Part shown: piece by piece, positions 1 to 64,000 of the stretch
Layout: each line of letters starts with the position of its first letter
Numbering within the stretch: position 1 is the stretch's first letter
Origin: Deltaproteobacteria bacterium
GTDB taxonomy: Bacteria > Desulfobacterota > Desulfobacteria > Desulfobacterales > SpSt-501
Direction of reading: 5' to 3'
Assembly: GCA_016219005.1 (NCBI GenBank)
Contig: JACRCN010000084.1
Coordinates: forward strand, 73,042-137,041
DNA length: 64,000 nucleotides
The notes under the pieces: model-generated
What the model was told of the DNA's origin: nothing
The model's input: only the letters and a program-made list of their open reading frames with translations
Database searches by the model: none
Translations under genes and position numbers: made by a program

Positions 1-635
1 TGTCACAGACCAAGCCTTCCCTGCATTACGTGGAAAAGCACTCCGGCCTGAAGGGCTACATCCTGAGGCCCATGAGCGCCAAGCTGCTTCCGGAAACCAT
101 CCCGGAGCAAAACGGCCAGGTGGACCGGGAAAAACTCCTGGCCATCAGCGGCAGGGGCCGCAAGGATCAAATCCGCCTGGCCGAGAGGTTCGGGCTCACC
201 GACTACCCGGCCCCGGCCGGCGGGTGCCTGCTCGCCGAGAAAGGGTTCAGCGTGCGGCTGAGGGACCTGTTCGAGCACCAGGGCGACTGCACCGAGGAAG
301 AGGTGCATCTGCTGAAGTTCGGCCGGCACTTCCGGTTGACCCCCCGCGCCAAGCTGATCGTCGGCCGCACCGAACAAGACAACGCAAGCATCCTGACCTA
401 TCACAATTGCGAGCGGGATGTGGTGATCGACGTCAAGGACCACCCCGGCCCCGTCGGCCTGCTGCCGGGTGGTGCGGATGAGAGCAGCCTCCTGCTTGCC
501 GCCGCCATCTGCGTCGGCTACAGCAAGGCCCCCAAACTGTCGCCGGTGCAGGTGGCCGTGAAGCGGCCCGCGGGCGAGACGACCATCCAGGTCATCGCCA
601 TCCCGCCCGAGGATGTGCGGAAGCTGATGATATAA
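1..635 (+). CDS. C-terminal part of a PP-loop/ATP-pyrophosphatase-type (ThiI/tRNA-thiolation-like) protein; 5' end lies off the window
   Basis: The frame is open from the window edge to the stop at 633-635. The motif 'DYPAPAGGCLL' and the overall look recall PP-loop family proteins. The assignment is from memory only. Confidence 0.35.
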   Translation, partial: SQTKPSLHYVEKHSGLKGYILRPMSAKLLPETIPEQNGQVDREKLLAISGRGRKDQIRLAERFGLTDYPAPAGGCLLAEKGFSVRLRDLFEHQGDCTEEEVHLLKFGRHFRLTPRAKLIVGRTEQDNASILTYHNCERDVVIDVKDHPGPVGLLPGGADESSLLLAAAICVGYSKAPKLSPVQVAVKRPAGETTIQVIAIPPEDVRKLMI

Positions 636-673
636 AAAAAGACCTTCGAAGCTCAGAGCTGGAAGATCGAAGG
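634..673 (-). terminator. Rho-independent terminator candidate downstream of rlmN
   Basis: Stem CCTTCGA (643-649) pairs with TCGAAGG (667-673). On the minus strand the hairpin is followed by a T-run (the A-run at 634-640 on plus). Confidence 0.5.
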
Positions 674-774
674 AACAGATTGAAAATCGGCCCAGCCTTC
701 AGCCTCGCGTTTCTGGCCCGGAGTTGTGCCACGCAGCGCCTGCGCGCTGAAGTGCAACGCCGGAATTGGGTTGT

Positions 775-1872
775 TCACGAAGCCTCCGAGCTTCGGGCGC
801 GCAGCTGTCCGCAGGCGGCGGAAATGTCCCCGCCTTTGCTCTGGCGGATGATGACGGTGTAGTGTTTTTGGAGCAGCACCTCCCGGAAGGCCAGGATGGC
901 CTCCTCCGCCGGGCGTTCAAATCCGCTGCCCGCGTGGGGGTTGAAGGGGATGAGGTTGACCTTGCAGCGAATGCCCCGCAGCAGTCGGGCAAGCTTGCGG
1001 GCGTCCTGGGGCGAGTCGTTGACCCCCTGGATCAGGATGTACTCGAAGGTGATGCGACGGCCGGCCGGCAGGGGGTAGTTGCGGCAGGCCTCGAGCAGTT
1101 CCTCCAAAGGATACTTGCGGTTGATGGGCATGAGTCGGCTGCGGGTCACGCTGTCCACCGCGTTCAGGGACACGGCGATGTTCACCTTGGTGCGGCGGCC
1201 GAATTCCACCATCTTCGGCACCAGACCCGCGGTGGACACCGTCACGTGCCGGGTCGAAAACCCCAGGCCCGCGTCGGCGTCGGTGATGATCCCCAGGGCG
1301 CTCATGAGGTTTGAAAAGTTGGCCAGCGGCTCGCCCATGCCCATGAACACGAGGTTGGAGAGCCGGCCCGGCTCGGGCAGGTCGTGGCGCACGTCGCGGA
1401 CCTGGGCGAGGATCTCCCCCGGAGTGAGGTTTCGAATCAACCGGCCCTGGGCGGTGAGGCAAAAGCGGCAGTCCTGGGCGCAGCCCACCTGGCTCGAGAC
1501 GCACAGCGTGGAGTGGTCGCGCTCCGGGATGAGGACACTTTCGATGCTATTTCCATCGGCCAGTCCGAACAGGTACTTGCGGGTGCCGTCCGCGGAGGTT
1601 TCAACCGCCCTGCGCTCCAGGCGTTTAAGCGTGAAGTGCTGCGGCAGAAGGGCGCGGATATCCTTGGACAGGTCCGTCATTTCGTCGAAGCTGTCCAACT
1701 GGCGCAGGTAGATCCAACGCAGGATCTGTCCCGCCCGGTAAGGGGCGATGCCGTGCTCCTCCAGCCAGGCTGCGAGCTGCGCGCGCGAGAGGTCCAGGAT
1801 GTCGCCTGGCCCGGGTCCGGTGGTCATGGTCTTGGTGCGCTCCGGTTGCAATGCTCTTTCGTTCACGATCAA
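775..1872 (-). CDS. rlmN: 23S rRNA/tRNA adenine-C2 methyltransferase RlmN (radical SAM)
   Basis: Radical-SAM motif 'GCAQDCRFCLT', plus 'GMGEPLAN' and a C-terminal 'ACGQL'. The start is uncertain: TTG at 1872 or ATG at 1827. Confidence 0.9.
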   Translation of the reverse strand: MIVNERALQPERTKTMTTGPGPGDILDLSRAQLAAWLEEHGIAPYRAGQILRWIYLRQLDSFDEMTDLSKDIRALLPQHFTLKRLERRAVETSADGTRKYLFGLADGNSIESVLIPERDHSTLCVSSQVGCAQDCRFCLTAQGRLIRNLTPGEILAQVRDVRHDLPEPGRLSNLVFMGMGEPLANFSNLMSALGIITDADAGLGFSTRHVTVSTAGLVPKMVEFGRRTKVNIAVSLNAVDSVTRSRLMPINRKYPLEELLEACRNYPLPAGRRITFEYILIQGVNDSPQDARKLARLLRGIRCKVNLIPFNPHAGSGFERPAEEAILAFREVLLQKHYTVIIRQSKGGDISAACGQLRARSSEAS

Positions 1873-1976
1873 AATAGGGTATAGAGAGCGGCAGGGCCCT
1901 GCCGCTCTCGCCCCTGCGGGTTGTTAGGATCCCTCCAACCCGGCAGCATGAATCTTTCCCGCCGATCATCTTTTTG

Positions 1977-2005
1977 TTGACATAGCACCGATGGAATTGT
2001 AATTT
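1977..2005 (+). promoter_or_regulatory. Sigma-70-type promoter candidate for ffh
   Basis: TTGACA (1977-1982), a 17-nt spacer, then TAATTT (2000-2005), about 30 nt upstream of the ffh start. Confidence 0.4.
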
Positions 2006-2032
2006 CAAGAATTTGTAAAGCATGGGCAACGC

Positions 2033-3358
2033 GTGATGTTCGAGAACCTCAGCGACAAACTTGAATCCGCCTTCAAGAAGCTCCGGGGGCACGGCAAGCT
2101 CGACGAGAAGAATATCGATGAGGGCCTCAAAGAGGTCCGCATGGCGCTTCTCGAAGCCGACGTCCACTACCGGGTCGTGAAAAGCTTTATCGAAGGCGTC
2201 CGCAGCCGTGCCCTGGGGCAGGAGGTGATGGGCAGCCTCACCCCCGGCCAGCAGGTGGTCAAGATTGTCAACGAGAAGCTCACCGAGCTGATGGGCTCGC
2301 GTCACGAAGAGCTGAACCTGGCGGGGGTGGCGCCCGCATCCGTGATGCTGGTGGGGCTGCAGGGCTCCGGCAAGACCACCACCGCCGGCAAGCTGGCGGT
2401 CCTGCTGCGGAAGAAGGGCCGGCGGCCATTCCTGGTACCGGCGGACGTCTACCGCCCGGCGGCCATCGACCAGCTCAAGACCATCGGCGAGCAGGTCGGG
2501 GTGCCGGTGTTTCCGTCCGCGACGGGCCAGGACCCGGTGCAGATCTGCCTGAACGCCAAGGCGGCGGCGTTCCAGAACAGTTGCGACACCCTGGTGCTCG
2601 ACACCGCCGGCCGGCTGCACATCGACGAGGAGCTCATGACCGAGCTCGGCCGCATTAAAGATGCCATGCGGCCCTCGGACATTCTGCTCGTCGCCGACGC
2701 CATGACCGGCCAGGATGCGGTCAACATCGCCGCGGCTTTCAACGAGCGGCTGGACATCGGCGGCGTTGTGCTGACCAAGATGGATGGCGATGCCCGCGGC
2801 GGCGCGGCCTTGTCCATCAAGTCCATCACCGGCAAGCCGATCAAGTTCGTCGGCGTCGGCGAAAAGCTGAGCGCCCTGGAGCCGTTCCACCCCGAGCGGA
2901 TGGCCGCGAGCATTCTCGGGATGGGGGACGTGCTCGGCTTGATCGAGAAGGCCCAGGCGGTGGTGGACGAGAAGAAGGCCGCCGAACTCGAAAAGAAACT
3001 GCGCAAGAGCCAGTTCAGCCTGGAGGACTTCCGGGACCAACTGGTACAGGTGCGCAAGATGGGCTCCCTGTCGGACATTCTGAAGATGGTCCCGGGGATG
3101 GGCAAAATCAAGCATCTCAAGAACCTCGAGATCGATGACCGCGAGTTCGTCAGGATCGAAGCCATCATCAATTCCATGACGGCCCAGGAGCGCCGGAAGT
3201 ACGCCATCATAAACGGCAGCCGCCGCCGCCGGATTGCCACGGGCAGCGGGACGCGGGTCCAGGACGTCAACAACCTGTTGAAAAACTACACCCAGATGTT
3301 GAAAATGCTGAAAAAGATCAACCAAGGCGGCATCCGCAGGGGGATGCTGCCGTTTTGA
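2033..3358 (+). CDS. ffh: Signal recognition particle protein Ffh
   Basis: N-terminal 'MFENLSDKL', P-loop 'GLQGSGKTTTAGKLA', 'DTAGR', and a Met-rich M domain. The true start is probably the ATG at 2036. Confidence 0.95.
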   Translation: MMFENLSDKLESAFKKLRGHGKLDEKNIDEGLKEVRMALLEADVHYRVVKSFIEGVRSRALGQEVMGSLTPGQQVVKIVNEKLTELMGSRHEELNLAGVAPASVMLVGLQGSGKTTTAGKLAVLLRKKGRRPFLVPADVYRPAAIDQLKTIGEQVGVPVFPSATGQDPVQICLNAKAAAFQNSCDTLVLDTAGRLHIDEELMTELGRIKDAMRPSDILLVADAMTGQDAVNIAAAFNERLDIGGVVLTKMDGDARGGAALSIKSITGKPIKFVGVGEKLSALEPFHPERMAASILGMGDVLGLIEKAQAVVDEKKAAELEKKLRKSQFSLEDFRDQLVQVRKMGSLSDILKMVPGMGKIKHLKNLEIDDREFVRIEAIINSMTAQERRKYAIINGSRRRRIATGSGTRVQDVNNLLKNYTQMLKMLKKINQGGIRRGMLPF

Positions 3359-3373
3359 AGGAGAATGCACGAC

Positions 3374-3628
3374 ATGGCAGTTAAAATCAGACTGGCCCGA
3401 CACGGTGCCAAGAAAAAACCCTATTACCGGATCGTGGTCGCCGACAGCGAGAGCCCGCGGGACGGACGGTTTTTGGAAAACGTGGGGACCTATGACCCCC
3501 AGTTCAACCCGGTCAAGCTGACCGTGAAGCCGGAGCGGGTGCGCTACTGGCTGGACAAAGGGGCCACCCCCACCGACACGGTCAGGACTCTTTTAAGAAA
3601 AGAAGGGGTGCTGGCCCGCAAGGCTTAG
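3374..3628 (+). CDS. rpsP: 30S ribosomal protein S16
   Basis: '[22 protein letters not shown]'. An AAGGAG sits about 10 nt upstream of the ATG at 3374. Confidence 0.95.
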
Positions 3629-3770
3629 CCGTTGCTTCAAGCCCCAGATCCGGTGACGGCGCCGCGACACCGTGCGCAGGCGTCTGAGTGTAGTTCGGGA
3701 TTTTGAAGCCGCTTTCGCTTGGGTCGATCCATTTCCGTTGCTTTCAGCCACCCGAAAAGGAGCCGGAGCC

Positions 3771-4001
3771 ATGAAAGAGCTGATCACCCGTATTGCACAG
3801 GCGTTGGTGGATAACCCGGACCAGGTCCTGGTCAGCGAGATCGAAGGAAACCAAACCACCGTTCTCGAGCTCAAGGTCGCCAAGGAGGATCTGGGCAAAG
3901 TCATCGGCAAGGAAGGCCGGAATGCCAGGGCCATGCGCACCATTCTCGGCGCCGCTTCGGCCAAGCTGAAGAAGCGCACGGTTCTGGAGATCCTCGAGTA
4001 G
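3771..4001 (+). CDS. KH-domain RNA-binding protein (YlqC/UPF0109 family)
   Basis: '[18 protein letters not shown]' KH motif and the conserved position between rpsP and rimM. The internal ATG at 3771 is preceded by AAGGAG. Confidence 0.8.
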
Positions 4002-4526
4002 ATGGTGCCGGATTCGCGCTATGTCCTCATAGGCCAGATCGTCGGAGTCCACGGCATGGGCGGCAACCTGAAACTGCGCTCTTACGCGGAGTCAGAGGAT
4101 ATTTTCGCGCCCGGCCGTTTGCTGCTGGCCGCCCGGGGCGACGGGACGGAGAAGATCTATGAGGTCAACTGGGTCCAGGCCCATGGGCGTACGATGTTGC
4201 TGTCCCTGAAAGGGGTTGCAGACCGCCGCCAGGCCGAGGACCTTGTCGGATGGGATCTGTTCATTGAAAAGGCGATGCTGCCGGAACTGGACCCCGGCAC
4301 GTACTATTGGGACGACTTGATCGGCATGGATGTCTACGACGGCAATGGCGTCCGCCTCGGCCGCCTCGAATCCATTTTTCGGACCGGCAGCAACGATGTC
4401 TACGTGGTGGCGGATGCCGGCCGGGAGCTCTTGGTCCCGGCAATCGCGTCGGTGGTGACGGCCGTCGACCTCACGGCGCGCCGCATCGACGTGAATCTGC
4501 CCGAGGGCCTGGAGTGGCAGGGCTGA
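4002..4526 (+). CDS. rimM: 16S rRNA processing protein RimM
   Basis: Size, synteny (rpsP-KH-rimM-trmD) and an N-terminal 'IGQIVGVHGMGGNLKL' typical of RimM. Confidence 0.85.
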   Translation: MVPDSRYVLIGQIVGVHGMGGNLKLRSYAESEDIFAPGRLLLAARGDGTEKIYEVNWVQAHGRTMLLSLKGVADRRQAEDLVGWDLFIEKAMLPELDPGTYYWDDLIGMDVYDGNGVRLGRLESIFRTGSNDVYVVADAGRELLVPAIASVVTAVDLTARRIDVNLPEGLEWQG

Positions 4527-4533
4527 GCGTCTC

Positions 4534-5325
4534 ATGCAGATCGCGGTGCTGACGATTTTTCCGGAGATGTTCGACCTCTTCTGGTCGCACGGCATCGTTC
4601 GCCGGGCCATCGAGCAGCAGATCGTCTCGGCGGCGGCCGTCAACATCCGGGACTTCGCCCCCGACAGGCACCACGTCACCGACGACCGGCCCTACGGCGG
4701 CGGATGCGGCATGGTGATGAAGCCCGAGCCGCTGGCGGGAGCCATTCGGGCTGCGCGCGAGAAGGCCCCCGGGGCGCGCACCATTCTAATGACGCCCCAG
4801 GGCCGCGTGTTCGCCCAGGCAGTGGCCGCCGAGTTGGCAGAGCTGCCGGGCCTTATCCTGGTATGCGGACGTTACGAGGGGGTGGACGACCGCCTCTACG
4901 GGACACTCATCGACGAGGAACTCTCGATCGGGGATTACGTTCTGACCGGTGGGGAACTGCCCGCCATGGTGGTGATCGATGCGGTGACGCGCCTCATCCC
5001 CGGCGCGCTGGGCGGAGAAGACTCCGCCGAGCGTGATTCCTTTTCCGCCGGGCGCCTGGAGCATGCGCACTACACGCGGCCGCCCGTGTTCGAGGAGTCC
5101 GAGGTCCCCGGGGTGCTGTTGACCGGGCACCACCGCAACATCGAGCGCTGGCGGCTTGCGTCGTCGCTGATGCGGACCTTTGTCAACCGGCCGGACCTCT
5201 TGCGGGACCGGCCGCTGACGGACGCGGAGGCGGCGGTGCTCCGGGGCTGGCACGCGGACATCGCGAGGCTTCTCGGCGATGACCGCGCGGCGGCGCCGGT
5301 CCGCCCGGGAAACGGGCAGCGATAG
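4534..5325 (+). CDS. trmD: tRNA (guanine37-N1)-methyltransferase TrmD
   Basis: 'VLTIFPEMF', 'LVCGRYEGVDDR', 'SIGDYVLTGGELPAMVVIDAV'. Confidence 0.92.
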   Translation: MQIAVLTIFPEMFDLFWSHGIVRRAIEQQIVSAAAVNIRDFAPDRHHVTDDRPYGGGCGMVMKPEPLAGAIRAAREKAPGARTILMTPQGRVFAQAVAAELAELPGLILVCGRYEGVDDRLYGTLIDEELSIGDYVLTGGELPAMVVIDAVTRLIPGALGGEDSAERDSFSAGRLEHAHYTRPPVFEESEVPGVLLTGHHRNIERWRLASSLMRTFVNRPDLLRDRPLTDAEAAVLRGWHADIARLLGDDRAAAPVRPGNGQR

Positions 5326-5886
5326 ATGCCCCGGCTCTACATGGCGCTGGTGCATTATCCGGTGGTGAACCGCAAGGGTGAGGTCATCGCCTCGGCGCTG
5401 ACCAACCTCGACCTGCACGACATCGCCCGGGCGGCGAAGACGTTCGGGGTGCAGGCGTACTTTGTGGTTACCCCGCTGGACGACCAGCGGATTTTCGCCG
5501 GGCGGATTGTGGCCCACTGGACGACGGGCCCGGGTGCGGAACTGGTGCCCGACCGGCGTCGGGCCTTGGAACTGGTGCGGGTGACGGGGTCGATCGAGGA
5601 GGTCATCGACGCCATCGCGGGCATCGAAGGCGAACGACCGCTGGTGGTTGCCACCTGCGCCCGGCCGCAGCCCGCCGCCATCGATTGCGCGGCGCTGCGC
5701 GCCACGGTCGCGGGCGGGCGACCGTGTCTCCTGGTGTTCGGCACCGCCTGGGGGCTGGCCCCCGAGGCGATTGCCGGCGCCGACCGCGTGTTGTTGCCGA
5801 TCGCCGGCGCGGCCGACTACAATCACCTGGCGGTGCGCTCGGCCGCGGCGATCGTGCTGGATCGCTTGTTGGGAGAACGCAATTAG
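5326..5886 (+). CDS. Small conserved protein between trmD and rplS, probably a SAM-dependent RNA methyltransferase-like (SPOUT-like) protein
   Basis: The start abuts the trmD stop. '[29 protein letters not shown]' resembles the predicted RNA-methyltransferase family seen at this locus in other genomes (from memory). Confidence 0.45.
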
Positions 5887-5954
5887 ATGACTTCGTAACA
5901 ACTCCATTTGGCAAACTTATCTTACATCTGAAAAGAATCGGTATAGGAGGAACC

Positions 5955-6302
5955 ATGAACAAGATTGAATTGCTCGAACGCGAACAGATACGGATGGACT
6001 TGCCCCATTTCATCCCGGGCGACACGGTCAAAGTCCACGTGAAGATAAAAGAGGGTGAAAAGGAACGTGTCCAGGCCTTTCAGGGTGTCGTGATCGCCAA
6101 GCACAAAGGCGGCACCAGCGCCACCTTCACGGTGCGCAAGGTCTCTTACGGCGTCGGGGTCGAGCGCATCTTTCCGATGCACTCGCCTACGATCGACCGG
6201 GTTGAAATCATCACGCGCGGCCGCGTGCGCCGCGGCAAGCTGTATTACCTGCGCAACCTCAGGGGCAAAGCCGCGCGCATCCGAGAAAGGCGCGTCAGCT
6301 GA
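5955..6302 (+). CDS. rplS: 50S ribosomal protein L19
   Basis: '[30 protein letters not shown]'. AGGAGG at 5945-5950 precedes the ATG at 5955. Confidence 0.95.
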
Positions 6303-6366
6303 CGAGCGGAGGCGGATGCCGCGGGCGGAGTGCGCGCTGCGGCGTCCCTGCCTCGGGTTGACCGCC

Positions 6367-6996
6367 ATGGATCGGTGGAGTTACGAAAATCGGGCTGCGC
6401 TGAAAGGCCACCGCCGCATCGCCGGGACCGACGAGGTCGGACGGGGCCCGTTGGCCGGCCCGGTGGTCGCCGCCGCCGTCATCCTGCCGGCGGGGTTTCC
6501 GGATGAGCACGTCGTCGACTCGAAGAAACTCACGCCATCCCAGCGTGAGCGCCTCTACGGCGTTATTTACCGCCATGCCGTCTCCGTCGGGATCGGCATC
6601 ATCGATGCACTGGAGATCGACCGCATCAACATCCTGCAGGCCTCGCTCCAGGCCATGGCCATGGCGGTGAACAACCTCAGCCCACGCCCCGACTACCTCC
6701 TCATCGACGGCACCTTCCCGATACCGGTCCCGCAGCCCCAGGAGCCGATAGCGAAGGGCGACGTTCTGAGTGTCTCCATCGCCGCCGCCTCCATCGTCGC
6801 CAAGGTTACGCGGGACCGACTGATGGGCGTCTACCACTTGTATTACCCGGACTTCGGTTTCGCCCGCCATAAAGGCTACCCCACCCGGGAGCACCAGGCG
6901 GCGATCTGCCGCTTGGGCTGTTCCCCCATTCACCGGCGCACGTTCCGGGGCGTGCGGGAGCATCTGACGGCGCGTCCACCGGTTCGTTCATGCTGA
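6367..6996 (+). CDS. rnhB: Ribonuclease HII
   Basis: 'IAGTDEVGRGPLAGPVVAAAV' and 'DSKKLT'. The internal ATG at 6367 gives a normal length. Confidence 0.9.
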   Translation: MDRWSYENRAALKGHRRIAGTDEVGRGPLAGPVVAAAVILPAGFPDEHVVDSKKLTPSQRERLYGVIYRHAVSVGIGIIDALEIDRINILQASLQAMAMAVNNLSPRPDYLLIDGTFPIPVPQPQEPIAKGDVLSVSIAAASIVAKVTRDRLMGVYHLYYPDFGFARHKGYPTREHQAAICRLGCSPIHRRTFRGVREHLTARPPVRSC

Positions 6997-7361
6997 ACCT
7001 CCGGCAGCAATACGGCGCGCAGAGCGAGTCCTTGGCCGCCCGGCTGCTCAAACGGCGTGGCTACGCGATCCTGGAAACCAATTACCGTACCCCCTTGGGC
7101 GAGATCGACATCATCGCCCGGGACCGGGACACCATCGTGTTCGTCGAGGTCAAAGCCCGTCGCTCCCTCGGGTTCGGGGGCCCGAAATGGGCGGTCACGC
7201 CGAAAAAGCAGCGCAAAATATCCATGGTGGCCCTCTACTACCTCAAGACCACACGGCAGAGCCAGGCCAAGGCCCGTTTCGACGTCGTGGCCATCCGCTC
7301 CCTGACGGAGCCGCCTCAGGTGGAAATCATTCAGAATGCCTTCGACCTGCTCTACGGATAA
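6990..7361 (+). CDS. yraN: YraN-family (UPF0102) endonuclease-like protein
   Basis: 'GEIDIIARDRDTIVFVEVKAR'. It overlaps the rnhB stop. Confidence 0.8.
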   Translation: MLNLRQQYGAQSESLAARLLKRRGYAILETNYRTPLGEIDIIARDRDTIVFVEVKARRSLGFGGPKWAVTPKKQRKISMVALYYLKTTRQSQAKARFDVVAIRSLTEPPQVEIIQNAFDLLYG

Positions 7362-8232
7362 CCGCGGCCTCACGCCGGAGGCCGGGGTGCTCTACGTGGT
7401 GGCAACCCCCATCGGGAACCTGGAGGACATCACCCTGCGGGCCCTGGCCGTGCTGCGATCGGCGGATCTCGTCGCGGCCGAGGATACCCGCAAGACCGCG
7501 CAGTTGCTCAGCCGTCACGGCATCACGAAATCCCTGGTATCCTATCATGACCACAACGAGAGCCGGCGCACCCCGGAGCTGATGCAGCGGCTGCAGCGGG
7601 GGGCCTCGATCGCGCTCGTTTCGAACGCCGGTACCCCGGGGATATCCGACCCGGGTTACCGGCTGGTGTCCGCGGCGGCCGAGGCCGGCCTCCGGATCGT
7701 TCCCGTGCCCGGGGCATCGGCCGCCGCCGCCGCCCTATCGGCCTCGGGCCTGCCCACGGACGCCTTCGTGTTCGTGGGGTTTCTGTCCAAGAAGGCCGGC
7801 AAACGCCTGACCCAGATAAAGGCGCTTGCCTCGGAGGTGCGAACCGTCATATTATATGAATCGCCCCAGCGCATCGTCGCGCTGGTGGCCGAGTTGCGGC
7901 AAGCCCTCGGTGACCGGCGCGCGGTGCTGGCCCGGGAGCTGACTAAAATCCACGAGGAGTTCATCCGGGGCCGGCTGAGCGGGATTCTCGAAACGCTCCA
8001 GGACCGGCCCGAGGTCAAGGGCGAGTGCACGCTGCTCCTGTCGGGCGCGGAGCCGCGGGAGACGCCGGCCTGGGATGAAGCCCGCGAGGATATCCGGCGG
8101 GCGCTGGAATTGGCCTCCGGCGGGCTTTCCGAACTGGCGCGAGAACTGGCACACAAGCACGGGCTGCCGCGCAAGGCGGTCTATGCGGAAGCGATGCGGA
8201 TCAAAGCGGAGCGGATAAAGACAGACGGCTGA
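7336..8232 (+). CDS. rsmI: 16S rRNA (cytidine1402-2'-O)-methyltransferase RsmI
   Basis: 'LYVVATPIGNLEDITLRAL', 'AEDTR' and a tetrapyrrole-methylase-like fold signature. The exact start is uncertain. Confidence 0.88.
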   Translation: MPSTCSTDNRGLTPEAGVLYVVATPIGNLEDITLRALAVLRSADLVAAEDTRKTAQLLSRHGITKSLVSYHDHNESRRTPELMQRLQRGASIALVSNAGTPGISDPGYRLVSAAAEAGLRIVPVPGASAAAAALSASGLPTDAFVFVGFLSKKAGKRLTQIKALASEVRTVILYESPQRIVALVAELRQALGDRRAVLARELTKIHEEFIRGRLSGILETLQDRPEVKGECTLLLSGAEPRETPAWDEAREDIRRALELASGGLSELARELAHKHGLPRKAVYAEAMRIKAERIKTDG

Positions 8233-8254
8233 AACGACCAATTCATCGATCCGA

Positions 8255-10468
8255 TTGGAAATGAAAGGGAGGAGTATGGAAAACGATTCATCGATTAACC
8301 CGTTGGATGCCATTTTTGCGCCGAAATCCGTGGCAGTGATCGGTGCCTCGACCACGCCCGGAAAAGTCGGTCACGACATTTTCGTCAACATCCTGAAAGG
8401 GGGATACAACGGCACTCTTTACCCCATCAACCCCAGCGCTCGGTCCATCTCCAGCGTCAGGGCCTACAAGTCCCTGACGGAGATCCCCGACGAGATCGAC
8501 CTCGGGATCGTCATCCTGCCGCCGAAGGCCGCGCTGCAGTCCGTCCAGGAGGCCGTGGCAAAGGGAGTCAAGGGCATCGTCATCGTTTCGGCCGGGTTCC
8601 GCGAGATCGGCTCCGAGGGGCGCGCGATCGAGGACCGCCTCGTCGCCACCTGCCGCGAGGCAGGGGTGCGGCTGATCGGGCCGAACTGCCTCGGCGTCAT
8701 CAACCCGCTGCCGGCCGTGCAGTTGAACGCGAGCTTCTCCGCGCGCATGCCCAAGGCCGGCAACGTCTCGTTCATCTCCCAGAGCGGCGCGCTGTGCACG
8801 GCGGTTCTGGATTTTGCCGCCGACCGCAACTTCGGGTTCTCGAAGTTCATCTCCATCGGCAACAAGGCGGATGTCGACGAGCTGGACCTGCTGCGTTACC
8901 TGCACCAGGATCACGACACGGAAGTCATCTTGATTTACGTGGAGGAGCTGCGGCGGGGGCCCGAGTTCATCGAAGCCGTCAAGGAGATCACCTGCGGCGA
9001 CTACCGGCCCAAGCCGGTGCTCGTCATCAAGTCCGGCCGCACCAGCGCCGGCGCCCAGGCGGCGGCCTCCCACACGGGCTCGCTCGCCGGCACCGAGGGC
9101 GTCTACGATGCGATTTTCGTGCAGTCCGGCATCATCCGTGTCGCCTCGATCGACGAGCTCTTTGATTTCGCAACGGCCTTCGCCTACAAGAACGAAAGCG
9201 AGCTCGGCAAGATGCGCCGCAAGGTGCCGGCGGGAAACCGCGTGGCTATCGTCACCAACGCCGGCGGGCCGGGCATTGTCGCCACCGACATGACCATGTT
9301 TTCGGGGCTGCAGCTGGCCAAGTTCAAGGACGAGACGCTCGAAACCCTGGCGAGCCACCTGCCGAGCACCGCCAACCTGCACAATCCGGTGGACATCATC
9401 GGCGACGCGTCGATCGATCGCTACGAAAACGCGCTGGGTGCGGTCATCCGTGACGAGGGTGTGGACGGCGCGCTGGTGATCCTCACGCCGCAGTCCATGA
9501 CCGATGTCCTGGGCACGGCCGAGGCCATCGCGCGCATCGCCCGCAAGTCGTTCAAGCCGATCATGTGCTGCTTCATGGGGGTCATCGACGTTTCCCATGG
9601 CGTCAAATACCTCCAGGAGCACGGCATCCCCGTCTACCGGTTCCCCGAAAACGCCGCCAAGGCCTTCGGGGCGCTCTACCGCTACTCCAATTGGCTCAAC
9701 CGCCAGCACCTGGCGCAGTACAACTTGAAGTTCGACCGGGAGCGCGCCGCCAAGATCATCCAGGACTGCCTGGCGCGCGGCAAGAACCGGATCGGCGAAC
9801 TGGACGGGATCGGAATCCTCGAATCCTACGGGTTCAAGGTGCTGCCGACCCGGCTGGCAACTACCGGTGACGAAGCCGCCGCCATCGCCGCCGAAATGGG
9901 GTTTCCGGTGGTGATGAAAATCGTCTCGGAGCAGATCCTGCACAAGTCGGACGCCGGCGGGGTGATCGTCGGCTTGGCCACCGCCGCCGAGGTAAAGGAG
10001 GCCTTCGATACCATCCTCACCCGCGCCCGGGGTTACAAACCCGATGCCCAGATCGAGGGGGTGCTGGTCCAGAAGATGGCATCCGCCGGGACCGAGGTCA
10101 TCATGGGGCTGAACCGCTACCCCATCTTCGGACCGTTGCTGATGTTCGGCAGCGGCGGCATTTTCGTCGAGGTCTTCCAGGACGTGACCTTTCGCCTGGC
10201 GCCCATCGGCCGCAACGAGGCCCGCCGCATGGTGCGGGAGATCAAGGGCTACAAGCTCCTGCAGGGCTTCCGGGGCAAAGCGAAGGGGGATATCGAGTCC
10301 ATCGAGAAATGCCTGGTGAGTCTGTCGAATATGGCCATGAACCATCCGGAGATCGTGGAGCTCGACATCAACCCGCTCCTGGTGCACGCCGAGGGCCAAG
10401 CCGCCACCGCCGCCGACTGCCGGATGATCCTCAAGACCCCGGGAGGCGACCCGACGCCGGCGCATTAA
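8255..10468 (+). CDS. ADP-forming acetyl/acyl-CoA synthetase, fused alpha+beta (CoA-binding, ligase-CoA and ATP-grasp domains)
   Basis: 'VAVIGASTTPGKVG', 'GPNCLGVINP', 'SQSGAL', and a C-terminal ATP-grasp region ('FPVVMKIVSEQILHKSDAGGV'). No GNAT domain is present. The start is uncertain (8255 TTG or 8276 ATG). Confidence 0.85.
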   Translation: MEMKGRSMENDSSINPLDAIFAPKSVAVIGASTTPGKVGHDIFVNILKGGYNGTLYPINPSARSISSVRAYKSLTEIPDEIDLGIVILPPKAALQSVQEAVAKGVKGIVIVSAGFREIGSEGRAIEDRLVATCREAGVRLIGPNCLGVINPLPAVQLNASFSARMPKAGNVSFISQSGALCTAVLDFAADRNFGFSKFISIGNKADVDELDLLRYLHQDHDTEVILIYVEELRRGPEFIEAVKEITCGDYRPKPVLVIKSGRTSAGAQAAASHTGSLAGTEGVYDAIFVQSGIIRVASIDELFDFATAFAYKNESELGKMRRKVPAGNRVAIVTNAGGPGIVATDMTMFSGLQLAKFKDETLETLASHLPSTANLHNPVDIIGDASIDRYENALGAVIRDEGVDGALVILTPQSMTDVLGTAEAIARIARKSFKPIMCCFMGVIDVSHGVKYLQEHGIPVYRFPENAAKAFGALYRYSNWLNRQHLAQYNLKFDRERAAKIIQDCLARGKNRIGELDGIGILESYGFKVLPTRLATTGDEAAAIAAEMGFPVVMKIVSEQILHKSDAGGVIVGLATAAEVKEAFDTILTRARGYKPDAQIEGVLVQKMASAGTEVIMGLNRYPIFGPLLMFGSGGIFVEVFQDVTFRLAPIGRNEARRMVREIKGYKLLQGFRGKAKGDIESIEKCLVSLSNMAMNHPEIVELDINPLLVHAEGQAATAADCRMILKTPGGDPTPAH

Positions 10469-10469
10469 G

Positions 10470-11051
10470 ATGACCGCGGTGATATATCCGGTGATCCTGC
10501 CCGTTCCGGCGGAGGTTCAACGACTCCGACCGAAGCAGCGGGTGCAGTCTCTGAGCGACTGCGCCCGGCAGGCGCTTGCGCTATCGGCCGAACGGCTCGG
10601 GGTCCGCCTGGGTCCGTTGGAAAAGGATGACCGGGGCGCCCCGGTCCCCTGCCGTGGCAATTTCTGGTCGCTGAGCCACAAACCGGATTATGTCGGCGGC
10701 GTGGTCGCGCCGTCCGCCATCGGGCTGGACATCGAAAGACTCCGCCCGTGCTCTCCGGGCCTGCGCCGTAAGACGGCCGACGCCGCCGAATGGGCCCTCA
10801 TGGGCCACGGCGACGTGCAGACGACATTTTTTCGCTACTGGACCGCCAAGGAAGCCGTCCTGAAGGCCCGGGGCGAAGGCCTCCGGGACCTGTCCCGGTG
10901 TCGGATCGACCACATCCTCGACACCACGCACCTGCGGGTGGATTACGCCGGTAAAACCTGGACCGTCGAACATTTCTTTTTCGAAGACCACGTGGCCGCC
11001 GTTGCCGCCGGCGGGTTCCGCGTGGAGTGGACGCTTGCGCGCCCGGGGTGA
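10470..11051 (+). CDS. 4'-phosphopantetheinyl transferase (Sfp-type)
   Basis: 'GLDIERL' and 'WTAKEAVLKARGEGL'. It starts 1 nt after the preceding stop, which suggests translational coupling. Confidence 0.75.
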   Translation: MTAVIYPVILPVPAEVQRLRPKQRVQSLSDCARQALALSAERLGVRLGPLEKDDRGAPVPCRGNFWSLSHKPDYVGGVVAPSAIGLDIERLRPCSPGLRRKTADAAEWALMGHGDVQTTFFRYWTAKEAVLKARGEGLRDLSRCRIDHILDTTHLRVDYAGKTWTVEHFFFEDHVAAVAAGGFRVEWTLARPG

Positions 11052-11228
11052 ACGCCGGTTCTCCGCGGGGTCGTCCCGGTTGACACGCGGGCCTGTTTCC
11101 GTTTAAAAATTGAAAAAGTGGAACGAAATCCCCCTTGACCGCCTTCAGCAAAGGAGGTTGGGAGATAGGGGAGGCGACGTCATCGGAAGTCATCAAGGTT
11201 GCCGCGATCACACCATCGGGGAAACCAT

Positions 11229-12920
11229 ATGATCATCGGGCTGGATGTCGGGGGCACCCACACGGATGTTGTTCTGCTGGACAACGCCGGTCTGCTGCGA
11301 GAGGTCAAAGTCGCCACCGATGCGTCGGATCTCTTCCGCTCGGTTTTTAAGGGCCTGAATGCGATCACGGAAGGCGTGGATACCGGCGCCATCCGACGCA
11401 TCGTCCTCAGCACCACGCTGACCACCAACGCCATCATTCAGAACACAATCCCGCCCGTGGGCATGATCGTGTCGGCCGGCCCCGGAATCGATCCCGAGCA
11501 TTTTCGCACCAATCCCCACTACGTCTGCGTGAAGGGATCCATCGACCACCGCGGCCGCGAGGTGGAGCCGGTTCAGCCGGAGGAAACCCAAGCCGCCGCC
11601 GAGCGCTTCCGGAAAGACGGGATCCGTCAGGTGGGGGTGGTGGGGAAATTCTCGGTCCGCAACCCCGCCCACGAAATCCGCATCGGGGAGCTGCTGGGGA
11701 ATTCCTTCGATAAAATTTTTCTGGGCCACCGCGTTTCCGGCGGCCTGAATTTTGCCCGCCGCATCGCCACCACCTTCCTGAACGCGGCCGTCTACCCGAT
11801 CCACAAGACGTTTTTCGATGCCGTGCTGAACAGCCTGAGCGTCAAGGGGCTGCGCCTGCCACTGCGCCTGCTCAAGGCCGACGGCGGCAACATGAAGCTG
11901 GAGGCGTCCGTGGATTTCCCGGCCCAGACCATCCTCTCGGGGCCGGCGGCGAGCGTCATGGGGGCCGTTGCCATGGCCGCGAGGGACGAAGACGCGATCG
12001 TGATGGACATCGGCGGCACCACCACCGACCTGGCGGTCCTGATCGGCCGCGCGCCGGCGCTCGCCCCCCACGGCATAGACATCGGCCCCTACCGGACCCT
12101 GATCCGGTCCCTTGAGACCCTTTCGATCGGCATGGGGGGCGACAGTGCCGTTCGGCTGAAAAACGGTTGCCTGACCGTCGGCCCGGACCGGGAAGGTCCG
12201 GCGATACTTTTCGGCGGAAGCGTGCCCACGCCCACCGATGCTTTGGCGGTTATCGGAGACCTTGCCCACGAGGATCGCGCGCGCGCGCGCGCCGGCCTCA
12301 AGCCCGTGGCGGACAAAATGGGGATTCCCATCGAGACCCTCGCGGACCAGGTGGTTGAAACCGCCTGCCGGGCGATGCTGGAGGCTGCCGGGCGGCTCAC
12401 GGCGCATATCAACGGCAAGCCTGTCTACACGCTGCACGAATTCAAGGAAGGCTATCAGGTGCGGCCCCGATCCATTCTGGTCCTGGGCGGCCCTGCCCCC
12501 TGTTTCGCCAAACACCTTCAGCGCCTGACCCCGATGCAGGTCCGGGTTGTGCCGAGATGGCAGGCCGCCAACGCCATCGGAGCGGCTCTCGCGCGCACCA
12601 CGTGCGAGGTGGGGCTTTTTGCCGACACGGAACAGCGGGTGGCGAGCGCACCGGCGGAGAAGTTCCTGCAGCCCATCATGGACGGCTACGGCCTGGAGGC
12701 CGCCACGGCACAGGCCCTGGGCCTGCTGCGGGTCAAGGCCCTGGAGCGCGGCGCCAATCCCGACTACCTCGAAATGGAAGTGGTGGAAAGCCAGCAGTTC
12801 AACATGGTGCGGGGGTTCAATACCTCCGGGAAAAATATCCGCGTCCGGGTGCAGGTCAAGCCGGGGCTGATCCACGGCTATGACGACCTGCTTAGGAGCT
12901 TGGCAGCGCCGGCGCCATAA
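11229..12920 (+). CDS. Hydantoinase/oxoprolinase (HyuA-like, ASKHA-fold) family protein
   Basis: 'MIIGLDVGGTHTDVVLL' and 'MDIGGTTTDLAV'. The ATG at 11229 was chosen over the upstream start. Confidence 0.7.
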   Translation: MIIGLDVGGTHTDVVLLDNAGLLREVKVATDASDLFRSVFKGLNAITEGVDTGAIRRIVLSTTLTTNAIIQNTIPPVGMIVSAGPGIDPEHFRTNPHYVCVKGSIDHRGREVEPVQPEETQAAAERFRKDGIRQVGVVGKFSVRNPAHEIRIGELLGNSFDKIFLGHRVSGGLNFARRIATTFLNAAVYPIHKTFFDAVLNSLSVKGLRLPLRLLKADGGNMKLEASVDFPAQTILSGPAASVMGAVAMAARDEDAIVMDIGGTTTDLAVLIGRAPALAPHGIDIGPYRTLIRSLETLSIGMGGDSAVRLKNGCLTVGPDREGPAILFGGSVPTPTDALAVIGDLAHEDRARARAGLKPVADKMGIPIETLADQVVETACRAMLEAAGRLTAHINGKPVYTLHEFKEGYQVRPRSILVLGGPAPCFAKHLQRLTPMQVRVVPRWQAANAIGAALARTTCEVGLFADTEQRVASAPAEKFLQPIMDGYGLEAATAQALGLLRVKALERGANPDYLEMEVVESQQFNMVRGFNTSGKNIRVRVQVKPGLIHGYDDLLRSLAAPAP

Positions 12921-12979
12921 GGCGCGGCGGGCGCCCGCACCGATGCGGGGCGAGCTCATCACGCTGGGAGCTTTAATCC

Positions 12980-14296
12980 ATGCTGTGCGCGCAAAAAAAA
13001 GTCGGACTGGTTTTCTTTCCGGCTTACGACTGGGCCATCAGTCCGAACCATCCCGAACGGGAGGAGCGGTTGCTCTACACCCAGGACCAGATCCTCGAAG
13101 AAGGCCTGTTCGACATCGCGGGGGTCGTCGAGCTCAAGCCGGACCCCGTGGTTCCGGCCGACATCCAGCGCGTCCATTTCTGCGTTCCGGACGTCTGGAG
13201 CATCGCCACCGAATCCCATTTCATCAGCGCCGGCGGGGCCAAAACCGTCGGCATAGCGGTCTCGGAGCGACAGGTCGACAAGGGCTTCGCCCTGGTGCGG
13301 CCACCGGGGCATCATGCCATGCGCGTCGCCCACGGTTCGCGCGGCTTCTGCAACATCAACATCGAGGCCGTCATGATCGAGTTCCTGCGGTGCCAATACG
13401 GCGTGGACCGGGTGGCCATCGTCGACACGGACTGCCATCACGGCGACGGCACCCAGGACATCTACTGGCACGACCCCGACACCCTGTTCATCTCCCTGCA
13501 TCAGGACGGCCGGACCCTCTACCCCGGCAGCGGGTTTCCCGGCGAACTAGGCGGGCCGAATGCCGTGGGCTACACCCTCAACGTCCCGCTGCCGCCCCAC
13601 ACCACCGAAGAAGGATTCCTGCACGTCATCCGCAGCGCCGTCCGGCCGATCCTCGACGATTTCAAGCCACAGCTCATCGTCAACTCGGCCGGCCAGGACA
13701 ATCATTACACGGACCCCATCACCAACATGAATTTTTCGGCTCAGGGCTATGCGGAGTTGACCTCGCTCCTGAATGCCGACATCGCCGTGCTGGAGGGGGG
13801 CTACTCCATCGAGGGCGCCCTGCCTTACGTCAACCTGGGGATCGTACTCGCCATGGCCGGCCTGGACTACAGCAAGGTCCGGGAGCCGGACTACGATCGC
13901 TGCCAAATCCGCCAGTCGGAGGCAGTGACCGATGCGGTCAAGAGCGTCAGCGACCTCATCCTGGCCGGCTGGCAGGGGCGGAACCAGTTGCGTGAAAAGA
14001 TGCTGGAAAAAAGGCAAAGCCACCGCCGCACCCGTCGCATCTACTACGACACCGACGGCTTTTCCGAGTCGCAGCAGGAGGAGATCACGGCCTGCGACAC
14101 CTGCGGCGGCGCCTTGAAAATCGATTCGACCTCGGACCGGGGCGCGCACATCCTGGCGGTCCACATCCCCCGCAAGGCCTGCCCGCGCTGCCAGGAGACC
14201 GGGCACGGCTGGTATGACGACGCTTCCGTCCGGCGTTTCGACCAGGTCTTCCTGCAGGACCGGCCGGGCGACAAATACCACGTCAAGAAAAAATAG
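12980..14296 (+). CDS. Histone-deacetylase-family amidohydrolase (protein/polyamine deacetylase) with a C-terminal CxxC...CxxC zinc-ribbon-like tail
   Basis: 'RPPGHHA' and 'DTDCHHGDGTQDIY'. The C-terminus carries 'CDTCGG...CPRCQ'. Confidence 0.85.
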   Translation: MLCAQKKVGLVFFPAYDWAISPNHPEREERLLYTQDQILEEGLFDIAGVVELKPDPVVPADIQRVHFCVPDVWSIATESHFISAGGAKTVGIAVSERQVDKGFALVRPPGHHAMRVAHGSRGFCNINIEAVMIEFLRCQYGVDRVAIVDTDCHHGDGTQDIYWHDPDTLFISLHQDGRTLYPGSGFPGELGGPNAVGYTLNVPLPPHTTEEGFLHVIRSAVRPILDDFKPQLIVNSAGQDNHYTDPITNMNFSAQGYAELTSLLNADIAVLEGGYSIEGALPYVNLGIVLAMAGLDYSKVREPDYDRCQIRQSEAVTDAVKSVSDLILAGWQGRNQLREKMLEKRQSHRRTRRIYYDTDGFSESQQEEITACDTCGGALKIDSTSDRGAHILAVHIPRKACPRCQETGHGWYDDASVRRFDQVFLQDRPGDKYHVKKK

Positions 14297-14298
14297 GA

Positions 14299-15873
14299 TT
14301 GACTCCTCCCATGGAAAGCCATCACAGCCAGAACCGTTTCCGCACTGTCTTCGACATCGCTCCGATGGGGATCGCCATCGCCGACCGCGAGGGGTGCTTT
14401 CTCGAAGCCAACCCGGCCGCCTGCCGGATGTTCGGCTGCAGTCGCGCAGAGCTCATTGGCCCGGCCGTGGATGAAAGGCACCCGGCCGAGTCGATGCCGG
14501 CGATCCGGCAGCTTTTCCAGTCCATGGCCCGGGGCGAACAATCATCCGTCGAGCGGATCCCGATTACCCGACCGGACGGCACCACGATCAACTGCAGCAT
14601 CACCGCCACCGTGACGGAGATCGACGGGCGGCAGGTCATCGTCGCTTTCGTGGCCGACGTCACCGATCAGCTCCTGTCGGAAAATGAGCTCGAGCGCCGG
14701 GCGATTCAGACGCAGCAGGCCCAGAAAATGGAAGCCATCGGCACGCTCGCCGGCGGCGTTGCCCACGACTTCAACAACCTGCTGATGGGGATCCAGGGCA
14801 ATGTCTCCCTGATGCTGCTCAACAAGGCACCCGATGACCGCGACGTGGCCTATTTGAAAAACATCGAAAAGGGGATCATGCATGGCGCCGAGCTGACGCG
14901 CCAGGTGCTGGGCTTTGCCCGAGGCGGGAAATACGAGGTGCAGGCCACCGACCTCAACCACCTGATCGATCGGGTGGCCAGCATGTTCAGCCGTTCCCGA
15001 AAAGAGATCTCCGTCCGCAAGACCTTGCAGGAGAGCCTCTGGGCGGTCGAGGTAGCCCAGGGGCCGATGGAGCAGGTTTTGCTGTGCTTGTTCGTCAACG
15101 CCATGGAAGCCATGCCAGGCGGGGGTGAGCTGATTCTCGAGACCGCCAATGTCAGCGTCGAGGAAGGCACGTCCGGCCGGCCGCCGGATGCGGCCCTCGG
15201 GCGCTACGTCTGCATCACGGTCACGGATACGGGTATCGGCATGGACGCACAGACCCAGGTGCGCATTTTCGAGTCGCCTTTCGCCCCCTCGAAAACCGGC
15301 ACCTCAACCGGCCCCGGTCTTTCTTCGGCATATGGCATCGTGCAGAGCCACCATGGCTTTATCACGGTGCGGAGTAGAAAGGGGCGCGGATCGACATTCC
15401 GGGTGTTCCTGCCGGCCTCCGCGCCGGCGGCGACGCACGCACAGCCGGCCATCCCGCCCGGGCGCGAAGAACGGAAGACCCTGATGCTGGTGGAGGACGA
15501 GGACATGGTGGCCGTCATCTCCGATCAAATGCTGACCCGGCTCGGACACAAAGTCTTCGTGGCCCGCAGCGGCCCCGACGCCCTGTCGATTTTCCAGGAA
15601 CATCGCGAAAAGATCGACCTCGTTATCCTGGACATGATCATGCCGGGGATGAGCGGGGCAGAGACCTTTGAGAGATTGAAAGCCATCGACCCGAGGGTGA
15701 ACGTGCTGCTTTCCAGCGGCTACGCCCTGAACGGCCCGGCGGAAGACATCCTGCGGCGCGGCTGCCGGGGGTTCATCCAAAAGCCCTTCACCATCGAGCA
15801 GCTGTCGCAGAAAATCCGCGAGATTCTTTCCTCCGGCCAAGACCAAACCGGCTGTACCGGCAAACCGTCTTGA
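14299..15873 (+). CDS. PAS-domain hybrid sensor histidine kinase with C-terminal receiver
   Basis: A PAS region, H-box 'AHDFNNLL', 'GIGMD', 'GTSTGPGLS', and a receiver 'DLVILDMIMPGMSG'. It starts 3 nt after the HDAC stop (ATG alternative at 14311). Confidence 0.85.
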   Translation: MTPPMESHHSQNRFRTVFDIAPMGIAIADREGCFLEANPAACRMFGCSRAELIGPAVDERHPAESMPAIRQLFQSMARGEQSSVERIPITRPDGTTINCSITATVTEIDGRQVIVAFVADVTDQLLSENELERRAIQTQQAQKMEAIGTLAGGVAHDFNNLLMGIQGNVSLMLLNKAPDDRDVAYLKNIEKGIMHGAELTRQVLGFARGGKYEVQATDLNHLIDRVASMFSRSRKEISVRKTLQESLWAVEVAQGPMEQVLLCLFVNAMEAMPGGGELILETANVSVEEGTSGRPPDAALGRYVCITVTDTGIGMDAQTQVRIFESPFAPSKTGTSTGPGLSSAYGIVQSHHGFITVRSRKGRGSTFRVFLPASAPAATHAQPAIPPGREERKTLMLVEDEDMVAVISDQMLTRLGHKVFVARSGPDALSIFQEHREKIDLVILDMIMPGMSGAETFERLKAIDPRVNVLLSSGYALNGPAEDILRRGCRGFIQKPFTIEQLSQKIREILSSGQDQTGCTGKPS

Positions 15874-15923
15874 CGATCTGCCATGTGGGTTACGCCTGTG
15901 ATCGAGGTGCTGCGAATATCCGG

Positions 15924-15940
15924 TTCACCACTATGGTGAA
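15924..15940. promoter_or_regulatory. Operator-like inverted repeat TTCACCA-CTA-TGGTGAA
   Basis: Perfect 7-bp arms read directly, in the AT-richer gap upstream of the binding-protein gene. Confidence 0.25.
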
Positions 15941-16148
15941 TACCATCCGACGTATCTGGAAGTTTGGTAAATTTGTGAGAGTCTCAGCTGATCAGATCGA
16001 ATTCGCAAATATGTCTCTATGGTACCATCCGCTAATTTTGCGTCACTGGAAGCCTTCGGGCGAATTTCCACCATGTGCAATCTTATAAGCGCAGATCTTA
16101 AGCAGGCTGTCCCGGCGTCGTGAACATTATTCGATAAGGTGAGATACC

Positions 16149-17138
16149 GTGAAAGGTATTCTAATTAAAACATTGGTTTTTCTCGCCGTGCTCTCGTCCG
16201 GATTTGGGTGCTCGCCTTCCTCCGAAAGAATGGATTCGATCGTCATAGCGCAGGCGCAGTTTGAGTCCGTCGCACTCCCTTGCATTGCCGAAGACCAGCA
16301 GTTTTTCAGCCGCAACGGCCTCAAGGTAACCTCGCGCAAGTATGATAGCGGAGTAGGTGCATTAGACGGAATGGTGAACGGTGAAGCGGATATCGCGGTC
16401 GGAACAGCCGAGTTTCCCCTGGTTGGAAGGTCATTCCGGAAAGAAAGAATTCGCACAATCGGAAGCATCGCTAAAAGCGAGCTGATATATCTTGTTGGAC
16501 GGAGGGACAGGGGAATCGAGAAGGTTTCAGACCTCAAGGGGAAAAGGGTTGGGACTATGTTAAGAACGATAGCCCATTTCTATCTCGGCAGGTTTATGGA
16601 ACTTCATGCCATGAATATGCAGGACATAACCCTTGTTGACCTCGGTACACCGGCCGAATGGGTGGACGCCATTGTCAATGGCGACATCGATGCAGTTGCA
16701 GTCGCCCAACCGTATGCTAATTCAGTCAAAGACCGTTTGGGCGCCAACGCCGCCTTCTGGTCAGCACAGAGTAGTCAGCCTCTGTATACGCAGGCGATTT
16801 CTACCGACGAGTGGATTACAAAGCATCCTGACCTGGCCGTCAGATTCCTCGAGTCCCTGGCACAGGCCGAAGAGTATGTCATGCTTAATCCTGCCGAAGC
16901 AAAAGCGATCATACAGAAGCGGCTGAATCTGGATGCGGCGTATATGGAAACCGTGTGGTCTCAAAATCAGTACTCGCTTTCTCTCGACCAATCACTCATT
17001 GTCGCGATGGAAGACGAAGCGCGGTGGATGATAAGCAACGGTCTGACGACCGAAAAGCAGGTTCCCGATTTCTTGAATTATATCTATGAAGATGGTCTGA
17101 GAGCGATAAAGCCCGAAACAGTGACCATTGTCCGATGA
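16149..17138 (+). CDS. Periplasmic substrate-binding protein (NMT1/THI5-like, NitT/TauT-type ABC binding-protein fold), orphan
   Basis: A signal peptide with 'SSGFGCS' and binding-protein-like sequence. There is no cognate permease or ATPase nearby. The start is GTG. Confidence 0.65.
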   Translation: MKGILIKTLVFLAVLSSGFGCSPSSERMDSIVIAQAQFESVALPCIAEDQQFFSRNGLKVTSRKYDSGVGALDGMVNGEADIAVGTAEFPLVGRSFRKERIRTIGSIAKSELIYLVGRRDRGIEKVSDLKGKRVGTMLRTIAHFYLGRFMELHAMNMQDITLVDLGTPAEWVDAIVNGDIDAVAVAQPYANSVKDRLGANAAFWSAQSSQPLYTQAISTDEWITKHPDLAVRFLESLAQAEEYVMLNPAEAKAIIQKRLNLDAAYMETVWSQNQYSLSLDQSLIVAMEDEARWMISNGLTTEKQVPDFLNYIYEDGLRAIKPETVTIVR

Positions 17139-17279
17139 AGCAGCGAACATGCGGAAGCGCCACACTCAACCGGCGGTCAGGATCACACCGATTTTTGATT
17201 TTGGAGACCACATCCGCAATGGCTGCCTCAAAGCGGTAAAGCCGAAAGCGCTGAGCACAGTTTACACAGGGGATCGACC

Positions 17280-20186
17280 ATGAAACTCAGAGCGCAATTC
17301 CTTATAACCATGTTCCTATTTGGCATTATCCTGGTAGTTGTTGCGGCCTCGGCAATCATCACGAATCAGCAGTTGGAGAAAGCTGGCCAACAGGAAAGAA
17401 TAGCCGGTAACATCGCTCAGGGAGCAAGCGAGCTGAGCTACTTGTCCAATGATTATCTGATTTACCGCGAAAGCCAGCAGCTAAAGCGATGGCAATCCAG
17501 GTTTGCCTTGTTTTCCGAACAAGTAGCCGGTCTGAACGTGGACAAACCGGAGCAGCAAGCCCTTGTCCGCAACATTCGGGGAAATCAAAACCGATTTAAA
17601 GAGGTATTCGACAGTGTGGCATCTGCTCCGGGAAAGCCGTCTCAGAGTCAGAGTGTAGCACTTGACCCGGCGTTTCTTCAGGTATCATGGACCCGGATGG
17701 CGGTTCAGGGTCGAGAGCTCGTATCGGATGCTTCACGCTTGTCTCAGCTACTACATCAACAGATGGATCAGCTGACGAAAACAGACACCATGCTTATGTA
17801 CGTCATGGTGGGTTTGTTTGGGGTGTTTCTTTTAGCCAGCTATTTGCTGACCTACCGACGCATCTTGAGATCCATAGCTATCCTTCAGGCCGGTACTGTT
17901 GTCGTCGGTTCCGGAAAGCTTGATTTTGTCATTGAAGAAGGAAAGAAGGATGAAATCGGCGAGTTGTCCCGCGCCTTCAACCAGATGACCACTGACCTGA
18001 AGGCCGTGACGGCGTCCAAAGCAGACCTTGAGAGGGAAGTCATCGAACGCAAGCGGGTGGAGGAGGAGCTGCACCGGCAGCGCGAATGGCTCCAAGTCAC
18101 CCTTACGAGCATCGGCGATGCCGTGATGACGACCGACGCCTCCGGCCGGATCACCTTCCTCAACCCCGTCGCCCAAGCCTTGACCGGCTGGAAGCCGGAA
18201 GAAGCCGTGGGGCAGCCTAGTCAGAGCGTCTTCCGGATCATCAACGAGCAGAACCGTGAACCGGGAGAGGATATCGTTCAACGGGTGCTGCAGGAAGGGT
18301 CCGTCGTTACCCTCGCCAACAACACGGCCATTATCACCCGAGAGGGACTGACCATCCCCATCGAGGACAGTGCGGCGCCGATCAAGGACGACCGAGGCAA
18401 CATCTGCGGGGTGGTCCTTGTCTTCCACGATGTGACCGGGAAGCGGCGAGCGCAGGAGGCGCTCCGGGAGAGCGAAAAACGCTACCGGAGTCTTTTCGAG
18501 ACCATGAATGAGGGGTTCGCCCTCCACGAGATCATCTGTGACGACGGGGATCGGCCCAGCGACTATCGGTTTCTGGAGGTGAACCCCGCCTTCGAGCGTC
18601 AGACGGGTCTCAAGGCCGCAGACGTGGTGGGTCGTACGCTTTACGAGGTCCTGCCCCAATCGGAGAGCCATTGGGTGGAGCGGTACGGATCGGTGGCATT
18701 GACCGGCCGGCCCCTCCGCTTCAACCAGTGGAGCGAGGCTCTCGGGCGGCTTTATGAGGTGAGCGCTTTTCAGACCGAGCAGGGGCGATTTGGAGTGCTC
18801 TTTCTGGACGTAACGGAGCGCAAGAGGGCCGAGGAAGCCTTGCGCCAGGCCAATGAACAGCTGGAGCAAAGGGTGCAGGAGCGCACGGGCGCGCTGACTC
18901 AGACGGTTGAAGCTCTCCAAAAGGAAGTCAAGCAGCGCGAGTGGGCCGAATGCGAGTTAAAGCTGGCCAACGAGCAGTTGGCCTCCAGGGCGAACCAGCT
19001 GCGGGCGTTGGCGGGCGAGCTGACCATGGCCGAGCAGGCCGAACGCAAGCGCTTATCAAGGATTTTGCATGATGGCCTCCAACAGCATCTGGCTTCGGCG
19101 AAGATTCGGCTGGGAGGCGTCGCGGAAAAGATCGGCGATGTCGATCTCAAGCAGGCCGTCGATGAGATCGACAAAATAATGGGTGAATCCGTAACGATGT
19201 CACGGTCGTTGAGCGCCGAACTCAGTCCTCCCATTCTGCACGAGAGCGGCCTTTCGGCGGGCCTGGAATGGCTTGCCCGCTGGATGCGGGATAACTACAA
19301 TTTGGCTGTCGATCTCTCGATCGAAGATAAGCCCCGGTTGCCGGAGGATGTGAAGATTTTTCTATTCGAATCGGTGCGCGAATTGCTGTTTAACACCGTC
19401 AAGCATGCGCGGGTCCTCCGGGCACAGGTGAGAATGCGGCAGATGGACGGGGCCGGGTTGCGGATCACCGTGAGCGATGAGGGTGCGGGGTTCGATCCCT
19501 GCCAGCTGAAATCGGCGGGAGAAAACGGCGGAGGATTCGGGTTGTTCAGCATCCGGGAGCGTATCGGTCTGATCGGGGGCAGCGTCGAAATCGACAGTGC
19601 CCGCGGCAAGGGCAGCCGTTTGGCGTTGACGGTACCCCATGGCCAAGCGCCTGCTGCACCGCTTGCGGCCGATTGTATGTGCACTCTATCTGGCCAACCC
19701 GAAGAGGTCGCTTTGAAGGATCAGGGGGCTACGATCCGAGTGTTGCTTGCCGACGACCATGCCCTTTTCCGCAACGGTCTTGGCCGCCTGTTGAAGAATG
19801 AGCGGGGTCTCGAGGTCGTCGGCCATGCCAATGACGGCAAGCAGGCGATCGAGCTCGCGCAGCAGCTTAAGCCGGACGTCATCCTGATGGACATCAGCAT
19901 GCCCAGGGTCAATGGAATTGAGGCTACGCGGGTCATTCATCGGCAGTACCCGGAAATCCGTATCATTGGCCTTTCGATGTACGAAGACCAGGAGCACGCG
20001 CAGGCCATGCGCGACGCAGGCGCGACCGACTATAAGACCAAGGGGTGTGCTGCTGCTGAACTCGTTGCGGCCATTGGGGGTGTCCGCAAGAGAGAGAAGC
20101 CTTCACCGGAACAAAAACCCCACGGGGATGAAAAGGGCCGGGGGATGCGTTCGAAACGAACGGCAGGTGTGCCGACGGTTGATTAA
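17280..20186 (+). CDS. Large hybrid sensor kinase: TM sensor, HAMP, 2 PAS, HisKA_3/HATPase, NarL-type receiver without an HTH
   Basis: 'EIGELSRAFNQMTTDL' (HAMP), 'RKRLSRILHDGLQQHL' (HisKA_3), 'GGFGLFSIRERI', and a receiver 'DVILMDISMPRVNG'. Confidence 0.85.
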   Translation: MKLRAQFLITMFLFGIILVVVAASAIITNQQLEKAGQQERIAGNIAQGASELSYLSNDYLIYRESQQLKRWQSRFALFSEQVAGLNVDKPEQQALVRNIRGNQNRFKEVFDSVASAPGKPSQSQSVALDPAFLQVSWTRMAVQGRELVSDASRLSQLLHQQMDQLTKTDTMLMYVMVGLFGVFLLASYLLTYRRILRSIAILQAGTVVVGSGKLDFVIEEGKKDEIGELSRAFNQMTTDLKAVTASKADLEREVIERKRVEEELHRQREWLQVTLTSIGDAVMTTDASGRITFLNPVAQALTGWKPEEAVGQPSQSVFRIINEQNREPGEDIVQRVLQEGSVVTLANNTAIITREGLTIPIEDSAAPIKDDRGNICGVVLVFHDVTGKRRAQEALRESEKRYRSLFETMNEGFALHEIICDDGDRPSDYRFLEVNPAFERQTGLKAADVVGRTLYEVLPQSESHWVERYGSVALTGRPLRFNQWSEALGRLYEVSAFQTEQGRFGVLFLDVTERKRAEEALRQANEQLEQRVQERTGALTQTVEALQKEVKQREWAECELKLANEQLASRANQLRALAGELTMAEQAERKRLSRILHDGLQQHLASAKIRLGGVAEKIGDVDLKQAVDEIDKIMGESVTMSRSLSAELSPPILHESGLSAGLEWLARWMRDNYNLAVDLSIEDKPRLPEDVKIFLFESVRELLFNTVKHARVLRAQVRMRQMDGAGLRITVSDEGAGFDPCQLKSAGENGGGFGLFSIRERIGLIGGSVEIDSARGKGSRLALTVPHGQAPAAPLAADCMCTLSGQPEEVALKDQGATIRVLLADDHALFRNGLGRLLKNERGLEVVGHANDGKQAIELAQQLKPDVILMDISMPRVNGIEATRVIHRQYPEIRIIGLSMYEDQEHAQAMRDAGATDYKTKGCAAAELVAAIGGVRKREKPSPEQKPHGDEKGRGMRSKRTAGVPTVD

Positions 20187-20247
20187 TCTTAGACGATAGA
20201 TGTAGCCTCAGGGGAAATACGGTTTTTAATGGCGTTCGTTTTCTTTT

Positions 20248-20267
20248 ATTTTTGAGATGGCTTCTAT
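20248..20267. repeat. Direct repeat copy A (ATTTTTGAGATGGCTTCTAT)
   Basis: 19/20 identical to 24769-24788. It lies just 3' of the last efflux gene's stop. Confidence 0.6.
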
Positions 20268-20269
20268 CC

Positions 20270-21436
20270 TTAGGCCTCCCGCAGGGCCGCGACGATATTC
20301 ATCCGCGCCGCCCGGAAGGCCGGCAGAAGCCCCCCGGTAAGCCCCATGATCAGCGCGAAGGCAAGCCCTTCGATCACGATTCCCGGACTCAGCCTGAACT
20401 GAAAGGCCAGTTCGGCGAAGGTCTGGAAGTTGGTGGTGGACACCGTGAAGAATTGCAGGAAGGAGGCGAGAAAGAGTCCTGCGAGCCCGCCCACCCAGCC
20501 GAGCAGCAGGGCCTCTGCCAGGAAGGCGGTCAGGATCGCCGAGCGCTTGAAACCAACGGCCCTAAGCGTTCCGATTTCGGCCGTGCGGTTGGCCACGGCC
20601 GAATACATGGTGATCATAGCGCCGACCACGGCGCCGATGGAAAAGATGATCGTGAGTGACATGCCGAGGACGCGCAGGAAGGTGGCGGTCGCCTCGGATT
20701 GGTCCTGGTAATAGGTGACCTCCCGCTTGGACTCCAACGACAGGCGGGGGTCTCCCTCGATGCGCGCTTTCACGGCCGCAAACGCTGCGGGGTCCCGCAG
20801 GCGGAAGATCACCGAGGAGTAGGCCTGCCGCCGAAACGCCTGCATGAACTGCTCCGCATCCCCCCAAATTTCGGAGTTGAAGCCGGTGTTGCCTGCGTCA
20901 AACACGCCGACCACCGTCCAATCGCGGTTGGCGAATGAGAGCGTCTCGTTATGGCCCGCATTCTGGAACCGCTGGGCGATCCCTTCGCCCACCATGATTT
21001 CGGACAACCCCGGCCGCGGCATGCGTCCGGTCGTCATGCGGACCTGGGGCCGCAGCGCGAGGGAGTATTCCGAGGTCCCGCGGATGGTGACGTTGGAGGT
21101 GCTGTCCGAGCCCCGCTTGCGCAGGTTGATGAGCACCACCACCTCCCGGGCCGCGAGCGGCCGGCCGCCGGGGCCGCCGGCGATTTCCGGTTGCGTCTCG
21201 ATGATGGCCGCCTCAAGGCGCGACACCGGGCTTTGAACTTCCGAGTTCGAGGACTTGCGGATGGCAATGACGTTGTCATAGGAACCGGAATCCACCAGGG
21301 TACGCTGCAACCCCTCGGCCAACATGAGGATGGCCGCGAAGGCAAACACCACGAGCGCCATGCCCCCGGCGGTCAGGACCGTGGTCATTCGCCGGGCCAG
21401 CAGGTTGCGCAGGCTATAGGCCAATAGAAGCTTCAC
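20270..21436 (-). CDS. ABC efflux permease (MacB/FtsX-like)
   Basis: It has an N-terminal TM segment, a periplasmic domain and a C-terminal FtsX-type 3-TM region. The gene is paired with a paralogue upstream. Confidence 0.8.
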   Translation of the reverse strand: MKLLLAYSLRNLLARRMTTVLTAGGMALVVFAFAAILMLAEGLQRTLVDSGSYDNVIAIRKSSNSEVQSPVSRLEAAIIETQPEIAGGPGGRPLAAREVVVLINLRKRGSDSTSNVTIRGTSEYSLALRPQVRMTTGRMPRPGLSEIMVGEGIAQRFQNAGHNETLSFANRDWTVVGVFDAGNTGFNSEIWGDAEQFMQAFRRQAYSSVIFRLRDPAAFAAVKARIEGDPRLSLESKREVTYYQDQSEATATFLRVLGMSLTIIFSIGAVVGAMITMYSAVANRTAEIGTLRAVGFKRSAILTAFLAEALLLGWVGGLAGLFLASFLQFFTVSTTNFQTFAELAFQFRLSPGIVIEGLAFALIMGLTGGLLPAFRAARMNIVAALREA

Positions 21437-22599
21437 GCCATCCTTCCCAAGGCATCGACGATCCGCACCGTCAGCACCTTCTGGATCGGGAACGCCGCGG
21501 CCACCAGCGCCACGGTGACGACAGCCAGCACGTCCAACCAGAGCGTCGTCGGGCTGATGTCCATAATCGGGAAAATGTTCCCCACATAGCCCGTCAGGAT
21601 CTTCAGGGCGGGAAAAGTGCAGGCGATGCCGAGGGCCCCGCCCGCCACGCAGACCACCAGAGACTCTCCCAGAATCAGGCTCGTCAGGTGGAAGGCCCGG
21701 TAACCGAGCGTCTTGAATATGGCGAACTCGTGCATGCGCTCGCGCACCGACATGATCATGGTGTTCGCGACGACAGCCATGATGATGCCGATGATCACGA
21801 GCGAAACCATGCGGATGGCCATGAGGATGGCTTCGCTCATGGTCACGAACCCCAGTTGAAAGGCGCGCTCGGTTTCAGTCAGGGTTTCGGCCAGAGAGTT
21901 CTTGAAAACGGCGTCCACGGCTCCGGCAACCGCCGGGGCATCATCGGCATGGGTGATCTCGATGACGAAGAGACCGGTCCGGTTGGCTCGCCGGAGATAG
22001 CGCTCCTTGAGCCGCTCGTTCAGGTAGTCCCAGTGAAAGAACAGCTGGTTTTCGTCGGTGCTCTTGTCGCGCCCCTGGTAAATGCCCCGCACGACCATCG
22101 GCCAGTCTCCGGAGTAGATGGTCCCCTGAAGGGGCACGGTGTCGCCCACTTTCCAGCCGAAGCGCTCGGCCAGCCCGCGGCCGGCGACACAGCCCCTGCG
22201 GTCCTTGAGAAAGGCCGATCTCTGGTCCTCGGGCAGAACAAACTCCGGGTACAGGTCCAGGAAACTCTTGGGGTCCACGGCAAAGTTCGCGAAGAAATTC
22301 TTGCGGTCGATGTAGATGCCGCCGAACCATGTCATATGGGAGACGGCCTTGACGCCGTCGACCGCCCGGATTTTTTCCATGTAGGCGATCGGCAGGGAAA
22401 AGGTGAGGGATATCGCATGGCGGATGACGAGACGGTTGGCGGCGGCCGCTGAAACCCCCGCATACCAGGCATCCACGAGCGTGCTCAGCATGCCGAAGGC
22501 CAGCACTGCCACGGCAACGCCGAAAACGGTCAGCACGGCGCGCAGCGTGTGTCTAAACGCGTTCCGGAACAGCAGCTTCCAGAGCATTGGCCAGGACAC
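21433..22599 (-). CDS. ABC efflux permease (MacB/FtsX-like), second copy
   Basis: Same architecture as its neighbour, with a 4-nt overlap with the downstream gene. The start is uncertain because it overlaps the ATPase 3' end. Confidence 0.8.
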
Positions 22600-23269
22600 C
22601 CTTGTCGAGGTGTTTGACGGTGGCGGCCCGCCGGGCGGCCCGCGGGTCGTGGGTTACCATGATGATCGTCTTGCCCAGTTCCCGGCTCAAGCGCTCCATG
22701 AACACGAGCACATCTTCGGCCGCGGCGCGGTCCAGGTCGCCTGTGGGCTCGTCGGCCACTACGATGGTGGGGTCGGTGACCAGCGCGCGCGCGATGGCCA
22801 CGCGCTGCTGCTGGCCGCCGGAAAGCTGCCGCGGGTAGTGGTCCATGCGGTCCTGGAGATTGACCAGGCCCAGGACCGTCCGGACATGCTCCCGGCGCTC
22901 TCGGCGCGACAGATCCGTCAGGATCAGCGGCAGCTCCACGTTTTCAAAGGCCGTCAACACCGGGATCAGGTTGTAGAACTGGAAGATGAAGCCGACATGC
23001 GCGGCGCGCCAGGCGGCAAGCTGCGTTTCGGACAACGCCGCGATGTCGACGCCGCCCACGCGGATCGTGCCCGAGTCTGCCCGGTCCAGGCCCGCGATGA
23101 GGTTGAGCAGCGTGCTCTTGCCCGAGCCCGAGGGCCCCATGAGGGCCAAGAACTCCGATGCGGCGATGGTGAGGGAAATGTCCTCCAGCACCGGGATGAC
23201 CTGGTTCCCACGGCGGTAGGATTTCGTGATGTTACGGATATCGACGATGATCGGGCGCGTGGTGCTCAT
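22553..23269 (-). CDS. ABC transporter ATP-binding protein (MacB/LolD-type)
   Basis: Walker A 'GPSGSGKST', signature '[15 protein letters not shown]', Walker B 'ADEPTGDLD'. Confidence 0.9.
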
Positions 23270-23272
23270 TCG

Positions 23273-24490
23273 TCACTGTTTCGGAACCGACACGCGGGTT
23301 CCGTCCGTCAATTTTTCCACCGGTGCGACAGCGATGCGGCTTCCAATCGCCGGCCCCTCCAGCAGTTCGACGATCTCGCCCAGGCGCCGGCCGAGTTGCA
23401 CCGGGACCTCCCGAACTCGGTCGCCCTGGATGAGGAACACCCGGGGGGGACCGTTGCCCTGGGCCACGGCTGCCGCCGGCACCGCGCGCAAGGGCGCCTG
23501 CTCCCCCGGGCCGGTTTCGCGCGAAAGAAACGCCACCTTGGCGCTCATCTCAGGCAGAATCCGCGGGTCGCGCTCGAGAAAAGCGACCTTCACTGAAATC
23601 GAGGCCTTGCTGCGGTCGGCGGTCGGCAGGATCATGTGCACCCGGCCGGGGAAACGCGAATCCGGGAAGGCGTCCAGACGGATTTCGCAGGGCTGGCCGG
23701 TCTTCACTTGAGCGATGTTTGATTCCGATACATCCACCGCCACCAGGAGCGATTCCATGTCGGCGATGGTCACCACGGCCGCCTTGGCATCGGCCGTGGC
23801 CGCCAGCGGAGTCACGATGTCGCCGATGTCGGCGTTCTTGGTGAGCACCACCGCATCGAAGGGTGCGCGGATGTTGGTGTAGTCGAGGAGCACGGTCGCC
23901 TCCTCGAGGGCGGCCTGATTTGCGCGCAAGGCGGCGGACTGGCCCTCCACGGCCGCCATGGCGGTCCGGTGGCGGGCCTCGGCCGTGTCAAAGACCGAGC
24001 GAGCGATGGTCCCTTTTTCGGCGAGCGTTTTTTTGCGCGTGTAGTCCAGACGTGCGTTCGTCAGTTCGGCCAGCATCTGCTCCAGACTGTGTCGGGCGAC
24101 GGCGACGTTCTGGGCTGCCCGGTCCCGGGCGGCCACGGCGTCTCGGTTCTCCAGCCGGGCGATGACTTGGCCCTCCTTCACCCGGCTGCCCTCCTCGATG
24201 CCCAGGTACACCAGTCGTCCGGTCAGCTTGGAGGCCACGGCGGATTTGCGGTCGGCTACGACATAGCCGCTCGCGTTCAGCTGAGTCAGCGTCTGGGACG
24301 GGTAGATGTTCTGAACGGTGGTTGCCTGGATCGGCACCGCGGGCGTGAGGAGCCCCTGCCGGTAGAGCACGCCTAACGCTACGAGCAAGAGGAGCAGCGG
24401 AACGCCCCACGCCAGCCACTTCTTCTTTCGGGCCTTCGGTCGCAGGGCTGATTTTTCGATACGCAGCTTTTCCAGTTCCATCTCGGGCAT
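23273..24490 (-). CDS. Efflux periplasmic adaptor (HlyD/MacA family)
   Basis: A membrane anchor, coiled-coil and barrel-sandwich regions. The start was moved to the ATG at 24490 ('MPEMELEKL'), because the upstream extension looks non-protein-like. Confidence 0.8.
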   Translation of the reverse strand: MPEMELEKLRIEKSALRPKARKKKWLAWGVPLLLLLVALGVLYRQGLLTPAVPIQATTVQNIYPSQTLTQLNASGYVVADRKSAVASKLTGRLVYLGIEEGSRVKEGQVIARLENRDAVAARDRAAQNVAVARHSLEQMLAELTNARLDYTRKKTLAEKGTIARSVFDTAEARHRTAMAAVEGQSAALRANQAALEEATVLLDYTNIRAPFDAVVLTKNADIGDIVTPLAATADAKAAVVTIADMESLLVAVDVSESNIAQVKTGQPCEIRLDAFPDSRFPGRVHMILPTADRSKASISVKVAFLERDPRILPEMSAKVAFLSRETGPGEQAPLRAVPAAAVAQGNGPPRVFLIQGDRVREVPVQLGRRLGEIVELLEGPAIGSRIAVAPVEKLTDGTRVSVPKQ

Positions 24491-24768
24491 GGCCGACACT
24501 CCTCGCCGGGCAGATAGGGGGTTAACCGCCTTTCTACCACGGCTGCCAGGCCGTGCACAATACAAACCGCAGTCGCTTGGCAGTTCTCGCTGAACTGTTT
24601 TTTGACCAGACCGGGGGGTGCGGGTATGCTGAGTGGTGTTAGAAGCTATCTCAAAATAGCATCTGGCAGTCGAGGGCGGCGTTTTACGCCTCTGAAAAAT
24701 GCTCACCACCTGACGCGGTTGCGGCACTTTTTCAGCGGCGTGCGCCTTGCCCTCGGCTGTGATCTGCC

Positions 24769-24788
24769 ATTTTTGAAATGGCTTCTAT
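24769..24788. repeat. Direct repeat copy B (ATTTTTGAAATGGCTTCTAT)
   Basis: 19/20 identical to 20248-20267. It overlaps the wrbA stop codon. Confidence 0.6.
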
Positions 24789-25387
24789 GCTGATTGCTTC
24801 TTAGCTACTTCCGCAACGTGGGCTCCCTGGAATCGAGCGATTTTTATTTCGTTCTCTGACGGTTGACGACTGCCATCGACGCCAGCAAGAGTGCTCGCTC
24901 CATAGGGGGATCCGCCGGTGATTTCACTCATGTTCATGATTTCCTGGCAGGAATAGGGAACTCCCACCACTATCATGCCGTGATGCAACAAGGTGGAGTG
25001 AAACGAGGTGATCGTGGTTTCCTGTCCGCCGTGCTGCGTGCCCGTGGACGTGAACACGCTGCCCACCTTGCCGATCAAGTCGCCTTTCAGCCACAACCGG
25101 CCGGTCTGGTCGAGAAAATTGCGCATCTGCGCGCACATGTTGCCAAAACGTGTCGGCGTGCCAAAAATGATGGCATCGTAGTTCGGCAACTCGTCAACCG
25201 CCGCGATCCCCGCCGCCTGATCGAGCTTGGCACCGGCTTTTCGTGCCACGTCTTCCGGCATCAGATCGGGCACGCGCTTGATGATGACCTCGGCGCCTTT
25301 GACGCTGCGCGCGCCCTCAGCCACCGCTTTCGCCATGGTTTCTATGTGGCCATACATGCTGTAGTAAAGAACGAGAACTTTTGGCAT
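24785..25387 (-). CDS. wrbA: NAD(P)H:quinone oxidoreductase WrbA (flavodoxin-like)
   Basis: '[22 protein letters not shown]' and '[10 protein letters not shown]'. A GAGGAG ribosome-binding site sits upstream. Confidence 0.9.
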
Positions 25388-25410
25388 GCTGTATCTCCTC
25401 TAGTGGTTTT

Positions 25411-25426
25411 TTGCGCAATTTGCAAA
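25411..25426. promoter_or_regulatory. Two abutting 8-bp palindromes TTGCGCAA and TTTGCAAA upstream of wrbA
   Basis: Read directly, 24-39 nt upstream of the wrbA start codon. Confidence 0.3.
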
Positions 25427-25890
25427 CGACTGCCACTTGGGACAGGAATTACCCCAACGGTCCGTGTTTGTTTGTTGGTTCTGCATCCCGGCACAGCTAA
25501 ATAAAAAAAATGAGATGAGCACAACCCACGCCACTGGCATAAATGTTTTCATTTTAGCAGCCCTATTGCCGGATGGTTATCGAATGGCTTCCTACCGGAG
25601 CTCAAACGGAGAACATCAGGCACGCTCGGAATTGCAGCGATCGTTCCTTGGCGGTAAATCTGGGGCATTACCCAATCCCTGTCAAGGGGGGATGATGATA
25701 GAAATTTATGGATTCTGCAGGGTTATCGGGAGAAGGAAGATGTCCGCCTCGGCCGATGGGTCCGGTTCGATGAAGTTTCACTGCCGAGTAGGTGGTCAGA
25801 AGGTCTTTTTCGAATACTGCTTTGGGCGGTTCACAATTCCATGTCTCCGGCTTCGCCGGAAGTCACTGACTTTTGGATTGACCCGCGACA

Positions 25891-26343
25891 TCAAAGGCTT
25901 CGTTCCAAGTTAATGATTTTGGAGGGGCTGAATTGGTTCGCGCTAAAGAAATGAATCAGTTTGGTATCATTCCAGTCGACCAAGGTGTTGATTTTTTGAA
26001 CGCCGAGTGTTCTCAAATGATCCATAAATTCATTGATCAACTGCTTACCGATACCCTTATGCTGGCAATAGGGATCGACGCCGATGGTATCCAGTGTTGC
26101 TTTTTCCTTGGAAATACCATATTCTCCTATGTAGAGTTCCCCCATTACAAAACCCACCACCGTGCCATCTTGGTCCTCGGCCACCAGCGACGCGGGCAAA
26201 TAATCTTTGGTTTGAAAAAGCTTTTCAAACTTCAGCTCATAGTACTCCGGCCGGGGCGTTTTAAGCACTTTCTCGTCAATCCCAACCACAGCGTCAAAAT
26301 CGCCGGCCTTCATGAGTCTGATTTTAATGGCGCTCTCGTTCAT
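25891..26343 (-). CDS. GNAT-family N-acetyltransferase
   Basis: 'VGFVMGE' and the 'QHKGIGKQLI' acetyl-CoA-binding motif. Its ATG overlaps the upstream stop (ATGA at 26340-26343). Confidence 0.8.
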   Translation of the reverse strand: MNESAIKIRLMKAGDFDAVVGIDEKVLKTPRPEYYELKFEKLFQTKDYLPASLVAEDQDGTVVGFVMGELYIGEYGISKEKATLDTIGVDPYCQHKGIGKQLINEFMDHLRTLGVQKINTLVDWNDTKLIHFFSANQFSPSKIINLERSL

Positions 26344-27185
26344 GAAGCTCCTTTCTCTTTACTCTTTCTGATGATGGTTCTTTCTGCTTCAGGAAGAGGA
26401 GGCGGAACAGGCTCGCCGGAAATCGTCTTCACCGCACCAAAGCGAGGGGGGCAGGCATCAAAGCAAGTTCCGCATTTTATGCATTTTTCCTGGTCAATTA
26501 CATGGATCCGGTTTTTGCCGCCCGCAATTGCCTCTACCGGGCATTTTTTAAGGCAAATCATACAGGCCTGGCACTTTTCCGGATCAATATGGTACGAGAT
26601 TACTTCACGAAATAACCGGTCTACCTCCTCACGGGTGAAAAGACCGTCATATTCTGCCTTGTTTTCAAGGCGTGACTCCAGCTTCTCCCTTTTAACTATC
26701 TTGATGTAGGGGGTGAGCTTTGCAACTTCTTGAATTTTAGACTTTAATTCATTTTTATCTATTCCTTCGCTTTTGCCAAGCGGTCCTAACTCCTTCACCT
26801 TTCGGCCAAAATCATTAATAACGTCGGCAAAGAGGATTCCTTCGCCGCCCGACATAAATTCAATCCTTAACCGTTCTGGGTTCAACCCTATGTGCTCCAA
26901 TATTTTTTTACCTAGAAGCACCATGTTAAGTGCATGATAATTTCCATGAGTAATATAATTGCATTCCTTTAAACGGCAACCACCAATAAACACCCCGTCC
27001 ATCCCATTTGAGAAAGCCCGGAGCACGAAGGACAGGTCGACTCTACCGGAACACATGACACGAACAAGCCTGATTTCAGGCGGATATTGCAGTCTGGAAA
27101 CTCCAGCCAGGTCAGCCGCGCCGTAGGCTCACCAATGGCATACAAAACCTATCATTTTGGGTCTGAATACAAGTCCTGCACTCAT
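26340..27185 (-). CDS. bamF: BamF-like MvhD-domain protein fused to a 2x[4Fe-4S] ferredoxin; predicted selenoprotein (in-frame TGA at 27129-27131)
   Basis: Reading from the ATG at 27185 (GGTGA ribosome-binding site upstream) gives 'MSAGLVFRPKMIGFVCHW-TGA-AYGAADLAGVSRLQYPPEIRLVRVMCSGRVD...', in frame with the 26340..27056 ORF. This matches the MvhD 'CxWC-SYxGAD' N-terminus with the second Cys replaced by TGA. C-terminal motifs are 'CQACMICLKKCP' and 'CIKCGTCFDACP'. Confidence 0.8.
27094..27106 (-). other. Hairpin downstream of the bamF-like TGA (bacterial SECIS candidate)
   Basis: On the minus-strand RNA, CUGGA-GUU-UCCAG starts 22 nt after the UGA. Only the core stem is reported; the extended structure was not resolved by eye. 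Confidence 0.35.
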
Positions 27186-27237
27186 TCGTTCTCACCTTCG
27201 TCTTTTAGAAATCCCGGGTTTATTCATGCGTATACTT

Positions 27238-30200
27238 CTACACATCCCCAAGCGCTGCATCAATTTGGCTCAAGAGCTCTGCATCGGTGAAATGCTTTAG
27301 GGTAATAGCGCCTGTCGGGCACCGTGCATTACAGAGACCATCTCCTTTGCAGATGACAGGATTAACTACTGCTTTTTTGCCCTGTCGTGTCTCGCGAAAC
27401 TCTATGGCATCATACGTACAGGCGGATATACATGCCCCGCACCCCGTACACTTTTTCTGATCCACTTCGCAAACAGAACCGGAGGCGATGACCGTATCGT
27501 GTGAGAGAAGCGTTAAGACCCGGCCGGCCGCTCCATACGCCTGGCTGATCGCTTCCGGCATATGCTTGGGATATTGAGCCATTCCACAAAGATAAACGCC
27601 GTCTGCCGCAAACTCCACCGGTTTCAATTTGACATGGGCTTCTTTGAAAAAATCATCCGGTCCCAAAGAGACCTTGAATAATCCTGCTACTTCCTTGGCT
27701 CCCGCGGAAGGAATAACGGCGGCAGCCAGGGCGAGGCAATCGGCATCTATCGCAAGCTTCTTGCCCAAAATATAATCGGTCACGGCAATCCTCAGGCGAG
27801 ACGTGCCACCCTCCTTAACGGTCTCCACCAGAGGCTTATCCAGCGGATCATAGCGGATGAACTTCACCTCCCTATTCGACGCTTCCCGGTAATAATCCTC
27901 ACTGAACCCATATGTCATCATGTCCCGATAGAGGATGTAGATATCCATCAGGGGATTTATCTCTTTCAGTTTCAATGCGTTCTTTATCGACACGCTGCAA
28001 CAGATCCTGCTGCAGTAATTTCTGTCTTCATTTCTGCAGCCTACGCATTGGATCATCACGAGACTTTCTGCGCTAATTATCTTTTCGTCTCCTTTGCTGA
28101 TCCGCTCCTCCAACTCAAGGTGGGTTATTACCCGGTCATCTTCCCCATATAGGTATTCGGTGGGCTTATATATATCAGCACCTATAGCAATGACGGCGGC
28201 ACCATGTTTTATCTCTTCGACCCCTCTTTCAGAATTCACCTTGGTTACGAAATTCCCAACATAACCCGTAGCCTCCGTGATGGTGGCATCCGTATATACA
28301 TGTACGGAGGGGTGTCGATATACTTTTTCTACAAGATCACGCAAATACGCCTGAACATCACGCCCATCCAGGGTGTAATGAATTCTGCGTGCCATTCCCC
28401 CCAGGTCCTTATTCTTTTCCACCAGGAAAACCTCGTGTCCCTGGTTGGCAATGGAAAGAGCACACGTCATGCCGGATACACCGCCACCCACCACTAACGC
28501 CGTCTTGTTTACGGGTAGGTCCAATTCCTGCAATGGCTCCAAATGGCACGCGCGTGCCACCGACATCCGGATTATATCCTTTGCCTTCTGTGTGGCTTCT
28601 TCCTTTTCTTTAGAATGGACCCAGGAGTTATGTTCCCTTATATTGGCCATTTCGAAGTAATACTGATTGATTCCCGCCTCCCGAAGGGTGTCCCGGAATA
28701 ACGGTTCAAGGGTCCTGGGGCTGCAGGCAGCGACTATCACCCGATTGAGCCCTTTTTCCTTTATAATGTCCGTTATTTCTTTGGCACAATTTGAAGCGCA
28801 TGAAAACAGCTGTTCCTGAGCGTAGACAACATGGGGTAAGGTCAAGGCATATTCAACTGTGGAAGGAACACTTACGACTCTTCCGATATTCGCCCCGCAA
28901 TGGCACACAAAGACCCCTATCCGGGGTTCTTCCCTGGAGACATCCTTCTCCGGCGGATAAATCCTTTCCTGGGTCAGCTTCCCTCGCCGGTAGTCAAGGA
29001 GTTCACCACATTGGGAGCCGGCTCCGCTGGCGGTAAAAACCGACTCGGGAATATCGGTGGGACCCTGGAAGGCCCCGCTTACAAAGATCCCGGGCCGGGT
29101 GGTCGAAAGGGGATTGGAAGGAATTGCTTTACAGAATCCGTGTGAATTGAGCTCGATTCCGAACTTATCCGCCAGATCCTCATAATCCGCAGGTGGATTC
29201 AATCCAACGGATAATACCACAAGATCGAATTCTTCCTCCTTTACCCCGTCCTCGGTCGTAGCGTATCGTATCGTTACATTCTTGCTTTCCTGGATCTCTT
29301 TCCCGATTGAGACATAGCTTCTTATAAATCGGACCCCGGGAAGGTTCTCCGCTCTTTGGTAAAAGCGTTCGAAATCTTTTCCGTAGGAACGAATATCGTT
29401 ATGGAATATGGTACACTCCGCCCCGGCGTCATGATCCTTTGTCAAAATCACCTGTTTCTGGGTATAAGTGCAGCATACGGCTGAGCAATAGCTGTTATCG
29501 CCCGGGGTAACCCGTCTGGAACCGACGCATTGAATCCAGGCTGTTTTATGGGGATGCTTTTTGTCGGAAGGGCGCAGGATCTCACCTTCGTATGGCCCGG
29601 TGGAGCATAACAGTCGTTCATAGTCCATACTGGTGACCACGTTCTGCATCTTCCCGTAGCCATAGTCGCCCTTCACCCCAGGGTCAAATGGCTCAAGCCC
29701 GGGAGACAGAATTATCGAAGCAACCTTAATTTCTATCTTCTCCGGCTTTTGCTGAAAATCAATGGCATCATTTTTACAGACGCCTTCGCAGATACGACAC
29801 TTCTTCTCTTTAAGGTAGAGACAGCTTTCATCGATATATGCGACAAGGGGAATCGCTTGGGAGTAGTATATATGGACGGCTTTATTTTTCGATATTTCCT
29901 GATTAAAAGAATCAGGGTATTTGACGGGGCAGTATTCTACACATGTAGTACAACCCGTGCATTTGTCTTCTAAAATGTATCGGGGTTTTTTAAGCAGGGT
30001 TACCTTGAAGTCCCCTGCCTCTCCTTCGACACTGTCGATTTCAGTTAACGTCAGGATCTCTACATTGGGATGCCGGCCGACCTCGACCAGTTTGGGCGAG
30101 AGTATTCACATGGAACAGTCGTTGGTTGGAAAGGTCTTGTCAAGCTGCGCCATATGGCCGCCGATGGCTGGTGCTTTCTCAACCAGGTAAACCTTGAAAC

Positions 30201-30336
30201 CGGCAATGGCAAGATCGAGGGAGGCCTGAATACCGGAAATTCCTCCACCCACCACCATTACATCCCCAAAATTAGTATTCACAAGACCTTTACAAAACAG
30301 TTGAACTTTTTCTTCAAGCAACAGTTCTTTTTGCAC
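27238..30336 (-). CDS. bamE: BamE-like double HdrA-type flavoprotein/FeS protein (about 1030 codons); predicted selenoprotein (in-frame TGA at 30106-30108)
   Basis: I translated 30336 to 29676 by hand. It reads '...[16 protein letters not shown]...[33 protein letters not shown]...[12 protein letters not shown]...[11 protein letters not shown]...' with no other stop and runs into the 27238..29676 ORF in the same frame. There are two FAD GxGxxG sites, the HdrA motifs 'CSAVCC' and 'CSRICC', and a C-terminal 2x[4Fe-4S]. The GTG start has a GAGGTGA ribosome-binding site. Confidence 0.85.
30073..30090 (-). other. Hairpin downstream of the bamE-like TGA (bacterial SECIS candidate)
   Basis: On the minus-strand RNA, CUGGUC-GAGGUC-GGCCGG forms a 6-bp stem (including G-U pairs) starting 15 nt after the UGA. 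The loop contains GGUC, reminiscent of the E. coli fdhF SECIS apical loop. Confidence 0.45.
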
Positions 30337-30404
30337 TTCCGATCACCTCATCCAATATTTTAAGCCCGCAATGTCCGGGCTGGCCGGGGTTAACCGCACT
30401 GACT

Positions 30405-31556
30405 CTAAATAACTTCCTGTATGATCTCGGTGATGTCCTTAATTTCTATTTTATCGGCAACACCAATGGTTGACCTGCTATCCTCGAAATTGGCGATGCA
30501 ATAAGGGCAGGAAGTAACCAGCACCTCGGCTCCGACACCGATCGCCTGTTCCAACCTCAAATCGGAGAATCTTTCACCCTTTGGAGTTTCCATCCAAATC
30601 CGGCCGCCTCCCCCTCCGCAACAGAGGCTATCACTGCGCGATTCTGGCATCTCAATCAGTTCCAGACCAGGTACCTTCTTCAAGACCTCCCGGGGTTCGT
30701 CATATATGCCGTTGTGCCGACCCAGGTAACATGGGTCGTGATAAGTAACTTTCTTCCGATACGCCTTGTTAAGCTCAAGCCTTCCTGCATTCATGAGCTG
30801 GAATAAATATTGCGCGATATGAACCACCTCAAAGTCCACCCTAAATTCGGGATACTCGTTCTTGAAGCTATGGTAGCAATGAGGGGAAGAAACAAGGATT
30901 TTTTTCACCCCATTATCGATAAACGCTTTGATATTTTCCTTGGCCAAGCGTTTGAATAAATCCTCATCGCCGGTCTTGCGGATGCTCTCTCCGCAGCAAT
31001 TCTCCTTGGATCCCAGTATGCCGTAATGAACAGCCGCTCGGTTAAGAATAGTGGCGGTAGCCGCCGCCGCCTTTTTCAATCTTGGGTCATAGCTGGGGTA
31101 GCAGCAGGGGAAATATAATATTTCGGTGCCCTCGGCGAAGGTTTTTACAGAAAGACCTTCAGCCCAATTTGACCTATTATTGCGCTCTTCATTCAGAGGG
31201 TTACCGCGGCCACGGAGGCTCGCGCTCACGGTGCGGATAGGTCGAACCGGACCCGGGAAAACCCCGTATTCCGTGGCAAGCTTGCGTAAGGCTACCCCGG
31301 ATTCGATCTGTTTTACGTCCCGGGGGCATTGCTGAGGGCATCTTCCGCAGGTCGTACAACGCCAAATATCTTCACTTTCTATATCCGTCAAACCGAACGC
31401 AGCTTCGCGGACTATCTTGCGCATGCTGAAGATTCTAATCCTATTCCATGGGCAAACCACATCGCATAAGCCGCATTGAAAGCACGATTTGAAGGCTTCT
31501 CCACCTTTGGCTTTGATGGCATCTACGATCTCTTTAAAATCAGCTACATTCTCCAC
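30405..31556 (-). CDS. bamD: BamD-like HdrD-type FeS protein (2x[4Fe-4S] plus two CCG domains)
   Basis: 'CFQCGLCDVVCP', 'CTTCGRCPQQCP'; CCG-domain motifs 'PCCY', 'CCGES', 'DPCYLGR', 'CCGGGGG'. Confidence 0.8.
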   Translation of the reverse strand: MENVADFKEIVDAIKAKGGEAFKSCFQCGLCDVVCPWNRIRIFSMRKIVREAAFGLTDIESEDIWRCTTCGRCPQQCPRDVKQIESGVALRKLATEYGVFPGPVRPIRTVSASLRGRGNPLNEERNNRSNWAEGLSVKTFAEGTEILYFPCCYPSYDPRLKKAAAATATILNRAAVHYGILGSKENCCGESIRKTGDEDLFKRLAKENIKAFIDNGVKKILVSSPHCYHSFKNEYPEFRVDFEVVHIAQYLFQLMNAGRLELNKAYRKKVTYHDPCYLGRHNGIYDEPREVLKKVPGLELIEMPESRSDSLCCGGGGGRIWMETPKGERFSDLRLEQAIGVGAEVLVTSCPYCIANFEDSRSTIGVADKIEIKDITEIIQEVI

Positions 31557-31591
31557 GGTCGTTCTTAACCCTCTATTTTCGACGGATGGTT

Positions 31592-32140
31592 TTAGCCCTT
31601 CTTGGAGATTGACATCCGGGCGACGGTTTCCATTATCTTGTCAAGTCCAAATTTGTTTACCAACGATTCCAATCCTGTCTTCAACTCTTCTGCGTTCGCT
31701 TCTTCTTCTACTTCCTCTTCTCTTTCTTCGTAGATCAGGGCATCCGTTATGCACCACTGAACGCACAAGGGCTCTGATAAAGGCGGATCGCTTAAACACA
31801 TATCGCATTTTAGCGGCAGACCGGAATCGGGCTCCTTGAAAAGATCCCTGGATGGGCAGGAAGCCCTGCAGAAGGCACACTCTTCGTATTCCTTTCCGTC
31901 AATCGTGTACTTGTCTCGGCCCATGCATTCGGCTTTAGCATACTCACCCGCATATACAGGAACATATATGTCTTTTAACGGTTCATGAATAACACGAATA
32001 CGAGACCTCGCTGGATTGTTGCTGCTGTATTTCGGCGCAGCGTGGAAGGCGGAGCAGGCTAGCTCACATGCCCGGCAACCGTTGCATTTATCAACATCAA
32101 CTTTTATTGATTTAACAATTTTCTTTTTTTTCTCACCCAT
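31592..32140 (-). CDS. bamC: BamC-like polyferredoxin subunit
   Basis: 'CNGCRACELAC', 'CAFCRASCP', 'CDMC...CVQWC'. Size and position directly after the AOR-like gene fit. Confidence 0.75.
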   Translation of the reverse strand: MGEKKKKIVKSIKVDVDKCNGCRACELACSAFHAAPKYSSNNPARSRIRVIHEPLKDIYVPVYAGEYAKAECMGRDKYTIDGKEYEECAFCRASCPSRDLFKEPDSGLPLKCDMCLSDPPLSEPLCVQWCITDALIYEEREEEVEEEANAEELKTGLESLVNKFGLDKIMETVARMSISKKG

Positions 32141-32161
32141 GATAGTTAGCGCCTCTTCACT

Positions 32162-34165
32162 TTAATTCTCTCTGCTTCCGCTGAAGTCTTTGGCGGGCTC
32201 GTCTTGACTATCCGCCAAGATCCCCCGCTTAACAAAGTCTTCGATCACGTAATCCAAACCAAGATCATGCAAGGATTCCTTAGTAGGAATACCCTGATGA
32301 TTCCACCCCTTGAATTTGTAATACGCATCCAGGAGCTCTTTTTCAAGGTCGGGAAATCTTTTCTTCCAATGGTTCACTGGAGGCTTATCATCTTTTCTCC
32401 GCATGCCTCTTCTTATATTAATGGCCCTAACTAAAGTTCGGTACCTTTTGACTGCTTGCGTCAGTTTAGCTTCATCCATATCGATCCCGGCACCGGATGA
32501 GATAAATTGCGGGAAATTGTGCATATGATATGGAGGCTTCAGAGGAAATGATGACAAACCGGCGCACATCCCGAGGGCGTCATCGATATAGTGCATCCGC
32601 TCCTGCCAGTCGACAATGTTACAACTCATTTCAACCGTCGGATAATAGGGGATCGATTTTTCTCCGCGTGGTTCCCAGTCCAAGAAATATTGCTTAAACT
32701 TTTCATCAGGAACCTGGACCCAATCCTTTACAAACGCTTCTCTCTCTTCTCTGGTAGCAAAAGGCGCCTGGGGGAACTGGCCTTCGATTTGGGTAATGTT
32801 TATCTTCTCACCGGTGGAATACATAAGAAAATAAATTGGATTCAGCATGGATAGCTTGAGAGGCAGCTGCTCATGTTTTTTGATGTTATTATGAGCATAT
32901 GCTTCTGCGCCCTTACCAATCTGTTGGGCCGCCCAATAGGTGCCTTTGGCTAAAACATCCCCTATCCCTTCACGCCGAACAATTCTGTCAAGTAACCAAT
33001 AAAATTTCCCCTCGTTATCGGACGGCATTCCCGACATGTCATCGTCAGTTAAAATGGCGGCTTCGTAGAGCTCAAGGGCGAAGGCCATAACTTGCGGGGT
33101 TGAGTATGCGTCCACTCCATACTCCGTAGCACGTTGAGCGATTTTTAAGCCAAAATCCAAATCAGACATGGCCGCCATTGTATAAGTAAGTTTCGAGAAG
33201 CATTTCATCATGTAGGTTGGAAGCCCTGGGACGGAAAGGGTTGCCCCGCATTTCATCGGACAGTTATAGCAGCTGATTAGCCGCGTCCGCGCGCTTTCCA
33301 TGGTCCCCGTCCACTTCTTTTCGACTTCCTCGTTCCAAAAATCTTTTCTGCGAATGCGGGAATTTCCCCACATGAAATTCTCGGTATGCCACTTCTCATC
33401 ATGCACTTTCATCTCTTGCGGTGACCCCAGCCCAGCTAAAATGGGCATTACCCCCGGAATTGGGTTTTTTTCGCGGTGTTTTATGTATTTCAGCACTTCG
33501 TTGCAAAGCTCCATGAATGCATCCGGTCGGGCAATATGGACATCTTTTGTTCCACGAACGACTATGGCCTTTAACCCTTTGTCTCCCATTACGGCGCCTA
33601 TTCCGCCTCGGCTGGCGCTGGACCGGCCCTGCTCGATGGAAGCAAAATAAACCCTGTTTTCACCGGCCAAACCGATAGCCGCCACCTGGGCTTTCGGCTC
33701 CTTCAACTCCTGTCGGATGAGTTCCGCAGTTTCAACAGCGCCTTTACCCCGCAAATGCGAGGCGTCACGTAATTCTACCTTGTCGTTGTTTATCCACAGA
33801 TAAACCAGACTGGCGGACTTGCCGCGAAGGATCACTTTGTCGTAACCGGCATACTTCAATTCCGGTGCCCAAAATCCACCCATCATTGAAAATGCCATTA
33901 ACAACGTCTGAGGCGAAATGGTGGAAACAATGGTACGATTACAACCGGTAGCCGGTGTACCGCATAAAAGACCGGCGCTGAATATGAGTAGATTATCGGG
34001 AGAAAAAGGTTCAACTTCAGGAGGAACCCTGTCCCACAATATCTTGGCGTTAGTGCCTAGCCCCCCCAGATAAAGTTCGGTATCCCTTGGGTCGGTTGCG
34101 ACCCTCTCAATGTTTCCTCGGGATAGGTCAACTTCTAAATTAAACCCTGTCTCTGCGTACCTCAA
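32162..34165 (-). CDS. bamB: BamB-like tungsten/molybdopterin aldehyde:ferredoxin-oxidoreductase-family subunit (class II benzoyl-CoA reductase active-site subunit or close paralogue)
   Basis: The N-terminus 'MRYAETGFNLEVDLSRGNIERVATDPRDTELYLGGLGTNAKILWDRVPPEV' matches my recollection of Geobacter BamB closely. The AOR-family length is 667 aa. The TTG start at 34165 has a GGAGAAAG ribosome-binding site. Confidence 0.8.
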   Translation of the reverse strand: MRYAETGFNLEVDLSRGNIERVATDPRDTELYLGGLGTNAKILWDRVPPEVEPFSPDNLLIFSAGLLCGTPATGCNRTIVSTISPQTLLMAFSMMGGFWAPELKYAGYDKVILRGKSASLVYLWINNDKVELRDASHLRGKGAVETAELIRQELKEPKAQVAAIGLAGENRVYFASIEQGRSSASRGGIGAVMGDKGLKAIVVRGTKDVHIARPDAFMELCNEVLKYIKHREKNPIPGVMPILAGLGSPQEMKVHDEKWHTENFMWGNSRIRRKDFWNEEVEKKWTGTMESARTRLISCYNCPMKCGATLSVPGLPTYMMKCFSKLTYTMAAMSDLDFGLKIAQRATEYGVDAYSTPQVMAFALELYEAAILTDDDMSGMPSDNEGKFYWLLDRIVRREGIGDVLAKGTYWAAQQIGKGAEAYAHNNIKKHEQLPLKLSMLNPIYFLMYSTGEKINITQIEGQFPQAPFATREEREAFVKDWVQVPDEKFKQYFLDWEPRGEKSIPYYPTVEMSCNIVDWQERMHYIDDALGMCAGLSSFPLKPPYHMHNFPQFISSGAGIDMDEAKLTQAVKRYRTLVRAINIRRGMRRKDDKPPVNHWKKRFPDLEKELLDAYYKFKGWNHQGIPTKESLHDLGLDYVIEDFVKRGILADSQDEPAKDFSGSREN

Positions 34166-34290
34166 TTCTTTCTCCTTCTATATTACCTGAATTCGTGGCA
34201 TGCTTTTTGGCCAATCATGATGGAGCCGATTTGTTTATGATTTTACTGACGATCCGCGTCGGCCCGGAGGTCAGGGCGGAGCGTTTTCAG

Positions 34291-34329
34291 CTATAAATTA
34301 ACTATAAAATAGCTATATTGTATTTATAG
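34291..34329. promoter_or_regulatory. AT-rich nested palindrome / operator-like element at the predicted bamB transcription start
   Basis: Outer arms are CTATAAA (34291-34297) and TTTATAG (34323-34329). The central perfect palindrome is ATAGCTAT (34309-34316). Confidence 0.35.
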
Positions 34330-34351
34330 GAGGTTCCTCGGATTTTGTCAA
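34323..34351 (-). promoter_or_regulatory. Sigma-70-type promoter candidate for the bamB-like operon
   Basis: On the minus strand: TTGACA (34351-34346), a 17-nt spacer, then TATAAA (34328-34323). It lies about 150 nt upstream of the bamB-like start. Confidence 0.5.
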
Positions 34352-34618
34352 GAAAAAAACTCATCGGAGGGGAATTGCGGAATTCAGGAATCGACGGCTC
34401 TGGATCAGCGCCAGTTCCGCTATCGAAGGCGACGAACTTCCGTATGGCAGGTGAAATGTGGTGGCCAAATCGGCTGTAAGCGGAAGCCGACTGCGGGGGC
34501 GCATGCCTACCGCTTATGGCCAGAGCCTGAGAAAGGACCTCGCAGCCTCTGCCCTCCAGCCTGCGGCGAATCGCAACCGCCTTCCAAGCCGCACCAGCAG
34601 ACGGGGTTTTATAACAGC

Positions 34619-34960
34619 CTATTTGGCCCGGCTGCGGGCATAGGTCAGCCCGCCGGTCACCTCGATCGTGGTCGCGTTGATGGCATCGTTTTCGATGCAG
34701 TGCATGATGCTGGCCGCGATCTCCTCGGGTTCCACCAGTCTTCCGCTGTGGACGTCCTTCAGGATGGCCGCGAGCGCTTCCGGGTTCATGCCTCTCAGGA
34801 TCGCCGTGTTGACATAGCCCGGCGCGATCGCCACCACCCGGATGTTGCGGATCTTGCGGATCACGAACTCGCCCACCAGGATCTTCGGCATCAGGGCCAC
34901 GGCCGCCTTGGTGGCGCTGTAGTTGAGCTGGCCGACCTGGCCCTCCTTGTTGATGGAGGA
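34619..34960 (-). pseudogene. 3' remnant of a short-chain dehydrogenase/reductase (SDR) gene
   Basis: The open frame '..SSINKEGQVGQLNYSATKAAVALMPKIL...IRVVAIAPGYVNT...' contains the SDR YxxxK catalytic motif and the C-terminal half only. An in-frame TGA at 34961-34963 stops it, and no Rossmann TGxxxGxG region lies upstream. The fragment is high-GC, unlike its surroundings. Confidence 0.65.
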
Positions 34961-34986
34961 TCAGCATGGCCTCCGTAAGCAGCCAT

Positions 34987-35024
34987 AAAAAAGGGGAGAG
35001 CAGGTCTTATTTCCGCTCTCCCCC
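34987..35024 (-). terminator. Rho-independent terminator ending the TRAP/CoA-transferase operon
   Basis: On the minus strand: GGGGAGAGC, a 13-nt loop, GCTCTCCCC, then TTTTTT (the A-run at 34987-34992 on plus). Confidence 0.75.
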
Positions 35025-35081
35025 GGGTTCCAAAACATGACAGGGATGTTCACCATGGCAGCAATTACTCTGATCTATTTT

Positions 35082-35216
35082 TCATTTGTGCTTTTGGATC
35101 AGCTCGATATACACCCCGTTCAGCTCTCTTTGTTCGATCACCGCAATCTTTGTACCTCTCGACCCATCGACGATCTTGCCCCATACGAATTCCATGTGAA
35201 AGGATTCAGCGGCCAT
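35082..35216 (-). pseudogene. Possible 3' remnant of a methylmalonyl-CoA-epimerase/VOC-family gene
   Basis: The tail 'FHMEFVWGKIVDGSRGTKIAVIEQRELNGVYIELIQKHK' resembles VOC/epimerase C-termini ('..G.KIAF.....GV.IEL..'). The upstream part of the frame overlaps dctM and is not VOC-like. Confidence 0.3.
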
Positions 35217-36531
35217 ACATGCTGGCCGGTATGACGGTTGAAATCCACGGGAAAGCAAAGAGAATGGCAATGCCGAAAGCCTCGAAGAGCAAAAACCAGA
35301 AACAACCCCTGAAGATCTCGTGCATGGGTACATCCCGGACGACACCGGCTAAGACATAGACATTGAGCCCCACCGGCGGCGTCATCAGCCCGACTTCAGC
35401 CATCTTGACGCACAGGACCCCGAACCAGATGGGATCGTAACCCAGCTGGGTGGTGACGATCGGAAACATGATGGGTTGGGTGATGATGAGCATTGAGAAA
35501 GTATCCATGAACATTCCCAGGGGTATATAGACGATCAAGAAACCCGTCACGATCATCCAGGGCGATACCGGCAGACCGCCCACCCAACCCGATATGACTT
35601 GGGGAACCTGGGCCAGGGTAAGAAACTTGGCGTAGAGTCCGGCGCCGATCAGGATCATGAAAACCATGCAGCTCGTGCGGAGGGTGTCGAAGAAACAGAG
35701 CTTGATGTTTCCCCCCATCATCCCCTTCTCCACTCGCCCCCCGAACAGCATCATCAGCAACGCGACAAAAGCGCCCACGGAAGCGGCTTCGGTAGGGGTG
35801 AACCAGCCGATGTACATGCCCCCGATCACCAGGAAGAACAAAAGGGCCATTCCCCAAACCCCTTTGAGGGAAGCAAACCGCTCCCGCCAGGTGTAGTTCT
35901 CCGGCGCGGGACACAGGTTGGGATAGATCCGGGTCAGGAAGAAAAGCCCAATGACGTAAACAAATACGCTCAACACCCCGGGCAGGATCCCGGCGATGAG
36001 TTGCGCGCCGGCCGAGACATCGTTGATCGATGCATAAAAAACGGAGACAACGCTCGGCGGGATCAGAATGGCCAGGGTCCCGGAAGCGGCCACGATGCCG
36101 CAGGCCAGTTTCCGATCGTACCCCAAGGCTCGCATTTCGGGGATGGCAATCGCCCCCATGGTAGCGGCGGAGGCAACGCTCGATCCGCAGCAGGCGCCAA
36201 ATCCCGCCGAAGCGATGAAGGTGGCGATGCCGAGCCCGCCCGGGAGTTTGGAAAACCACTTCCGGCCGATGGTGTAAAGATCGCTGCTGATGCCGGCTTT
36301 GAATCCGAAATGCCCCATAATGATAAAAAGCGGCACCACGGCTAAGAGGTAATTGGCCGTATTCGCGTAAGGAGAGACCTTCAATACGGTCAGGGCATAG
36401 TAGGGGCCTTTCAAGGCAAGGATACCCAGAACACCAGTGATACCCAGAGAGGCATAAATCGGCATCCCCATCCACATCAGAGCCAGCACCAAAAAGACGC
36501 TGAGAATAGACGCAGTTCCGGGTTCGATCAT
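35206..36531 (-). CDS. dctM: TRAP transporter large permease (DctM family)
   Basis: A polytopic membrane protein of typical DctM sequence. The start was moved to the ATG at 36531, preceded by GGAGG. Confidence 0.88.
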   Translation of the reverse strand: MIEPGTASILSVFLVLALMWMGMPIYASLGITGVLGILALKGPYYALTVLKVSPYANTANYLLAVVPLFIIMGHFGFKAGISSDLYTIGRKWFSKLPGGLGIATFIASAGFGACCGSSVASAATMGAIAIPEMRALGYDRKLACGIVAASGTLAILIPPSVVSVFYASINDVSAGAQLIAGILPGVLSVFVYVIGLFFLTRIYPNLCPAPENYTWRERFASLKGVWGMALLFFLVIGGMYIGWFTPTEAASVGAFVALLMMLFGGRVEKGMMGGNIKLCFFDTLRTSCMVFMILIGAGLYAKFLTLAQVPQVISGWVGGLPVSPWMIVTGFLIVYIPLGMFMDTFSMLIITQPIMFPIVTTQLGYDPIWFGVLCVKMAEVGLMTPPVGLNVYVLAGVVRDVPMHEIFRGCFWFLLFEAFGIAILFAFPWISTVIPASMYGR

Positions 36532-36593
36532 CTTATTCCCTCCATAAACAGTCAGATGTTGGACCAATCATCTCGAACCGATAGGGATACCGC

Positions 36594-37124
36594 TCAATCA
36601 CCGATCTGACGCAGGTCGGGCAGATCGAGAGGTAATGCCCCCATGAGCCGGCGGAAGTTCACCCAAATGTCGACCACCAACTGGAGGCAGGTCAGCCAGC
36701 ACCCCAGGGGGACGAGAGCTTTGGCCCACCAGATCTGCATTTGCACCGAACCCCAGCGGAATTCGTTGATTTCATAAGACCGAAGAGCTTCCCTGGCGCT
36801 TTGCCATCCCATGACAGCCAGAAAAATAAAACAGAGGACCCAGCAGAGCGTATCCAGTTTGATCGCGCTGCGGATTGAAAACCTTCTCAGCCCCAGGACA
36901 ACCCGCGTGTGTCCTCTGGCCTCTTGGGTCCAGCTGAGGGTCATAAACACGGCGATGACCAACAGTACCTCATTGAACTCGAAGACCCCGGCAATAGGAT
37001 AATTGAAAACGTAACGACTGGTAGTATCCAGGGTGGTGCTTATCATCATCATGGCGATCGCGGCCGCAGCAATGAAGCTGAAGAATATATTGATTTTATT
37101 GAGCCAGCGCGCAAGGTTCTCCAT
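36594..37124 (-). CDS. dctQ: TRAP transporter small permease (DctQ family)
   Basis: A 4-TM protein of about 176 aa between the dctP-like and dctM-like genes. Confidence 0.8.
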   Translation of the reverse strand: MENLARWLNKINIFFSFIAAAAIAMMMISTTLDTTSRYVFNYPIAGVFEFNEVLLVIAVFMTLSWTQEARGHTRVVLGLRRFSIRSAIKLDTLCWVLCFIFLAVMGWQSAREALRSYEINEFRWGSVQMQIWWAKALVPLGCWLTCLQLVVDIWVNFRRLMGALPLDLPDLRQIGD

Positions 37125-37204
37125 CTCGCAATATACCTCCCCTTGGGAAGGCAGCCGGAACGAATTAGGACATCCGCCCGGCTACCTTCATAGCACCATC
37201 GTTT

Positions 37205-38338
37205 TTACTTTTTTTCGTACTTCGCCTGATAGATTTCATAGGGATTTTTGAGCTTGCCCTGCGGCTCATACTTGGCGATGAGGCTGCGTGCTTTATCGAT
37301 GAATTCGACCCCATTGTACTTCGCTGGCTTGGCGACCTTTTCGGCCCAGTCGTTCACCTGCGCCGGCTGCACCATGCTGGTGGCCTTTTTGATCTCTTCA
37401 TCCGACCACTTTGTGAATTTGGCACCGTTCTTGACCATGACATCGAGGCTTTCTTCCAGAAGCTTGTTGTACAACTCGACATACTTGTATTTGTAAACGT
37501 CATCCGCGGTTTTTTTAAATACATCCTTCAGGTCGTCGGGCAGGGAATTCCACACGTCCAGGCCCATGACCACCGTGGTGGGCGCATGGGCCCCGGCGCC
37601 GACTTCGATAATGTTGGGAGCCTGCTCATAGAGCTTCGCTTTTTCGGCCGTGACAAAGCAAAACGCGAAGACTCCGTCGAGAATCCCGCGCTCCAACGAC
37701 TGATAGACTTCCGCGGCCACCACGGGCATTCCCCTTCCTCCCAGGCGGTCGATGGTTTCAGCACCAATTCCGTAGCCTCGGATTCTCATCCCCTTGAGTT
37801 CGGAGACTTGAGTGAGGGGCTTTTTGGAAAAAAGCGGGCAATAATCCCAGTTGGTGAAATACAGGACTTTGCAGCCGTTTCTTTTTTCCCACTCATCCTT
37901 CAGAGGGGGATAGGTATCGTACATTTCCTGGCAGACCTTCAGCAGGGTGTCGGCGTGGTTGCAGCCCATGAAGTACCACTCCAATCCTCGGCTGAGCGGC
38001 ACCTGGGCAGGATAATAGCCGTAAGAAATCAGGGATAATTCTGAAAGCCCGTCCCTGACCGCCTGCAAATGTTCTCCCACTTTGTGAAGGGAGGATGCCC
38101 AATATTTTTCGATTTTGATCCGGCCGCCGGATCGTTCCACCACTGTGTCGAGATACCAGTTGTCAAGCTGGGCCGGGGCCGCTGACGCTTGGATGTAGCA
38201 GTCGTACTTCATGGTAATGACTTTGCCCGACTGCGGTGCGGCGTGCAAGATGCCCCGGGCCGGGCCCATGAGGAGTCCCCCCATGGCGGCTGCAGCGGTT
38301 GATTTCAGAAATGTCCTTCGATCCATTCCCTTGCCCAT
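37205..38338 (-). CDS. dctP: TRAP transporter substrate-binding protein (DctP family)
   Basis: Twin-arginine-like signal 'MDRRTFLKSTAAAAMGG' and DctP-like length and sequence. Confidence 0.85.
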   Translation of the reverse strand: MGKGMDRRTFLKSTAAAAMGGLLMGPARGILHAAPQSGKVITMKYDCYIQASAAPAQLDNWYLDTVVERSGGRIKIEKYWASSLHKVGEHLQAVRDGLSELSLISYGYYPAQVPLSRGLEWYFMGCNHADTLLKVCQEMYDTYPPLKDEWEKRNGCKVLYFTNWDYCPLFSKKPLTQVSELKGMRIRGYGIGAETIDRLGGRGMPVVAAEVYQSLERGILDGVFAFCFVTAEKAKLYEQAPNIIEVGAGAHAPTTVVMGLDVWNSLPDDLKDVFKKTADDVYKYKYVELYNKLLEESLDVMVKNGAKFTKWSDEEIKKATSMVQPAQVNDWAEKVAKPAKYNGVEFIDKARSLIAKYEPQGKLKNPYEIYQAKYEKK

Positions 38339-38397
38339 GTTTCATTCCTCCTTCCTTGGGTTAAAGGCTCAGTGAAGCCCAGTCCAATTTCCCGAAA

Positions 38398-38811
38398 TCA
38401 GGGTTTAAAAACCAAAGAGGTCTGCCGCGCATGCCCCTCCCCCTTGGAAGCAAAATCAGCTTGGAGCGGCATTCCCACCCGGATCTGATCGGGGTTCCTT
38501 GCATCCACGCCTGTGATCCGCGACACGGCCTTGACACCTTCGTCCAATTCCACCACACCGACAACGTATGGATTGTTCCGGCCGAAGCCTTCCCGGGCCA
38601 TCGCCGGCGGGGCCACCACGATGCTGGTGAAGCCCGCCAGCTTGCCCTTACCTTTCAATTCCACCCATTCCAGATCGCTGCCATGGCACGAAACGCAGAT
38701 GGGTCGTGGCGGCAGCGCGAGTGCGCTGCACTTTTTACAGCGCGAGCCCATGATCCGGCGGTCGTTGAGATACTGCTCGTAGGAGGCGTCATTAAAAGGC
38801 CTTTTCTCCAT
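38398..38811 (-). CDS. Zn-ribbon/OB-fold protein (DUF35 family), thiolase partner
   Basis: 'CKKCSALALPPRPICVSC' zinc ribbon followed by an OB fold. The ATG at 38811 has a GGAGAGGAGG ribosome-binding site. It directly follows the thiolase-like gene. Confidence 0.8.
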   Translation of the reverse strand: MEKRPFNDASYEQYLNDRRIMGSRCKKCSALALPPRPICVSCHGSDLEWVELKGKGKLAGFTSIVVAPPAMAREGFGRNNPYVVGVVELDEGVKAVSRITGVDARNPDQIRVGMPLQADFASKGEGHARQTSLVFKP

Positions 38812-38815
38812 GATG

Positions 38816-40081
38816 TTACCTCCTCTCCAGAATGGTGAAGGTGCAGGTCCCGCCGGTTCCCCCGAGGTTATGCGCCGCGCCGATGCGCAGGTTGGGGTTG
38901 GGGACCTGTCTATTGCCGGCCTGGCCCCGCAACTGGGTCCAGACCTCGTAGAGTTGGGCAACCCCTGTTGCACCCACGGGATGGCCTTTCGATTTGAGGC
39001 CTCCTGAAGTATTGATGGGCCTGGGGCCGTCGAGGCGGGTCATCCCGTCGGCCACGGCTCTGTGGGCTTGCCCCGGTTTAACAAAACCCAGATCCTCCAT
39101 GGTCACGAGTTCGGCGATGGAGAAGCAGTCGTGGACCTCTGAAAACTGTATGTCGTTCGGGGTCAGGCCGGACATTTCATAGGCCGCGTTGCCTGCCGCA
39201 CGGGTGGCCTCATAGCTTGTGAGATCTTTTTTGGCATGGAGGCTGTAACCGCTGCCCTGGCCCAATCCGGCCACGTGGATCGGCACATCCGTGAAGTTGC
39301 GAGCCATGTCTTCGGCTACCAGGAGCATGCAGGCCGCTCCGTCGCTGATGGGACAGCAGTCAAAGAGATGCATGGGCCAGGCTACCGGCGGGTTCGCCGC
39401 AGGGTCCGCAAGATAGGCCTTCTCGTCCTTCCAGGCGGGGACGGGCTCTGCCTTTTTCTTGGACCTTTCGATCCGGGCGTTCATGAAATCCCGGACGGTC
39501 ATTGGAAACTGGGCCTTGGGGTTAAGCGGGGCGTTATTGTGGCTTTTGATGGTCACGTTAAAAAGCGCTTCCCGGGTGGCCCCGTACTTGGCGAAATAGG
39601 CGGTCGCCATCGTCCCGAAAACCCCGGGGAAGGTGAATCCCGCCGCCACTTCGTACGGACTCGCCGCCATCGCTAATCCCTCGGCCACTTCTTCGGTCGA
39701 ACATTTTGACATCTGCTCGAAGCCGCCTACCAGCACGATGTCATACATTCCCGAGGCGATGGCCAGCACCCCTTCCCGGAACGCCAGGGCGCTGGACGCG
39801 CAGGCGCCTTCCGTGCGGGTGACGGGCTTGGGCACGTTCCCCAGCAGATCGGCTATGATCGGGGCCCAGTGGGATTGTTTCACAAAAAAATCATTGGTAA
39901 AGTTTCCGACATAGACCGCATCGATATCTTTCGGGTCGATGCCCTTGTCCACGGAGTTGACCATTTCCGTGTAGGCTTCGGCAAAGAAATCCTTGCAGTT
40001 GCGGTCTTTGAAAAGGCCCAACTTGGTCAGTCCGCCGCCGACAACCGCAACTCCCCGGGCCAACTTTCGTTTTCTTGCCAT
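38816..40081 (-). CDS. Thiolase-superfamily protein (SCP-x/BbsB-like non-canonical thiolase)
   Basis: 'RGVAVVGGGLTKLG', active-site 'EGACASSALAF', C-terminal 'HNLGGTGG'. The start was moved to the ATG at 40081, preceded by AGGAGG. Confidence 0.85.
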   Translation of the reverse strand: MARKRKLARGVAVVGGGLTKLGLFKDRNCKDFFAEAYTEMVNSVDKGIDPKDIDAVYVGNFTNDFFVKQSHWAPIIADLLGNVPKPVTRTEGACASSALAFREGVLAIASGMYDIVLVGGFEQMSKCSTEEVAEGLAMAASPYEVAAGFTFPGVFGTMATAYFAKYGATREALFNVTIKSHNNAPLNPKAQFPMTVRDFMNARIERSKKKAEPVPAWKDEKAYLADPAANPPVAWPMHLFDCCPISDGAACMLLVAEDMARNFTDVPIHVAGLGQGSGYSLHAKKDLTSYEATRAAGNAAYEMSGLTPNDIQFSEVHDCFSIAELVTMEDLGFVKPGQAHRAVADGMTRLDGPRPINTSGGLKSKGHPVGATGVAQLYEVWTQLRGQAGNRQVPNPNLRIGAAHNLGGTGGTCTFTILERR

Positions 40082-40156
40082 CGGCTCCTCCTTAACTGCA
40101 CTATGAAAATGCCATGTGGAAGATAATAAGAGTGCTCGCAACTGTTTCCGGTCGGC

Positions 40157-40936
40157 TCATCCCTTGCGGATAATATATCCATCCGGATCAACCTCTTTCC
40201 GAAGGACGTCAAGTTCTTTTTCGGTCGGAGGCGGGGTCGCGACAATATTCTTGGCCTTGAGCAGGGGGAACCCACAATTTTTCTGCACATCCTCGAAGGT
40301 GAAGCCGTGGTGGATGGATTCCACCTGCATGCGCTTGGTCTCCTCATCGTACCCCAGAATGGCCATGTTGGTAATCACTTTATGGGGGCCGCTCTCTTCC
40401 GGCAAACCGGCTTTCTCGCGTGCTCCCGGCCCGTCCAGATAGCCAGGGGAGGTGATGAAGCTGACCTTCTCGACGAAACGCCGGGCATCCTGCGGAGTGA
40501 TCACCAGAATCCTCCAGCAGAAGGAGGCAAAATCGTTGGCACCTCCTGATCCGGGCAGGCGCGCTTTAGGCTTTTCCCAATCCCCGATAACCGTGGAGTT
40601 GAGATTGCCATACATGTCGATTTGGGCCCCCCCGAGAAATGTGTAATCCACCATTCCCCGCTGGCAGCTCTCCATGATATCGCACATGCCGCTGGCCATG
40701 ACACTCCTGTAATAGGACCGAGAGTCTCCCACGGATATGGGCATTTTGCAGAGCACGGGAGCGATTCCCCCGGCCTCAAACATGATGACGAGATCCGGGG
40801 CATGCATCTTATGGGCAAGCATCGAGGCGGCCAGTGGCGCCCCCGTGCCAACCCCTACGGTGGCTCCGTTTTCCAGAATGCGGGAAGCCGCTATCACCAT
40901 CAGTTCCATCGTATTGAATTCAGGCATGGCATTCAC
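40157..40936 (-). CDS. Family I CoA-transferase subunit B (glutaconate CoA-transferase beta-like)
   Basis: 'VGVGTGAPLAA', 'FEAGGI', 'GGAQIDMYGN'. It overlaps the subunit A stop. Confidence 0.8.
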   Translation of the reverse strand: MNAMPEFNTMELMVIAASRILENGATVGVGTGAPLAASMLAHKMHAPDLVIMFEAGGIAPVLCKMPISVGDSRSYYRSVMASGMCDIMESCQRGMVDYTFLGGAQIDMYGNLNSTVIGDWEKPKARLPGSGGANDFASFCWRILVITPQDARRFVEKVSFITSPGYLDGPGAREKAGLPEESGPHKVITNMAILGYDEETKRMQVESIHHGFTFEDVQKNCGFPLLKAKNIVATPPPTEKELDVLRKEVDPDGYIIRKG

Positions 40937-41933
40937 TCCTTTTTGTTCTCAAATCGATCATGTGCTCTTCGGCACGGAGTTGATTGATACGTTTGATGCC
41001 GCCGCAGAGTTCCAGGTACCCCTCGAAGTCCTGCACTCCATAGATGTATTGATCCATGAACTTTTTGAAAGACGCAGGCTCCTTCTCGCTTTCCAACCAG
41101 AGCTTTAGTTGCTCTTCGTCGGAAAAGTACTCATCCACCATGTTTCCCGGGTAGGCGCCGAAGGGGACTTCGCAAACGGCATCGACCAGGAAGTAAGGAA
41201 TCTGGGTGGCTGACGGATCGCGACGGATCTCATCGTTGTGGATCAACCGTTCGCAGGTGATGATCAGCCGCTTGGAAGCCCGGGCCAATTCCAAATCGCA
41301 GACCGATATTCCCTTGAATCGGGCGTTGCCGTAAATGTCCGCCTCGTGAACGTGGATGACCGACACGTCCGGCCATACGGCCGGGTACAGGCAGTAAAGC
41401 TTTCCGGTAAATGGGCACCGGGCGACCTTGGCGGCGCTTCGTTTGAACGTATCCGTCCCCATGACATTGCGCCCCGGAAGGTACGACACGCCCATCGCTG
41501 CCGCCTTCAACCGGAGGGCCAGGGCGTAATTGGTCCATTCACAGAACTGCACCTTTCCGCTCTCGGAGTAACGGCGGGCATTGGGGGAGAGCCCGCGAAT
41601 CTCAACGCCGATGATGTAGGCGATGTCGCAGCGATTGAAGGTTTCTCCCGCAGCCAGAATCTGGTAATCGTGGGTGGAGGTGTGGCCGAAGAAAGCCAGA
41701 TTTTTTCTTCTTTGCCGGACGATTTCGTGGCACGCAGCCACCGGCGTACGGTTGGCGCCGAATCCGCCGATGCACAGATAATCTCCGTCATGAACGAATT
41801 GGGCGATGGCGTCTTTCAGGGGTATCACCTTGTTAGCAAGGGCTCTCTTTTTCTTACGGAAGAATGCTCGCGCCTTGTCAGCGTCCGGGTCCATGAAAAG
41901 AGGCCCTTCACCTTGAGCGATGACTTCATACAT
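40920..41933 (-). CDS. Family I CoA-transferase subunit A (glutaconate CoA-transferase alpha-like)
   Basis: A 337-aa protein with 'GDYLCIGGFG', paired with subunit B. An AAGGAGG ribosome-binding site lies upstream. Confidence 0.8.
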   Translation of the reverse strand: MYEVIAQGEGPLFMDPDADKARAFFRKKKRALANKVIPLKDAIAQFVHDGDYLCIGGFGANRTPVAACHEIVRQRRKNLAFFGHTSTHDYQILAAGETFNRCDIAYIIGVEIRGLSPNARRYSESGKVQFCEWTNYALALRLKAAAMGVSYLPGRNVMGTDTFKRSAAKVARCPFTGKLYCLYPAVWPDVSVIHVHEADIYGNARFKGISVCDLELARASKRLIITCERLIHNDEIRRDPSATQIPYFLVDAVCEVPFGAYPGNMVDEYFSDEEQLKLWLESEKEPASFKKFMDQYIYGVQDFEGYLELCGGIKRINQLRAEEHMIDLRTKRSECHA

Positions 41934-42132
41934 AAAAAAACCTCCTTTGTTGATGTTGCCAGCGGGTGGACAATAGGATCGCTTTTTTTCGGGGTGCCGG
42001 GAGCGGCTGGGTGCGGGGCATCATCTTGGCAGTTGCTCCTTGCTCAGCAGGAGGAGATATCCGCAGTTCGGTCTGCTTCGGACCGTCTTGCCCCTTGCAG
42101 GAGCCAAGGGGGATGGTTAAACCGGTCACTGG

Positions 42133-42148
42133 AGCAATTGGCGTGCCA
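42133..42148 (-). promoter_or_regulatory. Sigma-54 (-24/-12) promoter for the CoA-transferase/thiolase/TRAP operon
   Basis: The minus strand reads TTGGCACGCCAATTGCT, a near-perfect match to YTGGCACGrNNNTTGCW, about 200 nt upstream of the CoA-transferase A start. Confidence 0.75.
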
Positions 42149-42212
42149 ATCCCATGGAAATCATGGCCGTAACAAAACGAGATGAATTATCAATACATTT
42201 CCGCATTCGAAA

Positions 42213-42227
42213 GGTTTTCCGAAAACC
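42213..42227. promoter_or_regulatory. Inverted repeat GGTTTTC-C-GAAAACC upstream of the sigma-54 promoter
   Basis: Perfect 7-bp arms read directly, about 70 nt upstream of the -24 element. Confidence 0.35.
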
Positions 42228-42253
42228 GAAGGGTGCTAAAAAATGCATGGGGG

Positions 42254-42290
42254 TTTTGCAGGCTTGCGAAACATTCGCAGGTTTGCAAAA
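42254..42290. promoter_or_regulatory. Candidate enhancer (UAS) palindrome for the adjacent sigma-54 activator
   Basis: TTTTGCAGGCTTGCGAA-ACA-TTCGCAGGTTTGCAAAA has a perfect core TGCGAA-ACA-TTCGCA and matching outer TTTTGCA/TGCAAAA arms. It lies about 110-140 nt upstream of the -24 element. Confidence 0.45.
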
Positions 42291-42331
42291 AAACGTCCGG
42301 GGGAAAAACAACGCTGCGGAAAGGAACCGGG

Positions 42332-43708
42332 TCACTTGGAAAGGGCGTGCTGCTTCAACTTTCGGTAAAGGGTCGCCGGGTGAACCTGGGCAAAATGGGA
42401 GGCGTCTTCAAAATTTCTGGAAAACTTGCGCAAAAGATTTTCTAGATATTTCCTTTCGAAGATCTCCTTGGCCTTCTCGTAGGATAAATCCATGAAGTCG
42501 CATTCTTCATCCGAGCGCAGAATGGTGAGATGCTCTTGGATGTCTATTTCGGTAATGACATCCGCCCCGTGCAGGGCCACAATTCTCTCGATCACGTTCT
42601 GAAGTTCTCTCACGTTGCCTGGCCAATCATGGTTCATCAGGACTTGCAGGGCTTTGGGATCAAAGGTCTTTTTGCCCTTATTCATGCGGGAACAATAATT
42701 TTCTACAAAATGGTCGGTGAGCAGGGCAATGTCATCCCGCCGGTCTTTGAGCAGGGGAAGATCGATTTTAATCACATTGATCCGGTAAAACAGGTCCTTG
42801 CGGAACCGCCGCTTGACCACCTCCTCCTTGAGATCTTTATTGGTGGCCATAATCATGCGCACATCCATTGGATAGGACTTCGTTCCTCCCACCCGGACCA
42901 CTTCTCTTTCCTGCAGGGCCCGGAGCAGGCGGATCTGCAGGGAAGAGCTGGCCTCGCCAATTTCGTCCAGGAAGAGAGTCCCCCCGTCAGCCTCCTCGAA
43001 ATATCCCTTGGTGGTCTTCGTTGCCCCGGTGAAGGCTCCCCTTTCATAACCGAAAAGTGTGGATTCTAGAAGACTTTCAGGCAAGGCCCCGCAATTAACA
43101 GTTAGGAATCCATATTTTTTACGTCCGCTGTTTGAGTGAATGGCTCGGGCCACCAATTCTTTGCCTGTGCCGCTCTCACCCTGTATGAGAACATTGCTTT
43201 CAACTTCGGAGGCCTTTTTGATGAACTCGAAAACTCTCTTCATACCGGCGCTTCGGCCGATGATTTGCGGGAACAGGCCTTCCGTCTTGATCTGTTGCCT
43301 GAGCGAAAGGTTTTCTTTTTCGAGTTGCCCCTGGTAGATCGCGTTTTTGATCGTGATCAGCACCTTGCCGGTCTCTTCAAAAGGCTTCATTAAAAAATCG
43401 AAAGCCCCCAGTCTCATGGCACGGACCGCATCCTCCACGGTCCCGTATGCGGTTATCATGATGACCGGCATCAAAGGGTTCATTTCGCGGATTTGTTTGA
43501 GAATGTCGATCCCGTTTGCATCTGGAAGGCGGATATCGAGGATTACCAAAGAATAGGAGGCTTGTTGAAGGGCTTGCATCCCCTCGACGCCGCTGTCCAC
43601 TGTATGTATGTGAGCGACGGTTTTTTCAAGGAGCTTCCGGAAGAATTCCCGGGCAAAAGGTTCGTCGTCGATGACAAGGACTTTTTCTTCATTGCTATTG
43701 GTGCTCAA
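42332..43708 (-). CDS. Sigma-54-dependent response regulator (NtrC family: receiver, AAA+, Fis-type HTH)
   Basis: 'LVILDIRLPDANG', 'GESGTGKELVARAIH', 'GAFTGA', and a C-terminal HTH 'ATLYRKLKQH'. Confidence 0.92.
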   Translation of the reverse strand: MSTNSNEEKVLVIDDEPFAREFFRKLLEKTVAHIHTVDSGVEGMQALQQASYSLVILDIRLPDANGIDILKQIREMNPLMPVIMITAYGTVEDAVRAMRLGAFDFLMKPFEETGKVLITIKNAIYQGQLEKENLSLRQQIKTEGLFPQIIGRSAGMKRVFEFIKKASEVESNVLIQGESGTGKELVARAIHSNSGRKKYGFLTVNCGALPESLLESTLFGYERGAFTGATKTTKGYFEEADGGTLFLDEIGEASSSLQIRLLRALQEREVVRVGGTKSYPMDVRMIMATNKDLKEEVVKRRFRKDLFYRINVIKIDLPLLKDRRDDIALLTDHFVENYCSRMNKGKKTFDPKALQVLMNHDWPGNVRELQNVIERIVALHGADVITEIDIQEHLTILRSDEECDFMDLSYEKAKEIFERKYLENLLRKFSRNFEDASHFAQVHPATLYRKLKQHALSK

Positions 43709-45194
43709 GGCAACTCCTCAGGGGCAGAACGACTGCGAAAGTGGTGCCCTTTCCCGCTTTGCTTTCCGCTTTCAAATGCCCATCGTGGTTTTTGATGATC
43801 TGATATGCAAAACTCAATCCAAGCCCATGCCGTCCCGGATTATTACCCACTGTGAAAAAGGGCAGGAAAATCTTATTCAGATATTCCTTCGGAATTCCCC
43901 GACCCGTATCAGAAAAAAGAATCTGCAATTCATTTTTTTTCTCATTCATTGCGGTTGCAACCCGCAACTGCCCTCCTTTGGGCAGCATCGCCTGAGCCGC
44001 GTTGGTGAGAATGTTCAGGAATGATTGCTTCAGTTGGATGCCATCCCCGGAGATCAGCGGGACTTTTGTATCGAAATTCACGTTTATGCGGATGGTGCCA
44101 AGCTTATCGCCGAACTGTTCCTTAAGCGTGCGGATGGAATCCCTCAAGACGTCGTGGATATCCGTCTGGGTAAACGTGAGGTGGGGATCCTTAAAACAGT
44201 TGAGCACGCTGGTTATGATCTTGAGGCATTCCTTGCCGGCACGGTGGATCGTTCGTGCCATTTCTTTCTTGGTATCCTCCTCGTCCATCTGGCGCAGGAG
44301 CATCTCTGAAAAATTAACCACCCCGATGAGCGGGTTGTTCAACTGGTGGGCAATTCCACCCATCAACTCGGAATAAAGGGCCAGTTTTTCGGTCAGAAAA
44401 AGCCTCTCTTCCAGGGCTTTCTGCTCGGTCAGGTCGCTCAGCAGCATCATTTTGGCGATCTTCCGGCCGGCGGCATTTTCAACCTCCGAAGCCAGCATTG
44501 AAGCCGGGAACAGGTTCCCGTCTTTCTTGATGCATAAGACCTCGGGTCGAAACGCCTGGCCCTCCTTTCCCGAGAAAAACATGGGTTCCTTGAACAAACG
44601 ATCAACCTTCTTTTTGAGCAACTCCCGCCTGCGGTAGCCGAAAATCCTCTCTGCCGTGCGGTTGAAGATCAGAATTTTGCCTTCCAAATCGGTGCTGATC
44701 ACAATGTTGGGGGAGGATTCTATTATGGACTTGAGGAATTTTTCGGACACCTGCAACTCGTCTGTCCGGGCTTCGACAAGCCGTTTTTCATAATAGAGTT
44801 CCTTTTCGAGCTCGTTGATCAGAATGAAATACCGGCCTGACGAAAAACGGGCTCCCCGGGCACGATAGGTCATCTGCTCGGGGTTGTATTGAGGGATATA
44901 CCGGTCAATGACGAAATTGAAAGGGGTCCCTTTTTTCAATAGATTGGCGTAGTGCTTTTTCAATCCCTGTTCCATCGTTTTGGGGAAAGTTTCGGCAAAG
45001 GTTTTCCCCAGGATATTTTTACGGGGTATCCGTGAGGTCTCCTCCTGCTTCCTGTTCATCCTCAAGACCCTTCCATCCTGATCCAGGATCATGAGACCGA
45101 TGGGCAGGTTTTCAATCAAGTCTTCGACGAAGCTCATCTTTCTGGAAGTGAGTGGTTTATAGGGCCTCATGCATTTCCCCTTTGCTATACGCAT
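43695..45194 (-). CDS. PAS-domain sensor histidine kinase (cytoplasmic)
   Basis: Two PAS-like regions, H-box 'AHQLNNPL', 'NAAQAM', 'GHGLGLS'. It overlaps the regulator start. Its own start is uncertain (45194, 45170 or 45137). Confidence 0.88.
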   Translation of the reverse strand: MRIAKGKCMRPYKPLTSRKMSFVEDLIENLPIGLMILDQDGRVLRMNRKQEETSRIPRKNILGKTFAETFPKTMEQGLKKHYANLLKKGTPFNFVIDRYIPQYNPEQMTYRARGARFSSGRYFILINELEKELYYEKRLVEARTDELQVSEKFLKSIIESSPNIVISTDLEGKILIFNRTAERIFGYRRRELLKKKVDRLFKEPMFFSGKEGQAFRPEVLCIKKDGNLFPASMLASEVENAAGRKIAKMMLLSDLTEQKALEERLFLTEKLALYSELMGGIAHQLNNPLIGVVNFSEMLLRQMDEEDTKKEMARTIHRAGKECLKIITSVLNCFKDPHLTFTQTDIHDVLRDSIRTLKEQFGDKLGTIRINVNFDTKVPLISGDGIQLKQSFLNILTNAAQAMLPKGGQLRVATAMNEKKNELQILFSDTGRGIPKEYLNKIFLPFFTVGNNPGRHGLGLSFAYQIIKNHDGHLKAESKAGKGTTFAVVLPLRSCLEHQ

Positions 45195-45299
45195 CGAAGC
45201 GCATCGATAAAAACCGGCATGGGCGTTGGCAGGCTCGCTGTCCGGGCGGATTTCCGTTCCTCAAAAATTCAGGATGTGACTCTGTGCTCTGTGCCTTTT

Positions 45300-46193
45300 T
45301 CAGACGCGGCCGCCGCTCCAGCGCAACTTCGATTTGAGGACGTCGAAGTAGGGGCGGCCCGGCACGTTGATGAGGTTCAGGGGGTGGCTGCTCTGGCGCA
45401 CCGTGATCACGTCCCGATCGGTGAGGTCGAGCCCTTTCTGCCCGTCGAAGGTCAACAGGATGTCCGAAGATCCCTTCTCCAGCCGGATGCTGATTTCGGC
45501 GGTGTCCGGAACGACGAGCGGGCGGTTGGTGAGGGTGAACGGGCAGATCGGGGTGATGATGATGCCCGGCACCTCCGGGTGGATGACGGGTCCGCCCGCG
45601 GCGAGCGAATAGGCCGTGGAGCCGGTGGGGGTGGAGACGATGAGGCCGTCCGCCCGGAACGTGGTGAGAAAGTAACCGTCGATGTGGGTGTCGATGTTCG
45701 CCAGCCGCGCGAGAGCCCCCTTGTTGATCACGATGTCGTTCAGCACGGTCTCCCGGGCAATCTCCTGCTTGCCCCGTGTCACCTGGACGTCCAGGCGCAT
45801 GCGCCGGGTAAGGGTGAACTTGTTGGCCAGGACGCGTGCCGCGGCCGTGTAGAGATGCTCGGCGGCGGTTTCCGCCAGGAAGCCGACCACCCCGAACTTC
45901 ACCCCCAGGACAGGTGTATCCCGGTCCCCGATCCAGCGCACGGCGCTCAGGAACGTGCCATCGCCTCCCAACACGAACACGCAGAGCAGGTCCTCGGGCG
46001 CTACGGCATTGCGGCGTTGGAAACCCCGCGGCACGGGCGACGGGCTCTGCCTCCGAAAGACCTCGACCCCTCTGGCCTGCAGCCAGGTTTCGAACTTTCT
46101 GGCTGTCGCGGTGGTGCGGGGGTCCTTCTTGACGTACACACCGACCCGGCAGACGCCGGAAGGCACATTTTCCCGGGGTTGTTTTTTTTCCAC
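45300..46193 (-). CDS. nadK: NAD+ kinase
   Basis: '[13 protein letters not shown]', 'GFLA', '[16 protein letters not shown]'. Confidence 0.9.
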
Positions 46194-46264
46194 GCGGTGA
46201 GCGTCCTTCCTGTAAGGGAGTTCACGTCTGTTTATATATGGTGCAACGGTGAATCACAAGGGAG

Positions 46265-49200
46265 TCATTCCTCGGAAAACTCGCTCGCCCGGAAACCGAG
46301 GTTGCCGTAGCGGTGGTAGCTGGTGCACACGCTCTGCTGACGGTAGTACTGGAGCAGCTCGATGCGGCCTTCCATGACGACCGGCGCGCGTGCGATGTGG
46401 AAGCCGGTTGCGGCTGCCGCCGCGAAGACTTCGGGCGGGACACGGTCCGGTGCGGCGTAGCGGATGCGGTCGAGCTTGGGCATGCCGGCGATGAGGTCGG
46501 CGTCCGACTCCTGGAACACCGGGTCGCGGCCGGTGAGCCGCAGGCCCTCGGGCCCATACAGGAATCGAGCCGCCTGGGTGTCCAACGCCTTCGGGACACT
46601 GACGCGCAGGCGGTTTCCGGTGGCCTTGACCGCCGCAATGCGGGCCAGGGCGTCGAAAAGCGTGTCCGCGGGGTGCAGGCGCACGGCGACAGTGCCCACC
46701 GGCAAATGACGCAGCACGTTGTCCTGGCCGCGCAGGCTCACGTGGTCTAGCTCGCGCGCGAACTCGCGTTCGACATGGTAGAGGTAGCTGCGGATGGCGA
46801 GGATGGTCTTGCGAATATCGCCGGCCTCAGCGCCGAATCTTTCCCCGTCCAGCCCAAGCTGCCAGCGCTGGGCAAGGCGCAGCAGGGGCTGCGGGCGCGT
46901 CAGCGGACCCGTCGACGGGGCCGACGCGTCCGCAGCTTCCAGGAACTGGGTCACGTAATGCGGGCCGCCGACCTTAATGCCGGCGCCTATGGCCGATTTG
47001 CCCATGCCGCCGAAGGGCTGGCGCAGGACGCTGGCGCCGGTCGTACCGCGGTTGATGTAGAGGTTCCCGGCCTGGACGCGCTCCTGCCAGAACGCCTGCT
47101 CCCGGCGATCGAGGCTCTCGATTCCCGAAGTGAGGCCGTAGCCGGTCTGGTTCACGAGGTCGGCGGCTTGTTTCAGGTTCTCCGCGCGCATAACCCCGAG
47201 GACGGGGCCGAAGAATTCCGTCAAGTGCGTTGTGCTGCCGGCCCGTACGTCCCACTTGACTCCCGGCGTCCACAACTGCGGGTTGTCGGCTATCATCCGC
47301 GGCTCAAGGGCCCAGGACTCCCCGGGTTCAAGCCCCGTCAACGCCTCCCTGAGCGGGCTCCCCGGAGGCCTCACCAACGGGCCCATTCGGCTGGTGAAGT
47401 CCCAAGCCGAGCCGGTCTTGAAGGTAGCGGCGGCATCCGTCAACTGCCGTCTGAATTCTTCGTCGTCGTAGATCTCTCGTTCCAGGACCAGCAGCGAGGT
47501 GGCCGAGCATTTCTGGCCGGCGTTGCCGAAGGCCGAATAAACGACGTCGGCGATGGCCTGGTCCCGGTCGGACATGGCGCTGACCACGGTGGCGTTCTTG
47601 CCGCCGGTTTCGGCCGTCAGCGGCAGGTCGGGCCGGGCCTTGAGGATCTTCAGCCCGGTCTCGGTGCCGCCGGTAAGGATGGCGAAGTCTACATCGGGGT
47701 GGCCCGCGAGGAGGGCGCCGGCGCTGCCGCCCTCGCCGGGCAGGAACTGCAGGGTGTTTTTCGACACCCCGGCGCGCCAGAAACACTGGCAGAGCAGCCA
47801 CCCGACCAGGATGGCGTCCGAGGACGGCTTAAAGATAACGGTGTTGCCGGCGGACAGGGCGGCCGCGATGCCGCTGCAGGGGATGGCGATGGGGAAGTTC
47901 CATGGCGCGATCACGAGCCCCACTCCCTTGCCCCGACAGCGCAGGTTTTTCATTTCAAAGTAGGCCCGGGCGGCGTGCGGATAGAACTCGGCGAAGTCGA
48001 CGCCTTCCGAGACTTCCGGGTCGGCCTCCGTGAACACCTTGCCCGTGCTGGCAGCCGCCGCGCCGATGAGGTCCCCGCGGGCCCGTCGGATTTCGTCGGC
48101 CGCCGCACAGAGAATGCGGTGACGCCGGCGGAACGTCATGGTCCGCCACCCGTCCGGGTCGGCTCTGGCCGTTTCAACCGCCCGCTTCGCATCCCCGGCG
48201 GTGGCCATGGCGCAGCGGGCCACGACCACGGTTTCAGGCAGTTGGTTGGGGTCACAGGCCTTGAGCGTCTTCCGGCCTCGCTGCAGATTTTTTCCCGCCA
48301 CCACCACCGGCACCTCCAGCGGCTTGTCCCCCGGCCCTTTCATCCACGCGCGGCGGATGCCCTCGGCCCAGGTGCGGTTTGCCACGAGCGACCAGTCGGT
48401 ATTCGGTTCGTTGCGGAACTCGCCCGTGGCGTAAGTCCCTCGGCCGGTGGGAAAGGTTTCGGTGATCCGGTTCTGGGTGCGGTGGCGCACGGTGCCGGCA
48501 GCGGGCATACGCCGGACCGAGGCCTTGAAATGTTCGGCCAGCATCGTCCACGCGGCAGACCGGGTGTTGAGATGGTTCAGGTGGCGCAGGAAGTTCCGGG
48601 GGCCGGTGTTTTCGTCCAGGCGCCGGATGAGGTAGGCGACGGCATTGATGAAGTGCCGATCTTCCGCCACCGGCGCGTACGCCAGCAGGTCTTGCCCGGT
48701 TTCTCGCACGGCGCGCCGCACGTGGTTCGCCATGCCCTCGATCATCTCGAAGGTGAAAAATTCCGTCACCTGGTTCCGGCGGGCCAGCAGGAAGGCGAAG
48801 GCGACATCGAAGAGGTTGTGTGAAGCCACACCGAGACGCACGGCGCGGATGTGGTCCGGCTCGAGGCCATAGGAAATCATGCGCTTCCAGTTGGCATCCA
48901 CATCGAGCTTGTTGTCGAAGGGGGCGAGCGGCCAGCCGCAGAGGGAGGACTCGATCAGTTCCATCTCCATGTTGGCGCCCTTGACGATGCGCACCTTGAC
49001 CGGGCTGCCGCCGGCATCCACCCGGCGTATAGCCCAGGCGGTGATCTCCTGCAGCATGCCGAAGGAGTCCGGCAGATAGGCCTGAAGCGCCATGCCGGCA
49101 AAGGCATTCCTGAACTCCGGTTGGTCTAAGGTGCGCATGAAGGCGGCCGCCGTCAGTGCAAGGTCGCGGTAGGCCTCCATGTCGAGTGTGACGGATTTGG

Positions 49201-49879
49201 GGACCCGGGTGCCGTCCAGGCGCGTGTAGGTCTGGGCCGCGGCTTCGCGGCAGAGAATCGACAGGCGTTCCGATATGCGATCAACCGTCTGCGCGAAGGG
49301 CAGGGGGTGGATTTGGGCGCAGATGGTGGAGATCTTGACGGCGATGCTCTCGATGCGCGGGTCCCGCAGGTCAGCGAGGTAGGCGTCCATGCGGGTGAGA
49401 GCCTCTTTCTCCCCGAGGACCTCCTCGCCCAGACGATTCACATTGACCCGCAGGTCTTCTGCCCGCCGCTCCTGCAGGTAGGCGCCGAACGCCGCGTGCT
49501 CCCCGGCGATAATGACGTGGCGACTGTCGGCCCGCATTTTCGCGATGATGCGGGGTACGGTGTAGGCCGGCAGGAAACGGCCGAAAAGCAAAAACAGCTG
49601 TATCAGCGCTTTTTCGGAAAAAGAGAAAAAGCGCGGGATGCCGTGAGAAGACAGCAGGTGATGGATCTGATCCGCGACGCGGCGTGCGTCCCGGGACCGG
49701 AAGCCCTGGTCGATGAGTGCGGTGAGAATGATTTTGTCATCGGCGTTGGCCACGAGCCGCGTCAGTTGTCGGTAGCGACGCTTTTCCGCCGGTTCCAGCA
49801 AGACGTTGGCGCGATCCTGCCAGTTTTTGGCCAGGGAAACGGCGTCTTCTGTGAAGCGGTCATCGATCGCTGGGCCCAC
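46265..49879 (-). CDS. putA: Bifunctional proline dehydrogenase / 1-pyrroline-5-carboxylate dehydrogenase PutA (long form)
   Basis: A 1204-aa protein with an N-terminal PRODH barrel region, an ALDH domain ('ETGGKNA', 'FGNAGQKCSA') and a C-terminal extension. The GTG start has an AGGAG ribosome-binding site. Confidence 0.88.
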   Translation of the reverse strand: MGPAIDDRFTEDAVSLAKNWQDRANVLLEPAEKRRYRQLTRLVANADDKIILTALIDQGFRSRDARRVADQIHHLLSSHGIPRFFSFSEKALIQLFLLFGRFLPAYTVPRIIAKMRADSRHVIIAGEHAAFGAYLQERRAEDLRVNVNRLGEEVLGEKEALTRMDAYLADLRDPRIESIAVKISTICAQIHPLPFAQTVDRISERLSILCREAAAQTYTRLDGTRVPKSVTLDMEAYRDLALTAAAFMRTLDQPEFRNAFAGMALQAYLPDSFGMLQEITAWAIRRVDAGGSPVKVRIVKGANMEMELIESSLCGWPLAPFDNKLDVDANWKRMISYGLEPDHIRAVRLGVASHNLFDVAFAFLLARRNQVTEFFTFEMIEGMANHVRRAVRETGQDLLAYAPVAEDRHFINAVAYLIRRLDENTGPRNFLRHLNHLNTRSAAWTMLAEHFKASVRRMPAAGTVRHRTQNRITETFPTGRGTYATGEFRNEPNTDWSLVANRTWAEGIRRAWMKGPGDKPLEVPVVVAGKNLQRGRKTLKACDPNQLPETVVVARCAMATAGDAKRAVETARADPDGWRTMTFRRRHRILCAAADEIRRARGDLIGAAAASTGKVFTEADPEVSEGVDFAEFYPHAARAYFEMKNLRCRGKGVGLVIAPWNFPIAIPCSGIAAALSAGNTVIFKPSSDAILVGWLLCQCFWRAGVSKNTLQFLPGEGGSAGALLAGHPDVDFAILTGGTETGLKILKARPDLPLTAETGGKNATVVSAMSDRDQAIADVVYSAFGNAGQKCSATSLLVLEREIYDDEEFRRQLTDAAATFKTGSAWDFTSRMGPLVRPPGSPLREALTGLEPGESWALEPRMIADNPQLWTPGVKWDVRAGSTTHLTEFFGPVLGVMRAENLKQAADLVNQTGYGLTSGIESLDRREQAFWQERVQAGNLYINRGTTGASVLRQPFGGMGKSAIGAGIKVGGPHYVTQFLEAADASAPSTGPLTRPQPLLRLAQRWQLGLDGERFGAEAGDIRKTILAIRSYLYHVEREFARELDHVSLRGQDNVLRHLPVGTVAVRLHPADTLFDALARIAAVKATGNRLRVSVPKALDTQAARFLYGPEGLRLTGRDPVFQESDADLIAGMPKLDRIRYAAPDRVPPEVFAAAAATGFHIARAPVVMEGRIELLQYYRQQSVCTSYHRYGNLGFRASEFSEE

Positions 49880-49966
49880 GGGACACTCCTGGTGAGATTT
49901 GAAATTCAGAGATTGGGAGGAGTTGGACGCTTGATACTGGATTCTCGATAAAAAGAAAAGACCGGC

Positions 49967-50584
49967 TCACACCGCCGCCTGCCACAGGGCCAGCGCTCCG
50001 AACGAGAGCAGGATGACCCCGGATAACCGGTTGACCCAGCGCAGCGCGGCTGAACCCACCTTCTCGCGCAGCAGGCTGACGCCCATGCTCAGTAACAGCC
50101 ACCAGGCTGCGGAGCCGAGAAACACCCCCAAGACAAGCCAGCAGGCGGCCGCGAGATCACCGCCGCTGGCGACCACCCCGAGGCCGGCGAAAATGGCTGC
50201 AAATGACAGGATGGTCATCGGGTTGGTGATCGTCAGGAAAAACGTAGAGACATAGCTGGATAGAAGCCCGTTTCCCCCGGCAGAGGCCGCTTCGGTGGCC
50301 GGTTGCGATCGGAGGGTTCGGGCGCCGAGATAGCAGAGAAAAATGCCGCCGATCACCTGCAGCCAGAACCGCTGCTCGATGAGGAACGCGGAAATGACGG
50401 TCAGCCCGAATCCGGCGACACACCCATAGAATGCGTCGGCGGTGGCCGCCCCCATGCCGGAGAAAAAACCGGACACCCGGCCTTCGGCGAGCGTGCGACG
50501 AATGCACAGGATACCGATGGGGCCGACCGGGGCGGCGATGGAGAACCCGATGACGAGGCCTTGAAGAAACAGCGAAACGCTCAT
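49967..50584 (-). CDS. LysE/RhtB-family amino-acid exporter
   Basis: 'GFSIAAPVGPIGILCI' and a 6-TM protein of about 205 aa. Confidence 0.8.
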   Translation of the reverse strand: MSVSLFLQGLVIGFSIAAPVGPIGILCIRRTLAEGRVSGFFSGMGAATADAFYGCVAGFGLTVISAFLIEQRFWLQVIGGIFLCYLGARTLRSQPATEAASAGGNGLLSSYVSTFFLTITNPMTILSFAAIFAGLGVVASGGDLAAACWLVLGVFLGSAAWWLLLSMGVSLLREKVGSAALRWVNRLSGVILLSFGALALWQAAV

Positions 50585-50659
50585 AATAATTCAGACAGGC
50601 ATCTCGCCCCGGGTACCGGCATCGCCGCAACCCCCGGAGCGTACCCTCTAAGTGTGGTC

Positions 50660-51373
50660 TTATCCTTCACCCAGGTAGGCTTTGCGCACCATCTCGTTGT
50701 CAGCCAGCTTATCGGCCGAGTCGCTCATCATGATGGTCCCGGATTGCAACACATAGCCGCGGTTTGCTACCTGAAGCGCCATGCGGGCGTTCTGCTCGAC
50801 CAGGAGAATGGTGGTGCCCGCGGCATGCAGCCGGCGGATGGTGTCGAAGATGCCATCCACCAGGATCGGCGCAAGCCCCATCGAAGGTTCATCCAGAAGC
50901 AGGACCCGAGGGTCGGACATCAGGGCGCGTCCCATGGCGAGCATCTGTTGCTCGCCGCCGCTCAGAGTGCCGCCCACCTGCTTGCTGCGCTCCTTGAGCC
51001 GCGGGAACAGGGTGAATACGCGCTCAATGTTTTCATGGTTCTTGCGGCTGTCCAAGCTGGTGAAGGCGCCCATTTCAAGGTTTTCCCTCACGGTGAGTCG
51101 GCCGAAGATCCGCCGACCCTCGGGAACCTGGACCACGCCCTTCATGACGATTTCATGCGGACGCAGACGGGTCAGATCCTCGCCCTCAAGACGAATGGAG
51201 CCGGTGCGCGGTTTCAACAAGCCGCTGGTGGTTTTCAGCATGGTGCTCTTGCCGGCGCCGTTGGCACCGATGATGGTGACGACCTCGCCCTTCTCGACTT
51301 CGATGGAGACGTCTTTCAGCGCATGGATGTTGCCGTAATAGGTGTTCACACCTTGGACTTCCAGCATGGGCAT
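50660..51373 (-). CDS. livF: Branched-chain amino-acid ABC transporter ATP-binding protein LivF-type
   Basis: 'GANGAGKST', 'LSGGEQQMLAMGRAL', 'LLLDEPS'. Confidence 0.88.
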   Translation of the reverse strand: MPMLEVQGVNTYYGNIHALKDVSIEVEKGEVVTIIGANGAGKSTMLKTTSGLLKPRTGSIRLEGEDLTRLRPHEIVMKGVVQVPEGRRIFGRLTVRENLEMGAFTSLDSRKNHENIERVFTLFPRLKERSKQVGGTLSGGEQQMLAMGRALMSDPRVLLLDEPSMGLAPILVDGIFDTIRRLHAAGTTILLVEQNARMALQVANRGYVLQSGTIMMSDSADKLADNEMVRKAYLGEG

Positions 51374-51402
51374 TGTCGCGTTTCCTCCTCAGGGGCTCCC
51401 TA

Positions 51403-52188
51403 TCAGGCGGCGCAAGGCTGTGTGGCGCTCCCCCGGCCGAGGTATGCCTCGATCACCCGGGGGTCGCACTGGACCTCCGTCGGTGTGCCCTCGGCGATTT
51501 TCTTGCCGTAGTCGAGCACCGTCACTTTTTCAGAAATGCCCATCACCACCCGCATCTGATGTTCGATCAGCAGGATGGTGATTCCGAGGACATCCCGCAG
51601 GTGACGGATGAAGTCCATCAGGTCCTGGGACTCTTTGGGGTTCATTCCTGCGGCCGGCTCGTCCAGGCACAGCACTTTGGGCCGAGTGGCGAGGGCTCGC
51701 GCAATCTCGAGCCTTCTCTGATTTCCGTAAGGAAGGTTTTTCGCCAGCAGATCCCCCTTGCCGGCCAGATTGACGAATTTCAGCAGCCGCAGTGCTTCTT
51801 CGTTGGCCTTCTGCTCCTCTTTGCGCGTGGTCGGCAATCCCAGAACGATGCCGAAGTATCCGGACCGAAGATGGCTGTGCATGCCGACCAGGATGTTTTC
51901 CATGGCCGTCAAATCGGGGAACAGACGTATGTTCTGATAGGTCCGTGCAATCCCATGGCGGACGATCTGATCCGGGAGCAGGCCTACCAGCGAGTGGTCA
52001 TCGAGACGGATATCGCCAATTTCAGGGCGGTAAAAACCTGTCATGCAATTAAAAAGGGTGGTTTTGCCGGCGCCGTTGGGTCCGATGACACTGTGGATGC
52101 TCTGCTCCTTGACCTCGATATCCAGGTTCTCGATGGCAATCAGTCCGCCGAATTGCTTGGTGAGCTTTGTGATGGTGATAACCGCCAT
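51403..52188 (-). CDS. livG: Branched-chain amino-acid ABC transporter ATP-binding protein LivG-type
   Basis: 'GPNGAGKTTLFN', 'LPYGNQRRLEIARAL', 'LCLDEPAAG'. Confidence 0.88.
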   Translation of the reverse strand: MAVITITKLTKQFGGLIAIENLDIEVKEQSIHSVIGPNGAGKTTLFNCMTGFYRPEIGDIRLDDHSLVGLLPDQIVRHGIARTYQNIRLFPDLTAMENILVGMHSHLRSGYFGIVLGLPTTRKEEQKANEEALRLLKFVNLAGKGDLLAKNLPYGNQRRLEIARALATRPKVLCLDEPAAGMNPKESQDLMDFIRHLRDVLGITILLIEHQMRVVMGISEKVTVLDYGKKIAEGTPTEVQCDPRVIEAYLGRGSATQPCAA

Positions 52189-52197
52189 GCGTTTCTC

Positions 52198-53901
52198 CTA
52201 ACTGCGGGGTCCCGCCGACCCCTCCGCTAACTTAGACGCTCTCACCGCGTCCTCCTCTTCATGGAGTTCGCGTTGCCGCGTGGCCTCCGGCCACAACCCT
52301 TCGGGTCTCAAGAGCATCATGGCCATCAGTGCGGCTCCGTAAACCAGGAGGCGATATTCGGCAAACTCCCGCAAGAGCTCGGGCAGCCCCACCAGCGCTA
52401 TGGCTCCCACCGCGACCCCGGGCATGCTGCCCATGCCGCCGACAATGATCACGCAAAGGATGTTGATGGAGATCATGACGTTGAAGCTGTGCGGATACAC
52501 CGAGCCCAACTTGGTGGCGAAGATTGCCCCGCTCAAGGCCGAAAACCCGGCGCCGGTGGCGAACGCCAGCAGTTTGGTTGCCACCAGCTCGATGCCCATG
52601 GCCTGGGCGACATCCTCATCCTCACGAACGGCCATCCAGGCCCGGCCGAGACGGGAATCGCGCAGCCGCCAGGAGATGAATCCGACCAGAGCACAACCGG
52701 CCAGGATCAGATAGTAGATCTCCTGCGGGGTTGCAAATTCAAAACCGCCGATTGCAGCCTTGGGGATCTTGCCGATGCCTTGGGCGCCTCCCAGCCAGGG
52801 CCTCAGAAAGTCGGAGAGTACCATGATGCGGATGATTTCGCCGAACCCCAGAGTGGCGATGGCGAGATAATCGCCGCGCATTTTTAAAACTGGAACACCC
52901 AGGATGACTCCGGCGAGCACACCGAAGAGAACGGCCAGCGGCAGGGCCTGCCAGAAATTCCAGTCGAAGAAACCCAGCTCGGGCGAGGTCAGAATCGCCA
53001 CCGTATAGGACCCAATGGCAAAAAAGGCCACATACCCTAGATCCAGCAAGCCGGCGAACCCGACGACGATGTTCAGCCCCAGACCCAGCAGGATGTAAAG
53101 CCCCACGATCGTCATCACTTCGCTCAAGAAAAGCCCCAAGACCTGAGGCAGTACCAGCATAACAAGCGCGCCGGCCAGTAGGGCAGCGAAGTTCAGCCCG
53201 CGCCGGCTTTGCGGGGGCAAAGCCTTGATGCGGGTTTGGAGCGCCTGACCCCTGAATGACCAGAGGGCTGACAGAGCGGCCACCACGATAAACAGGCCCA
53301 CCGCACCGGAAATCGAAAGGCCGTTGCCGGGAAAGAGCAGGTCGGTGAAGTCTGCCAGTAGACTCCAATCGGATAGGATCGGAGCAATCAGGTCCTGGAG
53401 CAAGCCGACGCCGGCCACGCTGCAGAGGCCGGTCGTTATCACGCGCCGCAGCCAGTGGGGCAGAAGGCACAGCAGGGCGGCTGAAAATCCGATCAGGGCA
53501 CCTGCCAGCAGCAACAGCCCGATTCCGGCCCAGAGTTCTTCCTGCTGGAAGATAAGGATCTGAAAAAGCACCGGTGAGGCATTGATGAACACCTGCCGCA
53601 TGTTGATGGCTTGGCCGAGCAGTACCAGCAGGGTCAGCATGCCGGCCATGATCAGGCCTGCAGTGATGCTGGCTCCGAAAACCTGAGCCCGCCCGTGCTC
53701 CCGCCCGCGCTTGGCCGCCAAGTAGGCGATGAACACCGCAGTGAGCAGCAGAAGGGTCTGGCCCATGGAGATGAGGTCGCTGATGATCTCGCGTTGGTTG
53801 AAGGTCTCGACCATGCCGATCAGGGAAAGAAGCACCAGGCTGACCCCGCCGATCAGACCCAGTCGTATGCCGGGAAACCGCTGAGTGAGAGCCGGGTTCA
53901 T
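52198..53901 (-). CDS. livM: Branched-chain amino-acid ABC permease LivM-type with an extended N-terminal membrane domain
   Basis: The C-terminal half is LivM-like and the N-terminal half adds extra TM helices. The start was moved to the ATG at 53901 (GGAAAGGA ribosome-binding site). Confidence 0.82.
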   Translation of the reverse strand: MNPALTQRFPGIRLGLIGGVSLVLLSLIGMVETFNQREIISDLISMGQTLLLLTAVFIAYLAAKRGREHGRAQVFGASITAGLIMAGMLTLLVLLGQAINMRQVFINASPVLFQILIFQQEELWAGIGLLLLAGALIGFSAALLCLLPHWLRRVITTGLCSVAGVGLLQDLIAPILSDWSLLADFTDLLFPGNGLSISGAVGLFIVVAALSALWSFRGQALQTRIKALPPQSRRGLNFAALLAGALVMLVLPQVLGLFLSEVMTIVGLYILLGLGLNIVVGFAGLLDLGYVAFFAIGSYTVAILTSPELGFFDWNFWQALPLAVLFGVLAGVILGVPVLKMRGDYLAIATLGFGEIIRIMVLSDFLRPWLGGAQGIGKIPKAAIGGFEFATPQEIYYLILAGCALVGFISWRLRDSRLGRAWMAVREDEDVAQAMGIELVATKLLAFATGAGFSALSGAIFATKLGSVYPHSFNVMISINILCVIIVGGMGSMPGVAVGAIALVGLPELLREFAEYRLLVYGAALMAMMLLRPEGLWPEATRQRELHEEEDAVRASKLAEGSAGPRS

Positions 53902-53923
53902 TCGTGTATCCTTTCCTGCGTCA

Positions 53924-54985
53924 TCATGCCTTCTTGACCGCAAGCCGCTCACCGAGAATACCGGTCGGGCGGAAGATCAGGACCAGCACCAGAAGGCTGA
54001 AGGCAATGGCGTCCTTCAGTTGGTAGGGGGCCACGATTCCCAGACCGTCCAGGAACAAGCTCGGCCCTACCGATTCCACAAGGCCCAGGAAAATCCCGCC
54101 CAGCATGGCGCCCGGGATATTGCCGATTCCACCCAGGACTGCGGCGGTGAAGGCTTTGATGCCCGGGATGAACCCCATGAAAAAGTGCACCTGCTTGAAC
54201 ATGATGGCGTAGAGCACTCCGGCGGCCCCGGCGGCGGCGCCGCCGATCATGAACGTCATGGAGATCATCCGGTCCACGTCGATACCCATCAGGGCGGATG
54301 CCTCCTTGTCCTCGGACACGGATCGGAGAGCCTTTCCCAGCCGGGTCCGCTGTGTGAACTGGTAGAGCGCGACCATCAGGATGGCCGCGGCGACGATGAC
54401 CAGAATCTGGAATTTGAGGATGCGGATGGGTCCGACCATCAAATGGCCCTCCAGGGCTTTGACCACCGGGTAGGCTTGGAACCCGGACCCGTAAAGGCCT
54501 TTGAAGACATATTGCAGGAAAAACGAAGCGCCGATGGCGGTGATCAGCGGTACCAGGCGCGGCGCTCCGCGCAGGGGGCGGTAGGCGATCAACTCCAGAA
54601 GATAGGCAATGAGGGTGGATGTCGCCATGGAAATGATGAACACCAGCACCATGCTGATCACCGGATGGGACTCCAGCAGGCCGCTGCGGTAGAAATAGGC
54701 GGCGAAATAGTAGGCCGTGTAGGGCCCGCTCATGAAGACTTCGCTGTGGGCGAAGTTGATCATGCGCAGGACCCCGTACACCATGGTGTACCCCATGGCG
54801 ATCAAAGCATAGACGCTGCCCTGGGCCAGGCCGAAGATGATAAAGTCGATCCAATGGTGCGTGGAGTAAACGCCCTTCACCAACGTCGCCACCGATCCCC
54901 AACAAATCATGATCAGCAGAATCCCGCCGATCGACCACATGACGATGTCGGTGGGATTCAGTCGTTCTCGGATGCGCTGCAGCAT
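53924..54985 (-). CDS. livH: Branched-chain amino-acid ABC permease LivH-type
   Basis: A polytopic LivH-like sequence ('NFAHSEVFMSG', 'GGIGNIPGAMLGG'). Confidence 0.85.
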   Translation of the reverse strand: MLQRIRERLNPTDIVMWSIGGILLIMICWGSVATLVKGVYSTHHWIDFIIFGLAQGSVYALIAMGYTMVYGVLRMINFAHSEVFMSGPYTAYYFAAYFYRSGLLESHPVISMVLVFIISMATSTLIAYLLELIAYRPLRGAPRLVPLITAIGASFFLQYVFKGLYGSGFQAYPVVKALEGHLMVGPIRILKFQILVIVAAAILMVALYQFTQRTRLGKALRSVSEDKEASALMGIDVDRMISMTFMIGGAAAGAAGVLYAIMFKQVHFFMGFIPGIKAFTAAVLGGIGNIPGAMLGGIFLGLVESVGPSLFLDGLGIVAPYQLKDAIAFSLLVLVLIFRPTGILGERLAVKKA

Positions 54986-55091
54986 AGGCTCAGATCCTGG
55001 TCTTCTTCCGGCGATTCGGAAAAAGCATCAAAGGAATTTTGGAAGATCCAACATTCCAATCGATGGCCTCAAAGGCTTACCTTCCATTAGA

Positions 55092-55191
55092 CCAAGAGCC
55101 GGGCCCTCAGGCGGTGCCCGGCTCTTGGGACACGCACGACCTCTTCACCCCGCGTCCTCAAAAACGGACGCGGGATGAAAACCCGCGGGTT
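55092..55191 (-). other. Cluster of three intercistronic stem-loops between the binding-protein gene and livH
   Basis: Three stems were read directly. First, CCAAGAGCCGGGC/GCCCGGCTCTTGG (13 bp, 55092-55128). Second, CCCGCGTCC/GGACGCGGG (55149-55174). Third, the palindrome AACCCGCGGGTT (55180-55191), followed on the minus strand by a short T-run. Confidence 0.55.
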
Positions 55192-55206
55192 GCGTTGCCG
55201 TTAGGG

Positions 55207-56436
55207 TCAATACGGCTTCCAGAACGGAACTTCGGGGTTCACCAGCTTTTTGATGTTGTCGGCGGTCTGCTGATACACCGCGATGCGGGGATCGGCACAG
55301 TCGCCGTATTGGTTGCAGGTGATGGTTCCGGTCAGGCCCTTCATGCCCTTGGTGGCATAGAGAGCATCGCGCAGCTTCTGGCGGCAGATATAGAGGATGT
55401 CGCCGTCCTTTACTGCCGTTTTTTCAATGGCGTTGAAGATCATCATGGCTGCGTCATAGCCATGGGCATGGAACGGCGCGATGGGCTTCTCGCCGTATTT
55501 CTTCTGGTGCTTGGCGAGGAAGTCCTTGTACCCGCCCGCAAATGCCGAGAAATCCGGGCTGGAGTGGAACATGCCGATCGCGGTTTCACCGGCGGCCTTG
55601 TAAAAGTCCGGCGAGAATGATCCGTCGGCGCTCATCAGGTAGGTTTTCTCCAGACCGGCGACTTCCTTGGCTTGGCGGGTGATATGTCCGGCAGCGGCGA
55701 TGAAGATCGGGTAGTAGATGAACTGGGGCTTGCCGGTGGCGATCTTGGTCAGCACCGGCCGCATGTCGGTGTCGGTGGGGGCCACGGCTTCCTGAGCCGT
55801 GATGGTTCCGCCCAGCTTTTTGAACTCTTCAGCGAACACCGCCTGCAGTTGCTCGGCGTAGACGCTGCCGTCGTGAATGGTGGCGGCGGTCTTGACTCCC
55901 ATTTTTTTGATGGCGAACTGGGCGGCGACAGCGCCCTGAATCTTGTCGTTGTGGGCGGTGCGCAGGTAGCCGTCATATTCCTTGCCGCGTTTGGGGTCGG
56001 TCAGGTACGGCGCGGTGTTGGAGGGCGACACGGTGGAAATGCCGGCTTTCCATAGAATGGGCGCGCCCGGCCGTGCCTCGCTGGAGCAGTTGGATCCGAC
56101 GGCGGCAACGACGGTCGGGTCGGAGGCGATCTTGGTGGCCGCCGCCTGTCCGCCTTCGGCGTTGCAGGCCGTGTCCTGGCCGCTCAGCTTGATCGGGTAG
56201 CCGAGCAGTTTGCCGCCCTTGTCGGCCATGGCGAGTTCAATGCCGCGCCGGGTGTCGATGCCGAGGGATGCATCCGGGCCGGCCACCACCATCCAGTAGG
56301 CGATGTGGATCGGCTGGCCTTTCTTGATGGCCACGCACCCTAGCGGGTCCTTGGGCGGGGCGGCCTGGGCGATCGTCATTACTGCTAATCCAACGAACAA
56401 AACCAGAACGACAACGAGAGCAAAATTACGTTTCAT
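55207..56436 (-). CDS. livK: Amino-acid ABC transporter periplasmic binding protein (LivK/LivJ family)
   Basis: A signal peptide and a type-I periplasmic binding fold sequence. An AAGGAGG ribosome-binding site lies upstream. Confidence 0.85.
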   Translation of the reverse strand: MKRNFALVVVLVLFVGLAVMTIAQAAPPKDPLGCVAIKKGQPIHIAYWMVVAGPDASLGIDTRRGIELAMADKGGKLLGYPIKLSGQDTACNAEGGQAAATKIASDPTVVAAVGSNCSSEARPGAPILWKAGISTVSPSNTAPYLTDPKRGKEYDGYLRTAHNDKIQGAVAAQFAIKKMGVKTAATIHDGSVYAEQLQAVFAEEFKKLGGTITAQEAVAPTDTDMRPVLTKIATGKPQFIYYPIFIAAAGHITRQAKEVAGLEKTYLMSADGSFSPDFYKAAGETAIGMFHSSPDFSAFAGGYKDFLAKHQKKYGEKPIAPFHAHGYDAAMMIFNAIEKTAVKDGDILYICRQKLRDALYATKGMKGLTGTITCNQYGDCADPRIAVYQQTADNIKKLVNPEVPFWKPY

Positions 56437-56577
56437 GGCTGCCTCCTTACTTGATGGTTGATAAATGGAGAGTTCATAGCCCTTCCCGCCGACAGGGGAG
56501 GTGACTCACACAGGTCCATGGCCCGAACGCGCAACACCTACTAAATGAACTTCATTCTGTCAAGGATTCATTAATGT

Positions 56578-57753
56578 CTAAACAATCCCGTTTTCGCTCA
56601 AGGCCCGCTTGTCCAGGATGCGTTGCGGGGTGAAAATCGAGAGGTCCAGCGACACCGGCTGCTTCAGGATGAGCTCGGAAAGGTAGCGGCCCACCCCCGG
56701 CCCCTGCTGCAGGCCGTGCCCGGAGAATCCGGTGGCGAGGTACAATCCCTTGATCTCGGGCCATTCCCCCAGGATGGCGTTGCCGTCCAGGGTGTTGACG
56801 TCGTAGAGCCCGGCCCATCCGCGTACGAGCTTAAGGCGGTCCCAAGCCGGCACGAACTCGGCCAGTTCCGGCCAGAGAACTTCCGTGAATCGCTGATCGT
56901 CCCAGGTGAAGTTGAAGCCCACCGGGTCCTCCGGCATGGATTTGCCGAGCAGGATCAGGCCGCCGGTTTCAGTGCGGAAATAAAGCCCCGACAGCAATAC
57001 CGTGAGCGGCAAGGGGCGGTCGGGCTTCACGGCGGTGTCCAGTGCGAACACCTGGCGCTTGACCGCTGCCACCGGCAGCTTCACCCCGGCGGTTTCGGCG
57101 ATCTGGGCCGCCCACGCGCCGCCGCAATTGACGACGCAACCGGCCGCGAGGGTTCGGCCGTCGGCAAGCTCGACCCCGGCGGCCCGGCCGGATTCGGTTC
57201 GGATCTTGACCACTTCGCCGGCGAGGTAGTCCGCCCCGAACGACCTGGCCTTGGCCTTGTAGGCCATCAGGGCGGCGTAGGCATCGAAATGCCCGTCGTC
57301 GGGGCCGAAGGTGGCGCCGATCAGTCCTGCCGTGTCATACAAAGGATAGTGCCGCTTGATCTCGTCCGGCGACCACCACTCGATCCGGCATCCCAGGCTG
57401 CGTTGCAGATCGAAGGCGCGCCGGGCGGCTGCCAGGTTTTGTTCCCCCACCAGGAACAGGTTGCCCTCGCGGTGAAAATAAATTCGGGGTATCCGGTCCT
57501 CAATCGCCATGTCCTCCTCGAAGCGTTCCAGCACCTGGAACGCGTACTGGGAGATCTGGATGTTCTCCTTGAGACTGAACTGGATGCGGACATTGCTCAT
57601 GGAAAGAGTGGTCGAGGCGCGGGCATAGGAGGGATCGCGTTCTACCACCGCGACCTTGAGCGCCGGGTCGGCTTTCGTCAGGTAATAGGCCGTGGCGCTG
57701 CCCATGATGCCGCCGCCGGTGATGATGACGTCCAGGGTTTGGCTATTCTTCAT
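56578..57753 (-). CDS. FAD-dependent oxidoreductase (DAO family; D-amino-acid / sarcosine / opine oxidase-like)
   Basis: 'DVIITGGGIMGSATAYYL' dinucleotide-binding motif and a DAO-family length. Confidence 0.8.
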   Translation of the reverse strand: MKNSQTLDVIITGGGIMGSATAYYLTKADPALKVAVVERDPSYARASTTLSMSNVRIQFSLKENIQISQYAFQVLERFEEDMAIEDRIPRIYFHREGNLFLVGEQNLAAARRAFDLQRSLGCRIEWWSPDEIKRHYPLYDTAGLIGATFGPDDGHFDAYAALMAYKAKARSFGADYLAGEVVKIRTESGRAAGVELADGRTLAAGCVVNCGGAWAAQIAETAGVKLPVAAVKRQVFALDTAVKPDRPLPLTVLLSGLYFRTETGGLILLGKSMPEDPVGFNFTWDDQRFTEVLWPELAEFVPAWDRLKLVRGWAGLYDVNTLDGNAILGEWPEIKGLYLATGFSGHGLQQGPGVGRYLSELILKQPVSLDLSIFTPQRILDKRALSENGIV

Positions 57754-57865
57754 GTTGATCGGCTTCTTTCTCGATGAGGTAATATTGAGGTGATTGAAAA
57801 GAGATGCTTGATGCTGGCTTCTCGATAACGGGTGAAAATGGGGGCGAGATCTCTATCCGAGATCT

Positions 57866-57889
57866 TCGCGGCTGGCAGCCGCTCCCGCA
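57866..57889. repeat. REP-like element (single arm) related to the 62.55-kb palindrome
   Basis: The minus strand reads TGCGGGAGCGGCTGCCAGCCGCGA. It shares GGGAGCGGC-N5-GCCGCGA with the arms at 62554-62606 and contains an internal GCGGC/GCCGC hairpin. Confidence 0.45.
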
Positions 57890-57952
57890 ATAAGTTTCCG
57901 ACCTTTTGTCCGACATCGGGCATCTTCCGGGTTGTTTTTTTTGCGGACCGGC

Positions 57953-58930
57953 CTATAGCGGCAACCAGGTCCCGATCCCTTTCTCCTTGGCCCGTGCGAA
58001 GATCAGCGGGGCCACCGCCATATCGTCGATGGCCAGCCCCAGGTTGGCGGTCATGGTGCGCTCCCTGGGGTTTTCGCGGCCCTTCTTCTTGCCGGTGACC
58101 AGCTCCCCGAGGTCGGCATGGATCGGCGGGATATTCTGGAAATACCCCATGGACTGGTAGTGCTTGAGCTGGGGGATGTCATCCGTGCAGAACCGGGCGG
58201 CCTGGGCCAGGGCCTCGCGGCTCCAGTAGGAATCGTAGTCCACGAGCGAGGCAAAGGCCCCCTCGTCCAGCCAGCCCGCCTGAATGGTGGCATGCGGTAC
58301 CTTCAGGATCGGTCCGGCCGTCGCCACGATGTCGCAGCCGCTCACGGCCTCGCGGGGTGTTTGCACCGCGACCACCTCCAGCTTGAGCCGCCGGGTCATT
58401 TCCGCGGCGTAGCGCCGCGCCGATTCGGCATCCTTGTCGTAGGCCAGAATTTTTTTCAGCGGGAAGGTTTCCTTGAAGGCCTCGGCGTGGCTCTGACCCT
58501 GGACCCCGCATCCGAGCATGCCCATCACCGAGGACTCCGGCCGGGCCAGGCGGCGGGCGGCGACGGCGCTGGCGGCCCCCGTGCGCTTGGCGGTGATCCA
58601 CACGCAGTCCATGACGGCCAGCGGCAGCCCGCTCTCGACGTCGTTGTAAATCAAAAGCCCGGTGATGTAGGGCAGCCCCCGTTTGGGGTTTTCGGGATAC
58701 CCGCTCACCCATTTGACGCCAGCGGACTTCAGGTCCTGGATGTAGGCCGGCATGGCATGGATGAAGTTGTCACCGCCGCCGGGGTGGACGCCCGGCTTGG
58801 GCGGCATCTCGGTGCGGCCCGCGCTCTTGGCGCAGAACGCGGTCTCGATGGCCGCGATAATCTCGGACATGGAAATACCCACGGCAACCACATCCGCTTG
58901 CGACAGGTAGAGCAGTCGATTTTCTGCCAT
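57953..58930 (-). CDS. Ornithine cyclodeaminase / mu-crystallin family protein
   Basis: 'MGMLGCGVQGQSHAEA' Rossmann motif and family-typical length and sequence. Confidence 0.85.
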   Translation of the reverse strand: MAENRLLYLSQADVVAVGISMSEIIAAIETAFCAKSAGRTEMPPKPGVHPGGGDNFIHAMPAYIQDLKSAGVKWVSGYPENPKRGLPYITGLLIYNDVESGLPLAVMDCVWITAKRTGAASAVAARRLARPESSVMGMLGCGVQGQSHAEAFKETFPLKKILAYDKDAESARRYAAEMTRRLKLEVVAVQTPREAVSGCDIVATAGPILKVPHATIQAGWLDEGAFASLVDYDSYWSREALAQAARFCTDDIPQLKHYQSMGYFQNIPPIHADLGELVTGKKKGRENPRERTMTANLGLAIDDMAVAPLIFARAKEKGIGTWLPL

Positions 58931-59049
58931 AGGGCCTCCTGTATTTCAAAAGGTGAAGTGAGGTGCAATTCGGCCTGAGCTATACCGGCAGAGCGCTTGA
59001 CGTGTCAAGGGTTAAGCGATCCACGGCACTGATGATTCGATGGTTTGTC

Positions 59050-59079
59050 TTGACCCTGCCGCTGGCGTGATTCTATATT
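59050..59079 (+). promoter_or_regulatory. Sigma-70-type promoter candidate for glpK
   Basis: TTGACC (59050-59055), an 18-nt spacer, then TATATT (59074-59079). Confidence 0.35.
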
Positions 59080-59160
59080 CACCCTGCGGATGAATGGGTC
59101 GCTCCCCGTCCGTGTTTGCGGGCTGAATTTCACTCACTACCAACGGGCAGGAGGTTGAAG

Positions 59161-60678
59161 ATGGAGCGGTTCATCATGGCCATCGACCAGGGGACCACCG
59201 GCACACGCGTTTTGATCGTCAACCCGGCCGGGCGCATCGTGGCGAACGCCTACGCCGAGCTTCCCCAGATATATCCGCGGCCGGGCTGGGTCGAGCATGA
59301 CGCCGAGGTTATCTGGGGTACGGTGCGGACCGTCATGAGCCGGGCGCTGGCGACGGCCGCGCTCACCGCGGACCGCATCGCGGCCCTGGGCATCACCAAC
59401 CAGAGGGAATCCACCGTGCTGTGGGACCGCAGGACCCTCGCGCCCGTGCACAACGCCATCGTCTGGCAATGCCGGCGTTCCGCCGGCATATGCGAAAAGC
59501 TCAAGGCCGAGGGTCTGGCGGGAGCCTTCCGGGAACGGACCGGGTTGCTTCTGGATGCCTATTTTTCGGGTACGAAGATCAAATGGATGCTGGATGAAGT
59601 CCCGGGTCTGCGGGCGCGGGCGAGGTTCGGCGAGATCGCCTTCGGGACCATCGACGCCTGGCTCATCGCCCGCCTGACCAACGGCCGGCTGCACGTGACC
59701 GATTACACCAACGCCTCGCGCACGCTGATGTTCAACATTCACGACCGCATCTGGGACCCTGACCTGCTGCAGTACCTGGACGTGCCGGCGGCCGTGTTGC
59801 CCGAGGTGATGCCGTCGGCGCATGTGGCCGGACACACCGACGCAGCCGTGGTGGGAGCCGAAATCCCCATCGCCGGAGTCGCCGGCGACCAGCAGGCCGC
59901 TCTCTTCGGGCAGGCTTGCTTCGAGGCGGGCCAGGCGAAGAACACATACGGGACCGGGGGTTTCCTGCTGGTCAACGCCGGCCGGCAGCGGCCCGACCCC
60001 GGTCCGGGCCTGCTCCTGACGCTGGCCTGCGACCGCGGCGGACGGCCCTGCTATGCGCTGGAGGGCTCGGTGTTCATCGCCGGGGCTGTGGTGCAGTGGC
60101 TGCGGGACGGGTTGGGTCTGATCCAGAAAGCCGATGAGACCCAAATGCTGGCGCAGAGCGTTCCCGACACCCAGGGGGTTTACCTGGTACCCGCGTTTGC
60201 GGGGCTCGGGGCGCCCCACTGGGACATGTACGCCCGCGGCGCGATTCTGGGGATAACGCGCGGTACCACGCGTGCGCACATCGTGCGGGCAGCCCTGGAA
60301 AGCATCGCCTACCAGACCCGGGACCTCGTGGGCGCACTGGCAGACGCTGCCGGCATTGCCCTGAGCGAGCTGCGGGTGGACGGCGGGGCGTGCCGGAACG
60401 ATTTCCTCATGCAGTTCCAGGCCGATCTCCTCGGCTGCCCGGTTAACCGTGCCAACACCCTGGAGTCAACTGCGATGGGGGCCGCGTTCCTGGCGGGACT
60501 CGGCGTCGGATTCTGGGATTCAGCCGACGACATTGCCGCGCTGCGGCAGACGGAGAAGGTCTTTCGCCCGCAAATGTGCGACGAAGATCGTGAGCGCATG
60601 TTCCGGGGATGGTGCGAGGCGGTCGAGCGGGTAAAAAGCCACCGGCAGGGTGTTGAAAAACCGCGCCTGAGGCCGTGA
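59161..60678 (+). CDS. glpK: Glycerol kinase
   Basis: '[10 protein letters not shown]', '[13 protein letters not shown]', '[10 protein letters not shown]'. The ATG at 59161 is preceded by AGGAGG. Confidence 0.93.
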
Positions 60679-60802
60679 ACCGACTTGGTGCGGCGTTTGT
60701 AAATGTTCACCTATCGCCGAATAGGCTGCGCTTTTCAAAACGCCGCACGTCTTGGCGGACGGCCTGAAGCTTGTTTTTCGACATCTTGATAGAAGCGGCT
60801 TT

Positions 60803-62320
60803 TTAGCGCAGCCCCTTCAACCGGTCCATCCGGCTCGTAATTTCGGTGATGCGGATGCCGTATTTCTCGCTGCGGACCACCACTTCGCCGCGGGCGATCA
60901 GGACGTCGTTGGCCAGGATATCGACTGGCTCGCCCTCGAGCTTGGCGAGCTTGACCGGCGCCCCGGGGCCGAGCCGCAGAAGATCCTGGATCGCGATCTT
61001 GGTGCGGCCCAGCTCCACCGTGAGATCCACCGGGATGTCGAGCAGGATTTCGAGGCCGAAATCCTCCAGCGCGGGGGCGGGCTCGGCCGTGGCTGGTGCG
61101 GCCGGGGACGGCGGAGGTTGCGCGGCGGGGCGGGATGCGGCGGAGGGTATCGGCCGCTTGGCCCCCGCAGGGGCCTGCGACGTTGCGGCCGAGGCGGTTT
61201 TTTTCGGCTGGGCCTGCGGTTCTTCGCCGCCATCGCCTTGGGCGTCCACGACCTCGTAGTGGATGCCCTTGCCCGCCTGGACGGCGCTTTTCACCAGGTC
61301 GGAGATCTTGATGCCCATCTCCACGAACACTGTCCGGCCTTCGCACTGGAACGCGTAGCGTTCGTACCGTTCGAGATTGAGCGATTCGATCATGAAGTCC
61401 GTCCCGGTGGTGAAGGACGGTGTGGAGAGGGCGCAGCGCAGTCCGGCGTCCGTCAGGGCGGATTTGAGGTTGCCGCCGACGATGTTGCCGAGCTCGCCGA
61501 GAAGGTCTTCGATCTCGGCATGCCCTTCGATCTCCTCCGGCTCCATGCCCAGCATGTTTGCCGCCATGATGCGCGCCAGGTCCTCGGGGACATGCACGCT
61601 GACGATGCCGTTGGCATCGCCGGCAAAACACACCGAGGACACGTCACGGATTCCGGTGAGGCTGGCTGATGCCACGGCCTCCATGGACTCCAGTTTGAGC
61701 GACAGCATGGTGTCAAACACGTTCGCCGCCGCCTCTGAGAGTCGGGTCTTGTAATCCAGGGCATTGAGTTTTTCGATGTCCACATCCGGCAGGCGGCTCA
61801 TCGCGTCCGGCGAGCTCAGATCGATACCGCCGTCGGCGCCCGCTACCGATTTCAGCCCAACCTCAACGATCAGCGCGTGCTCGGCATGCTGGAAGGCGAA
61901 CCGCGCGAAGCGGTCCATGCTCAGAGATTTGATGGTGAAGTCGGTGCCGTAGGTGATGGAGGGTGTCGAGAGTATACAGGCATGGCCCGCGTCATTGAGG
62001 GCGGATTTGAGGTTGCCGCCAATGATGTTGGTTATTTCGGCGAGCAGGTCCCGGATGTCGCTGGCGGGGTTTACCTCCTCGGGTGCCATTCCGAGCAGGC
62101 CGGATGCCATCAGGCGCCCGAAATCGATGGTCGTCTGGACGTTGAAAATGCCGCTGACGTTGCCGGCGAAATTGAGGGTACCCACCATGCGCGGAACACC
62201 GCTTCCCGGCGGCGGCTCCACGTCGACCGGCTTGATGTCCAGTGTCATCATGGTAGCGAACGTCTCTACGACGGAGGCGTTTACATGGCTCTGGAGGTCG
62301 AAATTCTCGATTGTGCTCAT
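60803..62320 (-). CDS. Fusion protein: two CheX/CheC-like phosphatase-type domains, a Pro/Ala-rich linker, and a FliN (SpoA) C-terminal domain
   Basis: The pattern '...NIIGGNLKSAL(N/T)DAG...LSTPS(I/F)T(Y/T)GTDF' occurs twice. The C-terminal 'VDLTVELGRTKIAIQDLLRLGPGAPVKL...VLIARGEVVV' is FliN-like. The start was set to the ATG at 62320. Confidence 0.75.
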   Translation of the reverse strand: MSTIENFDLQSHVNASVVETFATMMTLDIKPVDVEPPPGSGVPRMVGTLNFAGNVSGIFNVQTTIDFGRLMASGLLGMAPEEVNPASDIRDLLAEITNIIGGNLKSALNDAGHACILSTPSITYGTDFTIKSLSMDRFARFAFQHAEHALIVEVGLKSVAGADGGIDLSSPDAMSRLPDVDIEKLNALDYKTRLSEAAANVFDTMLSLKLESMEAVASASLTGIRDVSSVCFAGDANGIVSVHVPEDLARIMAANMLGMEPEEIEGHAEIEDLLGELGNIVGGNLKSALTDAGLRCALSTPSFTTGTDFMIESLNLERYERYAFQCEGRTVFVEMGIKISDLVKSAVQAGKGIHYEVVDAQGDGGEEPQAQPKKTASAATSQAPAGAKRPIPSAASRPAAQPPPSPAAPATAEPAPALEDFGLEILLDIPVDLTVELGRTKIAIQDLLRLGPGAPVKLAKLEGEPVDILANDVLIARGEVVVRSEKYGIRITEITSRMDRLKGLR

Positions 62321-62553
62321 ATGATGAGAAACACGCCCGCTCTGCTGGGGATGACCGCCGTGTATCCGTTCCAATCGGAATGCCAGGTCGTCGCGGGGGG
62401 CCCGCTCCGGCGGCAGACACCCATGAAGTGCCGAATTTACTTAAAATTTATGATATTACAATGGGGCGAAAACCTCAACATCAAATTTGAAGACGTCATA
62501 AAAAGCAGGTTACGGCGCGTCGCGCCGACCGATCGGTAAGGATGTGGCCCCCT

Positions 62554-62606
62554 TGTGGGAGTGGCTTCCCGCCACGATACTATCGCGGCCAGATGCCGCT
62601 CCCACA
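62554..62606. repeat. REPIN-like element: two REP-like arms in inverted orientation
   Basis: The left arm is TGTGGGAGTGGCTTCCCGCCACGATA. The reverse complement of the right arm is TGTGGGAGCGGCATCTGGCCGCGATA, which matches at 21/26 positions. Each arm has its own small internal hairpin (GTGGC/GCCAC and GCGGC/GCCGC). Confidence 0.6.
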
Positions 62607-62838
62607 GATTGCGAGGTGATCAATCGAGCGAGCCGCGTGCGGCACTGGGCCCCGGCGAAGGGAACCGGATGGGGCAGCAAGCGCGATGGAACGAGGAAAC
62701 CGGGAGCGGCGCGCAGATGCGCACGGGTTGGGATGTGCAATCGGGCGGTTTTTCCGGCGGCGGGTCGATTTTTTCGAGAACCCGGACCCAGCCGGCAGGG
62801 TTGATGGGCGGTAGCGTCGGCGCAGCCCGCGCCCCTCG

Positions 62839-63270
62839 TTATTTGCCCTTGGGGTACTTCGCCGCCAGCGAATTCATCTGCTTCGCAAAGTTCGCTGGGC
62901 TGTGGTCTCCCGCAAGTTTCATGACCATCTCGCCCGCGGGGGAGAGGAAGAAGACTGCGGGAATGCCCCGCACCTTGTACGCGGCCAGGGTGTCCGTGTC
63001 TTGGTCCACATCCACGTAGATGTTTATCAGCTGTTTCGAAGCCTCGATGACCCGCTTGTCCGACCAAACGTATTTTTTAAGCTCCACACACGGCCCACAC
63101 CAATCGGCCGTGAAATAGACCATGGCAGGTTTCCCCGATTCCCTGGCCAGGCGCAGCCCGTCGGGGTAATTTTTGACCCAGTCCATTTTTGCGGCGGAGT
63201 CTTGCCCGGACGCGGCAAAACAGCCGGCGGCTGTCAGCGCCAGCAAAATCAGCGCGAGTCCTTCTTTCAA
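62839..63270 (-). CDS. Exported thioredoxin-fold protein (possible lipoprotein)
   Basis: 'WCGPC' active site and the signal sequence 'LALILLALTAAGC'. The start was moved to the TTG at 63270 (GGAGGG ribosome-binding site), because the upstream extension is Arg/Gly-rich and unlikely. Confidence 0.75.
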   Translation of the reverse strand: MKEGLALILLALTAAGCFAASGQDSAAKMDWVKNYPDGLRLARESGKPAMVYFTADWCGPCVELKKYVWSDKRVIEASKQLINIYVDVDQDTDTLAAYKVRGIPAVFFLSPAGEMVMKLAGDHSPANFAKQMNSLAAKYPKGK

Positions 63271-63374
63271 TCGATACCCTCCCCGGTCGGCGGGGGGCCG
63301 GCCGTTGCCAACGAGCGCAGCGCCGCCGGCACGGTCGGTACTGCCTCGAGCTTCCATCGAATTGTCCTGGCGAT

Positions 63375-63734
63375 TCAGGGCTTGAGCCGCTCAAAAGGGT
63401 CCCGCTCCCATTCCGGAGTGCCTGCTTCCGTGGCAGCGGAATCCGATCCGTAAAAATCGGCGGTGATCAGGCTGTCGCACATGGCCTTGATCTTCTCCGC
63501 CACCGGCAGGTGGTCCGGATGCTTCTGGTAACGCTCCAGCGCCGGGAGATTGGCGAAGAGAGACACCAGGCTGAAATCGTAGGAGCGCTCCGAACGGACG
63601 ACGTCCCGGCCGAACTCGTACATCTTGATGTCCATGATCTTGTTCGGAAGCTCATCAAGGCGTTGCTCGAGCTCGCGGATCTCCGCATCTCCGACTCCGG
63701 GTTTGAATTTCATCAGGACCACGTGGGTGATCAT
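63375..63734 (-). CDS. Dabb (stress-responsive alpha/beta-barrel) family protein
   Basis: 'MITHVVLMKFKPG' and 'HPDHLPV'. The ATG at 63734 has a GAGGTG ribosome-binding site. Confidence 0.75.
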   Translation of the reverse strand: MITHVVLMKFKPGVGDAEIRELEQRLDELPNKIMDIKMYEFGRDVVRSERSYDFSLVSLFANLPALERYQKHPDHLPVAEKIKAMCDSLITADFYGSDSAATEAGTPEWERDPFERLKP

Positions 63735-64000
63735 CGGCACCTCTTCATTTTTTGCTGGGGACATCGCGCCCGCGCATCTTCGACCCTTCGAGCCACCCGG
63801 CTCGATAGAGTTTTTCCCGGCTACTCAGACCGGGACCCAACGGATTCGGCCGGCAAGCAGAGGCGGCCCCGGGAAATAGAACCGGGCAGGGCTTCACTCA
63901 AAAGGCTGACTTTCTGTCCAACTCGCCGGGGAGATCGATAGCCGAACGGCCACGTCGGTGAACCACACGCGAAAGCTGGCATCCGGGCCCTGGTGGTTCA

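Follow-up and report, generated by a model that had tools for sequence, protein, structure and literature searches.

Which regulator and which class of promoter control the transcription of a catabolic operon of seven genes from an uncultured anaerobe of the Deltaproteobacteria? The question is raised by a stretch of 64,000 nt (contig JACRCN010000084.1 of assembly GCA_016219005.1, referred to below as the window) in which genes of a two-component system stand next to an operon that begins with a CoA-transferase. We propose that the response regulator acts through a four-box enhancer on a sigma-54 promoter that drives all seven genes and so switches on the uptake and breakdown of an organic acid, and we give this reading a probability of about 0.78. 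The evidence is presented below together with the alternatives that have to be weighed against it.

Gene order and domain architecture

All genes from 49879 down to 35206 lie on the minus strand, in the order PutA, NAD kinase, sensor kinase, response regulator and CoA-transferase operon. The kinase gene (43695 to 45194, minus strand) codes for a sensor histidine kinase in which Pfam detects two PAS domains, HisKA and HATPase_c; Met1, Met9 and Met20 are candidate start codons. The protein has no N-terminal region like the membrane and HAMP part of AtoS, and it appears to be soluble. The start of the regulator gene (42332 to 43708, minus strand) overlaps the 3' end of the kinase gene by 14 nt. 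Its product is an NtrC-family response regulator, i.e. a sigma-54 activator (Pfam Sigma54_activat with 3.6e-69, Response_reg and AAA_lid_14), with a REC domain, an AAA+ domain containing GAFTGA and Walker A, and a C-terminal Fis-type HTH. A preliminary description of this DNA had the two regulatory genes arranged divergently, but the open reading frame map and the Pfam assignments place them directly upstream of the operon, in the same direction and on the same minus strand. Between the stop codon of the regulator (42332) and the start codon of the CoA-transferase (41933) there are 398 bp. A scan found no terminator between the regulator gene and the operon, so that some read-through transcription is possible.

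The operon itself (35206 to 41933, minus strand; genes assigned by Pfam and NCBIfam) begins with GctAB-like CoA-transferase subunits A (41933 to 40920) and B (40936 to 40157), continues with an SCP-x-type thiolase (40141 to 38816) and a DUF35 OB-fold protein (38973 to 38398), and ends with the TRAP transporter genes DctP (38338 to 37205), DctQ (37124 to 36594) and DctM (36567 to 35206). The best solved relative of the A subunit is GctA (1POI, 1.3e-39). 5mzw and 6co6 are also among its solved relatives; we take them to be AibA and IpdA, non-transferase enzymes of the same fold, and CoA transfer should therefore not be assumed. In 68 out of 78 orthologous ctA-ctB loci (L005-L081) no thiolase, DUF35 or TRAP genes follow; judged by this gene content, the seven-gene operon of the window is a clade-specific mosaic. 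Downstream of dctM, the sequence GGGGAGAGC, a 13-nt loop, GCTCTCCCC and a T7 run were read by eye as a likely intrinsic terminator (34987 to 35026, minus strand). The hairpin has a strong, GC-rich stem of 9 bp, and it escaped our pattern scan, which does not accept loops longer than 8 nt. This hairpin with its T7 run at 35026-34987 probably ends the operon.

The sigma-54 promoter

The 17-mer TTGGCACGCCAATTGCT (42149-42133, minus strand) matches TGGCACG-N4-TTGCW exactly. Its -24 GG (42147-42146) and its -12 GC (42135-42134) have the canonical GG-N10-GC spacing, and this spacing predicts a transcription start near 42122. A near-consensus sigma-54 motif had been reported before at 42148-42133, and TGGCACGCCAATTGCT, read there on the minus strand, indeed carries GG and GC 10 nt apart within the TGGCAC-N5-TTGCW consensus. 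The motif thus stands, but the 17-mer begins one base earlier, at 42149. The sole mismatch to the longer consensus used in that description is a C at the 'r' position.

TGGCACG-N4-TTGCW occurs once in the window, even when one mismatch is allowed. In the genome (5.24 Mb, 60% GC) there are two exact matches where about 1.5 are expected from base composition, i.e. a bare match to the consensus is not rare at genome scale, and the significance of the site rests on its context and its conservation. A position weight matrix, whose weights are our own approximation from the published consensus, ranks the promoter second among approximately 10.5 million genome positions. The number of sites with such a high score to be expected by chance is about 0.5 for the whole genome and 1.9e-5 for this strand of the intergenic region. 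The approximate matrix is able to discriminate, since its best sites cluster near activator genes: 35% of the top 60 lie within 3 kb of one, vs 5.3% expected. The genome scan proposed in the preliminary description places the site among the best matches. The genome also codes for RpoN (Sigma54_DBD, 210.9 bits, in an open frame of 524 aa, C78:78125-78598). It has about 46 sigma-54 activator genes, which makes cross-activation possible.

The match could nevertheless be fortuitous, in which case read-through, or a sigma-70 promoter that has escaped recognition, would account for the transcription of the operon. The roughly 0.5 equally high-scoring sites expected somewhere in the genome, as well as the lack of a detectable terminator behind the regulator gene, are compatible with this explanation. 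The expectation for this very position and strand speaks against it, as does the persistence of the motif in practically every orthologous locus, in spite of the strong divergence of the surrounding sequence. A search of 41800-42500 for a sigma-70-like promoter found none. We consider a chance match extremely unlikely; on the comparisons made here, the sigma-54 promoter at 42149-42133 is genuine, but of an ordinary kind.

Other high-scoring sigma-54 motifs are found beside activator genes of the same genome, and there are many of them (e.g. C40:12189, C64:33151, C6:43402-46724 and C85:18398/18546). The top-scoring site of the genome is C64:47158-47174 (TTGGCATGACGCTTGCT).

The four-box element

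Upstream of the promoter lies an inverted repeat of 37 bp (42254 to 42290, with no strand assigned) that can be written as TTGCA-N4-TGCGAA-N3-TTCGCA-N4-TGCAA. Its conservation suggests that it is the upstream activating sequence, i.e. the enhancer, of the promoter. Its midpoint, 42272, lies at about -150 relative to the predicted start. The palindrome, with its perfect core TGCGAA-ACA-TTCGCA, is present just as it was first described; its 17-nt arms are complementary at 14 out of 17 positions (82%) and are separated by 3 nt.

The element has no second copy in the genome, whether one looks for the core TGCGAA-N3-TTCGCA, for the full pattern or for the relaxed four-box consensus; for the relaxed consensus the next best match reaches 17 out of 22. 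This uniqueness predicts a regulon of a single operon. Among public genomes, with one genome taken per species, the full 18-base pattern has 26 matches. Three of these are orthologous loci, and each has an activator gene as well as a sigma-54 motif at a distance of 122-125 bp. The other 23, which serve as a negative control, have neither an activator gene nor a sigma-54 promoter nearby, and must therefore be chance matches or unrelated hairpins; for the same reason we rejected the pattern as a finder of new regulon members. As far as we could check, the consensus TTGYA-N4-TGCRAA-N3-TTYGCA-N4-TGCRA has apparently not been described in the literature before.

The element is flanked by a 20-nt direct repeat of 75% identity (42234-42253, TGCTAAAAAATGCATGGGGG, and 42284-42303, TGCAAAAAAACGTCCGGGGG), the second copy of which overlaps the outer box.

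Conservation in orthologous loci

Related loci were sought in public genomes, with the CoA-transferase A protein and the regulator as queries, and in metagenomes, with the regulator as query. About 30 loci were found in which an orthologue of the regulator (67-94% identity) adjoins an orthologue of the kinase, and these loci retain together the kinase-regulator pair, the four-box element and, downstream of it, a TGGCAY-N5-TTGCW promoter. An alignment of the intergenic regions of the window and of its relatives L002, L003 and L004 shows three conserved blocks, i.e. the -24/-12 element, the palindrome with its outer TGCA arms, and the AT-rich segment. The consensus TTGYA-N4-TGCRAA-N3-TTYGCA-N4-TGCRA is matched at 19 or more of its 22 positions in 22 out of 29 non-redundant orthologous regions, a count that has to be read with the reservation that the relaxed consensus was refined after some of the test sequences had been seen, and that the loci are phylogenetically related, so that their number overstates their independence. 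The same number of regions, 22 out of 29, beat all of 300 dinucleotide shuffles, the maxima of which were 16-19. In two regions below the threshold (L215 and L217) the boxes are visibly kept, with one extra base at the centre. A further 28 metagenome orthologues were compared with a consensus derived beforehand, and most of them reach at least 18 out of 22, with the promoter at about 124 or 114-115 bp.

The distance between the element and the promoter is conserved as well. From the centre of the enhancer to the -24 GG there are 126, 125, 123, 122, 124 and 115 bp in the six loci derived from genomes. In the metagenome set the distance is mostly 124 bp, and a second class has 114-115 bp, which is one helical turn less; across all orthologues the values are 122-127 bp or 114-115 bp. 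The 37-bp palindrome, already proposed as an upstream site in the preliminary description, is thus the best enhancer candidate, at a fixed and helically phased distance from the promoter in about 30 orthologous loci.

These observations also bear on another reading of the palindrome, namely that it works chiefly at the RNA level, where it would form a hairpin that stabilises or weakly terminates the kinase-regulator transcript at its 3' end, and is not a DNA enhancer. Its position would suit such a role, as it starts 42 nt past the stop codon of the regulator, an imperfect hairpin can form, and no other terminator was found there. However, no U-tract follows the stem, and the terminator scan is empty on the minus strand. 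In addition, it is the sequences of the boxes and their 8-11-8 spacing that are conserved while the N4 and N3 positions vary freely, and an RNA element would not need a promoter distance held at about 124 bp or one helical turn less. The hairpin reading is therefore very unlikely in our judgement, and we retain that of a DNA enhancer.

The orthologous loci fall into two operon types. In most relatives (L084, L085 and L201-L225) the operon begins with an SDR gene and a gene for an AMP-forming acyl-CoA ligase, while in the clade of the window it begins with the GctAB-like CoA-transferase A and B; both types continue into thiolase and TRAP genes. L084 and L085 are instructive examples. Here the kinase-regulator pair precedes the SDR and acyl-CoA ligase genes instead of CoA-transferase A/B, and the intergenic regions, which are AT-rich and otherwise unalignable with that of the window, keep four TGC-type boxes with 8-11-8 spacing, an AT-rich CAATAAATTA and TGGCAT-N5-TTGCT. 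As far as gene order and intergenic sequence can tell, the activation module is exchanged here with the regulatory cassette left intact. A possible SDR remnant at 34619-34960 in the window was considered as a relic of the SDR gene of the sister operon and was rejected, since an identity of 23% indicates family-level similarity only.

It may be asked whether the adjoining regulator is the one that uses the promoter. A different activator could drive a real sigma-54 promoter, with the four boxes binding another protein and the regulator acting elsewhere. The genome, with its many activator genes, offers alternative candidates. Moreover, four ctA-ctB loci of other deltaproteobacterial genomes (L008, L010, L011 and L026) carry the sigma-54 motif TGGCAT(T/A)TTTATTGCT 119-131 nt upstream of ctA, and no activator gene was found upstream within the flank that was fetched. 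Against this explanation, the regulator gene, the element and the promoter occur together in about 30 loci and with two operon types, and the genome has no second copy of the element on which the regulator could act. The recognition helix VHPATLYRK is also kept beside the element in nearly all regulator orthologues, single substitutions being found in three metagenome loci. We regard a different activator as improbable. The earlier suggestion of a promoter that drives the CoA-transferase operon under the adjoining NtrC-family regulator and PAS kinase agrees with the joint conservation of regulator, enhancer and promoter. The motif at the four further ctA loci does indicate that sigma-54 control of this CoA-transferase may extend beyond the cassette.

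Sequence between the four-box element and the promoter

A second palindrome, GGTTTTC-C-GAAAACC, is read at 42213-42227 (about -98; no strand assigned), in agreement with the preliminary description. Its proposed role as another upstream site did not hold up, since L002 has a degraded version of the palindrome, L003 has lost it, and in L004 it is deleted; it is not conserved even where the encoded proteins are about 90% identical to those of the window. We rejected it as a second operator, and it is probably non-functional.

The AT-rich element ATTATCAATACATTT (42186 to 42200, plus strand) is the remaining conserved block of the four-locus alignment. Part of it, TATCAATACATTT (42188-42200, antisense to transcription and centred at about -72), agrees with the IHF core consensus WATCAANNNNTTR at 8 out of 9 positions. 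The best IHF match of each locus does not exceed the shuffles in any locus (P 0.09-1.0). When the consensus is scored by position across 27 loci, peaks are found at -58 in the sense direction (z 4.0, at least 7 out of 9 in 16 out of 27 loci) and at -71 in the antisense direction (z 3.2), and both operon types have a 'TTGAA/TTGAT' word near -70, in a constant register. Ten genes of the HU/IHF family were found in the genome, none of them above the himA cut-off. The earlier suggestion of an IHF-like, DNA-bending stretch thus stands as to the presence of the sequence and its positional enrichment across orthologues, but not as to a single-locus match better than shuffled sequence. A site for a bending protein at this stretch is plausible but weakly supported.

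Comparison with known systems

The general features of the locus can be compared with those of three sigma-54-dependent systems. At the level of architecture, though not of orthology, the closest characterised analogue is AtoSC-atoDAEB of E. coli. Firstly, the genes follow the same order, kinase, regulator, CoA-transferase alpha and beta and onward, all in the same direction (atoS-atoC-atoD-atoA-atoE-atoB in E. coli). Secondly, the regulators share the REC-AAA+-HTH layout of the NtrC family, and AtoC and AtoS are the top NCBIfam matches of the pair in the window. Thirdly, both operons join a family I CoA-transferase, a thiolase and a carboxylate transporter. In addition, the atoDAEB promoter reads TGGCAC-N5-TTGCT, and upstream of it TGCA and TGCG boxes are combined into a composite palindrome of 41 bp that has its centre at about -128. 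This palindrome, TGCA-N6-TGCACA-g-TGCGCA-N6-TGCA, is an experimentally verified AtoC site (PMC3118216). Its layout is like that of the window element, while the sequence and the spacing of the boxes differ, the start-to-start distances being 8-11-8 in the window and 10-7-10 in E. coli.

The differences are substantial in other respects as well. The regulator scores 403.9 bits against a cut-off of 714 for NF008469, with AtoC barely ahead of NtrC, and the kinase scores 230.1 bits against 646 for NF008468; since both are well below the equivalog cut-offs, the pair in the window are not orthologues of AtoC and AtoS. The regulator is 44% identical to AtoC over REC and AAA+ only. Its DNA-binding domain is unmatched, and the recognition helix is HPATLYRKL in the window regulator as opposed to SRRALMYKL in AtoC. 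The kinase is 30% identical to AtoS over PAS-HisKA-HATPase only, and the N-terminal region of AtoS has no counterpart in it. The enzymes are also of other kinds, i.e. GctAB-like proteins, an SCP-x/archaeal-type thiolase with a DUF35 partner and a TRAP transporter, rather than AtoDA, AtoB and AtoE; the A subunit is GctA-like and only weakly 3-oxoacid-transferase-like.

BamV and BamW are a histidine kinase and a sigma-54-type response regulator. The locus resembles this system in that a kinase and a sigma-54-type regulator are found near benzoyl-CoA pathway genes in an anaerobic deltaproteobacterium. Together, BamVW are described as the two-component system that controls anaerobic benzoate degradation in Geobacter metallireducens (PMC4424350, PMC11497800). 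The preliminary description drew the analogy with this system. The analogy is apt as far as it concerns a kinase plus a sigma-54 regulator near anaerobic aromatic genes, but as the closest match it has to give way to AtoSC-atoDAEB, which fits better in gene order, in the functions of the target genes and in the architecture of the enhancer.

A stronger version of the analogy would make the pair BamVW orthologues that sense benzoate-type aromatics and control a benzoyl-CoA regulon, with the CoA-transferase operon feeding the neighbouring Bam-like reductase. An operon like that of class II benzoyl-CoA reductase does lie just downstream (25891-34351), and the role of BamVW in Geobacter metallireducens (PMC4424350) would fit with it. 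Several observations oppose this version. The target in the window is an operon of CoA-transferase, thiolase and TRAP genes, not bam genes. The four-box element, being unique in the genome, has no copy at the Bam-like operon, which argues against a direct control of bam genes. A likely terminator separates the CoA-transferase operon from the Bam-like operon, and in related loci the cassette goes with thiolase and TRAP genes. We judge that the pair is unlikely to represent BamVW orthologues.

At promoters of the NtrC/DctD type such as glnAp2 and dctA, a GAFTGA activator acts on a -24/-12 element from a dyad enhancer at a distance of over 100 bp on the upstream side, in some cases with the help of an IHF-type bend. 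The locus shares with them a dyad enhancer at such a distance, the -24/-12 promoter and the GAFTGA activator, and it differs in that its enhancer consists of four boxes and has a consensus of its own, TTGYA-N4-TGCRAA-N3-TTYGCA-N4-TGCRA.

Proposed mechanism

Under the preferred reading, in which the regulator acts through the four-box enhancer, the following sequence of events can be envisaged. The soluble PAS kinase would sense an intracellular cue, most likely the organic acid that the TRAP transporter of the operon takes up, or a metabolite close to this acid, and would phosphorylate the response regulator. The regulator would then oligomerise on the four TGC-type boxes at about -150. The DNA would loop, possibly with the help of an IHF/HU-type protein, so that the GAFTGA loops could reach the sigma-54 RNA polymerase, which would sit as a closed complex at TGGCACG-N4-TTGCT. 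ATP hydrolysis would open this complex, and the polymerase would then transcribe all seven genes, starting at about 42122 and stopping at the likely terminator near 34990. We base the nature of the cue on two considerations, namely that the same cassette is found with a CoA ligase or with a CoA-transferase, and that the kinase is apparently soluble; both point to the sensing of an imported free acid or a close metabolite, although this prediction is speculative.

A wider interpretation can be offered tentatively. The pair may belong to a family of AtoSC-like two-component systems of the Thermodesulfobacteriota that has not been described so far, is defined by the four-box enhancer, has a regulon of a single operon and travels as a self-contained cassette (kinase, regulator, enhancer, bend site and sigma-54 promoter) next to which the activation genes are exchanged. 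We think this possible but rather doubtful. If it were true, the signal for the soluble PAS kinase would be the free acid that the TRAP transporter brings in, rather than a CoA thioester. One could think of a 3-oxo acid or a 3-hydroxy acid, the thiolysis products of which would feed the adjacent benzoyl-CoA pathway.

For the seven-gene catabolic operon of this uncultured anaerobe, the analysis provides a regulatory annotation that consists of a promoter class, a predicted start, an enhancer consensus and a likely regulator. It also provides a testable motif for a small family of regulators, TTGYA-N4-TGCRAA-N3-TTYGCA-N4-TGCRA at about 124 bp upstream of the -24 element. An intact cassette with swapped activation enzymes would be a tidy case of modular operon evolution, and once the inducer is identified the cassette could serve as a ligand-responsive sigma-54 switch. 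The general understanding of sigma-54 regulation is left unchanged by this locus.

The predicted 5' leader

The predicted start leaves a 5' leader of about 189 nt (41934 to 42122, minus strand) that ends in an AAGGAGG ribosome-binding site (41947-41941). Among the orthologues the length of the leader ranges from 18 to 190 nt. The folding energy gives no support to a structured leader, being no better than that of shuffled sequences (z 0.04). An Rfam search of both strands of 41800-42400 found no known riboswitch, the only match being a meaningless one below the threshold, and outside L002 and L003 no similarity was found between the leader and the sequence upstream of ctA.

Inside the leader there is an upstream open reading frame of 32 codons (MMPRTQPLPAPRKKAILLSTRWQHQQRRFFYV, 42024 to 41926, minus strand) that has no well-placed ribosome-binding site. 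It is open without indels in the window, L002 and L003, and is absent from L004. The conserved C-terminal part of this frame coincides with the conserved ribosome-binding region of ctA, so that its conservation may be at the nucleotide level. The TGA stop codon of the frame overlaps the start codon of the CoA-transferase (ATGTATGA).
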